From assembly GCA_038801705.1 (NCBI GenBank), contig JAULTC010000001.1, positions 169,916-233,915 on the forward strand: a DNA stretch of 64,000 nt. The letters run 5' to 3'. Both the position numbers and the translations under genes were made by a program. Within the stretch, counting starts at the first letter, position 1, and the number at the start of each line of letters is the position of its first letter. The notes under the pieces were generated by a model. The model made no database searches, was not told where the DNA came from, and worked only from the letters and a program-made list of their open reading frames with translations. Of the stretch, positions 1 to 64,000 are shown piece after piece. This stretch comes from Candidatus Methanosuratincola mesotaenarum (GTDB lineage Archaea; Thermoproteota; Methanomethylicia; Methanomethylicales; Methanomethylicaceae).

Positions 1-364
1 GCTGGAGGTTGGCGTTCTCCCTGGACTCGTACCCGTCCGAGTTGTCTATCTTGTAAACCTCATACAGCGGCATCCCAACCCTGGTGTAGACGTTCCTGTG
101 CTGCGTGAAGCCATGCTCGAGGAGCTTCACGTTGACTATCTCCCGTATCAGGGGACCGCTGAGCATCTTGAGGCGCATCCCGAGTATCTCATCCTGCACC
201 TCTTCAGCTATTGTTCTAGCCTCCTCCTCCGTGAGTGGGCGCTCGTTGTAAAGCTCCTCGACGAGCCTGGTTTCCCTGAGCAGGCTCCTTACTATCAACT
301 CCTTATTGAATGGCACTATCACTCCGTCACTCCGCCTCACAGGCGGAGGGAGCTTCCCGTTCAT
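1..364 (-). CDS. ATP-cone domain protein, N-terminal part (gene continues beyond the window start); probably the N-terminus of a ribonucleotide reductase
   Basis: Minus-strand ATG at 364-362 opens MNGKLPPPVRRSDGVIVPFNKELIVRSLL...; the D-G-x-x-x-P-F-x-x-x-K/L pattern is the ATP-cone signature. The frame stays open to position 1. The AT-rich stretch 370-480 contains TTTATAA/TTTATAG boxes, consistent with its promoter. Confidence 0.55.
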   Translation of the reverse strand, partial: MNGKLPPPVRRSDGVIVPFNKELIVRSLLRETRLVEELYNERPLTEEEARTIAEEVQDEILGMRLKMLSGPLIREIVNVKLLEHGFTQHRNVYTRVGMPLYEVYKIDNSDGYESRENANLQ

Positions 365-1281
365 AATTAATTCTGTCACAACCAGCCCCCCGATATGAAT
401 CTCATTCTATTATTTCCTGCTATTTTATTCCTATCGGATCAGGGTTTATAAGGTTTTATAGAGTGAAATATTTAAAAAAATTGATAAATGCGCGAATGCA
501 CATGTCACACTTTCATTTCGGTAAATAAACTGCAAGCGGCACCTGCTGGAAATTTTTGACCGCGTCATAAAACGCCTCAGAAATGCCCAGGCGGGCAAAG
601 GGGCACTTTGAAAATGCATCTTGGACGTCTCAGAGATGGTCATCGAGCATCCGCAGGGATCGGCAAAAGCCCCAATCCCGATGGATGTCAACCCAACCAT
701 GTTACTGAAAATGCGCGGGTTGGGCTCAGCAGCATTGCTATGCCGACCTTCCCAAGTCTGCACAATGACCGCTCTTGCTGGGCTACCCGACCAGAGCTCA
801 TAGTGACCGAAGCCCGAGTGCCATGCCGCAAGTCGCCATGCATGTGTCTGCAGCAGGCTCAGCGAGGATTCTGGCTCCAGACCGCATGAACGCACCCAAA
901 CCTACTCCCGATGAACATTTTAAACTTTGCCAGCGGGGAGTCCTTACCCTTCGTTCAGGCTGGGGATAATGAAGAGAAAGAAGCAAAACGCCATATCTTT
1001 TTTCTTCAGCCACTCATCTTTTGGACGCAGGGAGAGTTCACCCCAACGTGCCTATATGCAGCTGGCAACCCATAACTGACGGTAAGCCTGATGCATGCCT
1101 CTGCAACCCTCAATAGGATCGAGCCTGGCAGACAAGCAGGAACCTGAAGTACCCGAAAAAGAACGGAGTGGGGAAAGCATGAGCTACCTTACCATGGAGG
1201 GCAAGGGTTTCCCGCCGACAGAGTTAAATAACGAAAGAGCCTTCAGACTTCAGGGGAGCATGATGGAAAGGAGGAATTTAG

Positions 1282-2412
1282 TTCACAAGGCTCCAGACGC
1301 CCAGGGGCTTCAGGGACCTAGGACCTGAAGAAGTTAAACTTTATCTTTTAGTCGAAGGCAGGTTCCGGGAAGTCCTCAAGAAGTGGGGTTACAAGGAAGT
1401 CCGAACCTCCACGCTTGATTACTTCGACATCATACGCGGTGGCGCGGGCGAGGGGTTTACGGACTCCGTATTCAAGGTACAGGACTATGACGGGAAGCTA
1501 CTCTCACTTAGGGGGGAGGTGACGACCCAGATCGCCAGGATGCTGGCATCAAAGGCGAAGGACGAGGGCAGGCTCTGCTACATAACCAACTGCATCAGGT
1601 ATCTTGAGTCCAGGAACCTCTCCCTGAGGGAGTACTGGCAGGCGGGCGCGGAGCGGGTAGGCGGGGATCGGGTAAGCGCCGACGCTGAGGCTGTGGCACT
1701 GTCCCTCGAGATGCTCAATTCGGTGGGAATCAGGGCAAGTGTCGACCTTGGCAGCATGAGCGTGATCAGAAAGCTGATGGACAGGTTCAAGATAAATGAC
1801 TACAAGAGGCTGACGGGTGCGATAGGCTCAAAGTCGATCGATGACCTAAGGAAGGTGACCGGCGACAGGAACGCCATCGAGACCTTCACCCTGCTGATGA
1901 CCAAGAGGGGGAAGGCTGAGATGATCAGAGCAATCGCAGATAAGGCAGGATGCCTAGAAGATGAGTACGAGTACTTCAGGGATCTCTACCGTGCACTCGA
2001 TGCTTACGGGTGTGCCTCGAGTGTCTTTGTCGACCTGAGCACGATCAGGGAGATGGCATACTACAACGATCTGGTCTTCGAGATCTTCACGTGGGGGATA
2101 GGGCTCCCGATCGGCGGTGGCGGCAGGTACGACGCGATGATGAAGGACTTTGGTATCAACACGACTGCAACAGGCTTTGCCCTGAGCATAGACCTCTGCG
2201 TAAGGGCGCTAGGCGGACCTCAGGGAAACAGCAACGAGACGCTAAAGGTGTACTACCAAGACGGATTCAGGGACAAGGGGATCGAGCTAGCCCGGCGCCT
2301 GAGGGGGTCGGGGAAGTGCTGCACCTTGGACGCCTACAAGGGAGAGCGGAGCGGCATACTGGTTGGTGAAAAGGCAGTCAAGATCGAGAGTGGTGAGGAG
2401 TATGAGCCCTGA
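1282..2412 (+). CDS. hisZ: ATP phosphoribosyltransferase regulatory subunit HisZ (HisRS paralog); no canonical start codon upstream of GTG 1519
   Basis: HisRS/HisZ class-II core motifs are present: PRGFRDLGPEEVKLY, GYKEVRTSTLDYFD, GGGGRYD. Homology begins right after the TAG at 1279, but the first ATG/GTG/TTG in frame is GTG at 1519. It overlaps hisG. Short-form HisG (216 aa) needs HisZ. Confidence 0.75.
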   Translation, partial: FTRLQTPRGFRDLGPEEVKLYLLVEGRFREVLKKWGYKEVRTSTLDYFDIIRGGAGEGFTDSVFKVQDYDGKLLSLRGEVTTQIARMLASKAKDEGRLCYITNCIRYLESRNLSLREYWQAGAERVGGDRVSADAEAVALSLEMLNSVGIRASVDLGSMSVIRKLMDRFKINDYKRLTGAIGSKSIDDLRKVTGDRNAIETFTLLMTKRGKAEMIRAIADKAGCLEDEYEYFRDLYRALDAYGCASSVFVDLSTIREMAYYNDLVFEIFTWGIGLPIGGGGRYDAMMKDFGINTTATGFALSIDLCVRALGGPQGNSNETLKVYYQDGFRDKGIELARRLRGSGKCCTLDAYKGERSGILVGEKAVKIESGEEYEP

Positions 2413-3052
2413 CCCTGACCGCCAGGAGAGGATCATACTCGCGCTCCCGAACAAGGGCAGGATGAGGGAGCCGGCGCTGAACCTACTCAAGTCTGCCGGG
2501 GTAAGTGTGACAGGCGATGACAGGTCCTACCTCTCGAAGACTTCCAACCCAGGGATCGATCTGCTCTCGGTCAGGGCCGCGGATATCCCAGTGTATGTAT
2601 ACTACGGGATCGCAGACCTGGGCATAACCGGAAGAGATATCGTGGCTGAGACCGGGCTTGAGGTCTATGAGCTCGCCGATCTGGGGTTCGGCTGCTGCGA
2701 CCTCGTCGTCGCGGTCGATAAGGACAGCGGGATAAGAAGCCCGTCGGAGATCCCGCACGGGTCCAAGGTTGCCACCGAATTCCCGAACGTCACAAAGGCG
2801 TATTTCGACGAGCTTGGGGTCTTGGTTGAGACGATAACGCTCAGGGGTGCTGTGGAGATAGCCCCCAGGCTCGGGCTAGCAACCGCGATCGTTGACATCT
2901 CGAGCACAGGGGCGACACTTGAGAAGAACAGGCTTTCTGCTATCGGGAAGGTCATGAGCTCCTCGGCAAGACTCATCTGCAATAAGATATCGTACAAGAC
3001 AAAGTATGATAAGGTCGAAGAGATAACTAACAGGCTGAGGGTGAGTCCTTGA
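2402..3052 (+). CDS. hisG: ATP phosphoribosyltransferase, short form (HisG)
   Basis: N-terminus MSPDPDRQERIILALPNKGRM and GITGRD motif match short-form HisG. It overlaps the hisZ stop and is followed by hisD. Confidence 0.85.
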   Translation: MSPDPDRQERIILALPNKGRMREPALNLLKSAGVSVTGDDRSYLSKTSNPGIDLLSVRAADIPVYVYYGIADLGITGRDIVAETGLEVYELADLGFGCCDLVVAVDKDSGIRSPSEIPHGSKVATEFPNVTKAYFDELGVLVETITLRGAVEIAPRLGLATAIVDISSTGATLEKNRLSAIGKVMSSSARLICNKISYKTKYDKVEEITNRLRVSP

Positions 3053-4359
3053 GAGTGATCAGGTACAGCGAGTACAACTCCGCGCCAGTGCAGCCCCCCA
3101 AGGTGCCGAAGGAGATCGTTGACAATGTCTCATCGATAATAAGCAGGGTGAGGGAGCAGGGGGACGCTGCGATTGTTGATTATACAGAGAGGTTTGATAA
3201 GGTGAAGCTGGATCCCGACGGGATGAGGGTCGAGTGGTCGGATCTGAGGAGGGCCTACAAATCGATCCCGGAGGGGTTGAAGAACGCGCTGAGGAACTCG
3301 GCAGAGAGGATCCACAAGTTCCAAGAGCTCCAGAAGCCGCTGGAGTTCGCCACCACAATAGCCCCGGGCGTATCAGCCGGGATAAAGTTTGATCCGATCC
3401 AGTGCGTAGGGCTCTACGTCCCAGGCGGCACGGCGGCATACCCGTCGACGGTGCTTATGACCGCGATCCCAGCGAAGGTTGCGGGCGTGGACCGGTGCGC
3501 AATATTTACCCCTCCCAGGAGGGGGGGTGAGGTGCCTGAGGCGATTTTGGCCGCAGCTTACCTGGCAGAGGTGGATGAAGTCTACAGGGTCGGTGGCGCG
3601 CAGGCGATAGCGGCGATGGCATACGGCACGGGGAAAATAAAGAGGGTCGAGAAGATATTCGGCCCTGGCAACATCTACGTCACCGTTGCGAAGATGCTCG
3701 TCTCCTGGGATGTTGCCGTGGACATGCCCGCCGGCCCGAGCGAGCTCCTGATCTATACAGAGGGGTTCGAAATACCGGAATGGCTTGCCTACGACATCTT
3801 GGCACAGTGTGAACACGACCCCATGTCCAAGGCATTCCTAGTGACCACGGACGGGGCTCTCGCAAATGAGGTTTCTAGGGCGGTTGAGAAGATGGCTGCA
3901 TGGTCGCCGAGAAGGGAGATCCTTGAGAAGAGCATCGCCCAGGCGGTCGCAGTAGTCGTGGGGGATCGCGAGGAGGGTGCCAAGGTAATAAACGACGTCG
4001 CCCCAGAGCACCTGGAACTTGTAGGCAGTGGGGCTGAGGAGATCTTTCGGTTAGTCAGGAACGCAGGGGCTGTTTTCATCGGCGAGTACACGCCGGTCCC
4101 GCTCGGCGACTACACGGCAGGGACTAACCACGTCCTCCCGACGATGGGCTGGGCAAGGAGAGCCTCACCACTCTCGGTCAGGGACTTCCTCAGATCGAGA
4201 GAGTATCTCAAGTGCACGAGGGATGGGATCATGAGGATAGGCGGGGACGCAGTGATGATGGCAACCGCGGAGGGGCTACTGAACCACGCGCGGGCAGTCA
4301 CCTCCAGGATGAGCACTAGCGCAGGACGAGAGGGGGGCAAAGCAGCTGAACGTGGATGA
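3049..4359 (+). CDS. hisD: histidinol dehydrogenase
   Basis: 436 aa with typical HisD segments (GPGNIYV, HDPMSKAFLVT, HLEL). It sits in the his operon between hisG and hisC. Confidence 0.9.
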   Translation: MRVIRYSEYNSAPVQPPKVPKEIVDNVSSIISRVREQGDAAIVDYTERFDKVKLDPDGMRVEWSDLRRAYKSIPEGLKNALRNSAERIHKFQELQKPLEFATTIAPGVSAGIKFDPIQCVGLYVPGGTAAYPSTVLMTAIPAKVAGVDRCAIFTPPRRGGEVPEAILAAAYLAEVDEVYRVGGAQAIAAMAYGTGKIKRVEKIFGPGNIYVTVAKMLVSWDVAVDMPAGPSELLIYTEGFEIPEWLAYDILAQCEHDPMSKAFLVTTDGALANEVSRAVEKMAAWSPRREILEKSIAQAVAVVVGDREEGAKVINDVAPEHLELVGSGAEEIFRLVRNAGAVFIGEYTPVPLGDYTAGTNHVLPTMGWARRASPLSVRDFLRSREYLKCTRDGIMRIGGDAVMMATAEGLLNHARAVTSRMSTSAGREGGKAAERG

Positions 4360-5446
4360 GTTCGTGGTAGACCGCCTCAGACCCATCCTGGGCGAGAGGA
4401 AGGGGAGGGAAGCATACTCTAGCCTTTCAGGCGAAGGGAAGGTGAGGATGGGGCTCAACGAGAACATGCTGGTTAACAAGTTCTTCTCGGACACTATTCT
4501 GGCAGAGGCGACGAAGAGAGTGGACGCAAGGGAGTACCCGCCCCCAAAGGGCTGGACCGCGGCGAGGACCATAGCCGAGAGCATGGGGATCTGGGAGGAC
4601 GAAGTGCTTATCGGCAACGGATCCGACGAGGTGCTCGACCTAATAGCGAAGGTCTTCCTCTCGTCCGAGGGGCGCGAGGCAATTGTCGTCGACCCGACCT
4701 TCGAGATGTACAAGTTCTACACTTCTATCGCGGGTGGCCGGACGAAGCAGGTGCTCGCCACAGGGGACTTCGACCTGAGCGCAGAGAGCGTCCTCTCCGC
4801 CGTCGACGACTCGACTAAGGTGATATTCATCTGCTCGCCGAACAACCCGACCGGGAAGCAGTTTAACAGGGACGAGATCTTGAGGATCGTTGAGGAGAGC
4901 GGGAGGGTAATTGTTCTCGATGAGGCATACGCCGACTTTGCGCCATACTCGCTCTCAGGCGAGTGCACGGAGTACGAGAACCTGTTGGTGCTCAGGACCT
5001 TCTCGAAGGCATTCGGCATGGCTGGGCTCAGGGCAGGGTACTGTTTAGGGAACGCGAGGCTGCTTGAATGGCTGAAGGCGGCGCAGAGCCCGTTCAGCGT
5101 GAACTCGATCGCCCAGGAGATGGTAAGGCTCGTTTTGGAGAACAAGAAAGTGTACGAGTCTTTCATCAGGCAGGTGGTCGAGGAGAGGAACTACCTCACC
5201 GCCGAGCTCGAGATGCTGAGCGGGGTCGATCCGTACGAGTCAGATGCGAATTTCATACTCTTCAGGCTCCCGAAGGGGATCGACTCGGGCGAGGTGGTCA
5301 GGCGCCTGGGCGAATGCGGGCTGGATGTGAGGGACAGGGGCAGCCTGCCGCTCCTCGAGAACTGCGTGAGGGTCACCGTCTCGACGAGGGAGAACAACCT
5401 CAAGTTCATCGAGATGCTCAGGGGAACGATGGGTGATCTGGCATGA
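4352..5446 (+). CDS. hisC: histidinol-phosphate aminotransferase
   Basis: LNENM, SPNNPTG and the PLP-lysine region TFSKAFGMAGLRAGY match class-II aminotransferase HisC. Operon position fits. Confidence 0.9.
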   Translation: MDEFVVDRLRPILGERKGREAYSSLSGEGKVRMGLNENMLVNKFFSDTILAEATKRVDAREYPPPKGWTAARTIAESMGIWEDEVLIGNGSDEVLDLIAKVFLSSEGREAIVVDPTFEMYKFYTSIAGGRTKQVLATGDFDLSAESVLSAVDDSTKVIFICSPNNPTGKQFNRDEILRIVEESGRVIVLDEAYADFAPYSLSGECTEYENLLVLRTFSKAFGMAGLRAGYCLGNARLLEWLKAAQSPFSVNSIAQEMVRLVLENKKVYESFIRQVVEERNYLTAELEMLSGVDPYESDANFILFRLPKGIDSGEVVRRLGECGLDVRDRGSLPLLENCVRVTVSTRENNLKFIEMLRGTMGDLA

Positions 5447-6036
5447 GCATGGGCATAGGAGTTAAGAGAGAAGGAGCTTGCGACAGGAAAACCAGGGAGG
5501 TCCAGATCAGGGCAAAGGTCTGCCTCGAGGGACCGGGCGAGTTCACGGGCAGCACTGGTTCTGCTTTCATCGACCACATGGTCAGGACGCTCGCTAAGCA
5601 CTCCTTGATCAGGATAGACCTCGAGGCCTCTGGGGACCTTAAGCATCACATAATAGAGGACACCGCGCTTGTGCTGGGGGAAGCGATCCAAGCTGCGCTT
5701 GGCGAGAAGAGGGGGATAAGGAGATTCGGGCACGCCTACGTGCCAATGGACGACTCCCTCGCAAGGGCAGTCATCGATCTGGGCGGCAGAGCATACAGCA
5801 GGATAAGGCTTGGAACAAGGGGCGAGTCGATCGAGGACACGAAGGTCGAGGACATACTCCACTTCCTCGAGGCATTTGCCTCCTCCCTTAAGTGCAACCT
5901 CCACATGAAGGTCCTGTACGGGAGCAATGACCACCACAAAGTAGAGGCTGCGGTCAAGGCGCTTGCGCTTGCGCTAAGGGATGCGGTGTCGCTCACGGGC
6001 AGCATGGAAGTCCCTAGCGCAAAGGGGGAGATCTGA
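5443..6036 (+). CDS. hisB: imidazoleglycerol-phosphate dehydratase
   Basis: 197 aa; motifs IDHMV, HHIIEDTALVLG and HAYVPMDD are typical of IGPD. Confidence 0.9.
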   Translation: MSMGIGVKREGACDRKTREVQIRAKVCLEGPGEFTGSTGSAFIDHMVRTLAKHSLIRIDLEASGDLKHHIIEDTALVLGEAIQAALGEKRGIRRFGHAYVPMDDSLARAVIDLGGRAYSRIRLGTRGESIEDTKVEDILHFLEAFASSLKCNLHMKVLYGSNDHHKVEAAVKALALALRDAVSLTGSMEVPSAKGEI

Positions 6037-6040
6037 TCGG

Positions 6041-6649
6041 ATGAGGGTCGCCGTATTGGACCTGGGGCTCGGGAACATCCTGAGCATCAGGAGGGGCGTA
6101 GAAAGAGCTGGAGCAGAGGTAATAGTCGCACAGGGGGACCAAGAGGCAGAGGGGGCGGACGCGGTCGTGATCCCCGGCGTCGGCGCCTTCAGAGACGGGA
6201 TAAGGGCGCTTCTCGGCAAGTTCGGCAGGACAGTAGATCGGATCCGGAGGGGCGAGATCCCAGCCCTTGGGGTCTGCCTCGGGATGCAGCTCCTCTTCAC
6301 AAAGAGCTTCGAAGGCGGCGACCATCCAGGGCTCAACCTGATAAGTGGGGAAGTAGTGAGGCTCCCGCCTACGGTGAAGGTCCCGCACATGGGTTGGAAC
6401 AGCATCCGGGTCGTAAAGCACGGCGTGCTGACCAGTGGGGTTTCAGACGGGGAGTACTTCTACTTCGTCCACTCCTACTACTGCATACCAGAGGAGATAG
6501 AGGTCACGGTCGCTGAAACCGAGTACGGAGTTCCGATCCCGGCGATCATTGAGAAGGGTGCAGTCTTCGGAACTCAGTTCCATCCAGAGAAGAGTGGGGA
6601 GGCGGGTCGGATCGTGCTGAAGAGTTTCTTGGAGGGGGCGAAGCGTTGA
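6041..6649 (+). CDS. hisH: imidazole glycerol phosphate synthase glutaminase subunit
   Basis: Class-I GATase: GVCLGMQLL catalytic Cys, HSYY, GTQFHPEKSG. ATG at 6041 is preferred over the upstream ORF start. Confidence 0.9.
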   Translation: MRVAVLDLGLGNILSIRRGVERAGAEVIVAQGDQEAEGADAVVIPGVGAFRDGIRALLGKFGRTVDRIRRGEIPALGVCLGMQLLFTKSFEGGDHPGLNLISGEVVRLPPTVKVPHMGWNSIRVVKHGVLTSGVSDGEYFYFVHSYYCIPEEIEVTVAETEYGVPIPAIIEKGAVFGTQFHPEKSGEAGRIVLKSFLEGAKR

Positions 6650-7365
6650 TCACCGTGATTCCAGCGGTGGACATCTCGAGGGGGAAGTGCGTTAGGCTGA
6701 CGAAGGGCAGGCTTGAGTATACTAAGGTCTACTTCGAGGACCCGCTCGAGGCGGCCCAAAAATGGAAGAACGAGGGCGCGGAGTGGATCCATGTGGTAGA
6801 CCTGGATGCGGCGATCGGCGTCGGGAACAACTCGGATCAGATAAAGCGGATAATAAAGGGCGTCGGGGCGGAGGTGAAGGTCGAGGTCGGGGGCGGGATG
6901 AGGGGGGTCGAGAGCGCAAGGGATTACATCCGGGCAGGGGCCAAGAGGGTGATCTTCGGAACCGGCGCCCTCGACGCGAGGCTGATAAGGGCGAGTATCG
7001 AGGAGTTCGGGGCGGACAGGATCATGGCAGCAGTGGATCACATCGCGGGGAGGGTTGCTGTAAAGGGGTGGAAGGAGATGACCGGCATCGACGCCATTCT
7101 CCTGTGTAAGAGGCTTGAAGAGCTTGGCGTGAGGACGTTCATGATGACTGCGATCGATCGGGACGGGACGATGAAGGGGCCAAACATCGAGTACTCTCTT
7201 AAGGCAGTCTCAGAGATCCATGGGGACGTCTTCCTTGCGGGAGGGTTCTCGAGCCTTTCCGATTTGGCGCTGCTCAGGGACGCAAGGGTCGCGGGTGTAA
7301 TCCTAGGGAAGGCGCTGTACGAGGGGGCGTTCACGCTGAAGGAAGCGATGGGGGCGGTTAGGTGA
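6646..7365 (+). CDS. hisA: ProFAR isomerase (HisA)
   Basis: [19 protein letters not shown]-terminus and the (beta/alpha)8 HisA pattern. TTG start overlaps the hisH stop. Confidence 0.9.
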
Positions 7366-8162
7366 CGCTCACGAAGAGGATCATACCCTGCCTTGACGTC
7401 GACAGGGGGAGGGTCGTCAAGGGGATAAGGTTCGTGAACTTGAGGGACGCAGGGGATCCAGTCGAGCAGGCGCTGGAGTACGAGCGCCAAGGGGCGGACG
7501 AGATCGTCTTCCTGGACATCACCGCCTCGTCGGACAACAGGGAGACGGTGATAGACATGGTGAGAAAGACAGCCTACGAGCTCTCGATCCCATTCACAGT
7601 AGGAGGGGGGATAAGGAGCTACGCCGACGCGAGGAGGGTCCTGATGGCAGGGGCGGACAAGGTCTCGCTGAACACGGCAGCTGTCCAGAACCCCAGGCTG
7701 ATCACCGAGGGCGCCGAGATCTTCGGGAGCCAATGCATCGTTGTCGCGATAGACGCGAAGAGAACCGGCGAGAGAAGTTGGGAGGTCTATACGCACGGGG
7801 GGCGGAGGGGTACTAGCATGGATGCTGTCGAATGGGCCATGAAGGCGGAGGAGATGGGCGCAGGCGAGATTCTGCTGACCAGCATGGACTTCGACGGCTC
7901 GAAGGACGGGTATGACCTCGAGCTGACCAGGCTGGTCTCCGAGGGCGTCAACATCCCTGTGATCGCATCGGGAGGGGCTGGGAACCCTGCCCATATATAC
8001 AACGCACTCACCGTGGGTAAGGCAGACGCGGCCCTCGCGGCATCGATATTCCACTACGCAGAGTATACCGTAGGCGAGGTGAAGAGGTACCTGATGGAGA
8101 GGGGGGTGCCGGTCAGGGTCGTGCGACATCCAAATCAAGGAGATAAGGAACGGCCCGCATGA
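7362..8162 (+). CDS. hisF: imidazole glycerol phosphate synthase cyclase subunit (HisF)
   Basis: [16 protein letters not shown] and [13 protein letters not shown] match HisF. It overlaps the hisA end. Confidence 0.9.
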
Positions 8163-8189
8163 TGTTAAGATTGGAGGTGGGTTGATGGT

Positions 8190-8852
8190 ATGGCAGAAAA
8201 TGAAATCATGGAGGGCGTGAGGCTCGAGGCTGACAATATCGAAAAACTGGTCAAGTCTCTCGACTTTGCAAAGCTGGGGGGGATAATCCCCGCAGTGACC
8301 ATTGGGGAAGACGGGAGGGTGCTGATGCTCGCATTCATGAACGAGGAGGCGCTGAGAAGGACGCTCAGCACCGGCATGATGCACTACTGGTCGAGATCCA
8401 GGAAGAAGCTCTGGATGAAGGGTGAGGAGTCTGGACACTACCAATACGTCCTAGGGATCTATGCTGACTGCGACTCCGACTCGCTCCTATTCAAAGTGAG
8501 GCAGGTCGGGAACGTCTGCCACACGGGCGAGAAGACGTGCTTCAACCGACCCTTTGTGAAATACGTGGACAAGACGGACGTGATCAGGGAGCTGGAAGGC
8601 ATCATAAAGGAGAGGATCACAAACCCGCGCGAGGGATCCTATACCTCCAAGATAGCATCTGGGGGGTTAATCAGGGCGGCCAAGAAAGTAGGGGAAGAGG
8701 GGGTTGAGGTGGCGCTCGCAGGAGTCGGGGAGACGAAGGAGAGGATCGTGAGCGAGGCAGCCGATCTGCTCTACCATCTCCTTATACTGCTGCAGATGAA
8801 GGGGGCAGGTATCGAAGACGTCCTAGATGAGCTGAGGAAGCGAAGAAGGTAG
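8190..8852 (+). CDS. hisI: bifunctional phosphoribosyl-AMP cyclohydrolase / phosphoribosyl-ATP pyrophosphatase (HisIE)
   Basis: N-terminal half has the HisI Cys cluster (CDSDSLLF...CHTGEKTCF). C-terminal half is HisE-like (GSYTSKIASGG...LLYHLLILL). Confidence 0.85.
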   Translation: MAENEIMEGVRLEADNIEKLVKSLDFAKLGGIIPAVTIGEDGRVLMLAFMNEEALRRTLSTGMMHYWSRSRKKLWMKGEESGHYQYVLGIYADCDSDSLLFKVRQVGNVCHTGEKTCFNRPFVKYVDKTDVIRELEGIIKERITNPREGSYTSKIASGGLIRAAKKVGEEGVEVALAGVGETKERIVSEAADLLYHLLILLQMKGAGIEDVLDELRKRRR

Positions 8853-8898
8853 AACCAGCTCAGAGACTAGAGCTGACACGCTGGGATCGGACTGCATG

Positions 8899-9924
8899 TC
8901 ACGCATCGTCTGAGAGCCCACTCAGCGACTCCGCCAGCCTGAGCTGCCGCCCCTTCTCCTTCATAGCGATGGTAAGGTCGTAAACCTCGTCGACCGTTTC
9001 GAAGCGGAGCTTTCTGACCTTTTCGAAGTTCCACCCAGTGCACTTCACTGCTGAGACAAACGATGCAAACGAGACCGCCTTTATCCAGCTCTTGGTCCTT
9101 AGGAAGGCTGCAATGAAGCTACCAGACCAGGTGTCCCCTGCTCCAGTGACGTCAACCGCCCTCTTCGTTATCGCCGCGAGCGCGGGTATCAAGTCTGCCG
9201 TTCCATCAGACCTTATGAGTGTCCCAAATTCGCCGAGTGTCAGCACGAGCGTCTTTGTGCGTATTACCCTGATCGCCTCCGATACGACCTCCTTGCCCGT
9301 CAGCGCGTGTAGCTCTCTCTCATTGAGTATGAAGATGTCGGCCATTGATGCCGCGTTTAGTATTGCTTCCCGGTTCACCCTGCTCCCCATGTAGTTTATG
9401 CATGAGTTGACAGAGATCTTCACCTCCGACTCAGAGTCCCTGAGCGCGGATACCATCCGCTCGACCTTGGGCGGGTTCATGGGGGCTATGTGGACAAAGT
9501 CCGCACCCCTCCGAACTGCCTTCAGAAGCATGCGCGTCGTGATTGCTGATGCCAGACCCGGGTAGCTTTCGTGATAGTGGGCATTCCAATCCTGATCGTA
9601 GGATATGTCGAACCTCGTGCTCTTTCCCTTCCTCCTTATGATGAATTCCTGCGGGAAGTCAGCTATGGAGTCCCAGAACCTGTAGTCGTTCCCTACCGCG
9701 GTGACTAGAGATACATTCCTGCAGAGCGTCTTCGCACCATAGGCGGCGTATAGGGCAGCCCCGCCCGGCTGCATCCGCTCGCCGTTAATGTTTCTAATCC
9801 TGTCGACTGATGTATGGCCGACAAAGACGATCTCTGCCAATAGAACCACTTGGTTTAACAGGAGGCGATCTCCTATAAAAAAGCTTGACCTCACCGACCC
9901 CAGTACCCATCCAGCTATCCGCAC
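8899..9924 (-). CDS. PfkB-family carbohydrate/nucleoside kinase (ribokinase-like)
   Basis: C-terminal VDVTGAGDTWSGSFIA is the PfkB DTxGAGD signature. N-terminal FVGHTSVDRI is the ribokinase-fold start, so the true start is probably internal, around 9850. Convergent with hisIE. Confidence 0.75.
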   Translation of the reverse strand: MRIAGWVLGSVRSSFFIGDRLLLNQVVLLAEIVFVGHTSVDRIRNINGERMQPGGAALYAAYGAKTLCRNVSLVTAVGNDYRFWDSIADFPQEFIIRRKGKSTRFDISYDQDWNAHYHESYPGLASAITTRMLLKAVRRGADFVHIAPMNPPKVERMVSALRDSESEVKISVNSCINYMGSRVNREAILNAASMADIFILNERELHALTGKEVVSEAIRVIRTKTLVLTLGEFGTLIRSDGTADLIPALAAITKRAVDVTGAGDTWSGSFIAAFLRTKSWIKAVSFASFVSAVKCTGWNFEKVRKLRFETVDEVYDLTIAMKEKGRQLRLAESLSGLSDDA

Positions 9925-10431
9925 AAGCCAGAATCCTCATACCCGACAGGTCTGAAGACATCCAAGAAACTTGATTAAAGGGGCAGCAGTCCTGTTGATA
10001 ATTTGATTGATTTCCTGACCTATCGGATTCGCCTAGAGGCATTTTCGGATACACCACCAGAGTCAGACTTTTAGGATCCTATTACCAGTTAGGGGAGAAA
10101 TGACCTTCCCCCGCTTTCGCAAGTGGCATCCACTTCTTTTTCCTTCGCGTTACTCTCGCATCACCTCTGCTTGGAGGGTGTTTGGTCGCTTTCTGTATAC
10201 AGGTTCCTGCTTCAATGATTGGTCGAGTCCTCGGAATTTGGAAGTTACAGACCCCGATATCCAGCCTACCCGCCCGCTTGTGCTGTGCGGATCATCGGGT
10301 TTCCACGGGCTTATTCGAGGCAGCCTCTCCCTACCTTTCGGGATAAACTGGTGGGGGAGAAGATATGCTTTCGGCTCACCCCAGTTTTTGCAGGGGAATT
10401 CCTGCCGACAGAGTTAAGGGTTGTTTACCGG

Positions 10432-10543
10432 CAGTTGCACCTGTGTTACCATTGGATGAGGTGGTACAACCCGGCTGCGATTATCACCTGGGCATAGGGA
10501 GTGTCAGTTGCACCTGTGTTACCATTGGATGAGGTGGTACAAC
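10432..10543. repeat. two identical 39-nt direct repeats (10432-10470, 10505-10543) bracketing a 34-nt segment identical to the 3' end of the trxB-like gene
   Basis: Read directly: CAGTTGCACCTGTGTTACCATTGGATGAGGTGGTACAAC occurs twice. The intervening sequence (37 nt counting the CAG shared with the second repeat) equals 28669-28705. See the finding of the same coordinates. Confidence 0.8.
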
Positions 10544-11158
10544 GGTGACTGCAGATTGTTCTGGTTGAGTTTTTATTTTGAAGAATGCAATCGCAATCAG
10601 AAGCATAGAAATCCAGATAAGAAAGAATCCTATCAGAAGTATCGTCAGAAACGCGCCAATGAGCATTGTCAATCCTGCCGTTGAAAACAGACCCACGTTT
10701 GTTTTTGATGAAAGAGTGTTTAATGATCGTCTGACAAAGAGGCTTGCAATTATTACAGAGGCCCACAGGATCAGAATTACTGAAACTAGTCTTGCTAGAA
10801 AAGGATAGAGATCACTAATGCCTATATTTGAAGGGTCAGGCATTAATCCTGGAAGGGTTGACCAGTCGCCGTTCCAGTCCGGAAAGATCTGGTACAGGAA
10901 GTCTGTCAAGGTAGTTAAAAATGAGAGGACAATCACTGCGCCTGCAACCACTGCACCAACGATGCCTACAATCGTCCCATAAAAGAAATTGCTGAAGATC
11001 TTCCTTTCCCTGTAAATACCTGCAAAACCATAAAGGGCGACCAGAACCAGTATCAGGCCTATGAGTGCAATTATTCCCATGTATCCGAATGGCATCACTC
11101 CGATTAACATCAGTATTGTGCCTATGCCGCCTAAGGCCTTATTTGATTCTAAGGTCAT
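10484..11158 (-). CDS. polytopic membrane protein of unknown function; 3' end altered by the 39-nt duplication/insertion
   Basis: 224 aa with about six hydrophobic helices. The present stop codon lies inside the trxB-derived insert. Without the insert the ORF would end ...QVQLPVNNP. Confidence 0.55.
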   Translation of the reverse strand: MTLESNKALGGIGTILMLIGVMPFGYMGIIALIGLILVLVALYGFAGIYRERKIFSNFFYGTIVGIVGAVVAGAVIVLSFLTTLTDFLYQIFPDWNGDWSTLPGLMPDPSNIGISDLYPFLARLVSVILILWASVIIASLFVRRSLNTLSSKTNVGLFSTAGLTMLIGAFLTILLIGFFLIWISMLLIAIAFFKIKTQPEQSAVTVVPPHPMVTQVQLTLPMPR

Positions 11159-11554
11159 CGCAATATACCCAATTTTTCTTCGAGACGGCGCCTTATTTAC
11201 TCATTGGAGCCCACGGCAAGCAACGGCAATCCAAGTCAGCTACATATTGCAAAGCACAATGACCTTAGCGGATTTCAAACCGATTGCATGCAATGTCCAC
11301 TAGTTGATCTGGTAATTCAGCTCGTCCGTGGAAGGCTGTTAAAATCCATCCCCAAACCCAAACCAAGCAGTTGACCGCTTGATGTGGTGCATTTGAGGGC
11401 ATCAGATTTTGACCCCGTACGAATAATCGATGGGCTTTCTGCCACGTAGTTATAAATAACTCCACATCTTTCCAGATAGAACTGTGAATGTGCACTTCAG
11501 ATTGCATATGATGAGGTTATTAATACCAAGAAACAATTCATAGAATAAAGTGTT

Positions 11555-11881
11555 TTGGTAATGCGCAATAAAACTCCTGTCAAGTGCCCCAACTGCGGAT
11601 CGGAGATGACTGGCATTGGAAGGCAGACAATTAGGACGGGGCCGGTAAACGAGGCAATGTGGCTGCTGGTCTACCCGGACGTTGGAGTCCCGGTTGCATT
11701 CGATGCATACGTGTGTGAGTATTGCGGAAAATTCGAGCTGTTTGCGGATGAAAATGCCGTTAAGATGCTGAAGGGGGAATATGCCGGCGACGAATTGGTG
11801 AAGTGCAGTTCTTGTGGAAAGGAGTACATAAAAGAGTACTGGAGATGCCCGTACTGCGGGGCGGAAACGAAAAAAGGTTAG
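11555..11881 (+). CDS. small double zinc-ribbon protein
   Basis: 108 aa with four CxxC pairs: CPNC, CEYC, CSSC, CPYC. TATA-like TTATAAATAA lies about 100 nt upstream. Confidence 0.6.
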   Translation: MVMRNKTPVKCPNCGSEMTGIGRQTIRTGPVNEAMWLLVYPDVGVPVAFDAYVCEYCGKFELFADENAVKMLKGEYAGDELVKCSSCGKEYIKEYWRCPYCGAETKKG

Positions 11882-11936
11882 GGATCGCACTGGACTCGAC
11901 ACATCTGACCACCCTCCAATTCGGATGGAGGCAATG

Positions 11937-12006
11937 CTGACGTACTCCCACGGCTAAAGCCTGTGGGCTTGCCTTCGTTATCCACCTCATGGCCCCATTA
12001 TCGTAA
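11937..12006. repeat. 70-nt intergenic repeat element, copy 1 of 3
   Basis: CTGACGTACTCCCACGGCTAAAGCCTGTGGGCTTGCCTTCGTTATCCACCTCATGGCCCCATTATCGTAA. Two other copies at 26553-26622 and about 50760-50829 differ by no more than 2 nt. Confidence 0.85.
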
Positions 12007-12076
12007 GTAGGGAAGATATGCAACAAAAAGATGTAACATTGTTTCATAAAGCTTTACTTTAATAGCAGCCCAGTTA

Positions 12077-12715
12077 TTGCATGAGGTCACCGGTATGGGA
12101 ATTAGCATAGAGAATAAATTTTCGAGGGAGATCAGGAGCTTCTTTTCGCTTGCAGTAATCAACATCGCATTCAGCGGAATAGCGATGGCGATCGGGGTTT
12201 CCCTGGCAGTCACCAATATCCTAGCGCTCTTGGACGGGTGGTCGGTTATCAACATCGCAGCTTCAGCAGTCGGGATCGCAGCATTCGCCCTTGCGATCAG
12301 ATGGCTCATTGCAGTCGCAGAGCTCCTGAGCGGGGTTGATGATATAAAAGACGAATATTCCAAGGTGAAAGGAAACCAGAGCCCCAAAGCCCTGACGGGG
12401 CTGATAGTCAGGCTGACGGCGCACTACCGTTCAAATAGGCAACTGATATCGAGGCTCATCCTGCTCAGCAGGGCAGCAGGGGTCTGCTTCATAGCCAACG
12501 GCGCTCTCCTCCTCCTGCAGATGGCGCTCAATCTGCCTGCTGATTGGACGGGCATTTTGGCTTCCCTCGCGGCTGCGGCTGTGAACTTCGGCGTGGGGGT
12601 GGCTGGGATATCCATCCCTCACTTTTTCAAGAGGTACTCCTCGTGCTGGGAGGTAAGACTCAAAGAGATCACCCAAGCAGAAGAGGGGCTGTCCGTGATC
12701 GTGGGGAGAGAATAA
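12077..12715 (+). CDS. membrane protein of unknown function
   Basis: 212 aa with four or five hydrophobic segments. Stop overlaps the start (TAATG) of the downstream wHTH gene, suggesting co-transcription. Confidence 0.55.
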   Translation: MHEVTGMGISIENKFSREIRSFFSLAVINIAFSGIAMAIGVSLAVTNILALLDGWSVINIAASAVGIAAFALAIRWLIAVAELLSGVDDIKDEYSKVKGNQSPKALTGLIVRLTAHYRSNRQLISRLILLSRAAGVCFIANGALLLLQMALNLPADWTGILASLAAAAVNFGVGVAGISIPHFFKRYSSCWEVRLKEITQAEEGLSVIVGRE

Positions 12716-12990
12716 TGAGGGGAAGGAGGAGTCAGTACGAGATCTACTGGGAGATCCTCACCTACTGCGAGATGCCTAGACTCTTCACCTCGATAATCCA
12801 GAGGTGCGACCTCAACTCCAAGAACGGGCAGGAGCACTTGGCCTTCCTGGAGAAGAGGGGGTACATCGTCCGGGTTAGCGAGAATGGTAAGAATCTCTAT
12901 TCTACGACCGAGGCTGCCAAGGAGTTTATTGACCTCTTCATCAGGCTGTACCTGGATCTGTACGAAAACAGCCCAGAGTTCAAGATTTGA
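12715..12990 (+). CDS. small winged-helix DNA-binding protein
   Basis: 91 aa; pattern EILTYCEMP...TSIIQRCDLNSKNGQEHLAFLEKRGYIVRV is typical of archaeal wHTH regulators. Start coupled to the upstream membrane gene. Confidence 0.55.
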   Translation: MRGRRSQYEIYWEILTYCEMPRLFTSIIQRCDLNSKNGQEHLAFLEKRGYIVRVSENGKNLYSTTEAAKEFIDLFIRLYLDLYENSPEFKI

Positions 12991-13156
12991 TGATGTTTTT
13001 GAATGACCTCTATCCTTTGCCATCTGGAAATGGCTGGATTTGCAACGGATCTCTTCCGGAAGCGTTTAGGAATTCTTCAATTAAACAAATTAAAATAGTT
13101 AAATTAATCATCCATATATATTGGGTAGGAAGGTAGAATAGCTGAGGTCAAACGGC

Positions 13157-14203
13157 TTGCACGACCCGCTAGACGAGATTTGTGAAGCGCTGAGGCGTCA
13201 CCTGGAGCTTCCAGCTGGAGGAATCGTATCCGGATTCAGCCAGCCCATCGGCGAGGACTCGCTGCAGGGGCTTCACCTGTCTGGCGCGGAGGAGATACCA
13301 GTGATCTCCGCGGTCGACGGCGGATCGAACACACTCCTGAGGACTCCGACGCTGGTGGTGGTGCTGAACAGGGTCTACTACAACCAGTTCCTCGGGATGA
13401 GAAAGATGGACCACTACGAAACTGTGGAGTTCATCTCGAAGACCGAGATAATAGAGAGGGACAAGAGGAACTTCTTCAGAACCGAGGTCTTCCCGCTGGA
13501 GGGACCATGCCTCTTATCACCTATAGAGATAGACCTCAAGGACGAGACCCTGATGGTGGGGACGACCTACGGAGATATGAGCAGGGCTCTCTCGATGGCA
13601 AGAAGGTTCTGCGAGTGGAGGCTCGCGGAAAGGGCGGTGGAAGCCGGAGCGGAGTGCATCCTGATGGATGGAGCGCTCCAGACTGCCTTCAAGGACGAGC
13701 ATAAGGTCGCGAACAAGCTCTACGATAAGGCAAAGGGATCCGGATCGATCGTGGCAGGGCTTTCGAAGAGTACAACGATATATCTGGCTAACGGATTCCC
13801 GCTGGCAGGGACGGTGGACGAGATGGCCAGGAGGAAGGGGTACCCTAGGTGGATAATAAAGCTCGGGGAATCCGAGGAGTGGACCCATAGGGCGACCGTG
13901 TACTATGCGAAGCTCCATGAAATGGCCGACAGTGGGTACAGGCTTGACGTATTCGAGGGTGCAAAAGAGGAGGAGGTCGAGGGGCTGTTGAGGGGGCTGC
14001 TCGCCTGCTCGACCTATTTCGGGTATCCCGGTTATCCTTACCCGCTGATAGACGCGCATACCTATGCGAAAGTCGGACAGGCAGAAGCGGACGGGTTCAG
14101 GGCCCAGATCCTCGACAGGCTAGGCTGGGATGAATGCAGAAAGCTCGAACTGATGGAGCGGGCCCTGATGCAACACGGCGTTTTAGACTCATTGGGTGGT
14201 TGA
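13157..14203 (+). CDS. nurA: NurA 5'-3' nuclease
   Basis: SAVDGGSN and CILMDGALQ match the NurA catalytic Asp motifs. Directly upstream of herA. Confidence 0.8.
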   Translation: MHDPLDEICEALRRHLELPAGGIVSGFSQPIGEDSLQGLHLSGAEEIPVISAVDGGSNTLLRTPTLVVVLNRVYYNQFLGMRKMDHYETVEFISKTEIIERDKRNFFRTEVFPLEGPCLLSPIEIDLKDETLMVGTTYGDMSRALSMARRFCEWRLAERAVEAGAECILMDGALQTAFKDEHKVANKLYDKAKGSGSIVAGLSKSTTIYLANGFPLAGTVDEMARRKGYPRWIIKLGESEEWTHRATVYYAKLHEMADSGYRLDVFEGAKEEEVEGLLRGLLACSTYFGYPGYPYPLIDAHTYAKVGQAEADGFRAQILDRLGWDECRKLELMERALMQHGVLDSLGG

Positions 14204-14206
14204 GAT

Positions 14207-15817
14207 ATGGAAAAGGAGACGGATGTTGAAAGCCGTGAAGTGGAGTATGTTGGGCAGATCGTATCTGGGAACGACAGCGAGTTTCTGCTGAGGGAGAAGC
14301 AGGGGGCAAAGCTCGAGCTCGGCGACTTGCTGGTCGTGGACAACGAAGGTGTGAAGTACATATGTATGGTCTCCGAGCTTAGCTACGGGAGCCTTATTGC
14401 TCCGGAAAGGATCCTGACGAGCGCGGGGAGCATTCTCGAGGGGGTGAACCCTAGGCTAGAGTTCCCTGAGAAGGACCTCAGGATCTTCCGCCAGATCCAC
14501 ACCAAGCCGCTGCTAGAGGTTATCTCCGAGGGCGAGAGGATGGCAGGCAGGGCGCCGAGGAGCATCCCCGAGTTCATGTCGAAGGCCAGGGTGGCAGAAG
14601 CCTCAGACTTCAGTTTCATGGAGGAGCCGAGGACAAAGGTCTTCATCGGGGACATCAGGAGTGGGGGAAAGACGCTCCCTGTCGGGTTCAGCATGGACGG
14701 AGAGAAACTCCTCTCGCACCATGTGCTCATCTCCGCGCAGACCGGAAGGGGCAAGTCGAACTTGGTCAAGGTCCTGCTCTGGGAGGCTATGAAGCACGAA
14801 AAGTTCGGGGTACTGGTGATGGACGTCCATAACGAGTACTACGGGACTACAACCTCACCTGGACTGAAGGACCACCCCAACGCCAGAAGAGTGTTGAGGT
14901 ACTACTCGAGGAGCCCCCCACCTGGGGGGCAGCTGCTGAAGATCAACCTCAAGTCCATCGATGTGGACGACCTGAAGGGAATCGTCGAGTTCACCGAAGC
15001 ACAGGAGGGGACCCTCGAAATGCTCAGGAGGGAAAAGGGGGCGGAGTGGATCTCTGCACTGCTCGAATGGAGCGAGGATGAGAAAGGGTCTAGGAAGCCG
15101 ACGGGAACGATCCGCGTGCTGAAGCGCAAGATATGCAATATATTCAACCTGAATGAAACTCCCGCGGGTTACGTCTGCGAGGACGGGGTCTTCGACCTCG
15201 GTGGGATGGGCGAGGAGACCATCAACGACATGGCGAGGGCGCTTGAGGACGGAAAGGTCGTGCTCATCGATGGCTCCTCGATCTCTGACGACGCTGGGCT
15301 CGTGATAGCGAGCGCGGTCATCAGGAAGCTCTTCGACAGATACGAGGAGTACAAGCTCTCTGGCACCATCCACGAGAAGGCGCAGATCGGGGTCGTGCTC
15401 GAAGAAGCCCCAAGGGTCCTGGACGTCGCCCATGGAGGCAACATCTTCAGCAGGATCGCCCGCGAGGGGAGGAAGTTCAAAATAGGGCTCATTGCGATCA
15501 CCCAACTTGCATCGGTGATACCCAAGGACATCCTGGCAAACATAGGGACGAAGGTCATCATGGGGAACGAGATGGCGCAGGAGAGGAGAGTGTTGGTGGA
15601 GAACGCGGCGCAGGACCTCAGCGGCTATGACAGGATAATTGCTGGTCTTGAAGTGGGCGAGGCGATAGTCAGCTCGATATTCTCCAAGTTCCCAGTCCCG
15701 GTCAAGATTCCGAAGTTCGAGGAGATTGCCGGCAGCTCCAAAGCCCAAGGGCGAGGGCAGACCCAAAAACAAGCCGAGACACCAAACATGCCGCCTGTAA
15801 GGAAGACGTACTTCTAG
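14207..15817 (+). CDS. herA: HerA DNA helicase (FtsK/HerA ATPase)
   Basis: Walker A ISAQTGRGKSN and Walker B VVLEEAPRV; 536 aa. Between nurA and mre11. Confidence 0.85.
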   Translation: MEKETDVESREVEYVGQIVSGNDSEFLLREKQGAKLELGDLLVVDNEGVKYICMVSELSYGSLIAPERILTSAGSILEGVNPRLEFPEKDLRIFRQIHTKPLLEVISEGERMAGRAPRSIPEFMSKARVAEASDFSFMEEPRTKVFIGDIRSGGKTLPVGFSMDGEKLLSHHVLISAQTGRGKSNLVKVLLWEAMKHEKFGVLVMDVHNEYYGTTTSPGLKDHPNARRVLRYYSRSPPPGGQLLKINLKSIDVDDLKGIVEFTEAQEGTLEMLRREKGAEWISALLEWSEDEKGSRKPTGTIRVLKRKICNIFNLNETPAGYVCEDGVFDLGGMGEETINDMARALEDGKVVLIDGSSISDDAGLVIASAVIRKLFDRYEEYKLSGTIHEKAQIGVVLEEAPRVLDVAHGGNIFSRIAREGRKFKIGLIAITQLASVIPKDILANIGTKVIMGNEMAQERRVLVENAAQDLSGYDRIIAGLEVGEAIVSSIFSKFPVPVKIPKFEEIAGSSKAQGRGQTQKQAETPNMPPVRKTYF

Positions 15818-15835
15818 GCGGGTGGTGATAAGGAG

Positions 15836-17203
15836 ATGAGGTTCGCGCATATGGCTGACCTCCACCTAGGGGCAGTCTCAGACCCGAAGATGAAGGAGCT
15901 GGAGGTCGCCACTCTTGAGAGGGCATTCAAGATATGTGTCGAGAAAGAGGCAGACTTCGTGATCATCGCCGGGGACATCTTCCACACCAATGTCCCGGAC
16001 CTATCGGTAGTGAAGGCTGCCTTGGGGATCTTCAAGAAGTACGTCGATACGGGCAGGAAGATCTACGTGGTCTACGGCAGCCACGACTTCTCCCCGAACT
16101 CGACCTCGATCATCGACATCCTCGAGGCTGCAGGGATATTCGTAAGGGTCGGGAAACCTGAGGTGGTCGACGGGAAGCTAAGACCAGAGGTGGTCACGGA
16201 CTGGAGGACAGGCGCAAAGATCACGGGGATCTCCGGGAGGAGGACCTCGTTGGAGAAGGAGGCATTCGACGACCTTGACAGGGATTTCCTGAAAGGGATA
16301 GATGGTCCTAAAGTATTCGTCTTCCACACCGGGATACTGGAGATGAGGAAGGAAGGGGAAAAATTCGACGGGATCTCCCAGAGCATGCTTCCCGAGGGGT
16401 TCGACTACTACGCCGGCGGACATGTCCACAGAATCTTCGTTGATCCGAAGCAGGGCAGAGTCGTCTTCCCAGGGCCGCTATTCACCGGCTGGGGCGTAGA
16501 CCTGGAGGCTACCATTATGGGCGAGAGAAGGGGCTTCTGCATGGTCAATTGCCAGTACGGAGAGAAGCCAGAGGTGGAGTTTGTGGATCTTAAGCCCTTC
16601 AATGGAGTCCACAAGATCATCGACGCGTCCGGGATGTCTGCATCCGAGCTTAACGAGGAGCTCATGTTGTGGGCAACCGACGTCGACGTGAAGGGGAAAG
16701 TCGTGCTCCTCAAGGTCTTCGGCGAGCTCTCATCGGGGAGGACGAGCGACATCGACTTAGGTCTGGTCAGGGAGATGCTGATGGAGAGCGGTGCGATCTA
16801 CCTCCACCTGAACAGGAACGGGCTCAGGACAAGGGAGATGGCGGCAGTGACCGCCATCGGGGAGAGCGCAGATGAGATAGAGAGGAAGATCTTCAAGGAG
16901 ATGGCAGGAGCAGTGAAGGACCTTGACGGGAAGGCGATTGAGGACGAGCTCGAGGTAGCTGCGAAACTCCTGACATGCCTGAGGAGACCTAAGCTCGAGG
17001 GTGAGAGCCAGGAGGACTATTTCTCGAGGTTGGACAGCGAGACGATGGGGATTCTCGGACTGTTATCAGGAGAAGAGGAAGAGAGGGGCAGAGAGAAGGG
17101 GGAAAAAGAAAAGAGGAACGCAGAGGAGAGAGAAAAAACTGCAGTCGGGCAGCCCGCTCCTGAAGGGAATACACCAAGAAGGAAGGGGTGCACGAGACGA
17201 TAA
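15836..17203 (+). CDS. mre11: Mre11 DNA double-strand break repair nuclease
   Basis: Calcineurin-like phosphoesterase motifs: HMADLHLG, IIAGDIFH, VYGSHD, GGHVH. Overlaps the rad50 start. Confidence 0.9.
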   Translation: MRFAHMADLHLGAVSDPKMKELEVATLERAFKICVEKEADFVIIAGDIFHTNVPDLSVVKAALGIFKKYVDTGRKIYVVYGSHDFSPNSTSIIDILEAAGIFVRVGKPEVVDGKLRPEVVTDWRTGAKITGISGRRTSLEKEAFDDLDRDFLKGIDGPKVFVFHTGILEMRKEGEKFDGISQSMLPEGFDYYAGGHVHRIFVDPKQGRVVFPGPLFTGWGVDLEATIMGERRGFCMVNCQYGEKPEVEFVDLKPFNGVHKIIDASGMSASELNEELMLWATDVDVKGKVVLLKVFGELSSGRTSDIDLGLVREMLMESGAIYLHLNRNGLRTREMAAVTAIGESADEIERKIFKEMAGAVKDLDGKAIEDELEVAAKLLTCLRRPKLEGESQEDYFSRLDSETMGILGLLSGEEEERGREKGEKEKRNAEEREKTAVGQPAPEGNTPRRKGCTRR

Positions 17204-19263
17204 TCAAGTCGATCAGGCTCAAAAACATCCGGACATATGAGGAGGAGGAAGTCAAGCTGCCCGAAGGGATTATACTTTTCGAGGGTGGCATAGGCGCCGG
17301 CAAGTCGACGCTGCTCCTCGCCATGGAGTTCGCGCTCTTCGGGCTCGGGAACGAGAAGGGGACAACACTGCTGAGCCTCGGTAAGAATTCCGGAAGAGTC
17401 GACCTAACCTTTGAGGTCGGAGGTAAGGAAGTCAGGGTATCGAGGTCGCTGGAGAGGGTGAAGAAGCAGGCTGCGGACGCAATGCACCAAGGGCTTCTCT
17501 TGCCCCAAAGCGTCAGGCAGTACGATTGCTGGATAGAGTACAACGGCGCCCGGACTTCTTACTCCCCGAAGGAGATGAAGGAGCAGGTCCTTAAAATTTT
17601 GAACTACAACGAGCCGACGGACCCTAAGGCAAAGAGTGTCATATTCAGGTACGCGGTCTACACCCCGCAGGAGGAGATGAAGGAGATCCTCTCACAGCCA
17701 CCTGACCTGAGGCTCCAGACGATTAGAAAGGCACTGAGGATCGAAGATTATAAGGTAGCGATGGAGAACGCGAGGGCGATAGCTGCTGACCTGAGGAAGC
17801 AGGCGGAATACACTAGAAAGACCGTGGAGCGCCTCCCGGAGATACGCATGGAGATCAATAAGATCAAAGAGAGGCGCCCTGTTCTCGATGGCAAGTTGGA
17901 GGAGATAATCAGGGAGGCGGAGGCGGTAGATATTGAGCTTGCACGGCTGAAGGGAAGGAGGGAGGAGATCCACTCGGAGCTGCTCCGCTACGCCAAAGAC
18001 GCGAAAGATGTGGAACAGATCGAGGACGACCTTGAAAAGGCGAAGGCTGAGATCGGAAGGCTAGAGAAGGAGATTGCCCAAAACAGGAAGAGGCTGGATG
18101 GGATCCGTGCGCAGATTAAGATACTCGAGTCAGCAAAGGAACCCATGATGTCCGAGGAAGAGGTCGAGGGTTTTCTTGAGGATGCGAAGGCTAGACTTAG
18201 CGAATGCGATGGGCTACTTGGAAAACTCGAGGCTGAGCTGAGCAATATTAGGACACTTGTGATGAATGGGTACTGCCCCACATGCAACAGGCCGATAGAC
18301 GGGGCAGAGTACGAAGCTCACCTCAGGGAGGCAGAGAGGAATTACGAGGATGCAAAAGAGAGACGCGAGGATGCGAAGAAGGAGATACAGGCGCTGGAGG
18401 CGAAGAAGAGGGAGATCATCAAGTACGGAAAGATAAGGGAGCAGATGAATGGGCTCAGGGAACTTGAAACCGAGGTCGAGGACAGGATCTTCGATTGGGA
18501 GGAGAGGCTTGGGAAGGCTAGGCAGAGCGAGGCAGAGCTCTCGGAGAGGAAGGCTAAGGCCCTTGTCGCTGTGGAGAGGTACAGGGCCTTGGAGGAGGAG
18601 TATAGAAAGTGTGACGCAGAGATCAGGAAGGAGGAGAAGGAGAGGGATGGGCATCTGAAGGAGAAGGCGAGGCTAGAGAAGGAGATCGCGGTGGACGATG
18701 AGAGGCTCGGGGAGCTCGAGGGGGAGGCTGAGAGGCTCGAAGCCGAGAAGAAAAGGGGGGAGAAACTTGGCTGGTACTCTGAGTGGCTGATGAAGTACTT
18801 TGCGGTGGCGCTGGAGAGGATAGAGCTAACCGTGATGAACACGGTGAGGATGGAATTCGAGGAGGAGTTCGGCAGGTGGTTCTTGTACCTTGTAGAGGAT
18901 CCGTCGAAGGGGGTCAGGATCGACGAGGACTTTACGCCGTTGGTCACGCAGGACTCGTACGAGCAGGACTTGAACAATTTGAGCGGTGGGGAGAGGACCT
19001 CGCTAGCGCTTGCGTACAGGCTCGCGCTGAACAGAGTCGTCCAGAGAAACTCGAAGACAGGGGCGGACCTGTTGATCCTGGACGAGCCGACGGACGGGTT
19101 CAGCAAGGATCAGATAGGGAAGATGGGTGACCTGCTCAGGGAGCTCGGGCTGAGGCAGGCGGTGATCGTATCACATGAGAGGGAGCTCGAGGGTGCAGTG
19201 GACCACATATTCAGGATACAGAAGGATGGCGGGAAGTCGAAGGTGTATGCAGCATCAGGCTGA
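17188..19263 (+). CDS. rad50: Rad50 ATPase
   Basis: Walker A GGIGAGKST, long coiled coil, zinc hook CPTC, ABC signature LSGGERTSLALA, Walker B LLILDE. Confidence 0.9.
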   Translation: MHETIIKSIRLKNIRTYEEEEVKLPEGIILFEGGIGAGKSTLLLAMEFALFGLGNEKGTTLLSLGKNSGRVDLTFEVGGKEVRVSRSLERVKKQAADAMHQGLLLPQSVRQYDCWIEYNGARTSYSPKEMKEQVLKILNYNEPTDPKAKSVIFRYAVYTPQEEMKEILSQPPDLRLQTIRKALRIEDYKVAMENARAIAADLRKQAEYTRKTVERLPEIRMEINKIKERRPVLDGKLEEIIREAEAVDIELARLKGRREEIHSELLRYAKDAKDVEQIEDDLEKAKAEIGRLEKEIAQNRKRLDGIRAQIKILESAKEPMMSEEEVEGFLEDAKARLSECDGLLGKLEAELSNIRTLVMNGYCPTCNRPIDGAEYEAHLREAERNYEDAKERREDAKKEIQALEAKKREIIKYGKIREQMNGLRELETEVEDRIFDWEERLGKARQSEAELSERKAKALVAVERYRALEEEYRKCDAEIRKEEKERDGHLKEKARLEKEIAVDDERLGELEGEAERLEAEKKRGEKLGWYSEWLMKYFAVALERIELTVMNTVRMEFEEEFGRWFLYLVEDPSKGVRIDEDFTPLVTQDSYEQDLNNLSGGERTSLALAYRLALNRVVQRNSKTGADLLILDEPTDGFSKDQIGKMGDLLRELGLRQAVIVSHERELEGAVDHIFRIQKDGGKSKVYAASG
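19150..19250. repeat. 101-bp direct repeat, copy A (the 3' end of rad50); copy B at 20784-20884
   Basis: CTGAGGCAGGCGGTGATCGTATCACATGAG...AAGGTGTATGC is identical at both sites. The two copies bracket 19251-20783. Confidence 0.85.
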
Positions 19264-19514
19264 GCCAGGACATCAATGATGTTTGATGTAGTTAAATCCA
19301 AGATTAGGATGGAAGTGGGAGACAGATTTATCAAAAACCACAATATTCTTGCCGTTCAGCACCTCCTCAGGTTTCATCCACCAAGGATTTTTGTACATTG
19401 ATCAATTAATCAATCCCGCTGGAATGGGCATTTCTATTGTCTACTGGAATTTTATTGACAGCTTATTTATAAACGAACAGCCTGTCACTGCATTGACCCA
19501 GCTGTCTTGAACAA

Positions 19515-20705
19515 TTGAGGATCTTGGACTCAGTGCGTGAGAGGCAGATCATGATAATCACAGGGCTCAGGAGGACGGGCAAGACTACCCTCATGTACCA
19601 GGCGATCGAGAGGCTGCTTGAGACTGAGGATCCGAGGAAGGTGCTCTACTTCTCCTTCGAGGAGCCGTCTCCTGGGCCCAAGGAAGTCGAGCACTATGAG
19701 AAGGGGGTCCTGAGGGAGCCCTTTGAGGACGCAGGGAGGATCTACGTCTTCTTTGATGAGGTCCAGTACGCCAGCGGCTGGGCATCGACCATTAAGCGGT
19801 TCTATGACCTATACCCAAACCTTAAGTTCTTCGTCTCCGGTTCGTCCTCGCTACTGCTCTCAAAGGAGGCGCTGGAGAGGCTGGCAGGGAGGTTCTTCTT
19901 CCTCGAGCTGAAACCCCTGACTTTTTTTGAATTTCTGGAGATGAAGGGGGCTGAGGTTGGGAGGCTGGAAGGATCCAAGCGTAGGGCGGAGATCCTCTTC
20001 TCGGAGTACCTGATGAAGTCAGGGTTCCCCGAGCTCGCTGGTTGGGGGGACGAGGCGAAGATCGCGGAGTACATCAGGAGCGTGGTGGTGGACAGGGCGA
20101 TCCTGAGGGACATACCGGTGATCTTCGGGAGCAGGGACATCGAGCTGTCCGAGAGGCTGATGGGGTTGATACTCCCGAACCCCGGGATGATTGCAAACGT
20201 CAACGCGCTATCCGAGAGCCTCGGGAGGAGCAGGATCACCGTCTCGAACTACCTGAGGTACATCGAAGCTTCCATGCTTGTTAGGTCTCTCTCTAACTTC
20301 AGGCCGGCGATCCTCTCCTCGTCCAGGAAGCTGAGGAAGGTCTACCCGGCGGCGCCCTCACTCATCTTTGCCTACGACAGGGAGGCTTTCAAGGAGAGCG
20401 CAGGGGCTGTGCTCGAGACGTACGCTGTGGGCGCACTTGGAGCCAGGCATTATTTCAGGGAGGGTAGAAAGGAGGTAGACATGATCCTGAAGGGAGGGAC
20501 TGGCGGAAAGGAGATCCTGCCCGTGGAGGTCAAGACGAGCGTGGGCGAGAGGGACTTGAGGAAGTTTTCTGGGCTGGTGGAGTATGTGGGTGCGAGGAGA
20601 GGCATAATGATCAGTCTCAACCAAGCGTTTAGCAGCGGCAATGTCGAGGTGTACCCAGCCTACTATGCCGAGAGGATCTTCCAACATGAAGCCACAAGGG
20701 AATGA
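19515..20705 (+). CDS. COG1373-type AAA+ ATPase with C-terminal DUF4143 (PD-(D/E)xK nuclease-like) domain
   Basis: Walker A GLRRTGKTT and Walker B VFFDEVQ. C-terminal EVDMILK...LPVEVK is a D...ExK nuclease-like motif. Preceded by an AT-rich promoter region. Confidence 0.8.
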   Translation: MRILDSVRERQIMIITGLRRTGKTTLMYQAIERLLETEDPRKVLYFSFEEPSPGPKEVEHYEKGVLREPFEDAGRIYVFFDEVQYASGWASTIKRFYDLYPNLKFFVSGSSSLLLSKEALERLAGRFFFLELKPLTFFEFLEMKGAEVGRLEGSKRRAEILFSEYLMKSGFPELAGWGDEAKIAEYIRSVVVDRAILRDIPVIFGSRDIELSERLMGLILPNPGMIANVNALSESLGRSRITVSNYLRYIEASMLVRSLSNFRPAILSSSRKLRKVYPAAPSLIFAYDREAFKESAGAVLETYAVGALGARHYFREGRKEVDMILKGGTGGKEILPVEVKTSVGERDLRKFSGLVEYVGARRGIMISLNQAFSSGNVEVYPAYYAERIFQHEATRE

Positions 20706-20783
20706 GGCGGCCGCTTGCTCTAATCATCTGCAAAAGCGCTCATAGGACTAGCCAGCTCATGGTTCCAGAATAGATGCAGATGG

Positions 20784-20884
20784 CTGAGGCAGGCGGTGAT
20801 CGTATCACATGAGAGGGAGCTCGAGGGTGCAGTGGACCACATATTCAGGATACAGAAGGATGGCGGGAAGTCGAAGGTGTATGC
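20784..20884. repeat. 101-bp direct repeat, copy B (orphan duplicate of the rad50 3' end)
   Basis: Identical to 19150-19250 but not joined to any rad50 coding sequence. Confidence 0.85.
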
Positions 20885-21055
20885 GGTGACAATGGCGGGT
20901 AGGACGGGATGGAATTGGATGTTAATAATAATGAGAAAAGAAAGGGTAAGAGGTGCCCAGAATCCATTCTGAAAGATTATTCGATGGGTCCTGATGCGCC
21001 TTGTGGCAAATAAAGAGCTGCTCAGCAGCACTGGACCGGATCTATGTGCCGCGCG

Positions 21056-22021
21056 TCAGAAGAGTCCGCTGAGGTACGGCTTCAGCGCCGAGATCGTGCT
21101 CCTGATCGAGAGGGAGGAGTCCATCGCGAAGTACAAGTAGCAGTGGCAGTTCCTGTAGCAGGACCGCATCATCTCCCGGCACTTCCTCGCCTTCTCCGAG
21201 AGCAGAAAGTCGAGGATAGGTTCCTGCGAGGCGTTGATGCTGCATGCGGAGTTGATATTGCACGGGTAGTAGAGCCTGCCGTCAGCGTCTATCAGCACGG
21301 AGGCAGTATTGCAGCTGTTGGGGACGTCAAGTGTCTTGAGATATCTCTCGGTAGTTATGACCGTCTGGGGGTACTTCTTCTTCAGCCGCAGGACCTCGTC
21401 CCTGAACGCGGCGATCTCCGGAAGGTGGTTGTCGGTCCCGGGGAGGTGGCAGGCGGGCATCACCACTGCTTTCGCGCCCGCTCTGAAGCACATCTGGACC
21501 TTCCACTCCAGGTCTTTGAGGTACTCCCTCATCACGACGATCTGGGCGCAGACCGTAGGTCCCCAAGTGGCGTACTCCGGGAGGCTTTCGAAGAGGTCAA
21601 GGTTCCCATGCCCCTCGTCGATGCTGATATGGAGGAAGTCGATGTACTTTGCATACTCCCTCATCGGCCTCCTGTCTATCAGCTTTCCGCTGGTCGTGAA
21701 TAGCAGGTAGAGGGGCTTAGTGTTCACATACCCGAGGATCTCCCCAATGTCTTTGCGCAGGAGCGGCTCACCTCCCTCCATACTAAGAAGTATGACACTG
21801 GATTTGGCGATGTTGTCAATGATCCTGAGCACCTTCCCAGTTGGCATGTCGGGCATCGGTTTCCTCCACACGTCGCAGAACTCGCACCTCGAGTCGCACC
21901 GCTGGATCACCTTGAAGGTGCAGTAGAATGGGTAGCGGAAGTCCTTCCTGGCATAGTTGCCAGCAGCGTATTTTAGTGTCGAGAGGTACTTTTTGATCGG
22001 CAACCGCCTTACCTTAGCCAT
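21056..22021 (-). CDS. radical SAM protein with Cys-rich C-terminal SPASM/twitch-like domain (MoaA/PqqE superfamily; function unknown)
   Basis: CDSRCEFC is the Cx3Cx2C cluster; GGEPLL is present. C-terminal Cys-rich stretch (CNTASVLIDADGRLYYPCNINSAC...CREMMRSCYRNCHC) suggests auxiliary clusters. 321 aa. Confidence 0.75.
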   Translation of the reverse strand: MAKVRRLPIKKYLSTLKYAAGNYARKDFRYPFYCTFKVIQRCDSRCEFCDVWRKPMPDMPTGKVLRIIDNIAKSSVILLSMEGGEPLLRKDIGEILGYVNTKPLYLLFTTSGKLIDRRPMREYAKYIDFLHISIDEGHGNLDLFESLPEYATWGPTVCAQIVVMREYLKDLEWKVQMCFRAGAKAVVMPACHLPGTDNHLPEIAAFRDEVLRLKKKYPQTVITTERYLKTLDVPNSCNTASVLIDADGRLYYPCNINSACSINASQEPILDFLLSEKARKCREMMRSCYRNCHCYLYFAMDSSLSIRSTISALKPYLSGLF

Positions 22022-22198
22022 ATGCCCAACTAGTTGTGCATCCGTTATTTATGTCCATTGTTTTATTGACGTTCCGAACTTTAAGGTTATTTAAGTAGGG
22101 ATTGCATTAGGTCCCAGAACCCCACGGCGAAGAAAGGGAGGGAGGGGTTGGAAGAAGCTGGGTTGCAAAGGCAGAAGAAGTTTACAAAGTCAAAGGAT

Positions 22199-23296
22199 TC
22201 AGGTTAAGGAAGTTGAAGAAGAAGCCGAGGCAGGAGTTGAAGTCTGACCGGCCTCTCCCCTCCTGCCCATCCCGTTCTCCAGAGCAACCTTCACGCCGAC
22301 GTAGGAGGCGGTTATCCCGCTTATCATGAGCTCGAACCAGAACATCACGAGCCTGGCGAGTATGGTAACCGACGCGGCGACTGCCGCCGGTACGCCAAAG
22401 CCCATGAAGAACCCGGTCATCGAGACCTCGATCACGCCAACTAGACCGGGGATCCCTATCGGCATCAACTGAACCATGCTCACGAAGAGCGCAACCGTGA
22501 GCACTGCCCAGTATGAGATCGGGTAGTTGAGGGAGTAGAACATCAGGTATGGGATGAATGCTACCAAGAAGTACCTTGCCGTCGCGATAGCCGCCGACGC
22601 GAGGATCGCCCCCTTCTTCGCTCCGCTTATGGAGTCCTGGAAAGTGTAGAGTACTCTTACTGCCCTCTCCCTGTTCTTTTCAGCGTCGTAGTCGTGCTTG
22701 AGGCGCCTGAAGAAAGGCGCGGTCCGCGTGATGAAGCCGCCGATGTACTTCTCGAACTTCCTCGCGTTGACCGCCAGGTAAACGCCGACGACGCTCAGGG
22801 CGATCGTGGAGGCTACCAGCGTTATGAAGGAGTAGAAAGCGCTCAGCTGCGTGGTCTCGGTCGTGATGAGGAGAGTTATGCTGCACCCGAGCACCCCGCA
22901 GAATGTGATCGCCAGGATGAGGCGGTGGAGGATGACGCTCGCGGTCGCCTCGCCCAGGCTCAGCCTCGACTTCTTCGTGGTCATCGTAACCCGCAGGATC
23001 TCTCCAGATACAGAGGCGGTAGGGATCATCATGTCACCGAAGATGCTGACTAGGACAACCTCAACGCAGCTGAGGAAACCCATCCCAGGCGGGGTCAGTA
23101 GAACCTTCCAGCTCAGCGCGAAGAGGGCTATGCAGAGAATGTCTATCAGCACCGCGAGGAGGGCTACCCGCGGGTCGAGCGTCAGTATGATCTGAACGAT
23201 CTGCCAGAAGCCGACGAAGTACAGGTAAAGGACCAAAATGATAACTCCTGCGATTACCATCAGCTTCTTAGGACTGATCGGGAGTTTAAGTTTCAA
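22199..23296 (-). CDS. UPF0104 / lysylphosphatidylglycerol-synthase-TM-like (flippase-like) membrane protein
   Basis: 365 aa with about eight helices. N-terminal pattern of basic residues then GxxxxLxxLxxxxxW is typical of the COG0392 family. Confidence 0.65.
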   Translation of the reverse strand: MKLKLPISPKKLMVIAGVIILVLYLYFVGFWQIVQIILTLDPRVALLAVLIDILCIALFALSWKVLLTPPGMGFLSCVEVVLVSIFGDMMIPTASVSGEILRVTMTTKKSRLSLGEATASVILHRLILAITFCGVLGCSITLLITTETTQLSAFYSFITLVASTIALSVVGVYLAVNARKFEKYIGGFITRTAPFFRRLKHDYDAEKNRERAVRVLYTFQDSISGAKKGAILASAAIATARYFLVAFIPYLMFYSLNYPISYWAVLTVALFVSMVQLMPIGIPGLVGVIEVSMTGFFMGFGVPAAVAASVTILARLVMFWFELMISGITASYVGVKVALENGMGRRGEAGQTSTPASASSSTSLT

Positions 23297-23684
23297 GGCA
23301 GATCCCTTTTCCAGTCAGATCCAGGTCGATAAGCAGGTATGGACAGGCATAATTATTAATTATATCGCTCCATGTCTGAATGAAATGAAGTTAGGAAAGA
23401 ATGCCTGTAGCTTCCATTTTATCAAATCCGCCGTGAGTGACCGGTCAGTAAAGAGCCTCTCAAGCCATGACATCATGATCGAATAGCATGTAGCCAAATC
23501 ATGGTATTTAATACATTACTTTTTGTTTCCGCTTAGTTAAAAATTAATCAAACATAAATATGAAAGCCAAGAAAAACCATAAAGATAACATCATCTTGCC
23601 TAACATTCTAGTAAATAACCACAGTCTGTTTATCATTGATATTGTTGAGCGGATCGCGAACAGCACAGTTAAATGATTCTGCAC

Positions 23685-25079
23685 CTATTTCTTGGATTCT
23701 AAGGTGCCATGTAAGGGTTCCCCTGTCGCCATCTTAGCACACTCCATAAGCGATTCCACAAGGCTTGGGTGCGGCATTACTGATGAAGCCATCTCCTCAA
23801 GACGCATCCCCGACTGCACCGCAAGGACGCAAGCACTGATGATCTCGGATGCGTTTGCCCCGACGATCTGGGCGCCGATGATCCGCCTGCTCTCCTTCTC
23901 CGCGACGAGCTTAATGAACCCCTCCGGGCGGTTCATCGTCAGCGCCCGTGCGAGCGCGGCGAGCTGGAAAGTCCCTGTGACCACTTCAATTCCTTTCTTA
24001 GATGCCTCCTGCTCGTCCAAGCCGACCACAGCTATCTCCGGGTCTGAGTAGACCACTGAAGGGACGGAGCGCTGTTCGAACATTTTCCTCTTGCCGCTGA
24101 TGATCTCAGCAACTTGGTACCCGTGGTCCGAGGCCCTATGCGCAAGGTATGGCACGCCAATAACATCCCCCGCAGCAAATACGCCGGGGACGCTCGTCTC
24201 TAGCCGCCCGTTGACATTTACGAAGCCCTTCCTATCAAGCTCGATCCCTATTTCCTCAAGCCCAAGACCGTCGGTGTTCGGCCTCCTCCCAACCGCAACC
24301 AGTACAAACTCGCTCTCGACGAGATTGCCGTCCGAGAGAGCCGCCCTGTACCCTGCACTGCCCGCAGCCTCTAGCTTAACGATCCGACCCCCTATCCGCA
24401 TGTCCACACCAAGCTTCCCGAGCGAGTCGTAGACGGGCTTCACCACGTCTGGGCACCATCCTGGGAGGAGCTGATCCATGATCTCCACGATGACTACTTT
24501 GGACCCGAGCTCCGCGAGCGCGGTTGCCATCTCTACACCTATCACCCCGCCGCCAACTATGATGATGCGATTAGGGAGCTGCTTCAGCGAAAAGACCTCG
24601 TCCGAGCTTATCACCCCCTTGGAGTCGAACTTTGCATCGGGAAGGTCGTACGGCCTCGATCCCGTCGCCACGACGAAGCTCCGCGCCCTCAGCATGTCCC
24701 CGGAGGGGCTCACCATTACTGCATCCCTCGAGATGAACTCGGCGCTGCCTCTCACGAGCGCGACCCCCCTAGAGTTCAGCAGGTACTCGACTCCCTTCTT
24801 CGAGCGGTCTACTATGTGCCTCGTCCAGGAGGCGACCCTCTCAAAGTCCACAGAAACCTCCGCCCAGACGCCGCACCTAGCCGCCTTCTTTACATCATTT
24901 ACCGTCTTCGCGACTGAGAGAAGAGCCTTCATCGGGACGCACCCGCGGTTCAGGCATGTGCCACCAACCTGATCCCTTTCGACTAGTGCCACCTTCTTCC
25001 CGAGCTGCGCGGACCGGAGAGCGCAGACATACCCCGCTGGACCTCCACCAATCACGACAACATCGAATGACCGCTCCAT
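23685..25079 (-). CDS. lpdA: dihydrolipoamide dehydrogenase (E3)
   Basis: VVIGGGPAGY FAD motif, redox-active GGTCLNRGCVPMKAL, and the C-terminal His-Pro-Ser/Glu interface region. Start placed at MERSFDVVVIGGG. Confidence 0.85.
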   Translation of the reverse strand: MERSFDVVVIGGGPAGYVCALRSAQLGKKVALVERDQVGGTCLNRGCVPMKALLSVAKTVNDVKKAARCGVWAEVSVDFERVASWTRHIVDRSKKGVEYLLNSRGVALVRGSAEFISRDAVMVSPSGDMLRARSFVVATGSRPYDLPDAKFDSKGVISSDEVFSLKQLPNRIIIVGGGVIGVEMATALAELGSKVVIVEIMDQLLPGWCPDVVKPVYDSLGKLGVDMRIGGRIVKLEAAGSAGYRAALSDGNLVESEFVLVAVGRRPNTDGLGLEEIGIELDRKGFVNVNGRLETSVPGVFAAGDVIGVPYLAHRASDHGYQVAEIISGKRKMFEQRSVPSVVYSDPEIAVVGLDEQEASKKGIEVVTGTFQLAALARALTMNRPEGFIKLVAEKESRRIIGAQIVGANASEIISACVLAVQSGMRLEEMASSVMPHPSLVESLMECAKMATGEPLHGTLESKK

Positions 25080-25168
25080 CAAAAACACCTGCTTCAGATG
25101 ACGGATAAGGGATTTGGTGCCAGGCCCCAAAAAAAGCATTCGGTTTCGTTTGGTCTTATTAGGAGGGA

Positions 25169-25534
25169 TCAGCAGGCTTCCACTATCGACAAGTTGTTCA
25201 GCTTCGCGCAGATCGCCGCCTCCTCAGCAGCCCCCTCGCCCTCGACTATGTACCTGTCCGTCTTCACAAGCCGATCTTTCCTCAGCTCGACGCCCTTCTG
25301 TTTGTAAACCTTGAACCCGCGCCGCTTCAGCCCACTCGCCATCATGTTGAAGATCTTCGCAGGGAGGTCGATCATCGTCGGTGAGTATACCACTATCTCG
25401 TCCTCATGCCAGACCAGCTCGTTGATCTCCTCAAGCATCGGTCGACCCAGGGAGAGTTCGCGACCATCTGCCTCCTCTGCTGCCTCGTCGATTATCTTCT
25501 TCAACGACTTCTTAGCTTTCCGCCGGGGCATCAA
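25169..25534 (-). CDS. hypothetical protein (121 aa)
   Basis: ORF with coding-like composition immediately upstream of lpd on the same strand. No family recognised by eye. Confidence 0.4.
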   Translation of the reverse strand: MMPRRKAKKSLKKIIDEAAEEADGRELSLGRPMLEEINELVWHEDEIVVYSPTMIDLPAKIFNMMASGLKRRGFKVYKQKGVELRKDRLVKTDRYIVEGEGAAEEAAICAKLNNLSIVEAC

Positions 25535-25932
25535 CTACACCTACTAGTAGTTAACCACAGGGGGATTTAGGCGTTTGGGTAGACGCATTTTAATTTTTTC
25601 TGATTTTGTTTAGTGAATTTTCATTTTCCAAGGTTTCTTACACGAACAGTTTTATTGATCCATGCTACCATTTTGACAGTTTCTAATCATCAATTTTGGC
25701 GCTTGAGGCGCCGTTAGGCAACCGTCCATGATCGGACTTCAAGACAAAGGCTGGAAAAAAGGAGCTGGGCTGCGAATGCTTTCCTTAAAAATGGTTCTGT
25801 TGTCTCAAACAACACGTAATGGCTCGAGAGCCATTTAGGCGCGGTTTGCCTGGAACACTGGACGACCTTGATCCAAAATTAGCAGTGATTGTGGGAAGAG
25901 AGGATGAAAGGAGGGAGAATAGCAGAATGGTA

Positions 25933-26304
25933 CTAAGGATCAGCTTTTCTGATCCTAGGGATGGCATAGGAGAGCACAAATGCAAGTGTAAGGAGCGCAA
26001 GGATCACTGCCGTTAGGACCATCAAGATTCTCGCGCCGGCAAGAATGTAGCCCAGCACGATTATTCCGAAGCTCACGGCCATGGTGGCGACCTCCGCGAA
26101 CCGCTTTGTTCTAGACTCGGCGTGTATTTTTGTTGTCAGCACAAAGGAGGCCCACGCGGCAGTTAATGAGAAGCCTACGGTTCCGCGGACAGGATCCTTC
26201 TCAGCGGCCGCCCATATAATTAACAGTATCCCTAACCCGATCCAGATGGCGGTCTGTATGTATGTACGCATCCCGTCCCTATCCATCATTAACCAAAACA
26301 TCAT
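25933..26304 (-). CDS. small membrane protein (123 aa, 3-4 TM)
   Basis: Hydrophobic helices; composition consistent with coding. Confidence 0.45.
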   Translation of the reverse strand: MMFWLMMDRDGMRTYIQTAIWIGLGILLIIWAAAEKDPVRGTVGFSLTAAWASFVLTTKIHAESRTKRFAEVATMAVSFGIIVLGYILAGARILMVLTAVILALLTLAFVLSYAIPRIRKADP

Positions 26305-26552
26305 ATACTTGGGCTGGTCTAATAAGTTTTACTTTGAAGATCATTTTTCATGATCTGGTGGGACGAGCAAATGAACCAACGGGTGGGCAGAAGGGCAGGC
26401 AGGCAAACAGGCAGAGAGATAGGGATAGAGATGTGAAATGCGGCAAGTATACAGAAACATTCTTATGGCGCTTCATATTCATTATTCCATGCATATATGA
26501 GTGTTATATTAGGAAAACCAACAAACAGTTCAAGCGGTGAGTTTATCCAACC

Positions 26553-26622
26553 TCTGACGTACTCTCACGGCTGAAGCCTGTGGGCTTGCCTTCGTTATCC
26601 ACCTCATGGCCCCATTATCGTA
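26553..26622. repeat. 70-nt intergenic repeat element, copy 2 of 3 (2 substitutions)
   Basis: Same orientation and same ends as copy 1; differs at two positions (C to T, A to G). Confidence 0.85.
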
Positions 26623-26815
26623 ACTTCGAGTTGACTTCGATATACTCGATAATGCGGCGTAGCTCGTCGGCAAACTTACCGTATGCCAATGTCGCCACCT
26701 TCGTATACCTTGATATGGTCAACCAGTTCAATCAACACTTCCCTTGTCAGCTTGAATAAAATCCATCAGCGTGTAATGCTCCCTCCATTTCGACACTTCT
26801 GATTTTTTTCTCTGT

Positions 26816-27621
26816 CTATTTTAGATGGAGCGCGTCATGTTTCAAGCCCATTGTATTTTGTTTAACTGATGAACAACGGTTTTTCTTTGAAAAGTCAGTC
26901 GCCTGCTTTTGTTTCTCTGCAATCCGCCTTCCGTGACGTTTTGCCAACATGGTCAGCGAAACGCAATTTATTAAGAACGTTAGTAGTGAAAGAATTGTAA
27001 ATGTTGGATTTACGCCAAGCCCGTGGATGTCAACGTAGTCCATAATTGACGGCAAGGTAAGTACGGATAACATAATAATGGTTATGCTTACTGCTGCAAT
27101 AAGGAAAACCTTATCACCGGAAATCTCTTTCTTTTGAATCCGGAAAGAAACCGCTGCCAGTATGATAGAAACGATAAGCATGACTAAAATGATTGTATAG
27201 TGAGGGATGTATTCCATCGTGAAACCGTTAAATGCCCCATAGGCGCTGATATCTCTTGTCGTAGCTTGATTCAAAGAAGAATAGTAAAATGTTGTTATAA
27301 AAATAAAAAATCCACATAGCAGTAAAGAAGCTATCTTATTTTTCCCGTAACAAACACTCCTAACATCGCAATTATCCAAGCAACCCCTATTATGTTTACA
27401 GGCAGAACAGACCACGCCAAGCCTCCATCAATCGCTAAGTTGCCACCAGTCAAAACAAGAATACCCAACAGGCACACGGCGCTCCTTCGACGGGAAGTAT
27501 GAGGGGGCTTGTAATGACAATTCAAAGGCTTTTTGATGATCATCACAGGGAGGGGGATGGGTTGCTGGCGCGCAGTATTTTCTAGTGTGCAACTAGAGGG
27601 GCAAATCTTAAAAATAGGCAC
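26816..27621 (-). pseudogene. frameshifted membrane-protein gene in an AT-rich patch
   Basis: Two overlapping minus-strand ORFs (26816-27415 and 27331-27621) in different frames both encode hydrophobic segments. Local GC is clearly lower than the flanks. Confidence 0.4.
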
Positions 27622-27645
27622 CTCCTTTTAAAATGCTCTTCGCGG

Positions 27646-28284
27646 GTGATAGGAATGGATATCTTCAGCGTTGTTGTGAGACTAGTGGTCACTTTCGCTC
27701 TTGCGCTCATCTTTGGTATCGAGAGGCAGCGCTCATACAAGCCTGCTGGGTTCGGCATCTACGTCTTTGTGGCGCTGGCAGCGTGTGGACTCTCAATCGT
27801 CGCGCTTGAGGAGGCTCAGGAAGGCGCCGTGCCGCTGCTTGCTGCCATCGTGACCGCAACTGGCTTCCTTGGCGCAGGTGCGCTAATAAAGACGGCAAAC
27901 AAGGTCTTCGGATTTACGACCGCGGCGAGCATATGGTTCTTTTCATGCTTCGGGGTCATAATGGCACTTGGCAAATACGCAGTGGCTGGAATACTATACA
28001 CACTAGTCCTGATCACCCTTGCTCTTGACAAGGCATTGGATAGGCGCGGAATAGGATTCCAAGAGAAGATTACGGTCTACACGAATGCGCCCGTAGACCC
28101 GAAGGAGGTCGATTCAGAAATTGCAGAATGCACAGGAAAGTTCAGGTTCGAGGGGATTGAGGAGGATAAGGAATCAGGCAGGATGGCGCTGACTTACACG
28201 ATATATGGAAAGAAAAATTGCGTCATTATGTTGGCGAGCAGGCTCAGGAGCAAAAAATGGTTTCATTCGCTCAAGGGTGAATGA
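27646..28284 (+). CDS. mgtC: MgtC/SapB-family membrane protein
   Basis: N-terminal VVRLVVTFALALIFGIERQ matches the MgtC signature. About four helices, then a soluble C-terminal domain. Confidence 0.75.
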   Translation: MIGMDIFSVVVRLVVTFALALIFGIERQRSYKPAGFGIYVFVALAACGLSIVALEEAQEGAVPLLAAIVTATGFLGAGALIKTANKVFGFTTAASIWFFSCFGVIMALGKYAVAGILYTLVLITLALDKALDRRGIGFQEKITVYTNAPVDPKEVDSEIAECTGKFRFEGIEEDKESGRMALTYTIYGKKNCVIMLASRLRSKKWFHSLKGE

Positions 28285-28598
28285 CACTCCGGATTGAAGG
28301 GGTGCTCTTCCTGATGGATGATGAAGCGGTGCCAGCTGATCACGCACGAGTTTCTCGAGCAAATGAAAGCAAATATGATCCGAGAAGCCTATTTAATGAG
28401 GGTATGAAGGAGTCTGTTGAAGCCTCAAACAGCCATTTCCAGCAGAACCTTATTCGAAATGTGTTTAGCACAAAAATTGGGTGTTAAGCTTTACGGGAGC
28501 CTTGGGGCAACTTTTCCACGGGAGACAGTTATTCTGGGGGTAGAGTTTGGCAATCCGCAAGATCATAATGTCTTGAGGGTTTAAGAAGACATCGAGCA

Positions 28599-29549
28599 TT
28601 AATACAACATCACGATCGGCTTCTTTTTTATATAGCTGTAAGCCGTAAGCGCTGCTGCTGCCCCCTGACCGGCTGCGATTATCACCTGGGCATAGGGAGT
28701 GTCAGTGATGTCCCCTGCTGCGAAGAGCCCTTCGCAGCTGGTTCTTCCAAACTTGTCGGTTATTACCTTGCCCGCAGGATCCCTCTTGACGAGGTGCTCC
28801 ACATAATCGAGTTTGACGTCCCTCCCGATGTCTAGGAAGAGCGTATCGACCTTGAACTCCTGCTCGAGCCCGGTCTTCAAATTTTTTACCACGACCGACT
28901 CAAGGCATACGCCACCTTTCATTTCAATTATCACGGTATTCAGGAGGAGCTCGACATTTGGGATCGCCTTCACACGTACCAAGGTCGCCTCGTCTCCCCT
29001 GAACTCCTCCCTGCGGTGTATAAGGTAAACCTTCGACGCCTTGTAGGAAAGGAGCTCTGCCCTCTGCAGTGCGGTGTTCCCGCCTCCAACAATAGCTACG
29101 GTTTTTCCGGCCATCCGATCGAGATCGCACTTGAGCGAGATATTCACGCCCCTCCCCAGAAGCTGGTCTTCCCCTGGGACGCATAGCTTCCTCGGCTTTC
29201 TTCCCCCCGTCACTATGACCGCCCTCCCATAAAAGACGCCGGCTGTGCTATGAACACGGAAGAGGTCTCCATCTTTCTCGATCCTTTTGACCTCGGCCGT
29301 CACGAACTCCGCCCCGCTTATCCTTGCCTGGTTTTCAAAGGCTGCAGCCAACTTAATTCCGTCAGTCTCCAGGTACCCCAAGTAGTTATCGATGTGCTCG
29401 GTCTGGAGGATCTGGCCGCCGATGTCCATACTTAGTACTAGCGTGTCCAGCAGCCTCTTCCTTGCATAAACTGCAGCAGCAAGACCGGCCGGTCCTGCGC
29501 CGACAATGACAACATCATAGGCAAAAATATGCGCCACCACCGAGATCAT
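28599..29549 (-). CDS. thioredoxin-reductase-family flavoprotein with non-canonical active site (SxxC instead of CxxC)
   Basis: FAD motif VVIVGAGPAGL, NAD(P) motif IVGGGNTA, and TrxR C-terminus GDITDTPYAQVIIAAGQG. By gap-free alignment to E. coli TrxB, the CATC position reads SLKC. Confidence 0.75.
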   Translation of the reverse strand: MISVVAHIFAYDVVIVGAGPAGLAAAVYARKRLLDTLVLSMDIGGQILQTEHIDNYLGYLETDGIKLAAAFENQARISGAEFVTAEVKRIEKDGDLFRVHSTAGVFYGRAVIVTGGRKPRKLCVPGEDQLLGRGVNISLKCDLDRMAGKTVAIVGGGNTALQRAELLSYKASKVYLIHRREEFRGDEATLVRVKAIPNVELLLNTVIIEMKGGVCLESVVVKNLKTGLEQEFKVDTLFLDIGRDVKLDYVEHLVKRDPAGKVITDKFGRTSCEGLFAAGDITDTPYAQVIIAAGQGAAAALTAYSYIKKKPIVMLY

Positions 29550-29568
29550 AGCTCATGAAATGAAAGCC

Positions 29569-31518
<1,950 letters not shown>

Positions 31519-31727
31519 TAACAGTCACCATTCATCTCTTTTTGGGGGCAGAAGAGTTCTTCTGCTTGCAGTATGTCGAAATTTCGCATAACTGGAGATA
31601 CATTTCTTTTGGCATAAGCAAATTACGTCCATTGCACAATATATAAGCATTTTCTATAATTATAATTATTTATAATTATAGATTATGTGCAGGATGACAA
31701 ACAGGGACTCCATAAAAACAAGGAAGC

Positions 31728-32150
31728 TCACTTTGTTACGCTGCCAGCCGGCTCAGGTTCTATCCCCATCAGGGCGAAGTTTATCTGCATTACATTCCGG
31801 TTCGCCTTCATCCCATCTATCAGCTCCTTGAGCCGGCTCGAGTACCCTTTCACAACCATGACTTCGAGGCAGGTGTCCTCATTCATATGGGAGTGCAGGA
31901 AGGCGGATATGATGTCCCCGAACTCATGCTGGAGCCGAAGCTGATTCTCGCTCTTATTATTCTTTTTGTAGAGGACGGTGACAGTAGCGATCACTTCACC
32001 ATCTATGCTTCCCAAGGACCGGTATTCTGCAATGTATCTTCTGACTGCATGTCTTATGACTTCTGACCTGCTCGCGTACCACTCTTTACCAAGGACCTTG
32101 TCTAGCTCCGAGAGCAGCTCGTCAGGTAGGGATATACTGATGACGACCAT
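31728..32150 (-). CDS. nikR: NikR-family ribbon-helix-helix metal-responsive regulator
   Basis: N-terminal RHH (ISLPDELLSELD...YASRSEVIRHAVRRY) plus a C-terminal ACT-like metal domain with H-x13-HxH...C (LHSHMNEDTCLEV). Confidence 0.8.
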   Translation of the reverse strand: MVVISISLPDELLSELDKVLGKEWYASRSEVIRHAVRRYIAEYRSLGSIDGEVIATVTVLYKKNNKSENQLRLQHEFGDIISAFLHSHMNEDTCLEVMVVKGYSSRLKELIDGMKANRNVMQINFALMGIEPEPAGSVTK

Positions 32151-32353
32151 CCATCATGCCAGCCCTAATTCCATTTCTTCTGTGGCTGACGCCCAGCAGC
32201 TCTGGCATATCCTGGAAACGCTTCCACCTTCGCAGGCATGGCCAGCTTCGGCCCTGTGACAGTAGCCCTACATCTTTCTCTCGGCGTCTGTATATAATTC
32301 CTTGGTATTGACAAGGGCGTACCTATCGAGGAGAAAGCACATTGCTTCAAGGC

Positions 32354-33175
32354 TCATCCCAGCTTTGCATATGCGGCGACTATTAGGTATATCCCCACCA
32401 TTGTGAAGACTATCACACCACTTGTTGCAACATTGTAGAAGGCTGAGACCAATATCCCGACGACCGTGCTCACGATGCCTATCAGTATCGTCATGATCAC
32501 GCTGCGTTTGAATGAGAGCCGGAGCTGGAGGGTAGCGAGCGCCGGGATAGCTATCAAGGCGATGACCAGGATTATGCCGATTATCTTGATCGAGAGTATT
32601 ATCGTAACCGCCACTATGAGGTTGAAGACTGCAGATAGTGGGCGGACAGGGAGGCCCATCATCCTCGAAGACTCCTCATCGAAGGTGATTGCGAGCAGTT
32701 CTTTATAGAAGGCAGAAAGGAAGATGAGGACAGCGAGGCTTAGCACCGAGATTAAGGTGAGGTCTGACCGGCTTATCGAGAGAATTGAGCCGAAGAGGTA
32801 GCTGAAAATGTCAACACTGAAGCCTCCTGCTAGGCTGATCACGATGAGGCCTGTCGAGAAGCCAAGGGCAAGCATGACTGCTGTGGCGGAGTCGGATTGT
32901 GCAAGCCCCCTCTTTCTCATATAGCTAATCCCCATAACCGCCAGAATGGAGACCACGAGCGCGGAGAGGATTGGGTCGACTCCAAAGAAGAGCCCCAGCG
33001 CTATCCCACCAAATGCCGTGTGGGAAACCCCGTCGACTACCATTGCTTCCTTCCGCAGGACGAGGAATAGCCCGATCCAGGCACAGGCGAATGCGGCCAA
33101 GACGCCGCCCACGATGGCAAACTGGAAGAACTGGTACGAGAAGAGGTCCATAAGTGATACGGACGGATCAATCAC
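32354..33175 (-). CDS. znuB: metal ABC transporter permease (ABC-3/ZnuB family)
   Basis: 273 aa with eight TM helices and an ABC-3 pattern. Overlaps znuC. Confidence 0.8.
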   Translation of the reverse strand: MIDPSVSLMDLFSYQFFQFAIVGGVLAAFACAWIGLFLVLRKEAMVVDGVSHTAFGGIALGLFFGVDPILSALVVSILAVMGISYMRKRGLAQSDSATAVMLALGFSTGLIVISLAGGFSVDIFSYLFGSILSISRSDLTLISVLSLAVLIFLSAFYKELLAITFDEESSRMMGLPVRPLSAVFNLIVAVTIILSIKIIGIILVIALIAIPALATLQLRLSFKRSVIMTILIGIVSTVVGILVSAFYNVATSGVIVFTMVGIYLIVAAYAKLG

Positions 33176-33947
33176 GGCTGAACTCCCCCCTGCACTCGTG
33201 CCTGTGGAAGACGAAGTGGAAATGCTCCCCGTATGCCTTTCGGAGTATCTCGTTTGGGTCGATGCCGGGCTTTATGTCTGCGATGTTGACATCACGGTTC
33301 ACGCAGATCAGTTTGGACATCCTGCAGAAGACTGCCGTCAGGTCGTGCGAGACCATCAGGATCGTGATTCCCTTCTTCTGGTTGAGGTCGCTCATCTTCT
33401 GGTAGAACTTTTCCTGGGTCTCAGCGTCGATGCCTGCTACGGGTTCGTCCAGTATGATCACCTCTGGGTTCCTCGTAAGGGCCATTGCCACGAACATCCT
33501 CTGCTTCTGCCCCCCGGAGAGTTCGCCGATCCTTTTTCCGGACAAGTCTGAGATCCCCATGAACTCGAGGGCGGCGTCGACCTCATTCCAGTCTTGGCGC
33601 CCAAGCCTCCGCCCCAGCGTTCTCCTACTGAGCCTCCCGAGCGAGACAAGTTCCCTAACCGAAAGAGGGAAGCTGGAGTCAAAGTTTATCGCATCTTGGG
33701 GGACAAAGGCGATCTTCTCCCACTCAGAGAAGTTCCTGAGATCCTTCCCAAAGATCCGCACGACCCCGCCCTGCCTTGGGATCATGCCGAGCATCGCGAG
33801 CAGGAGCGTCGTCTTGCCCCCTCCGTTCGGGCCAACTATCCCAACGTAGTCGCCCCGCATAACCTGGAATGTTGCGTTCTCTATTACTAGCGAGCCCGAC
33901 CTCTCGACCATCAGGCCCTCGACCTCGATCACTGGCTCCTGCCCCAA
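33168..33947 (-). CDS. znuC: metal ABC transporter ATP-binding protein (ZnuC-like)
   Basis: GPNGGGKTTLL, LSGGQKQR, ILDEP. Confidence 0.85.
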   Translation of the reverse strand: MGQEPVIEVEGLMVERSGSLVIENATFQVMRGDYVGIVGPNGGGKTTLLLAMLGMIPRQGGVVRIFGKDLRNFSEWEKIAFVPQDAINFDSSFPLSVRELVSLGRLSRRTLGRRLGRQDWNEVDAALEFMGISDLSGKRIGELSGGQKQRMFVAMALTRNPEVIILDEPVAGIDAETQEKFYQKMSDLNQKKGITILMVSHDLTAVFCRMSKLICVNRDVNIADIKPGIDPNEILRKAYGEHFHFVFHRHECRGEFSRD

Positions 33948-34018
33948 ATGGATTTAGCCCCCGCTCCAGTATCTGTCTCGCGCAAGCATTAATAAATAGA
34001 AAACGCCCCAGCACCCAC

Positions 34019-34981
34019 TCAACCGACAAGTCCTGCCTTCAGGCTTTCAAGGTTCGATTCCATCTGCTCCAAGTAGTCTTTCCCGTCGACAGGTCCCAGC
34101 CCCAAGTATAGCTCCAAGATCATGACTTCCCTGCCAGTCTGCCGCTCTAGCTCATCATTAAGTCTCACGATATAGGCATCCGAATACGCGGGATCCACAT
34201 ACAGGACCGTGATGTTCTTGTCCACCATCATGTCGACCAAGGACCTGATCTGCTCGATGCTTGGCTGCTGTTCCGCGGACATGCCGACCACGCCGTGCTG
34301 CTCGAAGCCATACCTCTCCGAAAGGTACCCGAATGCCTCATGCGAAACGATTACATCACTCCTGGTTTTGTTTGCGAGCTCCTGCTGGTACCTAAGGTCT
34401 ATGGCGTCCAGCCGAATCTTCAGGGTCTCCCACCTGGCTGTGTAGTAGTCTGCGTGTCCCGGATCATAAGCTACAAGCGCGTCAAAGATCTGCTCTGCCT
34501 GAAGCCCTGCCATATATGGAGAGATCCATGTATGCGGATCGTACTCGCCATCGTGGTGGTGCTCTTCCTCGCCGTGATCTGATGCAGGAAGGAGAGGCAA
34601 TCCATCCGTCGTATTGACCACGACCTTCCCACTGAGGTTCAGCGAGGAGAAGAGGTCGCTTTCAATCCACGACTCAAGCCCAGCCCCGTTCAGGACTATC
34701 ACGTCAGCGCTGCTCAGGGAGACCATGTCCGAGACCGAAGGCTGCCATGAATGCGGCTCGACGCCGAATGGGATCAATGTCTTCACCGAGACGAAGTCGC
34801 CACCAATATTCTCTGCCATATACCCGAGCGGGTAGAACGTCGCAACGACGCTGACCTTCTCGGCATCCGCCCCAGAAGGGGGCTCATCTAACGCATAGGC
34901 TACAGCAGCGATCCCCAAGGCGACGGCAAGTACAGCTGATAGAAAGAGTGCCTGCCGCCGGTTCATGATTTCACCAACCAA
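34019..34981 (-). CDS. znuA: metal-binding periplasmic-type substrate-binding protein (TroA/ZnuA family) with His-rich loop
   Basis: Signal/anchor N-terminus; EEHHHDGEYDPHTW His-rich loop typical of ZnuA. First gene of the znuACB unit. Confidence 0.8.
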   Translation of the reverse strand: MVGEIMNRRQALFLSAVLAVALGIAAVAYALDEPPSGADAEKVSVVATFYPLGYMAENIGGDFVSVKTLIPFGVEPHSWQPSVSDMVSLSSADVIVLNGAGLESWIESDLFSSLNLSGKVVVNTTDGLPLLPASDHGEEEHHHDGEYDPHTWISPYMAGLQAEQIFDALVAYDPGHADYYTARWETLKIRLDAIDLRYQQELANKTRSDVIVSHEAFGYLSERYGFEQHGVVGMSAEQQPSIEQIRSLVDMMVDKNITVLYVDPAYSDAYIVRLNDELERQTGREVMILELYLGLGPVDGKDYLEQMESNLESLKAGLVG

Positions 34982-35106
34982 CCATCATTTACCCGCCTTG
35001 CTTATTAAATTTTTGCCGCATTTATAATAATAAATAATACAATACCAATAATTATTAATAACCAAGGAGGACGAGGGATAAATAGCCAGGAGGCGCCCAT
35101 TAGACT

Positions 35107-35925
35107 ATGCTTTCAGAGACTTTGAGGATGAAGAAAGGCTTCATATTAGACCTTGACGGCTGCGTCTATCTCGGCAACCAGCCCATAGAAGGAGTTGGTG
35201 ATACGATAAATGTGCTCAGGGGCGAAGGGAAGAAGATCCTCTTTCTTACCAACAACTCGACCAAGACCCCGAGGGATTACGCGGAGAAACTCAGGAGGAT
35301 GGGGGTTGACGTGGTGGAGGAAGAGGTTCTCACCTCATCCCTGGCGACTGCAGTATACCTCAGGCGCCTCGGCTATGGGGACTGTTTCGTGGTGGGGGAG
35401 GAGGGGCTGGTCCGAGCCCTGGAGGAGAATGGTTTCAGGGTGATCGGCGTAAGGGAGGCAAAGAATGCCCGTTACGTGGTATGCGGGCTAGACACAAGTC
35501 TGACATATGAAAAAATGGCTGCTGCCTGCTATGCCATACAGAACGGTGCCAAGTTTATTGCCACGAATACTGATCCAAGGCTGCCTGTCGAGGACGGGTA
35601 CGTCCCTGGCGCGGGTTCGATAATCGAGGCGATCGCGACTGCGACGGGGTCTAGGCCGACTGTGATCGGCAAGCCCTCGAAGAGGATAATGAACATAGCG
35701 CTCAGCCGAATGGGCCTAAAGAAGTCAGAGGTGGTGATGGTGGGTGATACCCTCAAGATCGACATGGCGGCTGCAAAGGGGATGGGCATGACAGGGGTGT
35801 TAGTCCTATCGGGATCCACTAAAACAGAAGACATAGAAAAGAGCAGGATAAAGCCTGACGCGGTGATCCCGAGCGTGGCTGAGATCGGCAAGATGTTTGG
35901 AAGAAACAGAAGGAGCTTGGCTTGA
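35107..35925 (+). CDS. HAD-IIA family sugar-phosphate phosphatase (NagD-like)
   Basis: LDLDGCVY (DxDG), TNNS, GDTLKIDM motifs. Divergent from znuA. Confidence 0.8.
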   Translation: MLSETLRMKKGFILDLDGCVYLGNQPIEGVGDTINVLRGEGKKILFLTNNSTKTPRDYAEKLRRMGVDVVEEEVLTSSLATAVYLRRLGYGDCFVVGEEGLVRALEENGFRVIGVREAKNARYVVCGLDTSLTYEKMAAACYAIQNGAKFIATNTDPRLPVEDGYVPGAGSIIEAIATATGSRPTVIGKPSKRIMNIALSRMGLKKSEVVMVGDTLKIDMAAAKGMGMTGVLVLSGSTKTEDIEKSRIKPDAVIPSVAEIGKMFGRNRRSLA

Positions 35926-36668
35926 ACATAGGCAGGGCGCCATGCAACTGCAATCACCTCGATCAAAAACCACATAGAACCAACAAAATCAACCCCTGCT
36001 GTTGAGGATGGAGCGGCTCATTGTTTTTGTTGCCGTTTTACCCATTTTCCACGGGAAGCTAGAGCTGCATTTTAGTCATGTGGAGATCGAGGCTGCCCAG
36101 CATTGATGGTGGATAGGCAGTTTTAGGACAGGATAGGATAGGATCAATATTGACCCGTATCACAAGCACCATTAGGAGAATTTCAAGCTTTTGGATCCGC
36201 AAGTGTGCTCTAACGCAGGTTATCCTCGACTGCCATGGTTATGGTGCCGCCCAGGACTTTATTCGGTGGCTTCAGGTTGATTCGGCCTTCTGGCATATCC
36301 TTCCAAGAAAGGTTATAACACACTTTGGGGTCATTTTCGATATGGATAAGTATCGGTGTTACCGTCTTGGTTGACCTCTTGAAGGATCCTTTTATAATCC
36401 CCATCTTTCTTTTCTTTATTTTTTTGTTCTAAATAACCGGTTTCCTTGGCGGATAAAGGATCCGCAAGAAGTAGGCAATGCGCTCTCAATTCTAGAGGCA
36501 GCCTTCTTTGTTGGAAGTGAAGGTTGTTAGGAAAGCGTGCTGAGCATGGGCCGATTATAAAGGCATAGGCGTTGCACCACAAGGCGCGCATAGCAACCAG
36601 AATGATTAAACAAAAAGAAAGATAAGATGTGTCCCAGCTGAAGGGCAGCATCTTTGAAATGAAAGGAG

Positions 36669-37628
36669 TTACTTTGTTAAGAACCTCCAGGATAGGACTA
36701 TCCCTATCGCGGAGAAGGCTGCAGCAAACGCTGCCAAGTATGCAAAGTCGAATGCCAAGCTGGCCATGCCACCAGCCCCGAGGAGGAGCTGTCTCCCTAT
36801 GTCCGTTGCATAACTTATTGGGTTCACCTTGACGAACGCCTGGAGCCACTCCGGCATGAAGCCGGCAGGGAAGAGCGCATTGCTCCCGAAGAGCAGCGGC
36901 AGGTTGAGCAAGTTCACAATGGCCATCTGGGTGTTCTGGTTCGTTGACCTCAGCGCCAGCATGAGGAATATCGATGAGAACCCAAAAGAGAGCAGCGCGA
37001 GCGAGGTAAAAGTACCGAGCACGCCCAGCGGCGTGATGCCTGTGGTGCTCATCCCAAACAAGACTGCGAGTACGAGTATAATCGCAGCCTGCACGATTGA
37101 ACGGATGACGCTGGAGAGTATCTTGGACATCACTATCGAGCCACGCGCCACCGGAGTGCTCATCACCTTGTTGAGCGTCCCTAGCCTCCTGTCCCAGACG
37201 ATAGACATCCCGCTGAACATTGCAGTGAATATCACAATGAAGGAGAGCATGCCTACGGCGAGGAACGAGAAATAGTCGCTGGTGCCGAAGACATTCAGCA
37301 TTAGCATATTCCCGAGCTGGTTGATCACCTCCTTCGGTATGTCCAGACCGGGTATGCTGAATGCGCCGTCTGTAAAAATTGCATTGAAGTTCATCGCCTT
37401 GCCGAAGAGCCCCAGCCAGAGCACTGGCTGTATCAGTGAGAGGAGCAGTATCACAGGGTTCTTGTACCACTTCTTCAGCTCCCGGTTAGTCAGAGCCCAG
37501 AGCCCATGCCATGGGCTTGAGTCGATGATGGCAGAGCGCGAATGCGGCGATGGTTCCGCGGAGGGCGTGGAGCTTGCTGTGCCGTAAGCCTTTTTCATAT
37601 CCTCAGGGAGTCCGGACACGTCGCTCAA
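36669..37628 (-). CDS. ABC-2 family exporter permease
   Basis: 319 aa with six TM helices. Overlaps the upstream ATPase gene. Confidence 0.75.
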   Translation of the reverse strand: MSDVSGLPEDMKKAYGTASSTPSAEPSPHSRSAIIDSSPWHGLWALTNRELKKWYKNPVILLLSLIQPVLWLGLFGKAMNFNAIFTDGAFSIPGLDIPKEVINQLGNMLMLNVFGTSDYFSFLAVGMLSFIVIFTAMFSGMSIVWDRRLGTLNKVMSTPVARGSIVMSKILSSVIRSIVQAAIILVLAVLFGMSTTGITPLGVLGTFTSLALLSFGFSSIFLMLALRSTNQNTQMAIVNLLNLPLLFGSNALFPAGFMPEWLQAFVKVNPISYATDIGRQLLLGAGGMASLAFDFAYLAAFAAAFSAIGIVLSWRFLTK

Positions 37629-38713
37629 CTCCTAGCCCTCCGTAGCGTCGCCCTCTGCCTCCTGAACTGTGTCTGGTCACCATTTTCCTCCCTGATGGAC
37701 TTTCCAGTGAGCTCAAGGTAGACTTGGTCGAGGGTCGGGCGCATGAGCGAGATCTTACTAACATGGTAGCCGTTGGATATCAGGCGGTGGATTATCATTG
37801 GGGCGGTAACCTCGCCCAGCTCCGACTTGATGCGGTATTCTGCTGGGCCGACACGCTTTACTTCCTTCACATGCTCTACTCCCAATATGAGCAGGGTGGG
37901 GTCTTCCTCCTTGTCGTTCTCTTGGATACCGAGCTCGATGATGTCGCCGCCGAGGCTATCCTTCAGCTCCTTCGGGCTCCCTATACGGACTATCTTCCCA
38001 TGGTCGATTATGGCAATCCTATCGCAGAGGGAGTCCGCCTCCTCCAAATAGTGCGTGGTCAGGAAGAGCGTCATCCCATACTCGTCCTTCAGTCGTCTGA
38101 TGTATTGCCACACTGCCGCCCTCGTCTGCACGTCAAGCCCCAGCGTTGGCTCATCGAGGAAGAGCACCTGGGGGTGATTGATCAGCCCACATGCCAGCTC
38201 GAGCCTCCTCCGCATCCCCCCAGAGTAGGTCTCAACCTTCCGGTCCTTCGCGGACTCGAGTTCCACGAGCTGGAGGAGCTCAGCTGCCCTCTCCCTCGAG
38301 ATCCTCCGAGGTATACCGTAGAGGTCGGCGCAGAACATGATGTTCTCGTAGCCGGTGAGATCCTCGTCCGCGGTGTACTCTTGCGGAACGACGCCTATCC
38401 TCTTCCTCACCTCATTCGGCTCCTTGAGTATGTCGAAGCCACAGATGGTCGCAGATCCAGAGGTGGGCCTTAGTAGCGTTGTGAGCATACTTATCGTGGT
38501 GGTCTTGCCCGCGCCGTTCGGTCCGAGGAATCCGAAGATCTCGCCCTCGTAAACTTCGAAGGATATGCCATCGACCGCCCTCGTAGTACCGTTGAACGAC
38601 TTCGAGAGCTCCCTAACCTGTATTATGTGGTTCATGCTCAGATTTCCAGCATCAATACCAACAGCAACATTGGTTTCATATTTCAGACTGACTGACTCGG
38701 TCATAATGATCAC
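37625..38713 (-). CDS. ABC transporter ATP-binding protein (DrrA-like) with C-terminal extension domain
   Basis: GPNGAGKTTTISML, SGGMRRRLELA, LFLDEPT. True start may be the internal MNHIIQVREL. Confidence 0.85.
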   Translation of the reverse strand: MIIMTESVSLKYETNVAVGIDAGNLSMNHIIQVRELSKSFNGTTRAVDGISFEVYEGEIFGFLGPNGAGKTTTISMLTTLLRPTSGSATICGFDILKEPNEVRKRIGVVPQEYTADEDLTGYENIMFCADLYGIPRRISRERAAELLQLVELESAKDRKVETYSGGMRRRLELACGLINHPQVLFLDEPTLGLDVQTRAAVWQYIRRLKDEYGMTLFLTTHYLEEADSLCDRIAIIDHGKIVRIGSPKELKDSLGGDIIELGIQENDKEEDPTLLILGVEHVKEVKRVGPAEYRIKSELGEVTAPMIIHRLISNGYHVSKISLMRPTLDQVYLELTGKSIREENGDQTQFRRQRATLRRARS

Positions 38714-38719
38714 CTTGAC

Positions 38720-39298
38720 TTATTCACTACTCTCTAGAGCCTCCGTCTCCTGTTTTGCCCAGTGGGTCTCCCTGTCGAGAACCAGGCAGTATTCCCTCAT
38801 CAGATAGAGGATCTCCTTATTTGGCTTCCTTCCAGACCGCATGAAGTACGCAGCCCGAATCATCTCGAAGTGCCCCTTTGTGGTGCGCACGAGGAAGTCA
38901 AGAGCCTGCTCAGCGCCCATCATCTCCAGCACTATGCGACGGAGTGATTCCATGCGCTGTCCAGAAGCATAGATCTTCATCTTGGAGGACTCGAGGAGGG
39001 AGATCCCCTTTGGGGTTATCGAGTAGACCTTTTGGTCAACCTCCCCCTTGACCTGGATGGGCTCTATGTAGCCTGCGGCGATCATTTTCTTCAACAGTGG
39101 GTAGAGCGCACCCGGCCCAGGTCTCCAATCCCCCTTGGTTTTTGCCTCGATTTCGCGGAGCAGCTCGTAGCCGTGCGCAGGCTTCAAGCTGAGCCGGTGG
39201 AGCACATACATGAAGAGGAAGCCTCTAGGAGCGAACTGTTGCTCCCTGAAAGGGCATCCCACCCCTAGTCCCTGGACCCCATTGGATTGCCCTGACAT
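38720..39298 (-). CDS. PadR-family transcriptional regulator
   Basis: LHRLSLKPAHGYELLREIE...GALYPLLKKM matches the PadR wHTH. Heads the ABC exporter unit. Confidence 0.75.
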   Translation of the reverse strand: MSGQSNGVQGLGVGCPFREQQFAPRGFLFMYVLHRLSLKPAHGYELLREIEAKTKGDWRPGPGALYPLLKKMIAAGYIEPIQVKGEVDQKVYSITPKGISLLESSKMKIYASGQRMESLRRIVLEMMGAEQALDFLVRTTKGHFEMIRAAYFMRSGRKPNKEILYLMREYCLVLDRETHWAKQETEALESSE

Positions 39299-39411
39299 AT
39301 CCCCTGTGATAAGGGGCCCCAGTATTTAAGTGTATCCAATAAGATATATCAAAAGATAGATGTGAAAAAAGACCGTAACCGTTTAAAGACTATAAGTGGA
39401 AATTCTCTCCG

Positions 39412-40365
39412 GTGGATCGCTTGGAGAGGGTGTTAGACCCGGTCACGGGAAAGGAGGTCGAGGTGGTAAGGTACTCTGATCTCGGAATAGGGAATGTGAA
39501 GAGGGGGAAAGTCAGGGATGTCTACGACTTGGGTGAGGAGCTACTCATTTACCACACGGACAGGATCTCGGCGTTCGACGTGGTAATGCCAACCCTGATA
39601 CCCCACAAAGGGGAGAGCTTGCTGAAGCTCTCGGTCTACTGGATGGAGAGGAGTGACAGGGTATTCCCGAACCACTTCATTGCGGTGGAGGGCAGCAGGA
39701 CGATCAGGGTAAAGAAAGCAAAGAGGATAGACATTGAGTGGGTGATCAGGAAGTATCTCTACGGGTCACTCTGGAGGGCATACAGGGACGGAAGGAGAGA
39801 GATGTATGGGATGAGGTTCCCAGATGGGCTGAGGATGGCGGACGAGCTCCCGGATCCTGTGATCACTCCGACGACAAAGGCAGAAGTGGGGCACGACGAG
39901 GAGATCTCGAAGGAGGGGGCTATTTCAAGGGGGCTGGTGGACAGGGAGACCTGGGGCGAGCTCGAGGAGGCGACTCTGAAACTTTACGCGTTCTACAAGG
40001 ATGAGGCGAAGAGGAAGGGGATCATCATCCCGGACTTTAAGATAGAGTTTGGTTCTGTCGGGGGGGAGCTGATACAGATAGATGAGCCGCCTACGCACGA
40101 CTCTGCAAGGATGTGGGCAATGAGGTACTACCGCCCCGGGGAGCAACAGGAGAGGCACTGTCTTGACAAGGAGTTTTTGAGGGAATGCCTGAGGAGGATG
40201 GGTTTCTCAGGGGAGGGGCAGCCTCCGGAGCTCCCGCCAGAGGTGGTGAGGGAGGTGTCCAAGAGGTGCATCGGAGCATACTCCGTTATCTCCGGGAGGG
40301 AGAGGGTGGAGGACCTCGGGCTGGCGAGCGTCGACGACCTCTTTGGAGAGTGTAGGAAGAATTAA
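39412..40365 (+). CDS. purC: SAICAR synthetase (long form)
   Basis: GKVRDVY, TDRISAFD, IPDFKIEFG motifs. Confidence 0.85.
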   Translation: MDRLERVLDPVTGKEVEVVRYSDLGIGNVKRGKVRDVYDLGEELLIYHTDRISAFDVVMPTLIPHKGESLLKLSVYWMERSDRVFPNHFIAVEGSRTIRVKKAKRIDIEWVIRKYLYGSLWRAYRDGRREMYGMRFPDGLRMADELPDPVITPTTKAEVGHDEEISKEGAISRGLVDRETWGELEEATLKLYAFYKDEAKRKGIIIPDFKIEFGSVGGELIQIDEPPTHDSARMWAMRYYRPGEQQERHCLDKEFLRECLRRMGFSGEGQPPELPPEVVREVSKRCIGAYSVISGRERVEDLGLASVDDLFGECRKN

Positions 40366-40578
40366 GGGCGGTTCTGCCTTCCATTCGCCATCACCATGTC
40401 TATCCGTCTCTGGGTTTTCCTTATTTCGACCTGCCTCGTGGAATATTGTGATTCATTTATCTTTATTAGGTGGTAGTTCACGAATATAATAAGTGTAACT
40501 GAACATAAAATAATCACCTGTAATAATGCGGTAAAAATTTTTAAGGATCATGCTACCAAATAATCTAGAGGTTAAATT

Positions 40579-41571
40579 ATGACCCCAAGAGACAGAGTGT
40601 TGGCTGCATTAAAAGGCGAAGAAGTGGATCGGATTCCTGCATCTGCTGTAACTCAGGTTGGTACAGTTGTGGCAATGGAAAAAATAGGGGCATACTGGCC
40701 TGCCGCACATAGCGACCCAGAACAGATGGCGGAGTTGGGCGCATCGCTGTACAAGCTGGCTGGCCTCGAGACTGCGAGGATCCCGTTCTGCCTCACCGTC
40801 CAGGCTGAGGCGTTGGGGTGTAAGGTGAACATAGGAACGAACGATAGGCAGCCCTCGGTCGTAGGGCATCCGGCAATGCCACCAGATCAGCTACCAGACA
40901 ATTTCTTGAACAGCGGTAGGATCCCCGTGGTGATAAAGGCAACGGAGATATTGAGGAAAAGCTATCCGGATCTCCCGAAAATGGTCGGGATGGAGGGGCC
41001 GTTCACGCTGGCAGGTCACTTGATAGGTATTGAGAACCTCATGATGATGATGATAAGGCAGCGCGACGCTGTTTTGAGAGTGCTCGGCATCTGTACGAAG
41101 GCAAATATTGAGTATGCGAAAGCCCTCATTGAAGCCGGAGCGGAGGTCGCCGTACCCTGTGACCCGACCGCCTCGCCCGATCTCATGAGCCCCAAAGACT
41201 TTTCGAGCATAGTGAAGCCGAGGCTGAAGGAACTGGCCCAGGCGATAACGAGCAGAGGAGGCGTCGGCGTCCTGCATATCTGCGGCGGAGTCCAGAAGAT
41301 CCTGAAGGAGATGGCTGAGGTGGGCTTTGATGCGCTGAGCATCGAGGAGAAGGTCGATGTGGCAGCAGCCAAGGCAGTTATTGGACCGAGACCAGCGCTC
41401 GTCGGGAATATATCAGCGGCGAAGACACTCTTCTTAGGGAAACCAGAGCAGGTAAGGGAGGAAGCGAAGAGGGCAATCGCTGCAGGAATAAATGTCCTGG
41501 CACCGGGATGCGGCATTGCTCCCCGAACCCCCTTGGAGAACATAAGAGCCCTTGTGGATGCTTCAACTTAG
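40579..41571 (+). CDS. uroporphyrinogen-decarboxylase-fold methyltransferase of the MtaA/CmuA family (or divergent HemE)
   Basis: 330 aa. N-terminus RDRVLAALKGEEVDRIP and overall URO-D pattern resemble methylcobamide:CoM methyltransferases rather than the HemE PIWxMRQAGR motif. No mtaB/mtaC neighbours. Confidence 0.6.
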   Translation: MTPRDRVLAALKGEEVDRIPASAVTQVGTVVAMEKIGAYWPAAHSDPEQMAELGASLYKLAGLETARIPFCLTVQAEALGCKVNIGTNDRQPSVVGHPAMPPDQLPDNFLNSGRIPVVIKATEILRKSYPDLPKMVGMEGPFTLAGHLIGIENLMMMMIRQRDAVLRVLGICTKANIEYAKALIEAGAEVAVPCDPTASPDLMSPKDFSSIVKPRLKELAQAITSRGGVGVLHICGGVQKILKEMAEVGFDALSIEEKVDVAAAKAVIGPRPALVGNISAAKTLFLGKPEQVREEAKRAIAAGINVLAPGCGIAPRTPLENIRALVDAST

Positions 41572-42021
41572 CCCCTCTTTTTTAGTTTTTAGGATTAAAA
41601 TTTGCTAAAATTTGTATGGGTTAAGCAGCTCCAAAATCGAGAATCCAACCTGGGTGTTCAATAGGCACCACATCCGATCAGTTTTAGTGGTTTCGTCCTG
41701 AATTCCGAAAGCTTTCGAACAAGCGGCTACGCAGTTCAGACTGTGCATTCCACCGCAGACCCAGATGGCGCGAGGTTGTTGTTTGTTGTCACCGCCCAAG
41801 TTCGCATCGACAAGGACACAGGCAGGAGGTTGCTTTCAAGGACAATAAAAGAGGCATAGCCTGAAGGGATGAACCGTTCAATAAGCTGGAGAAAATTGGT
41901 TAGCTAGTTAGTGCATTCTTGAGCAGGCATTCTACAGCATGCACACCTTCCATAAGCGCATTTTCATCTTCGAAATGATTCGTTGCCGTAAGCAGCAGGA
42001 CTTGGATTGCATTGAATGGAA

Positions 42022-42490
42022 TCAAACATGATCGGAGGTCGTCTCGCCGATCCTCCTGACCTTAGTCCAAGAGTGCTCCCTTTTGAAAAGCACATCAAAG
42101 AGGGCTTTGATAAGGAAGAAGTCTATAAGATGCTTGTAGCCAAAGACGAAGAATGGGGAGTAGAGAACTAGGCGCCTCTCTTCCTCGTCGATCTCAACAG
42201 CAAGAAGGCTCAGAAGGAACTGCAGGAAGATGAAGACCGAAAACATCACTAGCACTGGGAGATATACCCCCTGGTAAATCGATATAAAAGCAGAAACCCA
42301 GACAGCTACTCCGGCGAAGGGTAAAGCTGCCATCGTCAGCAGTACGAACGGAAAGGCCACTCGGTGCAGAAATCAATACTTGGGGTTTGAAGGCATCCTG
42401 TGTTTCCATAATGTCTGGAAGTTTCCGCTGTACCACCTCATCCTCTGCCTGTACAGGTCGCGCATGTTGTACCGCAGATCCTCGTCGTAT
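42022..42490 (-). pseudogene. GT2-family processive glycosyltransferase remnant (C-terminal part only, interrupted)
   Basis: Fragment 42374-42490 encodes ...YDEDLRYNMRDLYRQRMRWYSGNFQTLW. It contains the Q(Q/R)xRW GT2 motif and ends at a stop. A different frame then continues as the TM-rich C-terminus (42022-42360, ...YKHLIDFFLIKALFDVLFKREHSWTKVRR). No N-terminal catalytic half is present upstream. Confidence 0.6.
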
Positions 42491-42582
42491 TAGATTTTTC
42501 TGAGCCGCCAGACACGCTAAGCGCCTAACAACGAATTCGCCGATTGGTATCAGAGGATATGTTAACCAAGGGGAGTGCGCAA

Positions 42583-43317
42583 TCAAAGGGAAGTACATGC
42601 CACCTCAGTGCTGTTGAAAGAAGGGTCCTTAAATCTGAGCTCATTAAACCCATGCGTGTCGAGCAGCCTTCCGCTTATCCTATCCAAGTGCCTTTGGGCA
42701 GCATGCATAGCCTCCTCCATCTCGCTAGCGGTGGGCGACCTCCAAGGAGATCCTGGCACAGGGACGTAACCTGTTATGTGTAAACTGATGCTTCTGTCCA
42801 GTCCAGCGACGAACTCGGCGATGCGCCCGATCTCTTCAACTGAGACCAAGCCAGGGATCATCACGGTGCCTGCCTCGAGTTTAATCCCCCTTTTGTATGC
42901 ATCCGCAAAATTGCTCAGGACCTGCCTATTGGAAATGCCCGTGTACATCCTGTGCAGCTGCTCGTCATAGGCTTTTATGCTGAAGTTCGCCTCGTCTATG
43001 AACTCTGGGATCCTCCCAGATCCGTTCGTGTGCCCGATCTTAGTAATGGCTCCGAGATCCTCATGCGCAAACCTCGCTATCCGGACCAGATCTGGGTTGA
43101 GCGTAGGCTCCCCGCCTATGAAGTGCACCCTCCCAGGTTTCAGTTCCGCCAGGATCCGGACTATCTTCTCCCTCTCCAGCCCTCCCTTCGCAGGGCGCCT
43201 GGACCTGCTTTTCATCTTGTAGGCACAGCCCAGGCAGTTGAAATTGCAGCCCTCATTATAAATGCAAACTCTAGAGGTGCCGTTGTTAGTATTCAGGGTG
43301 ATCTTGCAGAATGCCAA
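42583..43317 (-). CDS. small radical SAM enzyme, PflA/NrdG-like activase family
   Basis: 244 aa; GCNFNCLGC is Cx3Cx2C near the N-terminus; FIGGEP is the glycine-rich SAM motif. Confidence 0.75.
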   Translation of the reverse strand: MAFCKITLNTNNGTSRVCIYNEGCNFNCLGCAYKMKSRSRRPAKGGLEREKIVRILAELKPGRVHFIGGEPTLNPDLVRIARFAHEDLGAITKIGHTNGSGRIPEFIDEANFSIKAYDEQLHRMYTGISNRQVLSNFADAYKRGIKLEAGTVMIPGLVSVEEIGRIAEFVAGLDRSISLHITGYVPVPGSPWRSPTASEMEEAMHAAQRHLDRISGRLLDTHGFNELRFKDPSFNSTEVACTSL

Positions 43318-43886
43318 ATTAGCCTCACAGAGGGATTTATGAACTGCTTAGAATTATAAATATTACTATAATTAAAACGAGTAACAACATCAGGGGGTCG
43401 ACTGGCAAGCAGAGAAGGCACCCAGCAGTCGCCCAGCCTGATTTTTGATGTAATGCATATTTTTGGCTAGAAGTGCTTATATAGATGCATCTAATTCCTA
43501 TTTAATGCGTGAATTATATGGGTGACAGCCTTTGGTACACTGAGGGTCGGCCTTCCGGTCGATGAAAACCCGAATTGTAATAGAACCCTTCCGAATATTC
43601 ATGGACCATGCCCGCCTCCGCGGGATCCGCCTGAACAAGTTCTCGAAAAGAAAGACAGGACCTCTGACGGAGCTACCAATCCAGCAGGGTCTGTCAAAAG
43701 GTCCATGCAGACCTCTGGGGGTCGTGGCTCCTGCAGAAGAAAGGTAAGAAATGCACTGTCCAGGTCCGAAGATCTCGAGAGCATGCAAAAACCGCTACCA
43801 GTTCCTTCTGTGGATACGCCAGCGGGCAGCCAAACCGCCGACACGACTGGCAGCCTGATTCTGGATATTTATTGAGGTGAAGGCGC

Positions 43887-44924
43887 ATGGACGACACAAC
43901 AATAAAAAATGTGATGAAGAAGCTCACGACCTTCCATAACTTGACCGACGAGGAGGCATACAACACCATAATGGAGCTCTCTAAGGGCACCCTTACGGAT
44001 TCGCAGATAGCTGGATTCCAGGTAGCTATGCTGATGAAGGGACCGACCATCTCGGAGATAGCGAGCATGGCGAAGGCAATGAAAGATGTTGCCAAGCCCG
44101 TGAGGCCAAAGATCTCTGGAAGGCTCACGGACACCTGCGGAACCGGCGGCGGGGTGCCGACCTACAACATCTCAACAGCCAATGCGGTAGTGACGGCGGC
44201 AGGCGGCGTCTATGTAGCAAAGCACGGAAGCAGGTCGATTGCGGGACGTTCGGGCAGTGCAGATGTTCTCGAGGCGCTCGGAATAAAGATAAGCCTGACG
44301 CCCGAGCAGGCTGAGAAGCTCATCGAGGAGATAGGGATCTGCTTCCTGAACGCCTCTGACTTTCACCCTGTGATGGGCAGAGTTTGGAAGCCGGAGAGCG
44401 AGCTCGGCATAAAGACCATATTCTTCACGATAATGGGTCCGCTCATTAACCCTGCTGATGCTAAGGCTCACCTGCTTGGAGTGTACAAGCCTGACCTCGT
44501 CCAGATGGTCGCCGAGATCCTGGCGAGGATGGACTTCGCCCGCGCGCTGGTCGTGCACGGCGTAGATGGGTTCGACGAGATCTCACTCACTGGGAAGACG
44601 CTCGTCGCAGAGGTGAACGGTACAAATATCGAGAGGTACGAGCTGACGCCTGAGGAGTTCGGTCTCGAGAGGTGCCACCCAGAAGCCCTGAGCGGAGGGA
44701 CACCTGAGGATAACGCACAGATCATCCGGAACATATTCTCCGGCAAGGAGAAAGGGCCGAGGAGGGATGTGCTGCTGATGAATGCTGCCGGCAGCCTCTA
44801 CGTTGGTGGCATGGCATCATCATTTCGAGACGGCATAGAGCTCGCGAGGAACATCATCGACGAAGGAAAAGCAGAAAAGAAGCTGGAGGAATTCATTAGA
44901 GCGTCGAATGAGGTGGATGCGTGA
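43887..44924 (+). CDS. trpD: anthranilate phosphoribosyltransferase
   Basis: GTGG (CGTGGGVPTYNISTA) and KHGSRS. Confidence 0.9.
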   Translation: MDDTTIKNVMKKLTTFHNLTDEEAYNTIMELSKGTLTDSQIAGFQVAMLMKGPTISEIASMAKAMKDVAKPVRPKISGRLTDTCGTGGGVPTYNISTANAVVTAAGGVYVAKHGSRSIAGRSGSADVLEALGIKISLTPEQAEKLIEEIGICFLNASDFHPVMGRVWKPESELGIKTIFFTIMGPLINPADAKAHLLGVYKPDLVQMVAEILARMDFARALVVHGVDGFDEISLTGKTLVAEVNGTNIERYELTPEEFGLERCHPEALSGGTPEDNAQIIRNIFSGKEKGPRRDVLLMNAAGSLYVGGMASSFRDGIELARNIIDEGKAEKKLEEFIRASNEVDA

Positions 44925-45175
44925 TGCCTACCGCGATAGTGCTGATAAACACGAAGAAGGGGACGATCCCGGAGACCGCGAAGGAGCTGGGCAAGATAGA
45001 CGAGGTGATGGAGGTTTACTCGGTCGCTGGCGACTACGACCTCGTGGCGATCATCCGCGTTGAGGAGTACGAGAGGTTCTCAGAGGTCATAGCCGAAATG
45101 ATGCAGAAAATACCAGGTATCGAGAGGACGAAGACACTGATGGCATTCAAGACCTATAAGGTAGAACTTAGTTGA
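44921..45175 (+). CDS. stand-alone RAM (Lrp/AsnC ligand-binding) domain protein
   Basis: 84 aa; ...YDLVAIIRVEEYERFSEVI...IPGIERTKTLMAF fits the AsnC C-terminal domain with no HTH. Translationally coupled between trpD and trpC. Confidence 0.65.
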   Translation: MMPTAIVLINTKKGTIPETAKELGKIDEVMEVYSVAGDYDLVAIIRVEEYERFSEVIAEMMQKIPGIERTKTLMAFKTYKVELS

Positions 45176-45855
45176 CGAGGCTCTCAGATGCCATACGGGA
45201 TGCGAAAAGGAAGGGAGTCTACCCAGTAATAGGCGAGGTGAAAGTCAGGAGCCCCAGGGACGGGGACCTGCTCGGGGGAAGGGACCCTGCAACGCTCGCT
45301 GGGGAGATGGTTGAGGCGGGCGCCGTGGCGGTGTCGGTCGTGACCGAGCAGAAGAGCTTCGGTGGGAGCCTGGAGATCCTGCGCGAGGTGAGGAGGGCTG
45401 TTGGGGTGCCCCTGCTCAGGAAAGATTTCATCACTAGTGAGTGCCAGGTTCGGGAAGAGCGCGGGATAGATGCCATACTGATTATATGCAGCATGCTTGG
45501 AGACCCGAGGCTAGAGGAGATCAACTCGGCGTGCCTGAGGGAAGGGATCGAGCCTCTGATCGAAATCCACTCGGAGACGGAGATCGCAAGGGCAAACTCG
45601 CTGAGGCCCTCCCTGATTGGCATAAACAATAGGGATATCTTGAGGCTCGAGATCGACGACGGCGACGTGAGCACAACAAAGAGGCTCGCCCCGCTCGCCC
45701 ATAAAGGTGCAGTCGTAGTGAGCGAGAGCTCGATCTCGACGAGGGCAGATGTCGAGGAGGCGATTAGGTCGGGTGCCGACGCCGTACTGGTCGGGACCGC
45801 CCTGCTGAAGGCAAGTAGCGTGAAGGAAAAGCTGAGGGAGCTGATCGGGAGATGA
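45172..45855 (+). CDS. trpC: indole-3-glycerol phosphate synthase
   Basis: (beta/alpha)8 IGPS pattern: EVKVRSP, IGINNRDL, VSESGI-like VVSESSI. Confidence 0.85.
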   Translation: MTRLSDAIRDAKRKGVYPVIGEVKVRSPRDGDLLGGRDPATLAGEMVEAGAVAVSVVTEQKSFGGSLEILREVRRAVGVPLLRKDFITSECQVREERGIDAILIICSMLGDPRLEEINSACLREGIEPLIEIHSETEIARANSLRPSLIGINNRDILRLEIDDGDVSTTKRLAPLAHKGAVVVSESSISTRADVEEAIRSGADAVLVGTALLKASSVKEKLRELIGR

Positions 45856-46526
45856 GGGTGAAGGTCTGCGGGATAACAAGGGATGAGGACATCGCTGTGT
45901 GCGTCGACGCTGGTGTGGATGCCTTGGGTTTCGTGGTCGAGTACCCGCTTCCGGTCCCATGGAACATAAGCAGGGAGGAGGCGAGGAGGCTCGTCCTAAA
46001 GGTTCCCCCGTATGTCTCATCCGTCTTGGTCACGTCCGGAAGGGATGTGGAAAGGGCGGTCGCGCTCGCGAGAGAGGTGATGCCGGACGTTATCCAGCTG
46101 CACGGTGGTGAGGGCGAGGGGGAGACGGGGGAGATCGTAAAACTGATGAGGGGCGAGGGGGTAAAGGTGGTGAAGGCGCTCCCGATCGATGTGAGCATGC
46201 GCCTTAAAATGGAGGAGCTTACCAGGAGCGCGCTTTCATTCCAGGATCGTGGGATCGACGCACTACTGCTGGACTCGAGGACCGATGATATGCCGGCAGG
46301 AACTGGCATCCCCATAAACATGGAGTGTGCAAAGAGGGTGAGGGAGGCGCTGAGGATACCGATGATCCTGGCAGGAGGGCTAAACCCAGAGAATGTGGGC
46401 GAGGCGATCAGGCATGTCAGGCCTTATGGGGTGGATGTGCTCTCAGGGGTGGAGAGATCGCCAGGCATCAAGGATCCCGAAAAGGTCAGAACCGTCGTGA
46501 AGAGATGCAGGAGTGATATGGAGTGA
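45852..46526 (+). CDS. trpF: phosphoribosylanthranilate isomerase
   Basis: MRVKVCGIT N-terminus and QLHG motif. Confidence 0.85.
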   Translation: MRVKVCGITRDEDIAVCVDAGVDALGFVVEYPLPVPWNISREEARRLVLKVPPYVSSVLVTSGRDVERAVALAREVMPDVIQLHGGEGEGETGEIVKLMRGEGVKVVKALPIDVSMRLKMEELTRSALSFQDRGIDALLLDSRTDDMPAGTGIPINMECAKRVREALRIPMILAGGLNPENVGEAIRHVRPYGVDVLSGVERSPGIKDPEKVRTVVKRCRSDME

Positions 46527-47698
46527 AGAAGGGCAGGTTCGGAATATTCGGAGGGCAATATGTCAGCGAGCTACTGATGCCTGTCCTCATCGAGCTGGAG
46601 GAGGCATTCGACAGGATCTGCCCGACGGAGGACTTCCAGCGGAGGTTCAGGGGGCTGCTCAGGGATTACGGAGGGAGACCGACGCCGCTCTACTACGCCC
46701 AGAACCTCAGCGGGCTCGTCGGGTTCAGGGTTTACCTGAAGAGGGAGGACCTCCTCTGTGGGGGGTCGCATAAGTTGAACAATTCCCTGGGGCAGGCACT
46801 CCTCGCCAGCAGGATGAATAAAAAACGCATTATAACCGAGACGGCGGCGGGTCAGCACGGGGTATCCGCCGCAATGGCAGGCAACATCGTAGGCCTCGAG
46901 ACCGAGATATTCATGGGAGTCAAGGACATGGAGAGGCAGGAGAGCAACGTGAAGAGGATGAGGCTCCTCGGCGGAAGGGTGACTCCAGTGACGACCGGGT
47001 ACGGGCTACTCAAGGACGCGGTCTCGGACACCCTGAGGGAGTGGACGACCAGCTCCCGGACTACCCACTACCTGATGGGCTCAGCCGTCGGCCCTCACCC
47101 ATTCCCCATGATAGTTGCTACATTCCAAAGCGTGATAGGCGAGGAGATCAAAGCGCAGGTACTCGAGAAGGATGGAGGGCTGCCCGATGCGATAGTCGCT
47201 TGCGGGAGTGGCGGCAGCAACGCAGTGGGGGCATTCAGACCATTCATTGAAGAAAAGGACGTGAGGCTCTACTTCATTGAGGGAGGCGGCGAAAGCCTGG
47301 ATGCTGACAACTGCGCGGCAGCGTTTGCGCTCGGAAGGCCAGGTGTGCTCCACGGGGCAGTCATGCAGATCCTGCAGGACGAGCACGGTCAGATAAAGCC
47401 CTCTAGAACCAGGGCATCCGGCCTAAACTACCCCGGAAGGGGCCCGGAGATATCCCACCTCTGCCAAACCGGGAGGGTTAAGGCGGGCTACGCCTTCGAC
47501 AGGGATGTCTTCGAGGCAGTGAGGGTCATGTGCAGGACCGAGGGGCTGATACCCGCGCTGGAGACTGCCCATGCAATAGCTTATGTGCTCAAAAATAAGG
47601 AGGACTTCGACAGGGATGATGTGGTCGTGATAAACTATTCTGGGAGGGGCGACAAAGATCTTGATCTCATATTCAGACACTCTGAAGATAAGCAGTAA
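46523..47698 (+). CDS. trpB: tryptophan synthase beta chain
   Basis: PLP-lysine region GGSHKLNNSLGQALLA and GSGGSNAVG. Confidence 0.9.
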   Translation: MKKGRFGIFGGQYVSELLMPVLIELEEAFDRICPTEDFQRRFRGLLRDYGGRPTPLYYAQNLSGLVGFRVYLKREDLLCGGSHKLNNSLGQALLASRMNKKRIITETAAGQHGVSAAMAGNIVGLETEIFMGVKDMERQESNVKRMRLLGGRVTPVTTGYGLLKDAVSDTLREWTTSSRTTHYLMGSAVGPHPFPMIVATFQSVIGEEIKAQVLEKDGGLPDAIVACGSGGSNAVGAFRPFIEEKDVRLYFIEGGGESLDADNCAAAFALGRPGVLHGAVMQILQDEHGQIKPSRTRASGLNYPGRGPEISHLCQTGRVKAGYAFDRDVFEAVRVMCRTEGLIPALETAHAIAYVLKNKEDFDRDDVVVINYSGRGDKDLDLIFRHSEDKQ

Positions 47699-48512
47699 GT
47701 TTGATGAGTTGAAGAAGAGGGGGGAAGGGGCGTACATGGCTCACGTCTACTACGGCGACCCAAACGAAGAGTTCTCGATCAGGCTGATCAGGACGCTGGC
47801 AGAGAACGGGGCGGACCTAATAGAGTTCGGAATACCTTTCTCGGATCCAACAGCCGACGGGCCTGCGTTCCAAGCTGCCTGTGAGAGGTCGCTGAGGGGC
47901 GGCATGACGCCCAAGCGGTGCATAGAGGGGCTGGAGAGGCTCAGGAGAGAGGGCTTGAAGGCCCCGGTCGTGGTCACTACATACTACAACATACCCTACA
48001 GCATGGGATTGGAGAGGTTCATGGCTGAGATAAAAGAAGCCGGTGCGCAGGCGGTAATTGTACCGGATCTTTCGTTCGAGGAGGCGGACGAACTTGTGAG
48101 AGCCGGAGGGAAGCAGGGATTGGACGTCATTTTCCAGATCGCCCCGACGACAGAAGGCGCGAGGCTGAACAGGATCATAGATGCGGCGTCTGGATTCCTC
48201 TACGTGATAAACGTGGAGGGCGTGACCGGAACCAAGAAGGAACTTCAAAGATCCACGCTTGAACTGATAAGGGGAGTGAGATCACGCACCGGGATACCTC
48301 TGATGGCAGGATTCGGTGTCTCAAAAAAGGAGCATGTAGTCGATCTCGTATCTTCTGGGGCGGACGGCGTCGTGACCGGGAGCGCCATAGCCGAGATCTA
48401 CTCAAGAAAACTGGATGGTCCGGAGGATGCGCTTCCCGAGATTGCCAGGTTTGCGAGGGAGATAAAAGCGGGGTGCGTCGAGGGGTTCGCAAGGCGGAGC
48501 TTGAATCGCTAG
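47661..48512 (+). CDS. trpA: tryptophan synthase alpha chain
   Basis: YYGDP...IEFGIPFSDPTADGP matches the TrpA active-site region. Start uncertain (47661 or ATG 47736). Confidence 0.85.
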   Translation: MISYSDTLKISSKFDELKKRGEGAYMAHVYYGDPNEEFSIRLIRTLAENGADLIEFGIPFSDPTADGPAFQAACERSLRGGMTPKRCIEGLERLRREGLKAPVVVTTYYNIPYSMGLERFMAEIKEAGAQAVIVPDLSFEEADELVRAGGKQGLDVIFQIAPTTEGARLNRIIDAASGFLYVINVEGVTGTKKELQRSTLELIRGVRSRTGIPLMAGFGVSKKEHVVDLVSSGADGVVTGSAIAEIYSRKLDGPEDALPEIARFAREIKAGCVEGFARRSLNR

Positions 48513-48934
48513 CACCTATGGAGGGGGATCATCCTCCCCTTCCGCATACCCCCACATGTCATCTAGGTAAAAGCAAAACGCATTTCTGAATCTTTCTTAC
48601 GAATGGCCACGGAAAGTTACAACTGCAAAAAACCAGTGCTTGTGCATTGGCTGAAAAATTCAAGCTGGGTGCCTCGAAATAGCCCTTGTTTATTGCCAGC
48701 CTCTTCAGCTTTTTACCCGGTTTCTCACTCTCCTTCAGCCAGAAGCTGGTGCCCAAACGATGCCTGCAGGGGCTTGCTTTGTCTTGGGAAACTGGCAGTG
48801 GTCTCCGAGACCCTTCAGCTGCAAGGCTTACTCAGAGCGGCACAGGGTGAGCGGTTACACCCTCCTTTGCTACTTAGCGCCATCGCATTTTGGTATTGGA
48901 TTAATGATTGGCATCATGTTTGGTTATACTCTCC

Positions 48935-49666
48935 TCATCCCTTGCTACTTAGCACTATCCTCTCTTTGGTAACCCGACGGAAGAGCAAAAAGGCTATTAG
49001 AGCTAAGATGGTGGCGACCCCAAGTGAAACAAACAATATACTCCAGGATGCAGGGCCAAACATTAGGACTGGGGAAAGCCCGAAAGCAACTCCAAATATG
49101 GCACCCATGATGGCAACATTGACCCAGCGTATATTGGTGATTATGAGCTGTAGAGATACCATTAATAAAGATATAAAGAAAGAGATCAGCGGTATGATCA
49201 CCACGATCGCTACCAATGGAGCGGCACCGGGAATGATAAATCGCCCAAACTCTGGCGCTATAAAGAACTGATTGATGCCAATTATGCTGACAAAGGTGAA
49301 GAACCAGCTTAAGAGTAGGCTGGGCAGAAATAGGGCTAATGTCTTTCCCAGACAGATTTGCTTCAGGCTCAACGGTGTGCAAAGCAACGACTCAATGGAA
49401 TGCTTTATCTTTTCCATGGTAATTGTGTAGGCATTGATATAAAGACAGAAGAGCATCGTCAACATCAAAGAGAGCATGAAGGCAAGGGATCCCAGAAGAG
49501 CTTGAACGGCTGAAATTTCTGTCTCTCCCATTGTGCCAATTACTTCCCCGATCCCCCCAGACAACATCACTATAACGAAGATGGCTACGCCTATGTTGGC
49601 GTAGAAAGCCTTGGTCTGGAAGGTTTCCTTTAAATCTTTTCTGGCCACTACAAGTATCTTGTTCAC
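48935..49666 (-). CDS. ABC-2 family exporter permease
   Basis: 243 aa with six TM helices; GTG start. Flanked by short duplicated copies of its own 3' end. Confidence 0.75.
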   Translation of the reverse strand: MNKILVVARKDLKETFQTKAFYANIGVAIFVIVMLSGGIGEVIGTMGETEISAVQALLGSLAFMLSLMLTMLFCLYINAYTITMEKIKHSIESLLCTPLSLKQICLGKTLALFLPSLLLSWFFTFVSIIGINQFFIAPEFGRFIIPGAAPLVAIVVIIPLISFFISLLMVSLQLIITNIRWVNVAIMGAIFGVAFGLSPVLMFGPASWSILFVSLGVATILALIAFLLFRRVTKERIVLSSKG

Positions 49667-49738
49667 GATTTCCCCGCCCCTTTGCTACTCAGCAATATCC
49701 TCTCCTTGGCAAGACAAAGGGCAAGACGAGACATCTTT

Positions 49739-50668
49739 TCACCCCTCTTCATTTACAGCTTTGGCGTAGATTTCCTCAAGTGTTGCCTCGCCCTTTCTTA
49801 CCTCCTCCACCTTCACGCCGCTATCCAGGAGCCTGGCCACAATTTCGGAAGTATCAGCACTTGTGTCAAGAGTGAGATGAATGGTGTGACCCTCACGGCG
49901 GCAGTCTTCTATATAGGGCAGGGCTCTAAGCTCAGCCAAAATGCTGTCAAGTCGAGGGTTTGCCACCGTTTCTATTATTACCTCCCTACGACCTACCTCC
50001 CTTCTTAGTTTTTCCAGTTCTCCATAAAGCTTTATCTTCCCCTTATCGATGAGAGCGATGCGGTTACATATCCGCTGCACCTCGTCCAGATTATGAGAGC
50101 TCAAGAAAATGGTCTTACCTAGGTTGTGTGCCATATCCAATATAATCTCCCTTACTTCGATTTGCCCTGATGGGTCAACGCCAGCCGTGGGCTCGTCCAA
50201 GATAAGAAGATCAGGATCATGTACCATAGCCCGCGCCAGGGCAAGCTTCTGTCGCATGCCCTTGGAATAACGGGCTACTTTATCATCTGCCCTATCCCCC
50301 AGGCCAACGCGCTCAAGTAGTTCTTTGATCTTGCTTCTAGCATGGGCTCTGGGAACGCCATATATCTGGGCGTAGTAGTCCAGATTGTCATAACCAGTAA
50401 GATTATCATAAAGCCCATCAGCCTCAAGGACAAAGCCAACCTTTTGTCTGGCTTCATCCTCTGAGACATCTTTACCCATAACAAAAGCCCTACCAGAGTC
50501 GGGCTTGAGTAACCCCAGGATGACCTTTATAGTAGTCGTCTTGCCTGCGCCATTGGGACCAAGGTAGCCAAAGATGTCCCCTGGCTCCACAGCAAAGCTG
50601 ATACTTTTTAAAATCTCATGATCTCCCAGATTTTTGCTTACCTGTTCTAAACTTATAACCGAGTCCAT
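49739..50668 (-). CDS. ABC transporter ATP-binding protein
   Basis: GPNGAGKTTTIKV, SKGMRQKLALARA, LILDEPTAGVD. Confidence 0.85.
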   Translation of the reverse strand: MDSVISLEQVSKNLGDHEILKSISFAVEPGDIFGYLGPNGAGKTTTIKVILGLLKPDSGRAFVMGKDVSEDEARQKVGFVLEADGLYDNLTGYDNLDYYAQIYGVPRAHARSKIKELLERVGLGDRADDKVARYSKGMRQKLALARAMVHDPDLLILDEPTAGVDPSGQIEVREIILDMAHNLGKTIFLSSHNLDEVQRICNRIALIDKGKIKLYGELEKLRREVGRREVIIETVANPRLDSILAELRALPYIEDCRREGHTIHLTLDTSADTSEIVARLLDSGVKVEEVRKGEATLEEIYAKAVNEEG

Positions 50669-50759
50669 CTAGCTACCCCTTTTCTTCTCTTATCTGCCGC
50701 CCCTCTGCCTCGTTTGAGGCGGCTAGCGCATATATAACTTACCATATGATTTGATTTTT

Positions 50760-50829
50760 CTGACGTACTCCCACGGCTAAAGCCTGTGGGCTTGCCTTCG
50801 TTATCCACCTCATGGCCCCATTATCGTAA
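50760..50829. repeat. 70-nt intergenic repeat element, copy 3 of 3
   Basis: Identical to copy 1. Lies between an ABC ATPase gene and the LEA14-like gene. Confidence 0.85.
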
Positions 50830-50914
50830 AAAGGCAGCCTCCGCAATCGATAAATCATAGTCTTTAGTTAATCATAATAATTACGAAAAGTAATCTTGAC
50901 AGGAGGAGGTTTGA

Positions 50915-51373
50915 ATGAGTGGCAAAAAGGTATTGGTCTTAGTGGTCGTGGCAGCCCTTATCGTAGCTGGGTTCGCTTACTACGAGTGGATGAAGGTGGA
51001 GGCACTCAACTCCTGCGAGGTGGAACTCGTCGGCGTAAATGTCGAAAGCATCGGCACCACGGCAGTGGTGCTGGAATTGAACTGGAGTATCTACAACCCG
51101 AACAGCGTGACCGCGACTATGGACAATGCGACTTACACTATCTTTGCAAACAACATAACCCTTGGCAACGGGGTTGCTCCCGGGATAGCTGTGCCTCCGG
51201 GCGAGAACAGCACGTTGGTAACAGATTTAGAAGTTGCCTACGAGGATGCCTTTGAAGCGATATGGTCTGCCCTTGAGGCTGGGAATGTGACGTGGAGGTT
51301 GAACGGTACGGCATATTTCAATACCCCCTTGGGAGCGTTGGATGTTCCTTTCGACCGAACACTCTACCCATAA
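50915..51373 (+). CDS. LEA14-like / WHy-domain protein with N-terminal membrane anchor
   Basis: N-terminal hydrophobic anchor, then WHy-domain pattern ...LNWSIYNPNS...YTIFANNITLGNG... Confidence 0.65.
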   Translation: MSGKKVLVLVVVAALIVAGFAYYEWMKVEALNSCEVELVGVNVESIGTTAVVLELNWSIYNPNSVTATMDNATYTIFANNITLGNGVAPGIAVPPGENSTLVTDLEVAYEDAFEAIWSALEAGNVTWRLNGTAYFNTPLGALDVPFDRTLYP

Positions 51374-51748
51374 CATATCCTTACTCCCAAATGATTTTTT
51401 TGAGCATGCAATGCGCCTGAATCGTAGAAGCAGCGGCATCTTATCTCCAGTTGCTCGATGCTTCCAGCAGTCCAGCAGTCTCGGCCTATTATCAGTCCTA
51501 CTAGCTTTCAATAAGTGAAGAGACTTCAAGCTTCATTGTCATTCTTAATGATCTGTTGTTTGGTTGTTGAGCCGACCGAATCATTGTACCTAGAGCATTC
51601 GAGATCAGCATTCGGTCCATCTTCCCATCGAAAAAGAGTGGTGCAGCCCAGCCGCTTCTGCACACGAGTTGGTTAGGTAAAGCACCAAAAACAAAGGGAT
51701 GGATGATTCAGCCGACGCCAAGGTTTAGTGTTTGCCCAAGAAAATGCA

Positions 51749-51922
51749 GGGATTGGATTAATCGATGATGAGGCGGTGAGGAAGACCGCGAATGTCAACG
51801 GTATCGATGATACTGGTTCGCCTTACGCACGGATGCGGGCCGTCCGAGAGGGACACCCTGACACCCTCCCAGCCCTCGTCCCTGAAGAGGTATTTGACAA
51901 GGGCGGAAGAGTCAATGACCAT
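51749..51922 (-). pseudogene. truncated PIN-domain (VapC-like) toxin gene
   Basis: ATG overlaps the last codons of the upstream RHH gene (GTGATGGTCATTGA). MVIDSSALVKYLF is a PIN N-terminus with the catalytic Asp. Only 57 codons before a stop and the C-terminal PIN motifs are absent. Confidence 0.45.
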
Positions 51923-52136
51923 CACGGTCTTTCCTCACAATCTCTGCAGCAGAGCCTGCTGGTAGTGGGGGCATTTCGGCGGTCAGCTGCTCAAGTCTCC
52001 TCAGCGACTCCTTGATCTGGGTCTTACATGCAAGCTCTTCCAAATACTTCCTGATAGCATCGCCCAGATCTACTCCGGATGCTTCAAGGCGTCTCTTCAA
52101 CTCTCTCTTTACCCTAACGCTCACAACCTCATTCAT
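51912..52136 (-). CDS. ribbon-helix-helix antitoxin-like protein (VapB/CopG-like)
   Basis: MNEVVSVRVKRELKRRLEASGVDLGDAIRKYLEELA is a typical RHH beta-alpha-alpha N-terminus. Confidence 0.6.
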   Translation of the reverse strand: MNEVVSVRVKRELKRRLEASGVDLGDAIRKYLEELACKTQIKESLRRLEQLTAEMPPLPAGSAAEIVRKDRDGH

Positions 52137-52441
52137 ATGTAAACATATTGTATACATCAACATGTACATGTTGCTTACGGCAGGTAGTGAAAACTATTAA
52201 TGCTTATAAAAATGCAACACTCTTACCGGAGATCAAATCATTTTTGTTGCAACGCATCCAGCCATGCCATTCCATTCCATTCTCCTTAAAGAGAAATGTA
52301 TTGGATCAGAGAAGAAAAAGAGCGGTCGCTGCCATAAAGCATACTCCTGAACGCCGCAGAGTAAAATTTTTTAAATATTCATGTAAAAAAAGCTTAAAAA
52401 GTCTGAATAAAATATATTCATGCGTTGATAAGGGGTTCTCA

Positions 52442-53911
52442 ATGCTCAGGGAGAAGTGCGGAGTGTTTGCTGTCGTCAGCAGTGGGGAGGCGTTCGTCCC
52501 GCTCTACTGGGGGCTGGTTGCGCAGAACCACCGTGGGCACGAGTCATACGGCTTCCTCACGCACTCGGACGGGCTGAAGAGGTACGTCGACCTCGGGCTA
52601 GTCCCCAGGATAGAGAGGGAGGAGCTCATCAGATGGCAGATGCTCCTGCCCGGCAAGAGGGGAATAGCCCACGTGAGGTATGGGACTTCGGGGAAGAGGG
52701 ACGCATACTCTCACCTGAGGGATGCGCAGCCTATGGTTGTGTCGCACGGAAGGTCAAAGATGGGCATCGCGTTCAATGGGAACTTGGTCAACATAGGCTG
52801 GCTGAGGGGTCTGCTGGCTGGAAAGAATGGGAAGATGCATGCCACGTCCGACACTGAGCTACTCTGCAGTTACCTTGCTTCGAAAGCCAGCGTCGGAATT
52901 AGAGATGCCATCGATGCATGCATGAAGGAAGTCGAGGGCGCGTACTCCGTTGTTGGACTGAGATCTAACGGGGAGCTCTTTGCATTCCGCGACCCCCTCG
53001 GGATTAGACCACTCTGCATTGGGAAGAGCAGGGAGGGGGACCTCACCGCAGTCTCATCTGAGACGGTCGGGCTTGACATCAATGCATTGAACTTTATGGG
53101 CGAGGTGGAACCCGGAGAGGCAATACTATTCAGTAGCAACGGAGAGTCCATGGCAAGAGAGAGGCTTGCCAGCTGCCCGAGGCGGGCGCTCTGCGGCTTC
53201 GAGCTCTCCTACTTCAGCAGACCCGACTCCATAATAAACGGCAAGCCGGTCTACAAGACGAGGGAGGAGTTGGGGAGGAATCTGGCGAGGAGGTACCAGG
53301 AGTACGTCCGCAGAGCTGACCTGATAGTGAGCATACCCGAGACTGCTGAGGACGCGGCCTACGGGCTCCATGAGGAGACCGGGATCCGCTGGGAGAGGAT
53401 GCTGAGGAGGCACAGGTTCGTCACCCACAGGGCGTTCATACTCGATTCTGAGGACCGCAAGGTTACAATAGACAGGAAGATAAATGTCGCGGATGGGGGG
53501 CTCGGTGGCAAGAGAGTGATCGTCGTCGAGGACAGCATCGTGAGGGGCGATACGACAAAGACTACGATCGCAAAGCTGAGAGAAAGGGGGGCCAAGGAAA
53601 TATATATGTTCGTGACCTTCCCGCGCATCACCCACCCGTGCTTCTACGGGATAGACATGGCGACATTCAAGGAGCTGATAGGCTTCAGGCATGATGAGGA
53701 GGGGATCGCTAAGGAGATAGGGGCTGACGCGGTCTGCTACCAGCCGCTCGAGTACTTCAACCGCGCTACCGGGATGGACGGGAGGGATCTCTGCATGGCC
53801 TGCGTCACTGGGCAGTACCCCACGGAGCTCGCCCAGACGATCGCGGATCGCGTCAAGTCGAACATCACTACTGAGAGTTGCAGGGTTTATGAGAGGGGTT
53901 TGGAGGCATAG
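52442..53911 (+). CDS. purF: amidophosphoribosyltransferase (with short propeptide before Cys)
   Basis: MLREK-CGVFAV shows the Ntn Cys after a propeptide. PRTase motif VIVVEDSIVRGDT. C-terminal Cys cluster (CFYG...CMAC). Confidence 0.85.
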   Translation: MLREKCGVFAVVSSGEAFVPLYWGLVAQNHRGHESYGFLTHSDGLKRYVDLGLVPRIEREELIRWQMLLPGKRGIAHVRYGTSGKRDAYSHLRDAQPMVVSHGRSKMGIAFNGNLVNIGWLRGLLAGKNGKMHATSDTELLCSYLASKASVGIRDAIDACMKEVEGAYSVVGLRSNGELFAFRDPLGIRPLCIGKSREGDLTAVSSETVGLDINALNFMGEVEPGEAILFSSNGESMARERLASCPRRALCGFELSYFSRPDSIINGKPVYKTREELGRNLARRYQEYVRRADLIVSIPETAEDAAYGLHEETGIRWERMLRRHRFVTHRAFILDSEDRKVTIDRKINVADGGLGGKRVIVVEDSIVRGDTTKTTIAKLRERGAKEIYMFVTFPRITHPCFYGIDMATFKELIGFRHDEEGIAKEIGADAVCYQPLEYFNRATGMDGRDLCMACVTGQYPTELAQTIADRVKSNITTESCRVYERGLEA

Positions 53912-53913
53912 AA

Positions 53914-55227
53914 TTGGCAGGGATTTTGGGGATATACCTTTTTGACAAGAGATGGAATGCATACAACTTTGGGGTCTTCGGGCTCATGGCACTACAGCAC
54001 AGGGGGCAGGAGACCGCGGGGATGGAGATCCTAAACGAGAGCAGCCAGAAGATCACTGGAAAGGGGCTCGTCGAGCAGGTCTTCAGCTCGGTCAGCGGGA
54101 AGGGAAACATCCTGATAGGGGGGGTCTCGCCGTACCCAGCTGAGGAGGTGGAGATACTTCCCATCACGGTCTCGGAAAAGACGTCGGCTGTGGTCGACGG
54201 CAAGATCACATCGGTAGACGGGTACAGATGGGACCCGGGAGTTAGCTACGAAGGAAACCTTAGGCGCGCATTCAGCGCGCTGGAGCAGGGGAGAAGCGAC
54301 CTTGATTCCATGAAGGACTTCTTCAGTCGCTGCCGTGGGGGGTTCTCCTACGTTGCCGCAAACGAAGACAGGGAGGTCCTCGCAGGGAGGGGGGCACTGG
54401 GAATAAAGCCCCTCGTCCTAGGCAAGATGGGTTTTGACGGTGGGATCGTCGCATCGGAGAGCTGCGTGATGGACATCATCGGCGAGAGGGTTCCGATCAG
54501 CCCAGCAGAGAACATCGAGCCGGGGCATGCGATGGTCTTCACGCCGATGTCAGCCCGCTTAGAGATGATCCAGAATAGCCCATGCAGGTCCTACTGCTCA
54601 TTCGAGTATGTCTACCTCGCCAGGCCTGACTCGTACATCAACGACATCCCAGTCTATGGGGTGAGGAGGGAGATAGGGAGGAGGCTAGCTCAGGATGGGG
54701 CGGTCGACGCAGATGTAGTGATAGGCGTGCCCGAGACTGCAATACCCTTCGCCATGGCATACTCAAACGAGACCGGGATCCCGGTGGAGAAGGGCTTCGA
54801 ACTAACAGGTAGAAGGGTGAGGAGTGCTATGAAGCCGAACCAAGTCGAGAGGCTGAAAGGGGTCCAGCTGAAGCTGAACGTGATCAGCGAGGCGGTGAGG
54901 GGGAAACGCGTTGTGCTCATCGACGACAGCGTCGTCCGAGGAAACACGCTCGCCAACATCGTCTATTTGATGAAGGAGAAGGGGGCGAAGGAGATCCATG
55001 TGAGGATAGGAAGTCCCCACATCATATCCCACTGCCCGTTCGGCGTCGAGGTACCGGGAGAGGATGAGCTGATCGGCAAGCACCTCAGCGAGGAGAAGAT
55101 AGCAGAGGTCATAGGGGCGGACTCTTTCAGATACCTGAGCCTCGGCGACCTCATAGAGGCGACGGGGATGAGTAGAGGAAAACTCTGCACGGGTTGCTTC
55201 AATGGCGAATATCCGGAGGTGGTATGA
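53914..55227 (+). CDS. PurF-like paralog lacking the N-terminal nucleophile cysteine
   Basis: Begins MAGILGIY, with Gly where PurF has Cys1. Retains the PRTase motif VVLIDDSVVRGNT and C-terminal Cys residues (CPFG...CTGC). Confidence 0.75.
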   Translation: MAGILGIYLFDKRWNAYNFGVFGLMALQHRGQETAGMEILNESSQKITGKGLVEQVFSSVSGKGNILIGGVSPYPAEEVEILPITVSEKTSAVVDGKITSVDGYRWDPGVSYEGNLRRAFSALEQGRSDLDSMKDFFSRCRGGFSYVAANEDREVLAGRGALGIKPLVLGKMGFDGGIVASESCVMDIIGERVPISPAENIEPGHAMVFTPMSARLEMIQNSPCRSYCSFEYVYLARPDSYINDIPVYGVRREIGRRLAQDGAVDADVVIGVPETAIPFAMAYSNETGIPVEKGFELTGRRVRSAMKPNQVERLKGVQLKLNVISEAVRGKRVVLIDDSVVRGNTLANIVYLMKEKGAKEIHVRIGSPHIISHCPFGVEVPGEDELIGKHLSEEKIAEVIGADSFRYLSLGDLIEATGMSRGKLCTGCFNGEYPEVV

Positions 55228-56712
55228 ATGAAGATCCTTCTGGTTGGCGGAGGCGGCAGGGAGCACGCGATCGCGAGGGCGCTGGCGAAGAGCGCCCACT
55301 GCCCTAGGGTATACTGTATCTCGGAGCTGATCAATCCTGGCATCAGGAAGGTCGTCTCTTCAGGCGGAGGGGAGTATTTCAGGGGGAACACGAACGACCC
55401 ATCCGCGGTGGTTGAGGCTGCCTCAAAGTGTAGCCCGGACTTTGTCTTCGTCGGTCCAGAGGAGCCGAACTTCCACGGCATCCCAGACGAGCTCGAGGCT
55501 GCGGGGATACCATGCATAGGAGCGAACAGGGAGGTCGCTGAGCTGGAGCTCTCCAAGGCAAGCATGAGGGACCTTCAGTGGAAGTACAAGATACCAGGGA
55601 GGCTCTGGTACAAGAAGTTCAAGACCTTCGAGGAGGCAGCCCCCTACATTGAGGAGTATGCTGAGAGCATCGCGCTGAAGCCGGCGAGGCAGGCAGGAGG
55701 GAAGGGGGTGAAGGTCATCGAGGATTTTCAGGTCTACCTCCAGGACGACAAAAGAAAGGTGAAGAGGGAACATGCGGAGTCGATAGTCAACGAATACATG
55801 AAGGGCTACGACGACATTGAGTACAAGCTCCTGATAGAGGAGAGGGTCTGGGGTCCGGAGTATACGGTGCAATGCTTTACCGACGGGAAGACCGTTGTCC
55901 CGATGCCCGCTGTTCAGGACAACAAGCATGCGTTCGACGGAGACCTCGGCCCAGAGACGGGCGGGATGGGGTCGATCTCATGCTGCATGAACTTGAAGTA
56001 CGGGGTCGAGGATGAAAGGTCGGTGATCACGGAGGAGGAGTACAGGCGCTCTGTGGAGATAGTCAAGATGATGATCGATGCTATACAGAGGGAGACAGGG
56101 AAGCGGTACCACGGGATATCGGCAGGGCAGATGATGCTGACGTCTGTCTGGGGGCCGACCGTGATAGAAATATACTCGAGGCTCGGCGACCCTGAGGCTG
56201 CGAACGTGCTAACAATGCTGAAGACCGACCTCGTCGACATCTGCGAGGCCATAATCTGCGAAGACCTGAATACGGTCAGGGTCGAGTTCGAGGATCAGGC
56301 GGTGGTGGTTAAGGCGGTATGCCCGGAGGGCTACCCTGACCGCAGGGACCTAGCGAAGGGGCATCCAGTAGCAGTCTCACCATCCGCAGACGCTGAAAGG
56401 ATCCTCTGGGCCTCCGCAGAGGATGCGGGGGATGGCGTGGTCACAGGGGGGTCGAGGGTGGTCGAATGTATAGGCACAGGGGACACACTCCCAGAGGCGA
56501 GTTCGAAAGCCGAAGATCTCTGCAGGAGCGTAGGGCTCACCGACGGGTGGAAGCTCTTCCACCGGAGCGATATCGGGACCGAGAAGTCAGTGCTCCGGAG
56601 GATCCAGCTCGGAAATATGGCAAGGGAGATATACCAGTACAGGGAGCGTAGAGGACTCCTCGGCAAGAGGATGATCTGGATACCCGGGAAGGGATTGATG
56701 GAGGTAGGGTAA
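55228..56712 (+). CDS. purD: phosphoribosylamine-glycine ligase (elongated, 494 aa)
   Basis: MKILLVGGGGREHAIA N-terminus and ATP-grasp core. About 60-70 aa longer than typical PurD. Confidence 0.85.
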   Translation: MKILLVGGGGREHAIARALAKSAHCPRVYCISELINPGIRKVVSSGGGEYFRGNTNDPSAVVEAASKCSPDFVFVGPEEPNFHGIPDELEAAGIPCIGANREVAELELSKASMRDLQWKYKIPGRLWYKKFKTFEEAAPYIEEYAESIALKPARQAGGKGVKVIEDFQVYLQDDKRKVKREHAESIVNEYMKGYDDIEYKLLIEERVWGPEYTVQCFTDGKTVVPMPAVQDNKHAFDGDLGPETGGMGSISCCMNLKYGVEDERSVITEEEYRRSVEIVKMMIDAIQRETGKRYHGISAGQMMLTSVWGPTVIEIYSRLGDPEAANVLTMLKTDLVDICEAIICEDLNTVRVEFEDQAVVVKAVCPEGYPDRRDLAKGHPVAVSPSADAERILWASAEDAGDGVVTGGSRVVECIGTGDTLPEASSKAEDLCRSVGLTDGWKLFHRSDIGTEKSVLRRIQLGNMAREIYQYRERRGLLGKRMIWIPGKGLMEVG

Positions 56713-56755
56713 TGGTAGCAGGGGCAGGATTAGATCAGCATAGGAGGGGGTAAAT

Positions 56756-58126
56756 ATGGTTTTCAAAATGAGCGAAAAGGAAAGAGCATACCTGATTAAA
56801 GAGATAGATTCCCTCAGGAAAGAGATCGAGGGGAGGCTCGTGCCCTTGGAGAGGATCTCACCAGGGATCCCGGCAACATTCATCTCTGTTGGCGGTGGCG
56901 AGCTTGGAGACCTGGCAACCACGGCAGCGGGGAGGCGGTTTGGCGGGGCAAGGGGCGGGATCGTCTCTGTTGCCTTCGACAAGTACCACGGCTTCCCGGC
57001 ACAGGACGCCGCAGACTATTCAGAGGTCTTCGACATGATGGATGGGGACCAGCTAGAGGGGAAGATAAAAAAGTACGTCCCTGATCCGCGCGCCCCGCAT
57101 GCGATATACCTTGAGGTGGAGCGGATCGACACCAAGAGGGCATACAAGCTCGGGATGGAAGAGGGATACAGGGTCATGTCCACCCCCTATGGGCCGCTCG
57201 TCTGCATGGACAGGCACGCGACGAAGCTGATGTTCGACAAACTCGGCCTCAACATGGCGCCATGGGCGTACGCGGACTCCGAGGTGGGCGTCCAGGAGGC
57301 GGCTGAGAAATTCGGGCTGCCAGTCATAGTCAAGCCAGTGATGACCTCGAGCGGGCACGGCACATCCATAGTCAGGACGGCAAAGGAGCTCAAGGAGAGC
57401 TACAAGCACTCGGTCGAGCATGCGAGGGGTGTTGGCGACGAGGTGATCGTCGAGAAGTACCTCCCGGAGCTCAAGGAAGGGGGAACCGAGATTACGCAGA
57501 TCGTCGTCAGGCACTTCAATACCGAAGGGAAGATCGTGAGCACCTGCCTGCCCCCGATAGAGCACAGGAGACCTGGTGCGACTTACCATGAGAGCTGGCT
57601 TCCCTCGACGATCTCCGAGGCGGCTGCCTCGAAGTGCAGGGAGGGGGCCATGAAGATCGCGGACTTTATGGGCGGCATTGGCATATATGCAGTCGAGCAG
57701 TTCGTGATCGGCGACAAGGTCTACAACAACGAGGTCGCAAACCGCCCGCATGACACCGGTCTGGTCACGAGGTGGATGCTCAATATGGACGAGGGCGCAC
57801 TCCAGCTGGTCTCCACGCTGGGAATGCCCGTCGATCAGTCGATGGTCGAGCTCTCGCGCCACGGTGTCTTTGGAGTCGCGCATGTCGTCCTGGCGCCCGA
57901 GGGCGTGAAGGAGGGGGCTACAGTCCAAGAGTTCAACCTGAAGGGGTTGCACGCAGGGCTCGGGGAAGACCTGAAGGGGGACCTCTGGATCTTCGGGAAG
58001 CCGACGGCGTATCCTGGTAGGAGGATGGGGCTGGCATTCGCATATGCAATCGAGCTTGACAGGGCGAGGGTAGACGCGGAGAGGATGGCGCACCTGGCAG
58101 AGGCACAGTTTGCTTACAAGGAGTGA
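56756..58126 (+). CDS. purT: formate-dependent GAR transformylase (PurT, ATP-grasp)
   Basis: IVKPVMTSSGHG, ESW and NRPHDTGLVT (PurT-specific PHDTG versus PurK HNSGH). Collinear with E. coli PurT from about residue 40 on. N-terminal 30-40 aa may be an over-extension (internal GTG near 56850). Confidence 0.75.
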   Translation: MVFKMSEKERAYLIKEIDSLRKEIEGRLVPLERISPGIPATFISVGGGELGDLATTAAGRRFGGARGGIVSVAFDKYHGFPAQDAADYSEVFDMMDGDQLEGKIKKYVPDPRAPHAIYLEVERIDTKRAYKLGMEEGYRVMSTPYGPLVCMDRHATKLMFDKLGLNMAPWAYADSEVGVQEAAEKFGLPVIVKPVMTSSGHGTSIVRTAKELKESYKHSVEHARGVGDEVIVEKYLPELKEGGTEITQIVVRHFNTEGKIVSTCLPPIEHRRPGATYHESWLPSTISEAAASKCREGAMKIADFMGGIGIYAVEQFVIGDKVYNNEVANRPHDTGLVTRWMLNMDEGALQLVSTLGMPVDQSMVELSRHGVFGVAHVVLAPEGVKEGATVQEFNLKGLHAGLGEDLKGDLWIFGKPTAYPGRRMGLAFAYAIELDRARVDAERMAHLAEAQFAYKE

Positions 58127-58149
58127 TGGGGACAGGAGGATAGAGGCGC

Positions 58150-58584
58150 ATGCCGAAGGTGTCAGTGATTGTTGGGTCCAAGTCCGACGAGGAACTCGGG
58201 ACGAACGTGAAGGAGACGCTCAGCGAGTATGGGGTGGATGTGGACCTCCAGGTTATATCTGCACACCGGGATCCTGAGAGGCTGGAGGCTTATGTGAAGG
58301 GATCAGACTCGGAGGTTTTCGTCGCTGTAGCTGGGCTTGCAGCGGCACTGCCTGGCGTGATCGCGTCGAAGACAACGAAGCCAGTGATAGGGGTTCCCAG
58401 GGAGGTTAGGCTTGGGGGTCTAGACGCGTTGCTCTCAATGGTCCAGATGCCCCCGGGTGTGCCAGTCGCGACGGTCGGCATAGACAACTGGAAGAACGCC
58501 GCGATACTTGCAGTCGAGATACTCGCGCTCAAGTACCCGGGCCTCATGGAAAGGCTTGAGGGGGCAAGGGGGATGAGGTCTTGA
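58150..58584 (+). CDS. purE: N5-CAIR mutase / AIR carboxylase catalytic subunit
   Basis: KVSVIVGSKSD...VAGLAAALPGV. Confidence 0.9.
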   Translation: MPKVSVIVGSKSDEELGTNVKETLSEYGVDVDLQVISAHRDPERLEAYVKGSDSEVFVAVAGLAAALPGVIASKTTKPVIGVPREVRLGGLDALLSMVQMPPGVPVATVGIDNWKNAAILAVEILALKYPGLMERLEGARGMRS

Positions 58585-58844
58585 TGTTCCTGGTAAAAGC
58601 TGAGGTGGGCCTTAAGCGGGGCCACTTCGATCCGGAGGGGGACGTTGTGGCAAAGTCGCTGAGGGACCTGGGATTCAGTGTGGGGTCGGTCAGGGTGAGC
58701 AAGGCATACACGATCGAGGTCGATGCCCGTGACGCCGCAGAGGCAAAGGCACTCGCGGAGGAGATGTGCAGGAAGCTCCTGGCAAACCCGACGAAGGACG
58801 ACTTCATGGTGGAGGTCCTACTTATTGAGGGAAGGACTGATTAG
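58581..58844 (+). CDS. purS: FGAM synthase PurS subunit
   Basis: 87 aa; MFLVKAEVGLK...DPEG pattern. Confidence 0.85.
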   Translation: MMFLVKAEVGLKRGHFDPEGDVVAKSLRDLGFSVGSVRVSKAYTIEVDARDAAEAKALAEEMCRKLLANPTKDDFMVEVLLIEGRTD

Positions 58845-61167
58845 GAGGGTGAGTGAGGACCCGCCGATCGTCGCGGTCGACCTCCGCGAGGCCGAAGACG
58901 CGGATCTGCTTGAGATAAGCAGGGGGATGGGGCTGGCGCTCAGCCTGCCGGAGATGAAGGCGATAAAGGAGAAGTTCGGGAGGCCGCTGACCGACGTCGA
59001 GCTCCAGACCTTCGGGCAGACCTGGTCGGAGCACTGTATCCATAAAACGTTCAGGGGAGTTGTGGAGACCGAGTCGGGCGCGGTCGAGGGTCTCCTGAAG
59101 ACTTACATCGCAAGGGCCACGAGGGAGCTTGACAGACCATGGTGCTTCTCGGTCTTCGAGGACAACGCCGGGCTCGTCGACTTCGACAATGGTCACGTGA
59201 TCGCAGCGAAAGTCGAGACGCATAATCACCCCTCAGCGATTGAGCCCTTCGGCGGGGCGGCCACCGGTGTTGGAGGGGTGATCAGGGACATACTCGGTGT
59301 GTGGGGGGAACCTATCGCGGTTTCCGACGTGCTCTGCTTCGGGCCGCTCGACATCGGGTACAGCGAGCTGGTTCCCGGGATCAAGCACCCGCGCTACATA
59401 TACAAGGGGGTCGTGGCAGGCGTCGGGAGCTACGGCAACAACATGGGGATACCAAACGTCAGTGGCGCGATAATTTTTGACCGGAACTACACCGGGAACG
59501 TCGTTGTTTACTGCGGCTGTTTTGGGATACTCCCTAAGCGGAGTTATATCAGGCAGACGATGGAGGGGGATCTGGCAGTCCTTGTTGGAGGGAGGACTGG
59601 CAGGGACGGAATACATGGGGTCACATTTGCCTCCACCGACCTGCCTGAGGAGTCGGAGGGGCTGAGATCGGCAGTCCAGATCCCGAACCCACTCGTGGAG
59701 GAGAGGCTGAGGAGGGCGGTGATCAGGGTGAGGGATGGGCGTCTGGCGTCCGGGATCACAGACCTCGGCGGGGGCGGGATCTCCTGCGCGACAGGCGAGA
59801 TGGCGAGCAGGTCTGGGCTGGGACTCATAGTGAACCTCGACAATGTGAAGCTGAAGGAGGGGGGAGTGGCGCCCTGGGAGATATGGGTCTCCGAGAGCCA
59901 AGAGAGAATGCTCTTCTCGGTGCCTAGTAGAAATCTCGAGAATACCTCCCGGATCTTTGAGGACGAGGAGCTCGAGTGGTGCGTCCTGGGCAGTTTCAAC
60001 AGCACAAAGAGGCTCAAGGCAACGTACAGAGGAGCCACCGTATGCGACCTCGGGCTCGACTTTTTGTACAGCCCGCCGAGGATCAAGAGGAGGGCAGTCA
60101 GGGTCGAAACAGCCCCGCGCCCGCTCATGCTTGAGGAGCCGGAGGACTTGGCTTCGGAGATCCTATCGCTCCTCTCAGACCCGAACGTGGGGAGCAGAGA
60201 GGGAGTCGTAAGGACTTACGACCATGAGGTCAGGGGCGCCACGGTGGTGAAGCCAGTGCAGGGGGAATCGGGCAGCCACAACGACGCTGGGGTGATCAAG
60301 CCGCTCAAGGACTCGTGGGTTGGGGTGGTGATCTCGTGCGGGATCAACCCGTTCTACCCGGACCCCTACTGGATGGCAGCTTGCTCGCTGGAGGAGGCAC
60401 TAAGGAACAATGTTGCGGTCGGGGGCAGGAGGATAGCGATACTCGACAACTTCGTCTGGGGGAACCCTGAAAGGGAAGACAGGATTGGATCACTGCTCCG
60501 GGCGTGTGAGGCTTGCTACGACTTTGCGAAGGCTTTCGGAACGCCCTTCATATCAGGGAAGGACTCGCTTTACAACGAGAGCCCGATGGGACCAGTGAGA
60601 CCGACGCTGCTGATAACGGGCGTTGGGATAATACCCGACGTGCGTAAGGCGGTGACCTCGAACCTGAAGGCGGCTGGTGACCCCATCTACCTTTTGGGAA
60701 CTACGAAGGAGGAAGTCTGCGGTTCAGCTTACCTGAGGTCAAAGGGAGTCGAGGGCGGGGATTGGCCGAGGGTAGATCCTTCGGTGTCCAAGAGGGTCAT
60801 GAATGCCTTGACCAAGGCTATAGACCTAGGAATTGTTGCGGCATGCCACGACCTCTCGGACGGGGGGCTCGGGGCGGCGGCATCAGAGATGGTGATCGGG
60901 TCGGAAGAGGGCATCTTTCTGGACCTCGGCAGGGGGCTGATGTCGACTAGCAGGAACGACTTTGCGGTATTCTCCGAGTCTGCGGGCAGGTTCCTTGTGG
61001 AAGTAAGGTCTGGCTCCGAAGAAACTTTCGAGGCGACATTCGAGGGGCTGCCGGTCAGGCATGTTGGGGAGGTGCTGCGGGAAGGGGCGCTCAGGATCCA
61101 GGATCTGAAGGGAAGGGAGCATGTGTTGGAGAAGGCGGACCTGTTAAGATCATGGAGGGGTGACTGA
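58825..61167 (+). CDS. purL: FGAM synthase II (PurL)
   Basis: WSEHCIHK and ETHNHPSAIEPF motifs. Start is TTG 58825 or GTG 58849 just after AGGAGG; the annotated ORF start at 58723 overlaps purS in another frame. Confidence 0.85.
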   Translation: MREGLIRRVSEDPPIVAVDLREAEDADLLEISRGMGLALSLPEMKAIKEKFGRPLTDVELQTFGQTWSEHCIHKTFRGVVETESGAVEGLLKTYIARATRELDRPWCFSVFEDNAGLVDFDNGHVIAAKVETHNHPSAIEPFGGAATGVGGVIRDILGVWGEPIAVSDVLCFGPLDIGYSELVPGIKHPRYIYKGVVAGVGSYGNNMGIPNVSGAIIFDRNYTGNVVVYCGCFGILPKRSYIRQTMEGDLAVLVGGRTGRDGIHGVTFASTDLPEESEGLRSAVQIPNPLVEERLRRAVIRVRDGRLASGITDLGGGGISCATGEMASRSGLGLIVNLDNVKLKEGGVAPWEIWVSESQERMLFSVPSRNLENTSRIFEDEELEWCVLGSFNSTKRLKATYRGATVCDLGLDFLYSPPRIKRRAVRVETAPRPLMLEEPEDLASEILSLLSDPNVGSREGVVRTYDHEVRGATVVKPVQGESGSHNDAGVIKPLKDSWVGVVISCGINPFYPDPYWMAACSLEEALRNNVAVGGRRIAILDNFVWGNPEREDRIGSLLRACEACYDFAKAFGTPFISGKDSLYNESPMGPVRPTLLITGVGIIPDVRKAVTSNLKAAGDPIYLLGTTKEEVCGSAYLRSKGVEGGDWPRVDPSVSKRVMNALTKAIDLGIVAACHDLSDGGLGAAASEMVIGSEEGIFLDLGRGLMSTSRNDFAVFSESAGRFLVEVRSGSEETFEATFEGLPVRHVGEVLREGALRIQDLKGREHVLEKADLLRSWRGD

Positions 61168-61961
61168 TGGACCTGAGGAAGGCTAGGGCCTGCATACTGA
61201 GGGTGGGTGGAACGAACTGCGACGCAGAGGTGAGGGTGGCGCTGGAGGAGCTTGGACTCAGGTCAGATGTGCTTCACATGAACTGGCTGGAGAAGGGGAG
61301 ACTCTCAGAGTACCAGCTCCTCGTCTTCCCTGGGGGGTTCTCATACGGCGACTACGTGAGGGCGGGGGCAGTCTGGGGAAAGAAGGTCTTGACCAGGATC
61401 AGGAGGGACCTGGAGAGGTTCGTTGAGGACGGGAGGCTTGTGATGGGGATCTGCAACGGGTTCCAGGTCCTCGTCGAGGCGGGGGTCCTGCCCGGAGGCG
61501 ACGGCTCATTCTCCACCACCCCTAGGGCTGTGCTGGCGAACAACAAATCGGCGAAGTACGAGTGCAGGTGGGTTTTTCTCAGGGGTGAGGGGAGCCAAAC
61601 CCCCTTCGCCCGCAGGGTAGGCAATGGGGAGACCCTGAGGGTGCCGGTCGGCCACGGCGAAGGTCGGTTCCTCTCGGAATCGGAGGGGGTGCTGCAGGAG
61701 CTGATCCGCAGCAACAGAGTGGTCTTTAGGTATTCCAGACCTTCTGGCGAGCCTGCTAAGGGGGCATACCCATTCAACCCGAACGGATCCTCCTACGATA
61801 TCGCGGCCATCTGCAACCGGGATGGGAACGTTATGGGCATGATGCCCCACCCAGAGAGGGCGTTCTTCGGCTGGCAAGCGGTAGGATACGGCGGTCCCCA
61901 AGGGCCGGCGGATGGGAGGAAGATCTTCGAGGGGATAATTGACTACATAATGGAGCTCTGA
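61167..61961 (+). CDS. purQ: FGAM synthase I glutaminase subunit (PurQ)
   Basis: Class-I GATase: GICNGFQVL catalytic Cys, HGEGRF. Confidence 0.9.
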   Translation: MDLRKARACILRVGGTNCDAEVRVALEELGLRSDVLHMNWLEKGRLSEYQLLVFPGGFSYGDYVRAGAVWGKKVLTRIRRDLERFVEDGRLVMGICNGFQVLVEAGVLPGGDGSFSTTPRAVLANNKSAKYECRWVFLRGEGSQTPFARRVGNGETLRVPVGHGEGRFLSESEGVLQELIRSNRVVFRYSRPSGEPAKGAYPFNPNGSSYDIAAICNRDGNVMGMMPHPERAFFGWQAVGYGGPQGPADGRKIFEGIIDYIMEL

Positions 61962-62353
61962 CCGTGCTCGGAGTAAACGTCCTCCTTTGGATTCTCAGAG
62001 AAGTAGTTATCCAGAACCTCGATCAGTACCTTGAGCGGCTTCACGCCGACTATCCTTGCCACCTTCCGCCCTTCCCTGAAAAGGAGGATGGTAGGCACCG
62101 ACATCACACCCAGGCGGTTTGCCAAAGTGCTGGTCCCTACATTTACCTTGCCGAAAGAGACGTCCTGGCGGAGGCTTGCTAGCTCCCCGAATATCATCAA
62201 TAGCATCCTGCAGGGCATGCACGACCCGCTCCAGAAGAGCACGGCCGCGTATTTCGCGCCTGCAATGAACCTGCCAAAATTCCGATCATCGAGGTCCAAG
62301 GGCTGCGCCCCCTGTCCCTTTCCATCGTCATCAACTTTCTCATCCCCCGGCAT
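61943..62353 (-). CDS. thioredoxin-fold protein with CMPC active site
   Basis: ...FWSGSCMPCRM... is a CxxC in Trx position, followed by a cis-Pro (SVPT) region. N-terminal about 30 aa acidic extension. Confidence 0.7.
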   Translation of the reverse strand: MPGDEKVDDDGKGQGAQPLDLDDRNFGRFIAGAKYAAVLFWSGSCMPCRMLLMIFGELASLRQDVSFGKVNVGTSTLANRLGVMSVPTILLFREGRKVARIVGVKPLKVLIEVLDNYFSENPKEDVYSEHGQSSIM

Positions 62354-63113
62354 TGCATGGACCTCCCTTGTCGAGCAGGGCAGTGTATTTCCTTATCCTC
62401 GTGAGCACAAGGTAGATCAGTGGGATCAGCATCAAGCCCAGTAGACCTGTAGCCGCGGTGGATCCGAACAACATGGAGGAGGAGGAGAGGAAGTTGAAGA
62501 GGGCGTGCAAGCCGATCGCGGTTGCCAGGTAACGCGTTACCTCAAAGAAACGAATGCCCCCACGGTTGGCTATCAGGGATTTCGAGAGTCCGAGACCGGT
62601 GATCGCGGTTGCGGAGGCGTGCAAGAAAGAGGAGAGAACCGATCGGACAGCGACCAATGCAAGCCCTGAGGTTAGCCCCCCGGCTAGTGCCTGCTCCCAG
62701 CCATAGATCACGTTCTCCGTGAGGGCAAATCCAAACCCGATTGCCATCCCATATACCATCCCGTCCTCCACTTCCCTTATCTTCCCCAAAATCAAACGGA
62801 AGCCGGTCATCTTTATGGACTCCTCAACTAGGGGCGCAACCACCAGCACAGATGCGATGAGGACCAGATCCGCCTGCATCTCGATCGGGATCAAGATCAC
62901 AGTCCTGAAGAGCCCGAAGAAGATGGCATTGAAGACCGTCGAGACTATAACTGCGAGGAAAACGGTGTAGGTTGCACCGATCGCCAGTGCACGGTAAAGG
63001 TCCTTAAGCTCCTCCCTGTTGCAGATCTCCCACCCCCTTACCCACACCAAGTAGGCAAGCGGAGGGAGGGCAGAGGCAACCAGTATGATCAGCAGGTCGG
63101 AGATCTCTGGCAC
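62340..63113 (-). CDS. CPBP-family intramembrane metalloprotease (CAAX protease/Abi-like)
   Basis: EESIKMTGFR is EExxxR-like; FLHA; HALFNF is HxxxN. Six to seven TM helices. Confidence 0.7.
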   Translation of the reverse strand: MPEISDLLIILVASALPPLAYLVWVRGWEICNREELKDLYRALAIGATYTVFLAVIVSTVFNAIFFGLFRTVILIPIEMQADLVLIASVLVVAPLVEESIKMTGFRLILGKIREVEDGMVYGMAIGFGFALTENVIYGWEQALAGGLTSGLALVAVRSVLSSFLHASATAITGLGLSKSLIANRGGIRFFEVTRYLATAIGLHALFNFLSSSSMLFGSTAATGLLGLMLIPLIYLVLTRIRKYTALLDKGGPCNAGG

Positions 63114-63226
63114 AATGATAATTCGACTACCTAGTAAATAAGCGCAGTGCGTGCCTCAAGGCGTTGGTTGGGAAGGGGGTTTCAGAAAATCATATAATTA
63201 GCTCATTGCAGCTTTACTTGTAAAAG

Positions 63227-63805
63227 GTGGAAATGATGTCGGCAAAAACCCTTAATCCAGCATCGCTTGGGCTGGCTGCGTTTGCAATGACTACAACTGT
63301 CCTCTGCCTCTTTATGATCGGAGCGCTGCCTTCCACATGGGTGACGATAGTTATCCCCCTCGCGATCTCCTACGGGGGCTTGATGCAGATAATAGTAGGG
63401 CTGTGGGAGGCGAAGCTCGGCAATACCTTCGGCTTTGTTGCCTTCTCATCTTATGGGGCATTCTGGACGTACTATGCCCTCGTAAGCATAATGTCAAGCA
63501 TAGGCCTGATAGCAGTCAGCGCGACTGCGGCAGGCGTTGTGCTACTCCTCTGGGGCTTCCTGACGCTTTACCTTTGGATAGCATCGCTGAAGGCGCCGCT
63601 AGTAAACTGCATGGTATTCCTGTTCCTGACGTTGACGTTCTTTGTACTTGGCATCGGCGACATAACAGGGATCAGCATCATCTCGAAGGCAGGAGGGGCC
63701 CTTGGACTCCTCACCGCTGCGCTCGCATGGTATAACTCCTTAGCAATAGTCATAAACGACATGCATGGAAAAGTAGTAGTACCCATAGGAAAACCCCTCA
63801 TGTGA
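63227..63805 (+). CDS. acetate uptake transporter family protein (GPR1/FUN34/YaaH, SatP-like)
   Basis: NPASLGLAAFAMTT matches the family signature NPAPLGLxGFAxTT; six TM helices. Confidence 0.8.
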   Translation: MEMMSAKTLNPASLGLAAFAMTTTVLCLFMIGALPSTWVTIVIPLAISYGGLMQIIVGLWEAKLGNTFGFVAFSSYGAFWTYYALVSIMSSIGLIAVSATAAGVVLLLWGFLTLYLWIASLKAPLVNCMVFLFLTLTFFVLGIGDITGISIISKAGGALGLLTAALAWYNSLAIVINDMHGKVVVPIGKPLM

Positions 63806-63809
63806 GAGG

Positions 63810-63827
63810 GGCATTTTTTAAAATGCC
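63810..63827. terminator. perfect palindrome GGCATTTT/TTAAAATGCC between convergent genes
   Basis: 8-nt stem hairpin with an oligo-T run, immediately after the SatP-like stop and before a minus-strand gene ending at 63931. Archaeal-terminator-like. Confidence 0.5.
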
Positions 63828-63930
63828 AATTACCTTTATCGAGGTTGGGATTCCTGAGAGTTCGTGAACTGCCCTCGCTTAGCAAGGGGAATTCTCGCCG
63901 AAGCGGCTAAAGGGCTGTACCGTATGCCTT

Positions 63931-64000
63931 AATGGTATGCCCAAGCCTCCTCGCACCCTCCCATATCTGTTCTATCGAGGGGTAACTGTAATTTATCCTC
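63931..64000 (-). CDS. 3' end of an unidentified gene running off the window
   Basis: Open minus-strand frame ending ...LDRTDMGGCEEAWAYH with TAA complement at 63931-63933. Too short to classify. Confidence 0.3.

What the first reader, a model, noticed from the sequence alone, without database searches (positions are those of the whole stretch)
10432..10543. CRISPR-like minimal array: two identical 39-nt repeats around a spacer copied from the trxB-like gene 18 kb away
CAGTTGCACCTGTGTTACCATTGGATGAGGTGGTACAAC occurs at 10432-10470 and 10505-10543. The intervening 34 nt (37 nt including the CAG shared with repeat 2) is identical to 28669-28705, the 3' coding end (..YAQVIIAAGQG..) of the TrxR-like gene in the same window. 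Repeat and spacer lengths fall in the CRISPR range, and the repeat ends are partly complementary (GTTGCACC...GGTGGTACAAC). There are only two repeats, no leader and no cas genes in the window. The structure sits inside the 3' end of a membrane-protein gene, which now terminates in the insert. Alternatives are a template-switch or repair scar or a spacer-like capture event. A self-derived 37-mer bracketed by a perfect 39-nt duplication is an unusual structure.
Basis: seen in the sequence. Interest (0 to 1): 0.65.

Follow-up and report, generated by a model that had tools for sequence, protein, structure and literature searches.

The report
Duplication-plus-copied-patch mutation scar, not CRISPR
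The "mini-CRISPR" is a real, inherited 73-base insertion at the end of an archaeal membrane-protein gene, but its junctions point to a DNA polymerase that switched templates during replication or repair, so it is an ordinary if tidy mutational scar rather than an immune array.

Summary
An exact 39-nt duplication (10432-10470, 10505-10543) brackets 34 nt that, with the next 4 nt, exactly match 28669-28706 in a thioredoxin-reductase-like gene 18.2 kb away. It is not an artefact: every junction appears in independent assemblies of three other sequencing runs, in two strains about 99.7% identical, and one strain has an SNP in repeat copy 1.

The CRISPR reading is not supported. The repeat is the coding sequence of the variable C-terminal tail of a DUF996 membrane protein. 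It occurs nowhere else, matches no known repeat family, has no cas gene nearby, and its "spacer" is self DNA.

The copied 38-mer starts with CCGG(C) and ends with CAGT, and the target carries CCGG|CAGT contiguously at the left edge of the duplication (chance about 2e-5). The structure therefore reads as a 43-nt tandem duplication with a 30-nt templated patch inserted at CCGG^CAGT in the second copy. That is the signature of microhomology-guided template switching, not of an integrase.

Off-target Cas1-Cas2 integration remains a low-probability rival (about 4%), because the host's real CRISPR repeat length could not be obtained. Interest is low.

The parts
10428..10431 (.). A = CCGG, the last 4 nt of the left flank. 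It is identical to the first 4 nt of the insert (5 nt, CCGGC, counting 10432). This is the microhomology for entry into the donor.
10432..10470 (.). Repeat copy 1 (B = CAGT plus R' = 35 nt). It now lies downstream of the DUF996 stop codon. It carries an A>G SNP at 10448 in the second strain.
10471..10504 (.). Insert copied from the TrxR-like gene (A = CCGG plus D = 30 nt). Identity to the donor continues through 10508 (CAGT, shared with copy 2). It supplies the new stop codon of DUF996 (TCA on the + strand at 10484-10486).
10505..10543 (.). Repeat copy 2, which still encodes ...VVPPHPMVTQVQL of the DUF996 tail.
10544..10553 (.). Right flank GGTGACTGC. GGTG and ACTGC pair with CACC (10438-10441) and GCAGT (10431-10435), giving an imperfect hairpin that encloses R'. 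GGTGAC is also the hexamer that follows the second copy of the 103-nt duplication at 20885.
10484..11158 (-). DUF996 membrane-protein gene (224 aa). Its last 6 codons and its stop codon come from the insert.
28669..28706 (.). Donor 38-mer CCGG-D-CAGT, in the same orientation as the copy. It encodes ...TDTPYAQVIIAAGQ... on the minus strand, and the donor gene is intact.
28599..29549 (-). Thioredoxin-reductase-like flavoprotein gene (Pyr_redox_2), the source of the copied patch.

Best explanation
This is a mutational scar made by a DNA polymerase that switched templates during replication or break repair. Write the pre-event target as L-A-B-R'-y, with A=CCGG, B=CAGT, R'=35 nt and y=GGTGAC..., and the donor in the TrxR-like gene as A-D-B, with D=30 nt. 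The present allele is then L-A-B-R'-A-D-B-R'-y. The most economical path has four steps. (1) A growing + strand reached the end of R'. (2) It re-primed 43 nt upstream without homology, which created the duplication. (3) After copying CCGG(C) it hopped to the CCGGC of the donor 18.2 kb away and copied 30 nt plus CAGT. (4) It returned through CAGT to the target and continued. Equivalent variants are a 43-nt tandem duplication followed later by the microhomology-flanked 30-nt patch, or fill-in of a staggered break with one excursion to the donor. What is shown: the sequence architecture, the exact identities, the two microhomologies, the intact same-orientation donor, and inheritance in two strains. 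What is inferred: the order of the switches, the polymerase or repair pathway, and any role of the weak hairpin or of a lesion at ^GGTGAC. The consequence is small: the last 5 residues of a variable proline-rich tail are replaced by 6 others.
For: The copied 38-mer starts with CCGG(C) and ends with CAGT, and the target has CCGG|CAGT contiguous at the left edge of the duplicated block. Only 2.35e-5 of random 38-mers from the window do this. The donor is unchanged, in direct orientation, in cis at 18.2 kb. The junction R'|CCGG has no homology, as is common for one joint of multi-switch events. In its ancestral context the switch point lies at the base of an imperfect inverted repeat (DNA fold -9.8 kcal/mol, z=-1.8). 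The event is a one-off: no other ectopic patch of 17 nt or more exists in 64 kb. The affected protein tail is low-complexity and variable in 45 homologues, so the change would be tolerated. The structure is inherited in two strains 99.7-99.8% identical, with the two copies beginning to diverge (one SNP in copy 1), as expected for a neutral scar.
Against: One of the three joints is blunt, so the path needs either a homology-free jump or a separate earlier duplication. The unit length (73 nt), duplication length (35-39 nt) and insert length (34-38 nt) fall in the CRISPR range, which is a coincidence under this model. No pre-event allele (N) or intermediate (pure 43-nt duplication) was found in any dataset, and related species lack the gene at this position, so the ancestral state is reconstructed and not observed. 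The hairpin is only marginally better than shuffled sequence (7 of 200 shuffles fold at least as well). Long-range template switching is poorly documented in archaea.
Confidence: 0.8

Rival explanations
1. Off-target (ectopic) spacer integration by the host Cas1-Cas2 integrase, giving a nascent 'neo-CRISPR' unit. A 34-38-nt prespacer cut from the cell's own TrxR-like gene was inserted by two staggered transesterifications 35-39 nt apart into the DUF996 gene. Gap filling then duplicated the intervening target.
For: The architecture (perfect target duplication of repeat-like length flanking a spacer-length insert) is what off-target integration produces in E. coli. Circumstantial natural cases have been reported (Nivala et al. 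2018, as described in PMC6698737, PMC11788318 and bioRxiv 10.1101/148544). P. furiosus Cas1-Cas2 also integrates at non-CRISPR sites. Self-derived spacers are expected for unprimed acquisition. The lengths sum to 73 nt, a typical archaeal repeat-plus-spacer unit.
Against: Integrase joining needs no homology, yet both ends of the copied segment match the 8-mer CCGGCAGT at the edge of the duplication (about 2e-5 by chance). No cas gene lies in the window or just beyond it. The 39-mer resembles no Rfam CRISPR-DR family and no array with matching termini in any Methanomethylicia representative. The 19 arrays found elsewhere share at most 11 of 26 internal positions. Only one such unit exists in 64 kb.
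Confidence: 0.04
2. End joining of a broken chromosome with physical capture of a DNA fragment. Two overlapping ends, from a staggered break or from two genome copies of a polyploid cell, both retained the 39-43-nt segment. A free fragment of the TrxR-like gene was ligated between them, blunt on one side and through CAGT annealing on the other.
For: One blunt joint and one 4-nt microhomology joint are typical of alternative end joining. The HerA-NurA-Mre11-Rad50 end-processing operon lies 2 kb away, so the organism processes double-strand breaks.
Against: This model leaves the CCGG(C) match between the insert start and the left flank as a 1/256-1/1024 coincidence. It needs a 38-bp free fragment with exactly those ends. 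Ku-type end joining is uncommon in archaea, and none was seen in the window (established knowledge; one search shows no such hit).
Confidence: 0.1
3. A functional two-repeat CRISPR mini-array, or another repeat-bounded small-RNA gene, that guides an effector to the TrxR-like gene.
For: Repeat and spacer sizes are in the CRISPR range. Mini-arrays with one or two spacers are known on archaeal viruses (established knowledge).
Against: The repeat is coding sequence used once in the genome window. It has no significant hairpin of its own (z -0.1 and -0.8), no leader, no cas genes and no Rfam match. Transcription with DUF996 would give RNA of the same sense as the TrxR-like mRNA. Copy 1 has already acquired an SNP in one strain, so there is no purifying selection on repeat identity. 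A self-targeting spacer would be autoimmune.
Confidence: 0.01
4. Assembly or sequencing artefact (chimeric join in the MAG).
For: The window comes from a metagenome-assembled genome, and short perfect repeats are classic misassembly sites.
Against: All three novel junctions are present in contigs assembled independently from SRR17347038 and SRR11866716. The break points in SRR25293830 match a k=31 simulation of the duplicated allele. The two strains differ by SNPs, including one inside copy 1. No k-mer path could create ACAAC|CCGG without reads containing it.
Confidence: 0.01

Closest known systems
Microhomology-mediated template switching (FoSTeS/MMBIR-type complex rearrangements; templated insertions at tandem-duplication junctions)
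   Same: A short exact copy of a cis sequence tens of kb away sits at the junction of a small tandem duplication. There are 4-5-nt microhomologies at the switch points, the donor is left intact, orientation is preserved, and it is a one-off event.
   Different: The scale is very small (43-nt duplication, 30-nt patch). One joint has no homology. The host is an archaeon (Methanomethylicia), for which such events are hardly described. The pathway and polymerase are unknown.
Off-target Cas1-Cas2 spacer integration ('neo-CRISPR' loci; Nivala, Shipman and Church 2018)
   Same: A perfect target duplication of repeat-like length flanks a spacer-length insert at a non-CRISPR site, and the insert is taken from the cell's own DNA.
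   Different: The junctions here show homology between both ends of the donor segment and the target, which integrase chemistry neither needs nor predicts. No cas genes or cognate array could be linked. The duplicated sequence shows no resemblance to any known repeat.
Canonical CRISPR arrays and viral mini-arrays
   Same: Two identical direct repeats of 39 nt are separated by a 34-nt unique segment.
   Different: The repeat is protein-coding and occurs only here. There is no leader, no cas, no third repeat and no structured repeat, the spacer is self DNA, and the copies drift apart in one strain.
Polymerase-theta-type templated insertions at end-joining scars (eukaryotic TMEJ)
   Same: Short stretches copied from elsewhere are inserted at a repair junction, and priming and re-annealing use 2-6-nt microhomology.
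   Different: Archaea have no Pol theta, and TMEJ usually accompanies deletions, whereas here a duplication is retained.

Membership tests
CRISPR array (canonical or mini-array) | Direct repeats of about 23-50 nt separated by unique spacers of similar length | tested here: met
   Two exact 39-nt repeats and one 34-nt spacer, which is the minimum possible.
CRISPR array (canonical or mini-array) | The repeat is a dedicated non-coding sequence that recurs (three or more copies, or other arrays) or belongs to a known repeat family | tested here: not met
   There are only two copies in 64 kb at up to 3 mismatches. The repeat encodes VVPPHPMVTQVQL of DUF996. There is no Rfam CRISPR-DR match at E<=10 and no related repeat among GTDB representatives.
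CRISPR array (canonical or mini-array) | Associated cas genes | tested here: not met
   No Cas family appears among the PADLOC hits of 62 window ORFs (only the top 25 of 42 families are listed), and none in the Pfam-annotated neighbours out to the contig end.
CRISPR array (canonical or mini-array) | Leader next to the first repeat | tested here: inconclusive
   One side is the DUF996 coding sequence and the other is GC-balanced non-coding DNA with no AT-rich tract. Archaeal promoters are not covered by the tools.
CRISPR array (canonical or mini-array) | Spacers of foreign (mobile-element) origin | tested here: not met
   The spacer is an exact copy of the host's own TrxR-like gene.
CRISPR array (canonical or mini-array) | Transcription and processing into crRNA | not testable with these tools
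   No RNA data are available.
Off-target Cas1-Cas2 integration (neo-CRISPR) | The target duplication equals the native repeat length of the host's CRISPR system | not testable with these tools
   The MAG is not among the searchable genome representatives, and the host arrays could not be retrieved.
Off-target Cas1-Cas2 integration (neo-CRISPR) | The host encodes Cas1-Cas2 | not testable with these tools
   None in the 64-kb window. The remaining roughly 245 kb of the contig and the other contigs were not readable.
Off-target Cas1-Cas2 integration (neo-CRISPR) | Homology-independent joining, so junction homology should be at chance level | tested here: not met
   There are 5-nt and 4-nt matches between both ends of the copied segment and the contiguous CCGGCAGT at the duplication edge, with a chance of 2.35e-5.
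Off-target Cas1-Cas2 integration (neo-CRISPR) | The integration site mimics leader-repeat junction or repeat motifs | tested here: inconclusive
   No array with GTTGCA...ACAAC 37-nt repeats was found in any Methanomethylicia representative, and the 19 arrays found elsewhere are unrelated internally. The host's own repeat is unknown.
Microhomology-mediated template switching | The inserted segment is an exact copy of another locus of the same genome, and the donor is unchanged | tested here: met
   38/38 identity to 28669-28706, with the donor ORF intact.
Microhomology-mediated template switching | Short microhomology at the switch points | tested here: met
   CCGGC (5 nt) at entry and CAGT (4 nt) at return. 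The third joint is blunt.
Microhomology-mediated template switching | The donor is in cis, within tens of kb, and strand polarity is preserved | tested here: met
   The donor is 18,198 nt away on the same strand (D10).
Microhomology-mediated template switching | A stall-prone secondary structure or lesion at the switch site | tested here: inconclusive
   An imperfect hairpin has its base at CCGG|CAGT, z=-1.8. The shared ^GGTGAC with a second duplication is suggestive only.

The most novel reading that the evidence does not exclude
The unit is a natural 'neo-CRISPR' birth event. The archaeon's Cas1-Cas2 integrated a self-derived prespacer into a protein-coding gene, duplicating 35-39 nt of target. 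The resulting proto-array has been inherited through strain divergence. The junction microhomologies would then be coincidental, or would reflect an unrecognised homology preference of this integrase. A second, even more speculative reading links this event and the 103-nt duplication at rad50 to a common initiating nick at ^GGTGAC, or to the machinery that places AAA_14/DUF4143 ATPase cassettes between long target duplications.
Probability: 0.04. Interest if true: 0.7.

Novelty: new member of a known kind. Interest (0 to 1): 0.2.

Why it matters
The main value is as a caution. Two perfect repeats of CRISPR-like size around a spacer-sized insert can arise from ordinary polymerase template switching. 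Junction microhomology is a simple test that separates such scars from integrase products, which matters when scanning genomes for orphan or nascent CRISPR arrays. The locus is also a clean, fully resolved natural example of a multi-switch templated insertion in an uncultured methanogen-related archaeon (Methanomethylicia), where replication and repair errors are almost undocumented. It also serves as a strain marker across at least four public datasets.

Tried and rejected
This was wrong. The left-hand contigs (L030, L031) show that the duplication is present and that an SNP in copy 1 stopped the two copies from collapsing in the graph.

2. Using the dispersed 70-nt element D1 as a probe to sample this genome in genome contigs gave no hit, so the MAG is not a GTDB representative and its CRISPR content could not be reached.

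3. A degenerate two-unit search (GTTGCA-N26-ACAAC, spacer 30-42) found 19 unrelated arrays and none in Methanomethylicia.

4. Several exact-protein look-ups found nothing on record: HisG, HisIE, PfkB with the NCBI start, and P0175 on a 510-kb contig.

5. The Nivala 2018 paper itself is not held, so its content is cited only through papers that describe it.

6. Literature searches for the accession numbers and for CRISPR in Methanosuratincola/Verstraetearchaeota gave nothing usable.

7. The partial inverted match to the repeat at 42429-42458 is not a paralogue.

8. Related species have other genes in the PfkB-NurA interval, so there is no outgroup for the pre-insertion allele.

9. The repeat's own hairpin is not better than shuffled sequence.

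Full report
OBSERVATION. CAGTTGCACCTGTGTTACCATTGGATGAGGTGGTACAAC occurs at 10432-10470 and 10505-10543 and nowhere else at up to 3 mismatches, and no shuffle of the window produced a match. The 34 nt between the copies, plus the first 4 nt of copy 2 (10471-10508), are identical to 28669-28706. An exhaustive k-mer scan shows that exact repeats of 17 nt or more are very rare in this window. Apart from the two components of this finding it found only a 103-nt duplication near rad50, a dispersed 70-nt element, and one 17-mer. The donor lies in the 3' part of a 316-aa Pyr_redox_2 (thioredoxin-reductase-like) ORF at 28599-29549(-), which is intact. The target is the 3' end of a DUF996 membrane-protein gene at 10484-11158(-), which now terminates inside the insert. 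Deleting the 73 nt restores an ORF ending ...VQLPVNNP* in place of ...VQLTLPMPR*.

SOURCE AND REALITY OF THE STRUCTURE. The window is part of contig JACIVP010000001.1 (309,867 nt) of NCBI MAG GCA_014361455.1, labelled Candidatus Methanosuratus/Methanosuratincola sp., an archaeon of the Methanomethylicia. Independent Logan assemblies contain the same locus.

- L027 (SRR17347038, also in one more sample) equals window 10479-11966 and carries insert - copy 2 - right flank.
- L030 (SRR17347038) and L031 (SRR11866716) are colinear with window 6879/8377-10500. They read through left flank - CCGG - copy 1 - CCGG - insert.
- L028 (SRR25293830) ends at 10514, which is where a k=31 de Bruijn graph must break if the 39-mer is present twice.

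L030 and L031 differ from the window by 7-8 transitions (99.7-99.8% identity). One of these, A>G at 10448, lies inside copy 1. I had briefly concluded from contig lengths that one run carried the insert without the duplication. The left-hand contigs showed this to be wrong, because the SNP in copy 1 simply prevents k-mer collapse. The structure is therefore genuine, is present in two slightly diverged strains, and predates their split. No pre-insertion allele exists in the 15-billion-protein collection: the cluster has a single member and the next homologue is 65% identical. Related species have different genes in this interval.

THE DECISIVE DETAIL. CAGT is shared between the end of the donor match and the start of the repeat, so the event can be read as duplication/insert lengths from 39/34 to 35/38. 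The insert also begins with CCGG(C), and the same CCGG(C) immediately precedes copy 1. Write A=CCGG, B=CAGT, R'=the remaining 35 nt, D=the 30 internal nt of the insert and y=GGTGAC.... The donor is then A-D-B, the reconstructed target is L-A-B-R'-y, and the present allele is L-A-B-R'-A-D-B-R'-y. Both ends of the copied segment therefore match one contiguous 8-mer, CCGG|CAGT, which lies exactly at the edge of the duplicated block. Only 2.35e-5 of random 38-mers drawn from the window have this property. The remaining joint (ACAAC|CCGG) has no homology. The allele thus reads naturally as a 43-nt tandem duplication (A-B-R' twice) with a 30-nt patch copied from the TrxR-like gene between A and B of the second copy.

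MECHANISM. Homology of 4-5 nt at the points where synthesis leaves and re-enters a template is the hallmark of polymerase template switching, as in FoSTeS/MMBIR-type events and templated insertions at duplication junctions (established knowledge of those pathways). The simplest path has four steps. A growing + strand reaches the end of R'. It re-primes 43 nt upstream at a blunt joint. After CCGG(C) it hops to the donor's CCGGC 18.2 kb downstream on the same strand and copies D plus CAGT. It then returns through CAGT and continues. Two variants fit the same sequence: duplication first and patch later, or fill-in of a staggered break with one excursion. I cannot separate them. In the ancestral context GCAGT-TG-CACC...GGTG-ACTGC forms an imperfect hairpin enclosing R', with its left base at CCGG|CAGT (-9.8 kcal/mol, z=-1.8, 7 of 200 shuffles as good). 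This could have stalled synthesis there, but the signal is weak. The phenotypic effect is probably negligible, because the DUF996 C-terminus is a variable proline-rich tail in all 45 homologues inspected. Copy 1, now non-coding, has begun to drift in one strain.

WHY NOT CRISPR. The closest interesting precedent is off-target Cas1-Cas2 integration. It duplicates a repeat-length stretch of target around a spacer-length insert and can seed 'neo-CRISPR' loci (Nivala et al. 2018, as described in PMC6698737, PMC11788318 and bioRxiv 10.1101/148544). The sizes here would fit such an event. Several results argue against it.

- Integrase transesterification does not use homology, so the CCGG/CAGT pattern would be a coincidence of order 1e-5 to 1e-4, even allowing for post-hoc inspection.
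- The 39-mer is coding sequence and has no significant hairpin of its own (z -0.1 and -0.8).
- It matches no Rfam family even at E<=10.
- No cas gene is detectable among 62 window ORFs or in the neighbours out to the contig end.
- A search of 185,579 species representatives for arrays with 37-nt GTTGCA...ACAAC repeats found 19 arrays in unrelated organisms. None shares more than 11 of 26 internal positions with the 39-mer, and none is in Methanomethylicia.

I could not obtain the host's own CRISPR repeat length. That is the one test that could exclude, or revive, the integrase model, so I leave it at about 4%. A functional mini-array is less likely still. The spacer is self DNA. Transcription with DUF996 would give RNA of the same sense as the TrxR-like mRNA. 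Repeat identity is also not being maintained in strain 2.

SIDE OBSERVATIONS. A second structure of the same outward shape lies 9 kb away. A perfect 103-nt copy of the rad50 3' end (19148-19250) recurs at 20782-20884, and the two copies bracket a 1531-nt segment with a single AAA_14/DUF4143 ATPase gene. It is confirmed in SRR25293830 (L006 mapped to the window). Homologues of this ATPase are about 60% identical across very different archaeal phyla. In 3 of 61 further metagenomic loci the gene is likewise bracketed by long direct repeats (63, 118 and 227 nt, about 90% identical, each with a different sequence). A related species has a Rad50 of identical length with no ATPase gene downstream. 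This suggests that the sequence after copy 1 is native and copy 2 is the ectopic one, so it is unclear whether this is a target duplication of a mobile cassette or another copied patch. Both structures end at the same hexamer, ^GGTGAC (P about 3e-4 per comparison). I record this as unexplained.

VERDICT. The CRISPR interpretation is not supported. The best explanation is a microhomology-guided template-switch scar: a small tandem duplication with a templated patch. It is a new instance of a known kind of mutation, of low general interest, and useful mainly as a caution for orphan-CRISPR detection.

Noticed in passing
window 19148-20884: A perfect 103-nt direct duplication of the rad50 3' end (19148-19250 = 20782-20884) brackets a 1531-nt segment with one AAA_14/DUF4143 ATPase gene (19524-20705). 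That gene lacks about 33 conserved N-terminal residues relative to its homologues. Homologues are about 60% identical across DPANN, Nitrososphaerota, Bathyarchaeia and Asgard archaea. In 3 of 61 other metagenomic loci (L037, L057, L106) the gene is also bracketed by long direct repeats (118, 227 and 63 nt, about 90% identical, all with different sequences). This may be a mobile single-gene cassette with long variable target duplications. Alternatively, since a relative's Rad50 has the same length as the current one, copy 2 may be an ectopic copied patch.
   Followed up: partly
window 10544-10549 and 20885-20890: Both duplication structures are followed immediately by the same hexamer GGTGAC (R2|GGTGACTGCAG and X2|GGTGACAATGG). 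The chance is about 3e-4 per comparison, and the hexamer occurs 15 times on the + strand of the window. A common initiating nick or stall site is conceivable but untested.
   Followed up: partly
window 11937-12006, 26554-26623, 50760-50829: A sharply bounded element of about 70 nt (CTGACGTACTCCCACGGCTAAAGCC...CCCCATTATCGTAA) is present three times at 97-100% identity. All copies are intergenic and in the same orientation, with unrelated flanks. It has no Rfam match, and its 28-nt core is absent from all GTDB species representatives. It could be a MITE-like element or a small-RNA gene family.
   Followed up: partly
window 9925-12715 compared with L112, L113, L114: The interval between PfkB and the NurA-HerA-Mre11-Rad50 operon is a variable island. 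This genome has DUF996 plus a zinc-ribbon protein there. One related species has a glycosyl-hydrolase-like gene. Ca. Methanosuratincola petrocarbonis-type genomes have two BrxC/BrxD-like ATPases and a DEAD/Cas3-like_C helicase, which looks like a defence island.
   Followed up: no
window 6879-10500 and 56865-64000 compared with L030, L031, L004, L005: At least two strains of this organism, 99.6-99.8% identical and differing here only by transitions, occur across public runs SRR11866716, SRR17347038 and SRR25293830. SRR25293830 appears to contain both strains, because its left contig ends at 10419, which is SNP 10389 plus 30.
   Followed up: partly
window 9925-10430: About 500 nt between the PfkB start and the DUF996 3' end have no called gene, no Rfam match and only short overlapping ORFs. 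The stretch contains a GCAGGGGAATTCCTGC palindrome. Its function is unknown.
   Followed up: no
window-wide: One window ORF matches the PADLOC candidate-defence family PDC-S01 strongly (E=3.8e-57). Others match the mad3/mad8, AriA and LmuB-like ATPase models. Most are probably the HerA/Rad50 repair ATPases and the DUF4143 ATPase, but the PDC-S01 hit was not assigned to a gene.
   Followed up: no

Follow-up and report, generated by a model that had tools for sequence, protein, structure and literature searches.

The 70-nt sequence that occurs three times in the window (the whole 64-kb stretch of Candidatus Methanosuratincola DNA analyzed here) is a real repeat but an ordinary one, and it is not a new kind of element. 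Each copy is very probably the gene-less stump of an IS200/IS605-family element of the IS608-like type, which inserts 3' of TTAC, and as such can be termed a 'terminal-only PATE'. The repeat has a subterminal imperfect palindrome, lacks a terminal inverted repeat and a target-site duplication, and is too short for a transposase. The stump encodes nothing, the part of the guide-RNA scaffold that is left is too small to serve TnpB, and a host function is most likely absent. We infer that the element inserted in this genome, and screening of the 64-kb window by tblastn with three TnpB and two TnpA proteins detected neither tnpA nor tnpB; a full-length parent element was likewise absent from the window.

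Among the three candidates offered by an initial annotation made from the letters of the window, the 'MITE-like element' comes nearest, in that the repeat is a gene-less, non-autonomous transposon derivative, although of the IS200/IS605 (PATE) type rather than a classical MITE, a class that we rejected on the grounds that the repeat has neither terminal inverted repeats nor a target-site duplication. The other two candidates, a small-RNA gene family and att remnants, were not supported. That annotation had also allowed that the repeat could turn out to be no more than IS debris, and this is essentially the outcome.

Copies, ends, and anatomy of the repeat

A search of the window that allowed up to three mismatches to the 70-mer returned three matches, all on the plus strand and with 0, 2, and 0 mismatches, respectively, whereas none was found in 100 dinucleotide-preserving shuffles. 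Copies 1 and 3 are 100% identical, and copy 2 is two substitutions apart. When the copies were aligned with 300 nt of flank on each side, identity extended from CTGACG to ATCGTAA with unrelated sequence beyond, such that the ends are sharp. The copies are direct repeats in one orientation, spaced 14.6 and 24.2 kb apart, and BLASTN-short, nhmmer, and degenerate-pattern searches revealed no further full, partial, or diverged copies in the window. The initial description of three intergenic, near-identical, and co-oriented copies with sharp ends and no more than two substitutions was thus confirmed by the search and the flank alignment. The starts that it gave for copies 1 and 3 (11937 and about 50760) are correct, and that of copy 2 (26553) is shifted to 26554 (Table 1).

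The flanks of the three copies have nothing in common and no direct repeat, and no target-site duplication was found. The 70-nt repeat has no terminal inverted repeat, as had been noted from the letters and as is borne out by the flank alignment and the repeat search. This absence fits the IS200/IS605 (PATE) type because such elements have subterminal hairpins and, by definition, no inverted repeats. Folding of the repeat showed that the imperfect hairpin proposed initially is real, and ARAGORN identified no tRNA or tmRNA, in agreement with the earlier impression that the repeat is not tRNA-like.

On the minus strand, the repeat comprises the TTAC target (4 nt), a 35-nt linker, a 21-nt hairpin, and a 10-nt tail. 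TTAC is common to all three copies, and the flanks diverge past it. The two substitutions of copy 2 change the loop to TTCA and one base of the 3' arm (G>A, yielding GTGAG), which weakens the hairpin; its hairpin is of the type GGC-TTCA-GCCGTGAG.

Table 1. Positions of the three copies, their parts, and neighboring genes in the window
Feature	Position	Strand	Description
Copy 1, whole	11937-12006	-	Probable 66-nt fused-end IS200/IS605 stump plus TTAC target
Copy 1, tail	11937-11946	-	Right-end tail AGTACGTCAG, 10 nt, ending in right cleavage tetranucleotide TCAG
Copy 1, hairpin	11947-11967	-	Subterminal imperfect palindrome CCCAC(A)GGC-TTTA-GCCGTGGG; 8 bp and one bulged A, from folding
Copy 1, linker	11968-12002	-	Left-end-type (by architecture only) linker GATAATGGGGCCATGAGGTGGATAACGAAGGCAAG, i.e., GATAATGGGGCCATGAGGTGGATAACGAAGG-CAAG; 35 nt, CAAG in guide position
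Copy 1, TTAC	12003-12006	-	Target and left cleavage tetranucleotide; GTAA on the plus strand
Copy 1, neighbors	11555-11881; 12077-12715	+; +	Zinc-ribbon gene and membrane-protein gene, with copy 1 between them
Copy 2	26554-26623	-	Tail 26554-26563, hairpin 26564-26584, linker 26585-26619, TTAC 26620-26623
Copy 3	50760-50829	-	Tail 50760-50769, hairpin 50770-50790, linker 50791-50825, TTAC 50826-50829
Copy 3, neighbors	49739-50668; 50915-51373	-; +	Divergently oriented ABC-ATPase and LEA_2 genes, with copy 3 between them

Copy 3 and the same flank junction were recovered in an independent Logan assembly of SRR25293830, where contig L001 begins with exactly 30 nt of the repeat. If that assembly was built with k = 31, as we take it to have been, the start of the contig would fit a de Bruijn break at the repeat. 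A search for an empty site or conserved synteny by way of homologs of the ABC-ATPase returned nearest relatives that were 78-79% identical in protein and not syntenic, and other homologs that were bacterial. A literature search for Methanosuratincola together with transposase found no paper.

A frameshifted ORF remnant (26624-26810, minus strand; LTREVLIELVDHIKVYEGG / KFADELRRIIEYIEVNSK) has copy 2 at its 3' end. With the element removed, the reading frame runs EYIEVNSKLQVG to a stop codon, and TTAC lies 9 nt before that stop. The initial annotation had seen these frameshifted coding remnants correctly but had taken them to be the possible decayed cargo of a mobile element. We rejected the cargo reading since the ORF pieces lie outside of the repeat and their weak match to DUF4368 is below threshold (E 0.002, 18.9 bits versus a cut-off of 25). 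They are not shared by copies 1 and 3 and are flanking (target) sequence. The remnant may be the decayed C-terminus of a recombinase.

The window is part of an archaeal chromosome, with NurA/HerA/Mre11/Rad50-like genes, pur and his genes, and acetyl-CoA synthetase. Proteins of the NurA/HerA/Mre11/Rad50-like operon (13157-19263) score far below NCBIfam equivalog cut-offs (for example, 81 bits versus 800 for HerA). The Rad50-like protein has just 691 aa, and the set represents divergent forms or paralogs of the archaeal repair proteins. Positions 19148-19250 and 20782-20884 form a perfect 103-nt direct repeat that corresponds to the 3' end of the Rad50-like ORF (17188-19263), duplicated 1634 nt downstream, and a single gene encoding an AAA_14/DUF4143 ATPase (19515-20705, plus strand) lies between its copies. 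The layout resembles that of an insertion through which the end of the gene was duplicated or restored on its 3' side. At the 3' end of a DUF996 gene (10484-11158, minus strand), positions 10432-10543 are arranged as A(39 nt)-B(38 nt)-A(39 nt), and B is matched perfectly by positions 28669-28706, which lie 18 kb away within a Pyr_redox_2 gene (28599-29549, minus strand); the arrangement may be the scar of a templated insertion or a duplication.

Right and left ends compared with known elements

The prototype of this type of element is IS608 from Helicobacter pylori, for which the cleavage sites are TTAC on the left and TCAA on the right. Its transposase, TnpA, recognizes subterminal imperfect hairpins, with the left cleavage site being the target tetranucleotide, ~19 nt 5' of the left hairpin, and the right cleavage site located 10 nt 3' of the right hairpin (PMC3597680). 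A guide tetranucleotide immediately 5' of each hairpin foot, AAAG on the left (GL) and GAAT on the right (GR), pairs with the cleavage site of its own end (PMC3597680). The repeat in the window is like IS608 in its TTAC left target, its subterminal imperfect hairpin with a bulged base, and a right cleavage site 10 nt from the hairpin foot (TCAA/TCAG), and its relatives share the GAAT/TCAA guide rules. However, IS608 has two hairpins, two guides, and both tnpA and tnpB, whereas the unit in the window is without genes and has a single hairpin and a single guide, CAAG, which matches TTAC imperfectly.

Comparison of the 70-mer to plasmids by BLASTN revealed matches only at its hairpin end, i.e., within the first ~37 nt of the plus strand. 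Matches in Halorubrum, Geoalkalibacter (29 of 29 nt), and Rhodothermus lie on the strand opposite to an annotated TnpB gene, 0-30 nt from its stop codon, and an IS200/IS605 tnpA adjoins in two of the three. It follows from the opposite orientation of these TnpB genes that the minus strand of the window is the transposon sense and that the hairpin end is the right end (RE), and the functional strand is therefore not the one on which the repeat had been written by the initial annotation. The plus strand had been considered as an RNA strand on the grounds that the C>T change in copy 2 keeps a G-U pair; it was dropped because homology gives the minus strand as the transposon sense.

The motif GGCTTTAGCCGTGGGAGTAYGTCAR was identified at 20 loci in IMG/VR, and at 11 of these a tnpB identified by tblastn ends 6-102 nt upstream. 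Similarity at the tnpB-linked loci always stops directly past TCAA or TCAG, which is where the repeat in the window stops as well. Pairing of guide and cleavage site was obeyed in all 14 tnpB-linked ends (11 from phage and three from plasmids), comprising GAAT with TCAA (n = 8) and GAAC with TCAG (n = 6). In contrast, units without tnpB never had GAAT or GAAC and carried AAAG, GAAG, or CAAG in the guide position, with the exception of L021 (AAGC). The single guide of the unit in the window, CAAG, does not pair with its right cleavage site TCAG, for which GAAC is required. It pairs with TTAC at two of the three positions of the IS608 rule, which would expect TGAC, and one Haloferax element has CAAG as the guide of a right end that carries TGAC.

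The hairpin of copy 1 has homologs in the right-end hairpins of tnpB-linked elements and in the terminal hairpin of the Rfam family HgcC (RF00062). The right-end region of the full element from Halorubrum (L003) matches HgcC over the whole model at 46 bits (E 1e-9; 1.7e-7 in a whole-locus scan), and in the alignment the hairpin and tail of the repeat fall on the last hairpin of that model (UUUA loop) and on its AGGAGGUCAG tail. HgcC has been linked to the sotRNAs at the 3' end of IS1341-type tnpB (PMC4615843), and we take it to be the omega-RNA of this TnpB clade. The unit in the window is homologous to HgcC, the sotRNAs, and the omega-RNA of IS1341-type TnpB in its UUUA-loop terminal hairpin and its A-G-x-A-x-GUCAG tail, yet ~100 nt of the HgcC scaffold and the adjacent tnpB are missing, and it gives no covariance-model match. 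On the Halorubrum plasmid (L003; 2488-2632 and 116-299), the IS605 right end scores 46 bits against HgcC, just below the gathering score of 50, and a second IS-linked RNA, sot0042, is a strong match (161 bits). Rfam HgcC thus covers part of this omega-RNA clade and misses many of its members.

The left part of the unit is a probable left end, as judged by its architecture. In the Halorubrum element, the left end has the form TTAC-19 nt(..AAAG)-hairpin, and left ends in Haloferax, where it is located upstream of the tnpB start, Natrialba, and Natronosalvus have the form TCAC-18/19 nt(..GAAG)-CCCACGGCTTTAGCCGTGGG. At two phage loci (L030 and L034), the left end reads TTAC-GCTGAACGGAAAG-CCCACGGC-TTCA-GCCGTGGG-ATGATG and is followed by tnpB. 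TTAC was likewise found 5' of the left end in L003, L030, and L034 and in the solo units described below (L024, L027, L033, and L037).

Four phage loci (L018, L024, L027, and L033) comprise solo units of ~50 nt in which the right-end tail AGTATGTCAA comes after the left linker and hairpin of L030/L034; these units lack tnpB and lie in unrelated flanks. One solo unit (L027) and one full element (L030) are on a single 203-kb phage contig, IMGVR_UViG_3300028797_000098, and another solo unit (L037) was identified in a Desulfovibrionaceae MAG. In these solo units, the left end is joined to the right end through one hairpin, and the phage family shows this fusion directly; the repeat in the window has the same architecture. 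Like these five units, that in the window has T(T/C)AC, a linker ending in an xAAG-type tetranucleotide, the same hairpin, and a 10-nt tail; however, their linkers are 13-18 nt in length, end in AAAG, and are unrelated to the 35 nt of the window, and their tails end in TCAA. Fused-end IS605 stumps of ~50 nt with the form T(T/C)AC-GCTGAACGGAAAG-hairpin-AGTATGTCAA are present in large phage genomes. A genome scan for solo-type units gave two matches, none of them in relatives, and did not find the parent element.

The 35-nt linker had no homolog in any collection searched, and a 21-mer from it was absent from 185,579 GTDB species representatives and from IMG/VR in exact searches. The lone match to this 21-mer in JGI metagenomes (L002, 2428-2448; contig Ga0075154_10051584) is limited to the 21-mer itself, with flanks unlike the element, and is just 3' of an intron-containing tRNA gene on an AT-rich contig; we judge it to be due to chance.

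Close counterparts of the unit are the 52-bp terminal-only PATEs of Haloquadratum walsbyi, which occur in HqIRS46 and ISHwa23 forms and arose when deletions between near-terminal palindromes of 19-22 bp shortened a PATE and the 1.5-kb IS1341-type ISHwa23 (Dyall-Smith et al., 2011; PMC3119063). As in those elements, the unit is gene-less, lacks a terminal inverted repeat and target-site duplication, has one near-terminal palindrome between terminal sequences, and occupies several loci. It is longer (66 nt versus 52) on account of its 35-nt left linker, its host is a methanogen of the Thermoproteota rather than a haloarchaeon, and its parent element was not found. PATE-like minimal elements have also been reported by Meers et al. 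Gomes-Filho et al. (2015) described an 'RE-like tetraloop' in sotRNAs and HgcC, together with VNG_R0052 of Halobacterium salinarum, an expressed RNA that consists of part of a left end (LE) fused to an RE, and such fused LE-RE units are common in haloarchaea (PMC4615843). The unit in the window resembles VNG_R0052 in that what is probably part of a left end is fused to a right-end stem-loop with an 8-bp stem and a UUCA/UUUA loop, as in HgcC and the sotRNAs. Expression and an effect on growth have been shown for VNG_R0052.

Origin of the copies and alternative readings

In the origin that we propose, a full-length element with tnpA and/or tnpB would have inserted 3' of TTAC through TnpA-mediated, single-strand 'peel and paste', and its core would have been deleted between the two near-identical subterminal hairpins, which would have served as direct repeats and left one hybrid hairpin. 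Such core deletions may have taken place independently in different insertions, with copy 2, at the least, arising separately from copies 1 and 3. We lean toward independent deletions because both differences of copy 2 fall in the loop and 3' arm, as would result from a different crossover point, and because the unit is without a guide that matches its own right cleavage site. The TTCA loop of copy 2 is that of the two readable phage left-end hairpins (L030 and L034). However, the haloarchaeal left ends examined have TTTA loops, which runs counter to the crossover argument for copy 2, itself a matter of two bases. GC skew was considered as a test of lagging-strand insertion bias and was set aside as unreliable here.

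Alternatively, a 66-nt mini-element with a single hairpin might have arisen once and spread to the three sites as a unit, mobilized in trans by TnpA (a Y1 HUH transposase), which would make it an extremely short active PATE. We consider a single origin of this kind to be possible rather than probable. The identity of copies 1 and 3 favors it and speaks against independent deletions, as does the presence of three stumps and no full element in 64 kb, and the unusual CAAG guide and the bulged A are common to all three copies. Data from Haloquadratum hint at mobility of stumps as well, in that all six strain-specific ISHwa23 insertions are of the 52-bp form and the authors suggested that the stump might itself be mobilized (Dyall-Smith et al., 2011; PMC3119063). 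Moreover, IS608 tolerates longer left linkers, with 27 nt being functional (PMC3597680). On the other hand, with one hairpin and one guide, canonical cleavage of the right end would not be templated (CAAG versus TCAG, where six of six tnpB-linked TCAG ends have GAAC), and the changes in copy 2 cluster in the loop and 3' arm, as another crossover would produce. A specific form of the claim, in which the single-hairpin stumps are active substrates and a Y1 TnpA excises and inserts the 66-nt unit through non-canonical recognition of the right cleavage site, strikes us as rather unlikely.

We consider it very unlikely that the copies are a family of small-RNA genes, i.e., orphan omega-RNA/HgcC-like guides for a TnpB encoded elsewhere or PATE-derived regulatory RNAs adopted by the host. 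The hairpin and tail do correspond to the 3' end of HgcC, omega-RNA genes are reportedly frequent in PATEs (Meers et al.), and the PATE-derived VNG_R0052 is expressed in Halobacterium, where its overexpression improved growth (PMC4615843). However, only the last 31 nt of the HgcC scaffold, or ~31 of ~130 positions, are present, and cmscan gave no match even at E ≤ 10, compared to 46 bits for the full element L003; across Rfam, nothing was detected at gathering scores in the whole window or at E ≤ 10 at the locus. A structured RNA was rejected, as the unit forms one hairpin only and folds no better than shuffles (z -0.7 to +0.7, and -1.4 to +0.7 across RNA and DNA folding of both strands with and without flanks). 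A promoter-like A/T box just upstream on the minus strand was not seen by eye, absence of the linker 21-mer from the species representatives gives nothing to suggest conservation, and the window has no tnpB that the unit could overlap or follow. To the reading of the copies as att-site remnants or boundaries of integrated elements we attach next to no probability. The arrangement of the copies, co-oriented direct repeats with spacings of 14.6 and 24.2 kb, would suit it, but the window has no tRNA, tnpA, or tnpB, and there is no recombinase among the annotated ORFs (a subset of all ORFs). Further, the intervals between copies hold core metabolic and repair genes (NurA/HerA/Mre11/Rad50-like genes, acetyl-CoA synthetase, and other chromosomal genes), and the sequence is demonstrably an IS200/IS605 end. 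Domesticated repeats of the REP/RAYT type, in which single hairpins are handled by a housekeeping Y1 enzyme, have in common with the unit a single hairpin, a conserved 5' tetranucleotide, and the enzyme superfamily. Nevertheless, such an identity is hardly credible given the homology to transposon ends beside tnpB and the solitary, co-oriented copies, without inverted doublets (REPINs), a GTAG-type head, or a Y1 gene in the window.

Implications for annotation and for the host genome

Assignment of the copies to gene-less IS200/IS605 stumps explains a repeat that is left unlabeled by Rfam, tRNA, and ORF tools, and its value is mainly one of annotation. The repeat may explain breaks in short-read assemblies at these sites, and its copies are inexpensive strain markers. 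In addition, the guide rule may separate stumps from live ends, with GAAT/GAAC and TCAA/TCAG marking tnpB-linked ends and xAAG marking solo units. For the organism, the finding indicates past activity of IS200/IS605 (TnpA/TnpB) elements in a Ca. Methanosuratincola genome. If stumps with a single hairpin were themselves active, they would bridge IS200/IS605 elements and REP-type repeats as a living intermediate, and genomes of the Methanomethylicales would continue to acquire insertions from them.

Follow-up and report, generated by a model that had tools for sequence, protein, structure and literature searches.

The window analysed here, a 64,000-nt stretch of the Candidatus Methanosuratincola mesotaenarum genome, poses a question of origin: how did part of rad50 come to stand a second time, unchanged, on the far side of the ATPase gene that follows it? 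A first-pass annotation had read the ATPase gene as an inserted cassette bracketed by a duplication. Comparison with related archaea (referred to by L numbers) suggests that the repeat is the scar of recombination that reshuffled gene blocks behind rad50.

An exact repeat of the rad50 3′ portion

The repair genes nurA (13157–14203; Pfam NurA, 2.6e-15), herA (14207–15817; DUF87/HerA, 5.5e-24), mre11 (15836–17203; Metallophos, 2.3e-13) and rad50 (17188–19263; AAA_23, 2.2e-19, with SbcC_Walker_B and NCBIfam Rad50 models) lie on the plus strand, and the order nurA–herA–mre11 is collinear in all relatives compared. Rad50 is intact, with 691 residues ending in KVYAASG and a stop codon; its congeners range from 686 to 691 aa and have a similar C terminus. 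A repeat search and a self-BLAST of the window both return a direct repeat of 103 nt, 100% identical, at 19148–19250 (R1) and 20782–20884 (R2), with an offset of 1634 nt from start to start. The duplication is thus exact, as first annotated, and its true length is 103 nt, in place of the 101 bp (19150–19250 and 20784–20884) given earlier. Nor is it the very end of the gene: R1 covers codons 654–687 (nt −116 to −14 relative to the final stop-codon base), and the last 13 nt of rad50 (GC/A GCA TCA GGC TGA with the stroke at the repeat edge, 19251–19263) stay outside. R2 is an orphan 3′ fragment that runs the same way as rad50, over which both NCBI assemblies carry a 58-aa ‘hypothetical protein’ (20796–20972). 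No longer repeat exists in the 64 kb window, where the runner-up is a 70-nt element, and an exact 103-mer cannot recur by chance within this length. The two copies match the equivalent rad50 segment of other species at only 85–89 of 103 positions and their own rad50 at all 103, so both derive from the rad50 of this species.

Both edges of the repeat are abrupt. The 76-nt spacer between the ATPase stop codon and R2 (20706–20781, plus strand), whose right end at 20781/20782 is the proposed illegitimate joint, agrees with the sequence before R1 at 14 of 76 positions and is unlike that of relatives. The downstream flanks in register agree at 58 of 171, not above neighbouring registers, and a gapped local alignment of the flanks detected no residual similarity (p = 0.15). 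The repeat search of the window found no inverted repeats pairing the ends of the insert. R1 is followed on the plus strand by what we call tail 1 and spacer a (19251–19514), that is, the last 13 nt of rad50 and 251 nt of AT-rich sequence (~40% GC). Spacer a does not significantly resemble other parts of the window or the spacer of any relative, its small ORFs gave zero matches in a Pfam search, and it holds a TATA-like TTTATAAA (19466–19473), a candidate at the sequence level only. R2 is followed by tail 2 and spacer c (20885–21055, plus strand), 171 nt reaching to the stop codon of the radical SAM gene; spacer c has no significant similarity to spacer a. Translated in the rad50 frame, tail 2 reads AVTMAGRTGWNWMLIIMRKERVRGAQNPF up to a stop, remaining open for 27 codons; a Rad50 read through it would have an atypical 714 aa, whereas tail 1, encoding AASG and a stop, gives the 691 aa typical of the genus. 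Since the spacers of the window align with none of the relatives, the junctions are not comparable with ancestral sequence.

Beyond spacer c, three genes identified by Pfam lie on the minus strand: a radical SAM gene convergent to rad50 (21056–22021), an LPG-synthase-TM gene (22199–23296) and a pyridine-nucleotide disulphide oxidoreductase gene (23685–25139). The last of these follows LPG synthase in the window and in L011 and L020, and follows the ATPase gene in L016.

The whole structure recurs in a second assembly, GCA_014361455.1 (L001), with both repeat copies at 100%. It is 99.7% identical to the window over 21 kb, with 61 differences, and the two strains differ at 2 SNPs in the 1531 nt of the insert, a density equal to that of the flanks. 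The proteins of the locus are recorded in two NCBI assemblies, on contigs of 510,345 and 309,867 nt. The repeat pair, for which a collapse on re-assembly had been considered at first, is kept in both assemblies. A Logan contig (L002) consists of the insert and exactly 30 nt (k−1) of each repeat copy; both SNPs of L001 also occur in it, so the two are not independent. The lineage is sampled by two very similar genomes only, the nearest further relative standing at 70% Rad50 identity. Within 10 kb to either side of the structure in L001, a 106-aa Zn-ribbon ORF with faint TnpB-like matches, 7 kb away, is all that recalls a recombinase gene.

A truncated ATPase gene between the copies

The stretch between the copies holds a single gene (19515–20705, plus strand), a 5′-truncated AAA_14 and DUF4143 ATPase (COG1373; PADLOC PDC-S01), and Pfam confirms the content first annotated, a COG1373 AAA+ protein with DUF4143. 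The AAA_14 domain is matched by PF13173 (3.2e-35, profile positions 2–129 of 129), DUF4143 follows at the C terminus (PF13635, 1.9e-15) with a weak Mrr_cat match (1e-3), and the PDC-S01 profile matches at 3.8e-57. DUF4143 is counted in the PD-(D/E)xK superfamily (PMC3424549). Walker A (GLRRTGKTT) and Walker B (FFDE) are kept in invariant alignment columns, as is the E-x-K of PVEVK, where E338 and K340 are invariant. A search by sequence found no homologue of solved structure.

Alignment with orthologues shows that the protein lacks ~31 conserved N-terminal residues (MxxExLERFNEWWFTGKVRKELALPFKRxAF). Start candidates are TTG 19515, TTG 19524, GTG 19533 and ATG 19551, the two assemblies calling 393 and 384 aa, and an in-frame TGA lies upstream of them at 19494. 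The window lacks a promoter or leader motif that the orthologues of L016, L007, L005 and L023 have in common. With the N-terminal codons and this motif missing, the picture of a self-contained cassette with its own AT-rich promoter does not hold. The truncation is a deletion separate from the proposed recombination event, and the gene may be decaying, as in most congeners. Identity to the orthologues (69% for L016, 71% for L023, 72% for L007) is comparable to that of Rad50 (64–70%), the GC content of the insert is typical of the window and its codon usage lies within the window's range.

Gene order behind rad50

In the basal congener L016 and in L022, two genomes from separate samples with 99.9% identity to each other, a full-length ATPase gene immediately follows rad50 on the same strand, and no repeat is present. 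The Rad50 tree places the L016 clade at the base, with the window as the next branch. This arrangement, which the first-pass annotation had itself seen as pointing away from insertion, speaks against regarding the gene as a foreign cassette. A third full-length orthologue lies behind LPG synthase in L007. The search for further ATPase copies with the same flanks gave none: the window has no second copy, and the orthologues of L016/L022, L007 and L023 have no flanking repeats. Direct adjacency of rad50 and the radical SAM gene is found in at least 10 congeners (L003–L006, L012–L015, L017 and L018), where the convergent radical SAM–LPG synthase block follows rad50 with no ATPase gene. The position at the end of the repair operon had seemed noteworthy for an ATPase-nuclease; a functional link is not indicated, and in most congeners the gene is lost, a pseudogene or relocated.

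Within the genus, rad50 is followed by at least six different neighbours: the ATPase, a methyltransferase/ABC transporter, PyrRedox, V4R–PAP2, an 89-aa membrane protein and 76aa-rSAM. L016 and L019 are 97–100% identical up to nt −31 of rad50 and unrelated beyond the gene. Over the last 30 nt of rad50 itself they agree at 19 of 30 positions, and from this switch within the gene it follows that alternative cassettes carry their own rad50 tails. The end of the repeat in the window (−14) falls inside this zone. The rad50 3′ end is a genus-wide synteny breakpoint and a recurrent exchange point. A mosaic signal inside rad50 was not detectable, and the genomes and contigs searched contained neither a haplotype running from rad50 through the repeat, tail 2 and spacer c to the radical SAM gene with no ATPase, nor intermediate relatives.

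An orphan rad50 fragment in Ca. M. petrocarbonis

Another orphan piece of rad50, of independent structure, is present in this species, for which we compared the genomes L005, L012 and L013. There, LPG synthase is followed by a spacer, a PAP2′ remnant, ~11 nt, a 108-nt rad50 fragment, 150 nt, an ATPase remnant, V4R and the resident PAP2. The fragment corresponds to rad50 codons 603–639 and is identical to the resident rad50 at 105–107 of 108 positions. The PAP2′ remnant comprises the first ~16 codons and matches the L006 type (z = 20) but not the resident PAP2 (z ~ 1), which is itself nearer to L011/L020 than to L006/L015. The repeat pair here brackets core genes (radical SAM and LPG synthase), not an element. 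The joint reads like one-sided homologous recombination anchored in rad50 and completed by an illegitimate join: an incoming block would have been anchored in rad50, the illegitimate join would have fallen in the recipient rad50, and the old gene end with its old cassette would have been pushed downstream. For this reading the orphan requires an extra internal deletion (rad50 codons 640–691 and part of the spacer).

Origin of the repeat

We put at about even the chance that recombination left the 103-nt repeat as a scar and that no mobile element produced it as a target-site or att duplication. In this genus the nurA–herA–mre11–rad50 block ends at a sharp breakpoint within the last ~30 nt of rad50, and the cassettes behind it differ by lineage. 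The ATPase block and the radical SAM–LPG synthase block are two of these cassettes, and in the window they would now stand in tandem. One of them would have recombined in beside the other in the chromosome of the window, with one end of the exchange made by ordinary homologous recombination in the shared gene and the other by an illegitimate join at 20781/20782, 116 nt short of where a rad50 copy ends. Such an exchange would leave rad50 intact and ending in tail 1, next the ATPase block, then the orphan R2 with tail 2, and after a ~160-nt spacer the radical SAM–LPG synthase block that would formerly have stood directly behind rad50. By analogy with petrocarbonis, the newcomer would be the block adjoining the intact rad50, that is, the ATPase block. 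In keeping with this, the anchor gene is intact, and an orphan of its 3′ portion lies downstream in the same orientation. R2 and the following 171 nt, with radical SAM and LPG synthase behind them, mimic the adjacency seen in L004 and ~10 other genomes; with R2 counted as the end of rad50, the radical SAM gene lies ~158 nt away, where L004 has 146 nt. Several observations speak against the scar. Tail 2 runs with no stop for 27 codons, for which slippage by one base in the G run ahead of TAG would be a speculative explanation, and the 5′ truncation of the ATPase gene is left unexplained. The failure to find the presumed alternative haplotype, the spacers that align with no relative, the missing mosaic signal in rad50, the extra deletion required in petrocarbonis and the sampling of the lineage by only two very similar genomes count against it as well. 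The process resembles homology-facilitated illegitimate recombination or ‘C-terminal displacement’, and we infer a one-sided mechanism between conspecific haplotypes as donor and recipient. Homology-facilitated illegitimate recombination is not known from experiments in archaea. The first-pass annotation came close to this reading when it offered a recombination-dependent duplicative insertion as one possibility.

Its other suggestion, att-site-type integration, fits poorly, because tail 1 yields a normal 691-aa Rad50 and, given 27 codons with no stop after the second copy, the flank of R2 is unlike a freshly displaced native rad50 3′ end. A carrier of the ATPase gene that integrated site-specifically at a 103-nt att core, and later lost its integrase together with the ATPase 5′ end, is a very improbable source of the locus. 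In its favour, the insert stands between exact direct repeats (103/103 nt) that overlap a conserved gene at its 3′ end, the ATPase is a member of an often mobile candidate defence family, its truncation shows that an internal deletion took place, and at least 10 relatives display the ‘empty’ rad50–radical SAM arrangement. Set against this, neither the insert nor the surrounding 10 kb on either side holds an integrase, transposase or replication gene (as judged for integrases and transposases by Pfam on all ORFs of the region and by the gene and Pfam table of L001), bearing out the earlier statement that none is present. The idea is weakened further by the orthologous ATPase that L016 and L022 hold in the same slot with no repeat, by an ATPase divergence close to that of Rad50, by a GC content and codon usage typical of the window, by the sequence after the right-hand copy and by the analogous petrocarbonis repeats, which enclose core genes. 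A transposon or IS element was rejected: there is no transposase, the insert ends carry no inverted repeats, and the duplication measures 103 nt against the usual 2–15 nt, far longer than those made by transposases, as had been noted at the outset.

A deletion or other rearrangement may have joined the ATPase 3′ spacer to the region downstream of the radical SAM gene, with ~100 nt of the nearby rad50 copied into the junction by template switching (MMBIR/FoSTeS or synthesis-dependent end joining). This would account for a clean 103-nt island with homology on neither side, placed exactly at the border of two synteny blocks and copied in direct orientation from a resident gene only 1.6 kb away, and the petrocarbonis island, of similar size (108 nt), also lies at a block border. 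We nevertheless hold it unlikely, for it predicts neither a copy whose end falls in the terminal 30 nt of rad50, the zone of haplotype switching, nor a distance and orientation of R2 that fit a vestigial rad50–radical SAM adjacency. It likewise fails to predict the place of the petrocarbonis fragment, which precedes the ATPase as rad50 does in the ancestral order and adjoins a foreign-type PAP2 remnant, and the spacers of the window hold no further patchwork pieces. A tandem duplication, the most frequent kind of spontaneous rearrangement in prokaryotes, could have started at 19148; a deletion would then have removed the bulk of one copy and spared only the first 103 nt of the second, in agreement with the direct orientation and exact identity. 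It is improbable all the same, since it needs two events, the deletion having to take precisely what is left of the second copy, or still more, and leaves unaccounted for both the petrocarbonis joint with its foreign-type PAP2 remnant and the breakpoint zone at the rad50 tail. Least credible, to the point of being scarcely tenable, is an assembly artefact or mixed population, in which an insert-free chromosome and a separate circle or strain variant were threaded together through the 103 nt. The repeat does collapse in a k = 31 graph, L002 being exactly the loop between the copies; yet two NCBI assemblies that differ at 61 sites over 21 kb follow the same path in contigs of 310 and 510 kb, the 20781/R2 junction exists in the reads behind L002, and on an insert-free chromosome Rad50 would be extended by a read-through tail of 27 codons.

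Comparison with known systems

Among archaeal integrative elements, att duplications made by SSV-type or pTN3-type tyrosine recombinases (PMC8371274, PMC5495485) share with the window direct repeats that flank an insert and overlap a host-gene 3′ end. The window differs from such elements in having no recombinase and no credible native 3′ end after the right-hand copy, and its insert is one truncated gene of chromosomal type with orthologues in the same slot that have no repeats. The encoded protein shares domain architecture and motif residues with PDC-S01, a candidate defence system whose experimental validation is pending (PMC12988326), and departs from it in missing the ~31-residue N terminus conserved in its orthologues. 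Homology-facilitated illegitimate recombination is described for naturally transformable Acinetobacter, S. pneumoniae and P. stutzeri and for E. coli conjugation (PMC3240628). It has one homologous and one illegitimate end and adds non-homologous DNA beside an anchor, as proposed for the window; it usually deletes recipient DNA, whereas the window keeps a 103-nt duplication.

In Rhs, CDI and T6SS effector loci, orphan 3′ fragments arise by C-terminal displacement, a process whose proposed mechanism is homology-facilitated illegitimate recombination (PMC5361080). The anchor in the window is instead an archaeal DNA-repair gene, its variable tail has only 4 codons and no toxin domain, its blocks are housekeeping or accessory and not effector–immunity pairs, and it bears one orphan, not an array, with no evident selective rationale such as immunity retention. 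What the window has in common with those loci is a conserved upstream gene acting as homology anchor, a new block added beside that anchor, an old anchor 3′ end moved downstream with a short conserved piece and its old neighbours, and blocks that differ between related strains.

The repeated end of rad50

The longest of all repeats in the 64 kb, found by repeat search and self-BLAST, is an exact direct repeat of 103 nt (19148–19250 and 20782–20884), present as a single pair in the window. It confirms the duplication at the rad50 3′ end that the first-pass annotation had put at 101 bp. Copy R1 lies inside rad50 (17188–19263) and leaves out the last 13 nt of the gene, stop codon included; R1 and the orphan copy, R2, therefore have different tails: R1 continues as GC/A GCA TCA GGC TGA (protein end ...KVYAASG*), and R2 as GC/G GTG ACA ATG GCG GGT AGG, open for 27 codons. 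The R1 and R2 flanks share no residual similarity on either side. Between species the repeated segment is conserved at 85–89 of its 103 positions, which makes it good homology for exchange; its edges match no edge of cross-species rad50 conservation, the last 420 nt of the gene being uniformly 80–90% conserved. A 58-aa 'hypothetical protein' (20796–20972, + strand) annotated in both public assemblies is almost certainly an orphan Rad50 C-terminal fragment read into the spacer and not a gene; the two records would then describe a piece of rad50.

Pfam gives the gene order NurA, HerA, Mre11, Rad50, an AAA_14 plus DUF4143 protein (the ATPase), a convergent radical SAM gene (rSAM), LPG-synthase-TM and a pyridine-nucleotide oxidoreductase (PyrRedox), and bears out the earlier gene calls. 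No tRNA gene or Rfam family was found in the 64 kb that might serve as an att target or RNA element, and the small spacer ORFs and a minus-strand ORF across R2 match no Pfam family. The 251-nt spacer before the ATPase, the spacer after its stop (20706–20781) and that before rSAM show nothing significant against relatives' spacers, each other or the rest of the window; a 21-nt inverted match to relative L007 (z = 5.9) was judged promoter-like low complexity.

An assembly artefact behind the tandem structure is unlikely, as two assemblies agree. GCA_014361455.1 from the same species shows the same arrangement and retains both repeat copies intact (99.7% identity over 21 kb, 61 differences), and the protein collection lists the genes for two NCBI assemblies, in contigs 510,345 and 309,867 nt long. 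A Logan contig covers exactly the insert with 30 nt of either repeat copy attached, as a k = 31 graph predicts; it shares two SNPs with GCA_014361455.1 and is therefore no third independent witness. Look-ups by exact sequence returned no record for the window's ATPase or its radical SAM protein.

Two further repeats were seen in the window. A 70-nt element has three intergenic copies (11937–12006, 26554–26623 and 50760–50829, +; 97–100% identical) with sharp ends (CTGACGTA...ATCGTAA), one of them 56 nt downstream of a 106-aa Zn-ribbon ORF (11561–11881) with faint TnpB/Cas12f-like Pfam matches. The element has no Rfam or tRNA match, its fold energy is not unusual and it is absent from the loci of other species; it could be the end of an IS200/605-type element, the remnant of an omega-RNA or a small repeat confined to this species. 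Exact 38–39-nt repeats at 10432–10543 and 28669–28706, arranged A-B-A in a DUF996-like gene with B again 18 kb away, probably encode low-complexity linker segments.

Alternative blocks behind rad50

We compared the loci around rad50 in 18 further contigs. The operon upstream of rad50 is collinear in all loci compared, and a Rad50 tree places L016 and L019 at the base, the window next and the other species in a crown group. Directly after rad50, L016 and L022 (a basal congener) carry a full-length ATPase orthologue (207-nt spacer) and then PyrRedox; L019 has a methyltransferase and an ABC-transporter operon, and L021 has PyrRedox. L011 and L020 continue with V4R, PAP2, flavodoxin, rSAM, LPG synthase and PyrRedox, three contigs (L006, L009 and L010) with an 89-aa membrane protein gene and then rSAM, and L012–L015 with a 76-aa gene followed by rSAM and LPG synthase; in L004 the rSAM gene lies 146 nt away. 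The 76-aa and 89-aa genes, V4R, PAP2 and flavodoxin are absent from the window. The first-pass annotation had read the ATPase gene as inserted between rad50 and rSAM. An rSAM gene behind rad50 is indeed what the crown group shows, but L016 and L022 have the ATPase there, and the presence of the gene at the same place with no duplication is the finding that this annotation had itself named as speaking against insertion.

L016 and L019 stay 97–100% identical throughout the operon, to a point 31 nt short of the rad50 end; the last 30 nt (L016 10034–10064, L019 9031–9061) match at 19 of 30 positions, and the sequences are unrelated beyond, where L016 has the ATPase and PyrRedox and L019 the methyltransferase and oligopeptide ABC transporter. 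Since similarity is lost within the last 30 nt of the gene, the alternative downstream blocks each bring a rad50 tail with them. It is within this switch zone, at −14, that the repeat of the window ends.

Elsewhere in the genus, the radical SAM and LPG synthase genes of Ca. M. verstraetei LCB70 (CP186953; contig L003) and of L017 are separated by a 2.3-kb insertion (11662–13977 in L003) that holds a DUF3800 gene and a 157-aa ORF and is absent from L015 and L018 (99% Rad50 identity). Taken as a control for insertions in the genus, it is a plain indel with no flanking repeats; we regard it as another sign of rapid turnover near rad50.

The bracketed ATPase

The ATPase ORF (19515–20705) has complete AAA_14 and DUF4143 domains (Pfam), and its alignment keeps the Walker A, Walker B and E-x-K motifs; DUF4143/COG1373 belongs to the PD-(D/E)xK superfamily (PMC3424549). 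The protein matches PADLOC candidate system PDC-S01 at 3.8e-57, a family abundant in archaea and a candidate awaiting experimental validation (PMC12988326), and matches no solved structure by sequence. Its close homologues are all ~420 aa, with a conserved N-terminal segment of ~31 residues that the window's ATPase lacks, and its ORF is closely preceded by an in-frame TGA. For the missing 5′ end, tblastn gave chance-level hits only, in the 251-nt spacer or elsewhere (for example, 19301–19357, E = 7, out of register), and by self-BLAST the insert and the ATPase are each single-copy in the window. A motif directly 5′ of the ATG is conserved among the orthologues of L016, L007, L005 and L023 and absent from the window, so the 251-nt AT-rich spacer, which the first-pass annotation took for the gene's own promoter, is not the native promoter region; at sequence level it does contain a TATA-like box, at 19466–19473.

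The window's ATPase is 69%, 72% and 71% identical to its orthologues in L016, L007 and L023, and those of L007 and L016 share 78.5% identity; with Rad50 identities of 64–70%, the ATPase has diverged about as far as Rad50. Three-taxon distances among the ATPases of the window, L016 (10272–11567) and L007 (1414–2688), a comparison that gives no topology, put the window's branch at about twice those of the orthologues (~19 versus 9–12% differences), with Rad50 branches roughly equal. This pattern is compatible with vertical descent and with an ATPase branch approximately two-fold longer in the lineage of the window, perhaps from relaxed constraint after the 5′ truncation. Codon usage was not decisive: the ATPase ranks 25 of 31 ORFs, within the window's range, and its GC is typical of the window.

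A proposed tandem of two blocks

R2, followed by 171 nt and the radical SAM stop, places that stop ~158 nt after the notional rad50 stop, versus 146 nt in L004, and by orientation and spacing this stretch looks like a vestigial rad50-to-rSAM adjacency. R1, its tail and the ATPase match L016, where the ATPase adjoins rad50; the window would thus hold both alternative blocks in tandem, joined at 20781/20782. Given two haplotypes of one species that, like L016 and L019, are alike as far as the rad50 tail and differ beyond it, one homologous crossover and one illegitimate join would yield this arrangement in a single event and account for both abrupt repeat edges. By analogy with Ca. M. petrocarbonis (below), the newcomer may have been the block next to the intact rad50, that is, the ATPase block, in which case the 'recombination-dependent duplicative insertion' of the first-pass annotation is essentially right, with a related chromosome as the source and no mobile element involved. 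Displacement of this kind has weak points: tail 2 has no stop codon, no spacer of the window aligns to any relative, and rad50 shows no clear signal of mosaic structure. Nor was the alternative haplotype, with rad50 leading through tail 2 to rSAM and no ATPase, found in relatives' contigs or protein searches, where the search for a Rad50 with tail 2 gave nothing but the 58-aa ORF of the window and a fragment of L016 type.

A second orphan in Ca. M. petrocarbonis

Ca. M. petrocarbonis LWZ-6 (L005, CP130488) and two other genomes, L012 and L013, carry a 108-nt copy of rad50 codons 603–639, independent of the orphan in the window and 3.3 kb downstream of the original (9808–9915 and 13123–13230 in L005; 9811–9918 and 13130–13237 in the other two) and with 1–3 mismatches to it (97–99% identical). 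L012 and L013 are 92% identical to L005, yet all three share this orphan, situated between the LPG synthase and V4R genes and annotated in L012 and L013 as a 49-aa gene. It is nearest the resident rad50 (105–107 of 108) and far from the L011 type (89–94 of 108). About 150 nt to its right starts an ATPase pseudogene remnant (ATGATGATATAA...), at whose position the close relative L007 has an intact 424-aa ATPase, with most of the rad50 fragment deleted. Some 11 nt to its left ends a PAP2 remnant (the first ~16 codons) that belongs to the L006 type (z = 20 in local alignment) and does not resemble the full-length resident PAP2 (z ~1) 1.8 kb further on; the latter is nearer L011/L020 (84–85%) than L003/L015/L006 (80–81%), the reverse of the Rad50 relationships.

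The simplest reading of this junction is again displacement by one-sided recombination, with one further internal deletion required. A block from an L006-like source, running from the 3′ part of rad50 through rSAM, LPG synthase and a spacer to PAP2 codons 1–16, would have entered a recipient with the order rad50, ATPase, V4R, PAP2, using a homology anchor in rad50 and an illegitimate join within the rad50 of the recipient. The former rad50 end and cassette of the recipient would have moved downstream and been decaying since.

Competing explanations

Templated filler insertion at a deletion junction would fit the clean islands of ~100 nt, but leaves their positions and orientation and the foreign PAP2 remnant unpredicted. 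A tandem duplication with a later deletion would take two events, and the deletion would have to stop at the second copy's boundary or past it. The mobile cassette of the first-pass annotation has partial support, in that the repeat is real and the ATPase is absent after rad50 in the crown group. As a decayed integrative element, however, it is contradicted: no recombinase was found, L016 and L022 hold the ATPase with no repeats, the ATPase has diverged about as far as Rad50, and the petrocarbonis repeats bracket core genes.

We give very little credence to a more active role for the COG1373/PDC-S01 gene, either as a recombination-dependent 'homing' cassette that carries or makes a short rad50 arm and thereby returns again and again to the rad50 3′ end, or through a nuclease that provokes breaks there. 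Such a role would account for the ATPase abutting rad50 in two deep lineages and for the orphan rad50 fragments of ~105 nt that lie within 76–150 nt of it in two species; ordinary cassette displacement nevertheless explains the data better, and the gene is truncated, pseudogenized or lost in most lineages.

A proposed scar of a known kind in an archaeon

If one-sided displacement is correct, related genomes of the Methanosuratincola lineage (methyl-reducing methanogens within the Methanomethylicia) swap blocks behind rad50, whose end marks a boundary of recombination. One-sided, partly illegitimate recombination would then operate in an archaeon and leave diagnosable orphan gene ends, as has so far been documented mainly at bacterial toxin loci, and long repeats flanking a defence-type gene would be no proof of mobility unless backed by comparative data. 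We see no hint of a mobile element of a new kind or of a novel function in repair; we regard the 103-nt repeat as a new example of an already known kind of recombination scar. To our knowledge this mode of recombination has been documented in bacteria only, a further weak point of displacement in the window. The closest described case comes from Rhs/CDI/T6SS loci, at which C-terminal displacement leaves orphaned 3′ fragments, together with their neighbours, piled up behind a conserved gene; the window differs in that its anchor is rad50 in an archaeon, its variable tail is four codons long and it holds a single orphan.

Follow-up and report, generated by a model that had tools for sequence, protein, structure and literature searches.

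An archaeal PurF paralog lacking the glutaminase residues, encoded between purF and purD in Candidatus Methanosuratincola mesotaenarum, is a member of the PurF′ family

Two adjacent genes on the forward strand of this Candidatus Methanosuratincola mesotaenarum contig encode PurF-like proteins, and the second of them lacks the catalytic N-terminal cysteine without which PurF cannot hydrolyze glutamine. This raises the questions of whether the second gene is genuine, to which family it belongs and what it could contribute to purine synthesis next to an apparently complete purF. These questions were addressed within the window (the whole stretch of DNA analyzed, 64 kb in length) and by comparison with related archaeal and bacterial loci. 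The features are collected in Table 1.

The upstream gene encodes the Cys-bearing partner PurF, in which the nucleophile (Cys6) follows an MLREK propeptide, just as an earlier note on this DNA had described. The second gene, hereafter purF′, begins 2 nt after purF, and no nucleotide (0 nt) separates its stop codon from purD, which bears out the placement of the paralog between these two genes. Downstream of purF′ the window carries purD, a purT-like gene and purE. The product of PurF, phosphoribosylamine (PRA), is the substrate of PurD. The two PurF-like proteins are 31% identical, and no PurF-like gene beyond them was found within the 64-kb window.

Table 1. Features of the purF–purF′–purD region (positions in the window; canonical residues in E. 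coli mature numbering)
Feature	Position	Strand	Remarks
purF (Cys-bearing partner)	52442..53911	+	489 aa; MLREK propeptide, then Cys6 (MLREKCGVF)
Shine-Dalgarno-like GGAGG	53902..53906	+	7 nt 5' of the purF′ TTG, inside the purF 3' end
purF′	53914..55227	+	437 aa; full-length two-domain PurF paralog without N-terminal nucleophile; TIGR01134, AF2 and structure matches
Ala2 codon	53917..53919	+	column of catalytic Cys1
Val71-Ser72	54124..54129	+	site of two-residue deletion removing Arg73-Tyr74
Asp95-Gly96	54196..54201	+	in place of oxyanion-hole pair Asn101-Gly102; Asp in 94/106 orthologs
Asn115	54256..54258	+	in place of Asp127, ligand of the Gln alpha-amino group
Four-cysteine span	54595..55197	+	C228 54595-54597; C374 55033-55035; C425 55186-55188; C428 55195-55197
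PRTase flexible loop FELTGRRVRSAMKPNQVERLKGVQLKLN	54796..54879	+	residues 295-322
PRPP-binding motif VVLIDDSVVRGNT	54910..54948	+	residues 333-345; PF00156 match
purD (GAR synthetase)	55228..56712	+	start codon abuts the purF′ stop; TIGR00877 349 bits vs cutoff 288

The start codon of purF′ is TTG, and the resulting N-terminus, MAGILGIY, is the one read previously. The GGAGG is placed within the 3' end of purF, as would fit a translational coupling of purF and purF′. The nearest in-frame TGA upstream of the TTG lies at 53890-53892, leaving only seven sense codons (EGFGGIE) in between, and as none of the seven is a start codon or encodes Cys, the upstream Met-Cys start for which the earlier note had allowed is impossible. 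In addition, an identical 437-residue protein has been recorded in a Ca. Methanosuratus MAG, and the N-terminus M-[A/T/S/V/P/G]-G-I-L-G recurs in more than 100 PurF′ orthologs. The TTG codon and the weak score of the glutaminase domain, for which GATase_7 reached 20.0 bits where 25 are required and PF13522 had no match in the Pfam profile search (so that PurF′ is not assigned to the class II GATases by PF13537 or PF13522), might be taken as signs of a duplicate in decay or of faulty annotation, through either a wrong start or a pseudogene. This is scarcely credible for an intact, full-length reading frame with a ribosome-binding sequence and an in-frame stop seven codons upstream of its start, N-termini conserved in hundreds of orthologs from at least seven archaeal lineages, an N-domain that matches the active partner's in conservation and a confident AF2 model.

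The glutaminase site of PurF′ has lost more than its nucleophile. The earlier note had placed Gly at the Cys position; in the alignment this position is occupied by Ala2, while Gly3 aligns with Gly2, which is conserved in canonical PurF. Across 106 PurF′ orthologs the Cys1 column holds Ala in 65, Thr in 23, Ser in 11 and Val in 4, with Pro and Gly being rare. The deletion of Arg73-Tyr74, which are respectively the ligand of the glutamine alpha-carboxylate and a residue of interdomain coupling and the channel, is found in all 106 Cys-less members of the PurF′ clade and in all eight Cys-retaining ones. Asp127 is replaced by Asn in 80 of the 106 orthologs, and of the whole glutamine site (R73, Y74, N101-G102, D127) only Gly102 is kept in PurF′, although an Ntn-type fold is still present in the AF2 model. 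Since Cys1, Arg73 and Tyr74 are absent, and Asn101 and Asp127 have become Asp and Asn, PurF′ is predicted to have no working Ntn glutaminase, having lost the nucleophile, the glutamine-binding Arg73 and Asp127 and the oxyanion Asn101. The earlier claim that the glutaminase half-reaction is impossible, which was based on Cys1, is thus strengthened by the further losses of Arg73-Tyr74, Asn101 and Asp127.

Other Ntn hydrolases use Thr or Ser as the N-terminal nucleophile, and a weak amidohydrolase activity of this kind might be retained in PurF′. Position 1 is Thr or Ser in about one third of the orthologs, every residue observed there (A, T, S, V, P, G) permits removal of the initiator Met under the methionine aminopeptidase rule, and six clade members still possess Cys1, N101 and D127. 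We nevertheless attach only a very small probability to this activity, as most orthologs have Ala, which provides no nucleophile, the oxyanion-hole Asn and both glutamine-binding residues are absent, and Arg73 is missing even from the Cys-retaining members. For the window protein itself, Ala2 excludes a Thr or Ser nucleophile.

The phosphoribosyltransferase (PRTase) domain matched PF00156 (type I phosphoribosyltransferase) at 40.8 bits against a cutoff of 26.3 over residues 266-363. The PRPP motif DDSVVRGNT noticed earlier was located at residues 337-345 (nt 54922-54948), and its Asp-Asp, Ser, Arg-Gly and final Thr are invariant in 106/106 orthologs; D366, D367, S368, R371, G372, T374 and R261-P-D263 are all invariant or nearly so in this set. 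The P-E/D-T/S of the PPi loop is likewise kept, with P302 and T304 invariant or almost so and E303 present in 101/106. The flexible loop serves PurF only in catalysis and in closing the channel, and in canonical enzymes it becomes ordered only in the catalytic state with PRPP bound. In PurF′ it belongs to the best conserved segments: the equivalents of Arg332, Pro337, Arg342, Lys349 and Asn351 occur in all 106 orthologs and that of Gln339 in 105 of them, while Phe334 is Ala throughout the clade and Lys326 is Leu in the window protein and its subclade. Low pLDDT at residues 299-317 is as expected of a mobile loop. PurF′ is therefore best read, from these residues, as PRTase-competent. The C-terminal cysteines mentioned in the earlier note were also recovered, aligned to four columns (C228, C374, C425 and C428) occupied by Cys in 14 of 15 bacterial PurFs and in every PurF′ and partner sequence, which we take to be the [4Fe-4S] ligands, as in B. 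subtilis PurF (1gph/1ao0). All four putative ligands of PurF′ are intact, as in the B. subtilis-type subgroup.

Profile, sequence and structure comparisons returned PurF only as the best matches, and no known enzyme of another pathway, which would have been the other way to account for this gene, emerged. TIGR01134 covered residues 18-434 at 267.6 bits, below its equivalog cutoff of 350, and the AF2 model (pLDDT 86.4, pTM 0.86) shows the full two-domain PurF fold, with TM scores of 0.83-0.86 to 1ao0, 1gph and 1ecb. The best solved-structure match was B. subtilis PurF (1gph, 1ao0; E 3e-67, 32% identity, TM 0.83-0.85), the 1ao0 match covering residues 16-435. Both proteins have an Ntn domain and a type I PRTase domain, with the flexible loop, the PRPP motif and four [4Fe-4S] Cys columns in common, but PurF′ has no propeptide, no Cys1 and no Arg73/Tyr74, and carries Asp for Asn101, Asn for Asp127 and Ala for Phe334.

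A Cys-less "PurF′" beside purF was reported in every crenarchaeote studied by Brown, Hoopes, White & Sarisky (2011, Biol Direct 6:63, PMC3261824), who proposed, without an assay, that it has NH3-dependent PRPP aminotransferase activity. The window protein resembles the crenarchaeal PurF′ described there, in being a second PurF-like protein of its genome, with Ala or Val for the N-terminal Cys in the crenarchaeal proteins, in adjoining a Cys-bearing purF among pur genes and in belonging to a separate phylogenetic cluster (PMC3261824). In our neighbor-joining tree of 121 PurFs (distance-based, 100 bootstraps, the loci of Brown et al. 2011 not being among the tips), it fell within a single clade with 100/100 support, separate from all other PurFs sampled, and grouped with the Sulfolobales member (P0263; 100/100), with which it shares identical synteny. 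The remaining members come from Aigarchaeota (P0247), Bathyarchaeia, Hadesarchaea, Brockarchaeota, Nezhaarchaeales and Freyarchaeota, six lineages to which the clade is extended here. Judged by its sequence, the window protein is thus orthologous to archaeal PurF′, which is itself an ancient paralog of glutamine PRPP amidotransferase. The gene is a further occurrence of a family described in 2011, and the novelty implied by the earlier note is correspondingly lower, as PurF′ had been named with the same NH3 hypothesis (PMC3261824); its host, however, belongs to Methanomethylicia (Ca. Methanosuratus/Methanosuratincola), outside that survey. Our literature search, in which subscription journals were thinly covered, found no functional work on PurF′ after Brown et al. 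2011, an absence that is no proof. A different case from the same study is Mlab_0150 of Methanocorpusculum labreanum, which its authors describe as having arisen recently, in that lineage alone, by duplication of the resident purF, and as lying outside the ancient PurF′ cluster (PMC3261824).

As some members of the clade keep Cys1, the hallmark of PurF′ is the R73-Y74 deletion rather than the loss of Cys. The order purF–purF′–purD on one strand was found at every archaeal locus with enough flank (including L059-L068), with short spacers or overlapping genes. The earlier note had suggested two comparisons, a phylogeny of archaeal PurF paralogs and a survey of co-occurrence with canonical PurF: the Cys-less form falls in a clade of its own, and a Cys-bearing purF stands beside purF′ at all such loci. 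No PurF-PurF′ or PurF-PurD fusion was present among the best 150 cluster representatives, in which the long PurFs were fusions with PurM, PurC, PurQ or PurN. PurF′ might instead catalyze a different PRPP-dependent transfer, with a widened pocket admitting a nucleophile other than ammonia and giving a product other than PRA. Such a change would fit the clade-wide loss of two bulky channel-lining residues (R73-Y74 deletion, F334A), the deep-branching position of the clade apart from all other PurFs and the TIGR01134 score under the equivalog cutoff. However, the invariant slot between purF and purD, from Asgard to Sulfolobales, points to step 1 or 2 of purine synthesis, no additional pathway genes travel with purF′ and no family except PurF matches, and we regard a different reaction as distinctly improbable.

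Both domains of PurF′ are under strong purifying selection. Across 33 genomes, the pairwise identity of the N-domain is 0.59 for PurF′ versus 0.56 for the active partner, and that of the PRTase domain is 0.79 versus 0.66; thus, PurF′ is no decaying duplicate, and conservation, clade placement and start-site evidence together rule out a pseudogene. A mirror-tree comparison of PurF, PurF′ and PurD in 17 genomes gave pairwise r of 0.93-0.95 with all partial correlations positive, values in which phylogeny dominates.

In a rival reading, PurF′ would be a non-catalytic pseudoenzyme subunit in a hetero-oligomer with PurF, in which PurF would make all of the PRA and PurF′ would serve in nucleotide sensing (feedback regulation), in stabilization at high temperature or as a docking surface for PurD. 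Canonical PurFs are homo-oligomeric, with inhibitor sites at the PRTase site and the subunit interfaces (1ao0/1ecb), and since the catalytic site is where feedback inhibitors of PurF bind, nucleotide binding in a regulatory subunit could account equally well for the conserved PRPP site. The strict co-occurrence of the two proteins, the tight coupling between purF and purD at every locus examined, the conservation of a catalytically dead N-domain and the retention of every glutaminase residue and of the PRPP motif in the partner all accord with this proposal. What makes it unlikely in our view is that the PRTase domain of PurF′ is more conserved than that of the partner, that its flexible loop is almost invariant and that, in the lineage of the window, it is the partner and not PurF′ whose PRTase has drifted.

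The partner PurF deserves attention in this respect. Its glutaminase site is complete in the alignment (C1, R26, G27, R73, Y74, N101, G102, D127) and GATase_6/7 matches are present, but the protein is of an unusual, rapidly evolving 'F1-type', in which the flexible loop is longer by one residue and the changes Q28H, D366E and T373D are present; it scored 322.9 bits with TIGR01134, below the 350 cutoff, had no PF00156 match in the Pfam profile search and sits on a long stem (0.33) in the tree. A complementary degeneration, in which the partner would be without PRTase function, could be argued from the missing PF00156 match together with T373D and D366E, but is not supported as stated. HGPRT is an example of an active PRTase with a Glu-Asp motif, and position 373 is variable among type I PRTases; Asn373, and occasionally Asp373 or Glu373, also occurs in Cys-bearing PurFs of the representative set. 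As the loop motif R-x-F-I is also kept once shifted by one residue, the partner PurF is divergent, not demonstrably dead.

Cys-less PurFs outside archaea provide two kinds of comparison. In E. coli PurF, Cys1 mutants, as Mei & Zalkin 1989 is cited in PMC3261824, lost glutamine-dependent activity and kept NH3-dependent PRA synthesis, which makes them the biochemical precedent for the way in which PurF′ could work. As so cited, those mutants were single laboratory changes in an otherwise intact glutamine site and channel, whereas PurF′ occurs naturally, has its entire glutamine site remodeled and carries an Fe-S cluster site absent from E. coli PurF. Natural PurFs with Ser or Gly for Cys1 were also found in Tissierellia and other Bacillota (P0253, P0314, P0342, P0363, P0365 and others; L041). 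These proteins are encoded in pur operons, have an intact PRTase site and carry Asp at N101 in 10 of 13 cases; in the Tissierellaceae operon L041, a Ser1/Asp101 PurF occupies the purF slot itself, with no Cys-bearing purF within 6 kb. Unlike PurF′, they are polyphyletic and lie outside the PurF′ clade in the neighbor-joining tree, and Tyr74 is retained in many of them, Lys326 and Phe334-Ile335 in all. They represent independent origins.

The earlier note had listed, without a choice among them, direct use of ammonia, a regulatory partnership and another PRPP-dependent reaction. Against this background, we consider it the most likely of the readings that PurF′ acts in step 1 of purine synthesis, making PRA from PRPP and NH3 that its own N-domain cannot generate, and give this proposal about an even chance. 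In the proposed mechanism, purF′ would be co-translated with the Cys-bearing purF upstream and purD downstream, its PRTase domain would convert PRPP to PRA with ammonia, and the ammonia would come either from free NH3/NH4+ or from the partner PurF within a mixed PurF/PurF′ oligomer. Hetero-oligomerization of the two proteins is itself plausible, at somewhat below an even chance. As Tyr74 is deleted and Phe334 is Ala, the canonical NH3 tunnel cannot be identical in PurF′. Two further observations concern its catalysis: the Leu at Lys326 in the window's subclade speaks against NH3-dependent PRA synthesis, and if PurF′ were no more than an isozyme that uses NH3, its gene should be regulated independently or occur now and then without purF, instead of which purF′ is always co-transcribed with purF.

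A more specific form of the proposal, for which we see a rather low probability, is that labor is divided between PurF and PurF′ in an obligate hetero-oligomer. The Cys-bearing subunit would hydrolyze glutamine, the more conserved PRTase of PurF′ would perform most of the PRPP amination by way of an inter-subunit or remodeled ammonia path, and the very labile PRA would be handed by PurF′ directly to PurD, whose gene always abuts purF′. The window's lineage, with its long-branched partner PurF and drifted PRTase segment, may then represent an advanced stage of subfunctionalization. If true, the complex would be the first amidophosphoribosyltransferase of heteromeric make-up and would overcome the instability of PRA by physical means in largely thermophilic lineages.

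PurF′ is a conserved gene at the first committed step of purine synthesis in much of TACK and in some Asgard and euryarchaeal-grade lineages. In public records it is named "amidophosphoribosyltransferase", "phosphoribosyltransferase family protein" or "hypothetical protein"; the first of these names implies a glutamine-dependent activity that PurF′ cannot have, which leads to wrong or redundant assignments in metabolic reconstructions of these uncultured archaea. The comparative results, namely the R73-Y74 deletion as a hallmark, the Cys-retaining intermediates and the recurrent bacterial loss of Cys with N101D, sharpen the target. Whether PurF′ works as an enzyme that uses NH3, as a catalytic partner or as a regulator bears on the nitrogen economy of its hosts, as one ATP would be saved per purine if glutamine were bypassed, and on the handling of phosphoribosylamine in largely thermophilic lineages.

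The reading frame between purF and purD described in the earlier note is real, with the start, length and spacing listed in the table. An alternative upstream start supplying a Met-Cys N-terminus, a possibility which that note had set against its own reading, is excluded, as the stretch between the nearest in-frame stop and the TTG encodes EGFGGIE alone and contains neither a start codon nor a Cys. The products of purF and purF′ share 31% identity over approximately 440 residues, and no further PurF-like gene was found in the 64-kb window. A protein identical to the window PurF′ has been recorded for a Ca. Methanosuratus MAG, and the nearest named genomes are those of Ca. Methanosuratincola (Methanomethylicia/Verstraetearchaeota). 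The gene spacing is consistent with co-translation of purF′ with purF and purD. Downstream of purD lie a purT-like gene and purE. The purT-like ATP-grasp product scored well below the NCBIfam PurT cutoffs (264 vs 339 bits and 258 vs 502 bits), and the PurT models match it only from about residue 45-66 onward, so that the N-terminal stretch has no counterpart in them. The gene may encode a divergent GAR transformylase of the formate-dependent type.

Features of the window and of related loci
Feature	Position	Strand	Remarks
purF	52442-53911	+	MLREK, then Cys; stops 2 nt short of the purF′ TTG
Stop TGA	53890-53892		nearest in-frame stop 5' of the purF′ start
GGAGG	53902-53906		7 nt 5' of the purF′ TTG
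purF′ ORF	53914-55227	+	TTG start, 437 aa, N-terminus MAGILGIY
purD	55228-56712		first base directly after the purF′ stop
purT-like gene	56756-58126		ATP-grasp
Cys-less PurF in purF slot	L041:5989-7347		Tissierellaceae MAG DATCJO010000025.1
Cys-retaining clade member	L059:6001-7344		P0111
Cys-retaining clade member	L061:6001-7350		P0119
MGGFFG ORF	L044:4393-5817		Clostridiales/Lachnospiraceae
MGGFFG ORF	L045:8934-10361		Clostridiales/Lachnospiraceae

Such a gene pair has a precedent. All crenarchaeotes studied by Brown et al. (2011, Biol Direct 6:63, PMC3261824) encode two PurF-like proteins forming two clusters, the first with an N-terminal Cys and the second, named PurF′, with Ala or Val instead; PurF′ was proposed as a possible ammonia-dependent PRPP aminotransferase, pending experiment. 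A literature search, of incomplete coverage and hence no proof of absence, found no functional work on PurF′ after 2011. All four features by which the 2011 paper defines PurF′ are present in the window protein, which, judged by these features, is a methanomethylicial newcomer to the family and a genuine glutaminase-dead PurF paralog rather than a novel kind of system. Its occurrence would not surprise a specialist in archaeal purine metabolism; public records name PurF′ inconsistently, most often as amidophosphoribosyltransferase. When a family profile was run against 1.84 billion cluster representatives, the PurF′ signature was found in approximately 13 clusters at 50% identity, with named members including Sulfolobales, Aigarchaeota and a "Thermococci" MAG. 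The phylogeny called for by the earlier note, a neighbour-joining tree of 121 PurFs, recovered PurF′ as a monophyletic group that takes in both the window protein and a Sulfolobales representative in 100 of 100 bootstrap replicates, separate from every bacterial and archaeal Cys-bearing PurF. Co-occurrence was likewise borne out: a Cys-bearing purF adjoins purF′ at every locus with sufficient flank. The order purF–purF′–purD on one strand was present at all such archaeal genome loci (Methanomethylicia, Brockarchaeota, Bathyarchaeia), and the same triad was found in Freyarchaeota, Thermoprotei, Hadesarchaea, Bathyarchaeia, Sulfolobales, "Thermococci" and Aigarchaeota loci, with spacers of a few nucleotides or overlapping genes.

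Mapping onto the E. coli PurF mature numbering revealed four losses at the glutamine site of the window PurF′: Cys1 is replaced by Ala, Arg73-Tyr74 is deleted, Asn101 is Asp95 and Asp127 is Asn115, while Gly102 and the LQHRGQE loop (Arg26-Gly27) are retained. The earlier note had placed a Gly at the Cys position; the alignment instead puts Ala2 in the Cys1 column, and Gly3 matches the conserved Gly2 of canonical PurF. Among 106 Cys-less orthologs, position 1 is Ala in 65, Thr in 23, Ser in 11 and Val in 4 (Pro and Gly are rare); all 106 carry the Arg73-Tyr74 deletion, 94 have Asp at Asn101 and 80 have Asn at Asp127. The GATase_7 score of the window protein was below threshold (20 bits; cutoff 25). 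These losses show that Ntn glutaminase chemistry is impossible in this protein, as the note had claimed from the missing Cys.

Six members of the clade, P0111 (Freyarchaeota), P0119, P0095, P0106, P0114 and P0117, keep Cys1, Asn101 and Asp127 yet lack Arg73-Tyr74; thus the hallmark of the clade is this deletion rather than Cys loss. They are nested at two places within the clade and occupy the same slot as PurF′ (purF–x–purD). Glutamine binding or coupling may have disappeared before the nucleophile, whose loss would then have followed in several lineages, an order beyond the reach of a distance tree.

Outside the PurF′ clade, Cys-less PurFs of bacteria (Tissierellia/Bacillota) arose repeatedly, in at least four places in the tree. 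Among cluster representatives, Asn101 occurs in 120 of 121 Cys1-bearing proteins and Asp101 in 10 of 13 Cys-less proteins outside the clade; Cys1 loss is combined with Asn101-to-Asp in P0253, P0279, P0309, P0314, P0319, P0342, P0363, P0365, P0375 and P0390. This recurrence suggests that selection has favoured an alternative state of the site, in which, we infer, Asp101 might balance the charge of the buried N-terminal amine or provide an NH4+ site. In the Tissierellaceae locus, the Cys-less PurF (TTG start after AAGGAGG, N-terminus MSGIIGIY, Ser1, Asp in place of Asn101) stands where purF is expected in a complete operon, purC-purL-purE-X-purM-purN-purH-purD, and a Cys-bearing purF is absent within 6 kb, which suggests that a Cys-less PurF can be the working enzyme. 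Separately, two Cys-less PurF-like ORFs of about 473 aa with the N-terminus MGGFFG, just 28% identical to PurF′ in the PRTase half, share pur clusters with a canonical Cys-bearing purF, lying directly upstream of it (L044) or with one ORF between (L045).

The PRTase half of PurF′ is intact. The PRPP motif DDSVVRGNT (residues 337-345) is kept, as are the C-terminal cysteines, in agreement with the earlier note; the motif, P-E-T (P302-T304) and R261-P-D263 vary little or not at all across the family. The same holds for C228, C374, C425 and C428, which fall in columns with Cys in 14 of 15 bacterial PurFs; these columns hold the [4Fe-4S] cluster ligands in B. subtilis PurF. PF00156 passed its cutoff (40.8 vs 26.3 bits) and TIGR01134 did not (267.6 vs 350). 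An AlphaFold2 model built with 36 orthologs was confident (pLDDT 86.4, pTM 0.86) except in a lineage-specific insertion (193-196) and the flexible loop (299-317), and both domains superposed on PurF of B. subtilis, E. coli and Arabidopsis (TM 0.83-0.86). Over 33 genome-matched pairs, mean pairwise identity was 0.59 in PurF′ vs 0.56 in the partner PurF for the N-domain and 0.79 vs 0.66 for the PRTase domain. By this measure neither PurF′ domain is decaying, and the conservation shows strong constraint on the PRTase catalytic residues and putative Fe-S ligands.

A serious rival is that PurF′ is a purely regulatory or scaffolding subunit, as PurF inhibitors bind at the catalytic site; the flexible loop, important in catalysis, speaks against it by being nearly invariant (Arg332, Pro337, Gln339, Arg342, Lys349 and Asn351). 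Two canonical channel-lining aromatics are missing throughout the clade (Tyr74 deleted, Phe334 to Ala), and Lys326 is Leu in the subclade of the window protein. The widened pocket makes a different PRPP-dependent reaction possible, though the unvarying place of the gene in pur operons makes it less likely.

The partner PurF of the window belongs to an "F1-type" clade (100/100, long stem of 0.33) that lies inside the ordinary archaeal partner PurFs and is marked by Q28H, D366E (in the majority), T373D (121/121) and one additional residue in the flexible loop. No F1-type member matched PF00156, and the window purF product scored 322.9 bits against the TIGR01134 cutoff of 350. Loss of PRTase activity in the partner was not adopted as an explanation, since other PRTases tolerate such residues at positions 366/373. 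The better-conserved PRTase domain in the window organism is that of PurF′, not of its partner. Database-called partner purF starts at L061:4605 and L065:4676 fall 3' of ESCGV, and upstream extension restores the catalytic Cys; start-site errors of this kind were already noted by Brown et al. (PMC3261824).

E. coli PurF Cys1 mutants, as cited in PMC3261824, kept NH3-dependent activity and lost Gln-dependent activity, a precedent for NH3-dependent phosphoribosylamine formation by PurF′. No PurF-PurF′ or PurF-PurD fusions occurred among the top 150 cluster representatives; Cys-bearing PurF naturally fused to PurM, PurC, PurQ-like or PurN domains was seen in P0330, P0338, P0281, P0381, P0389, P0288, P0293 and P0299. 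PurF′ would accordingly turn PRPP into phosphoribosylamine with NH3 not of its own making, either free or supplied by the neighbouring PurF in a putative mixed oligomer. That the two genes always occur together and are coupled speaks for PurF and PurF′ acting jointly rather than for an isozyme deployed on its own.
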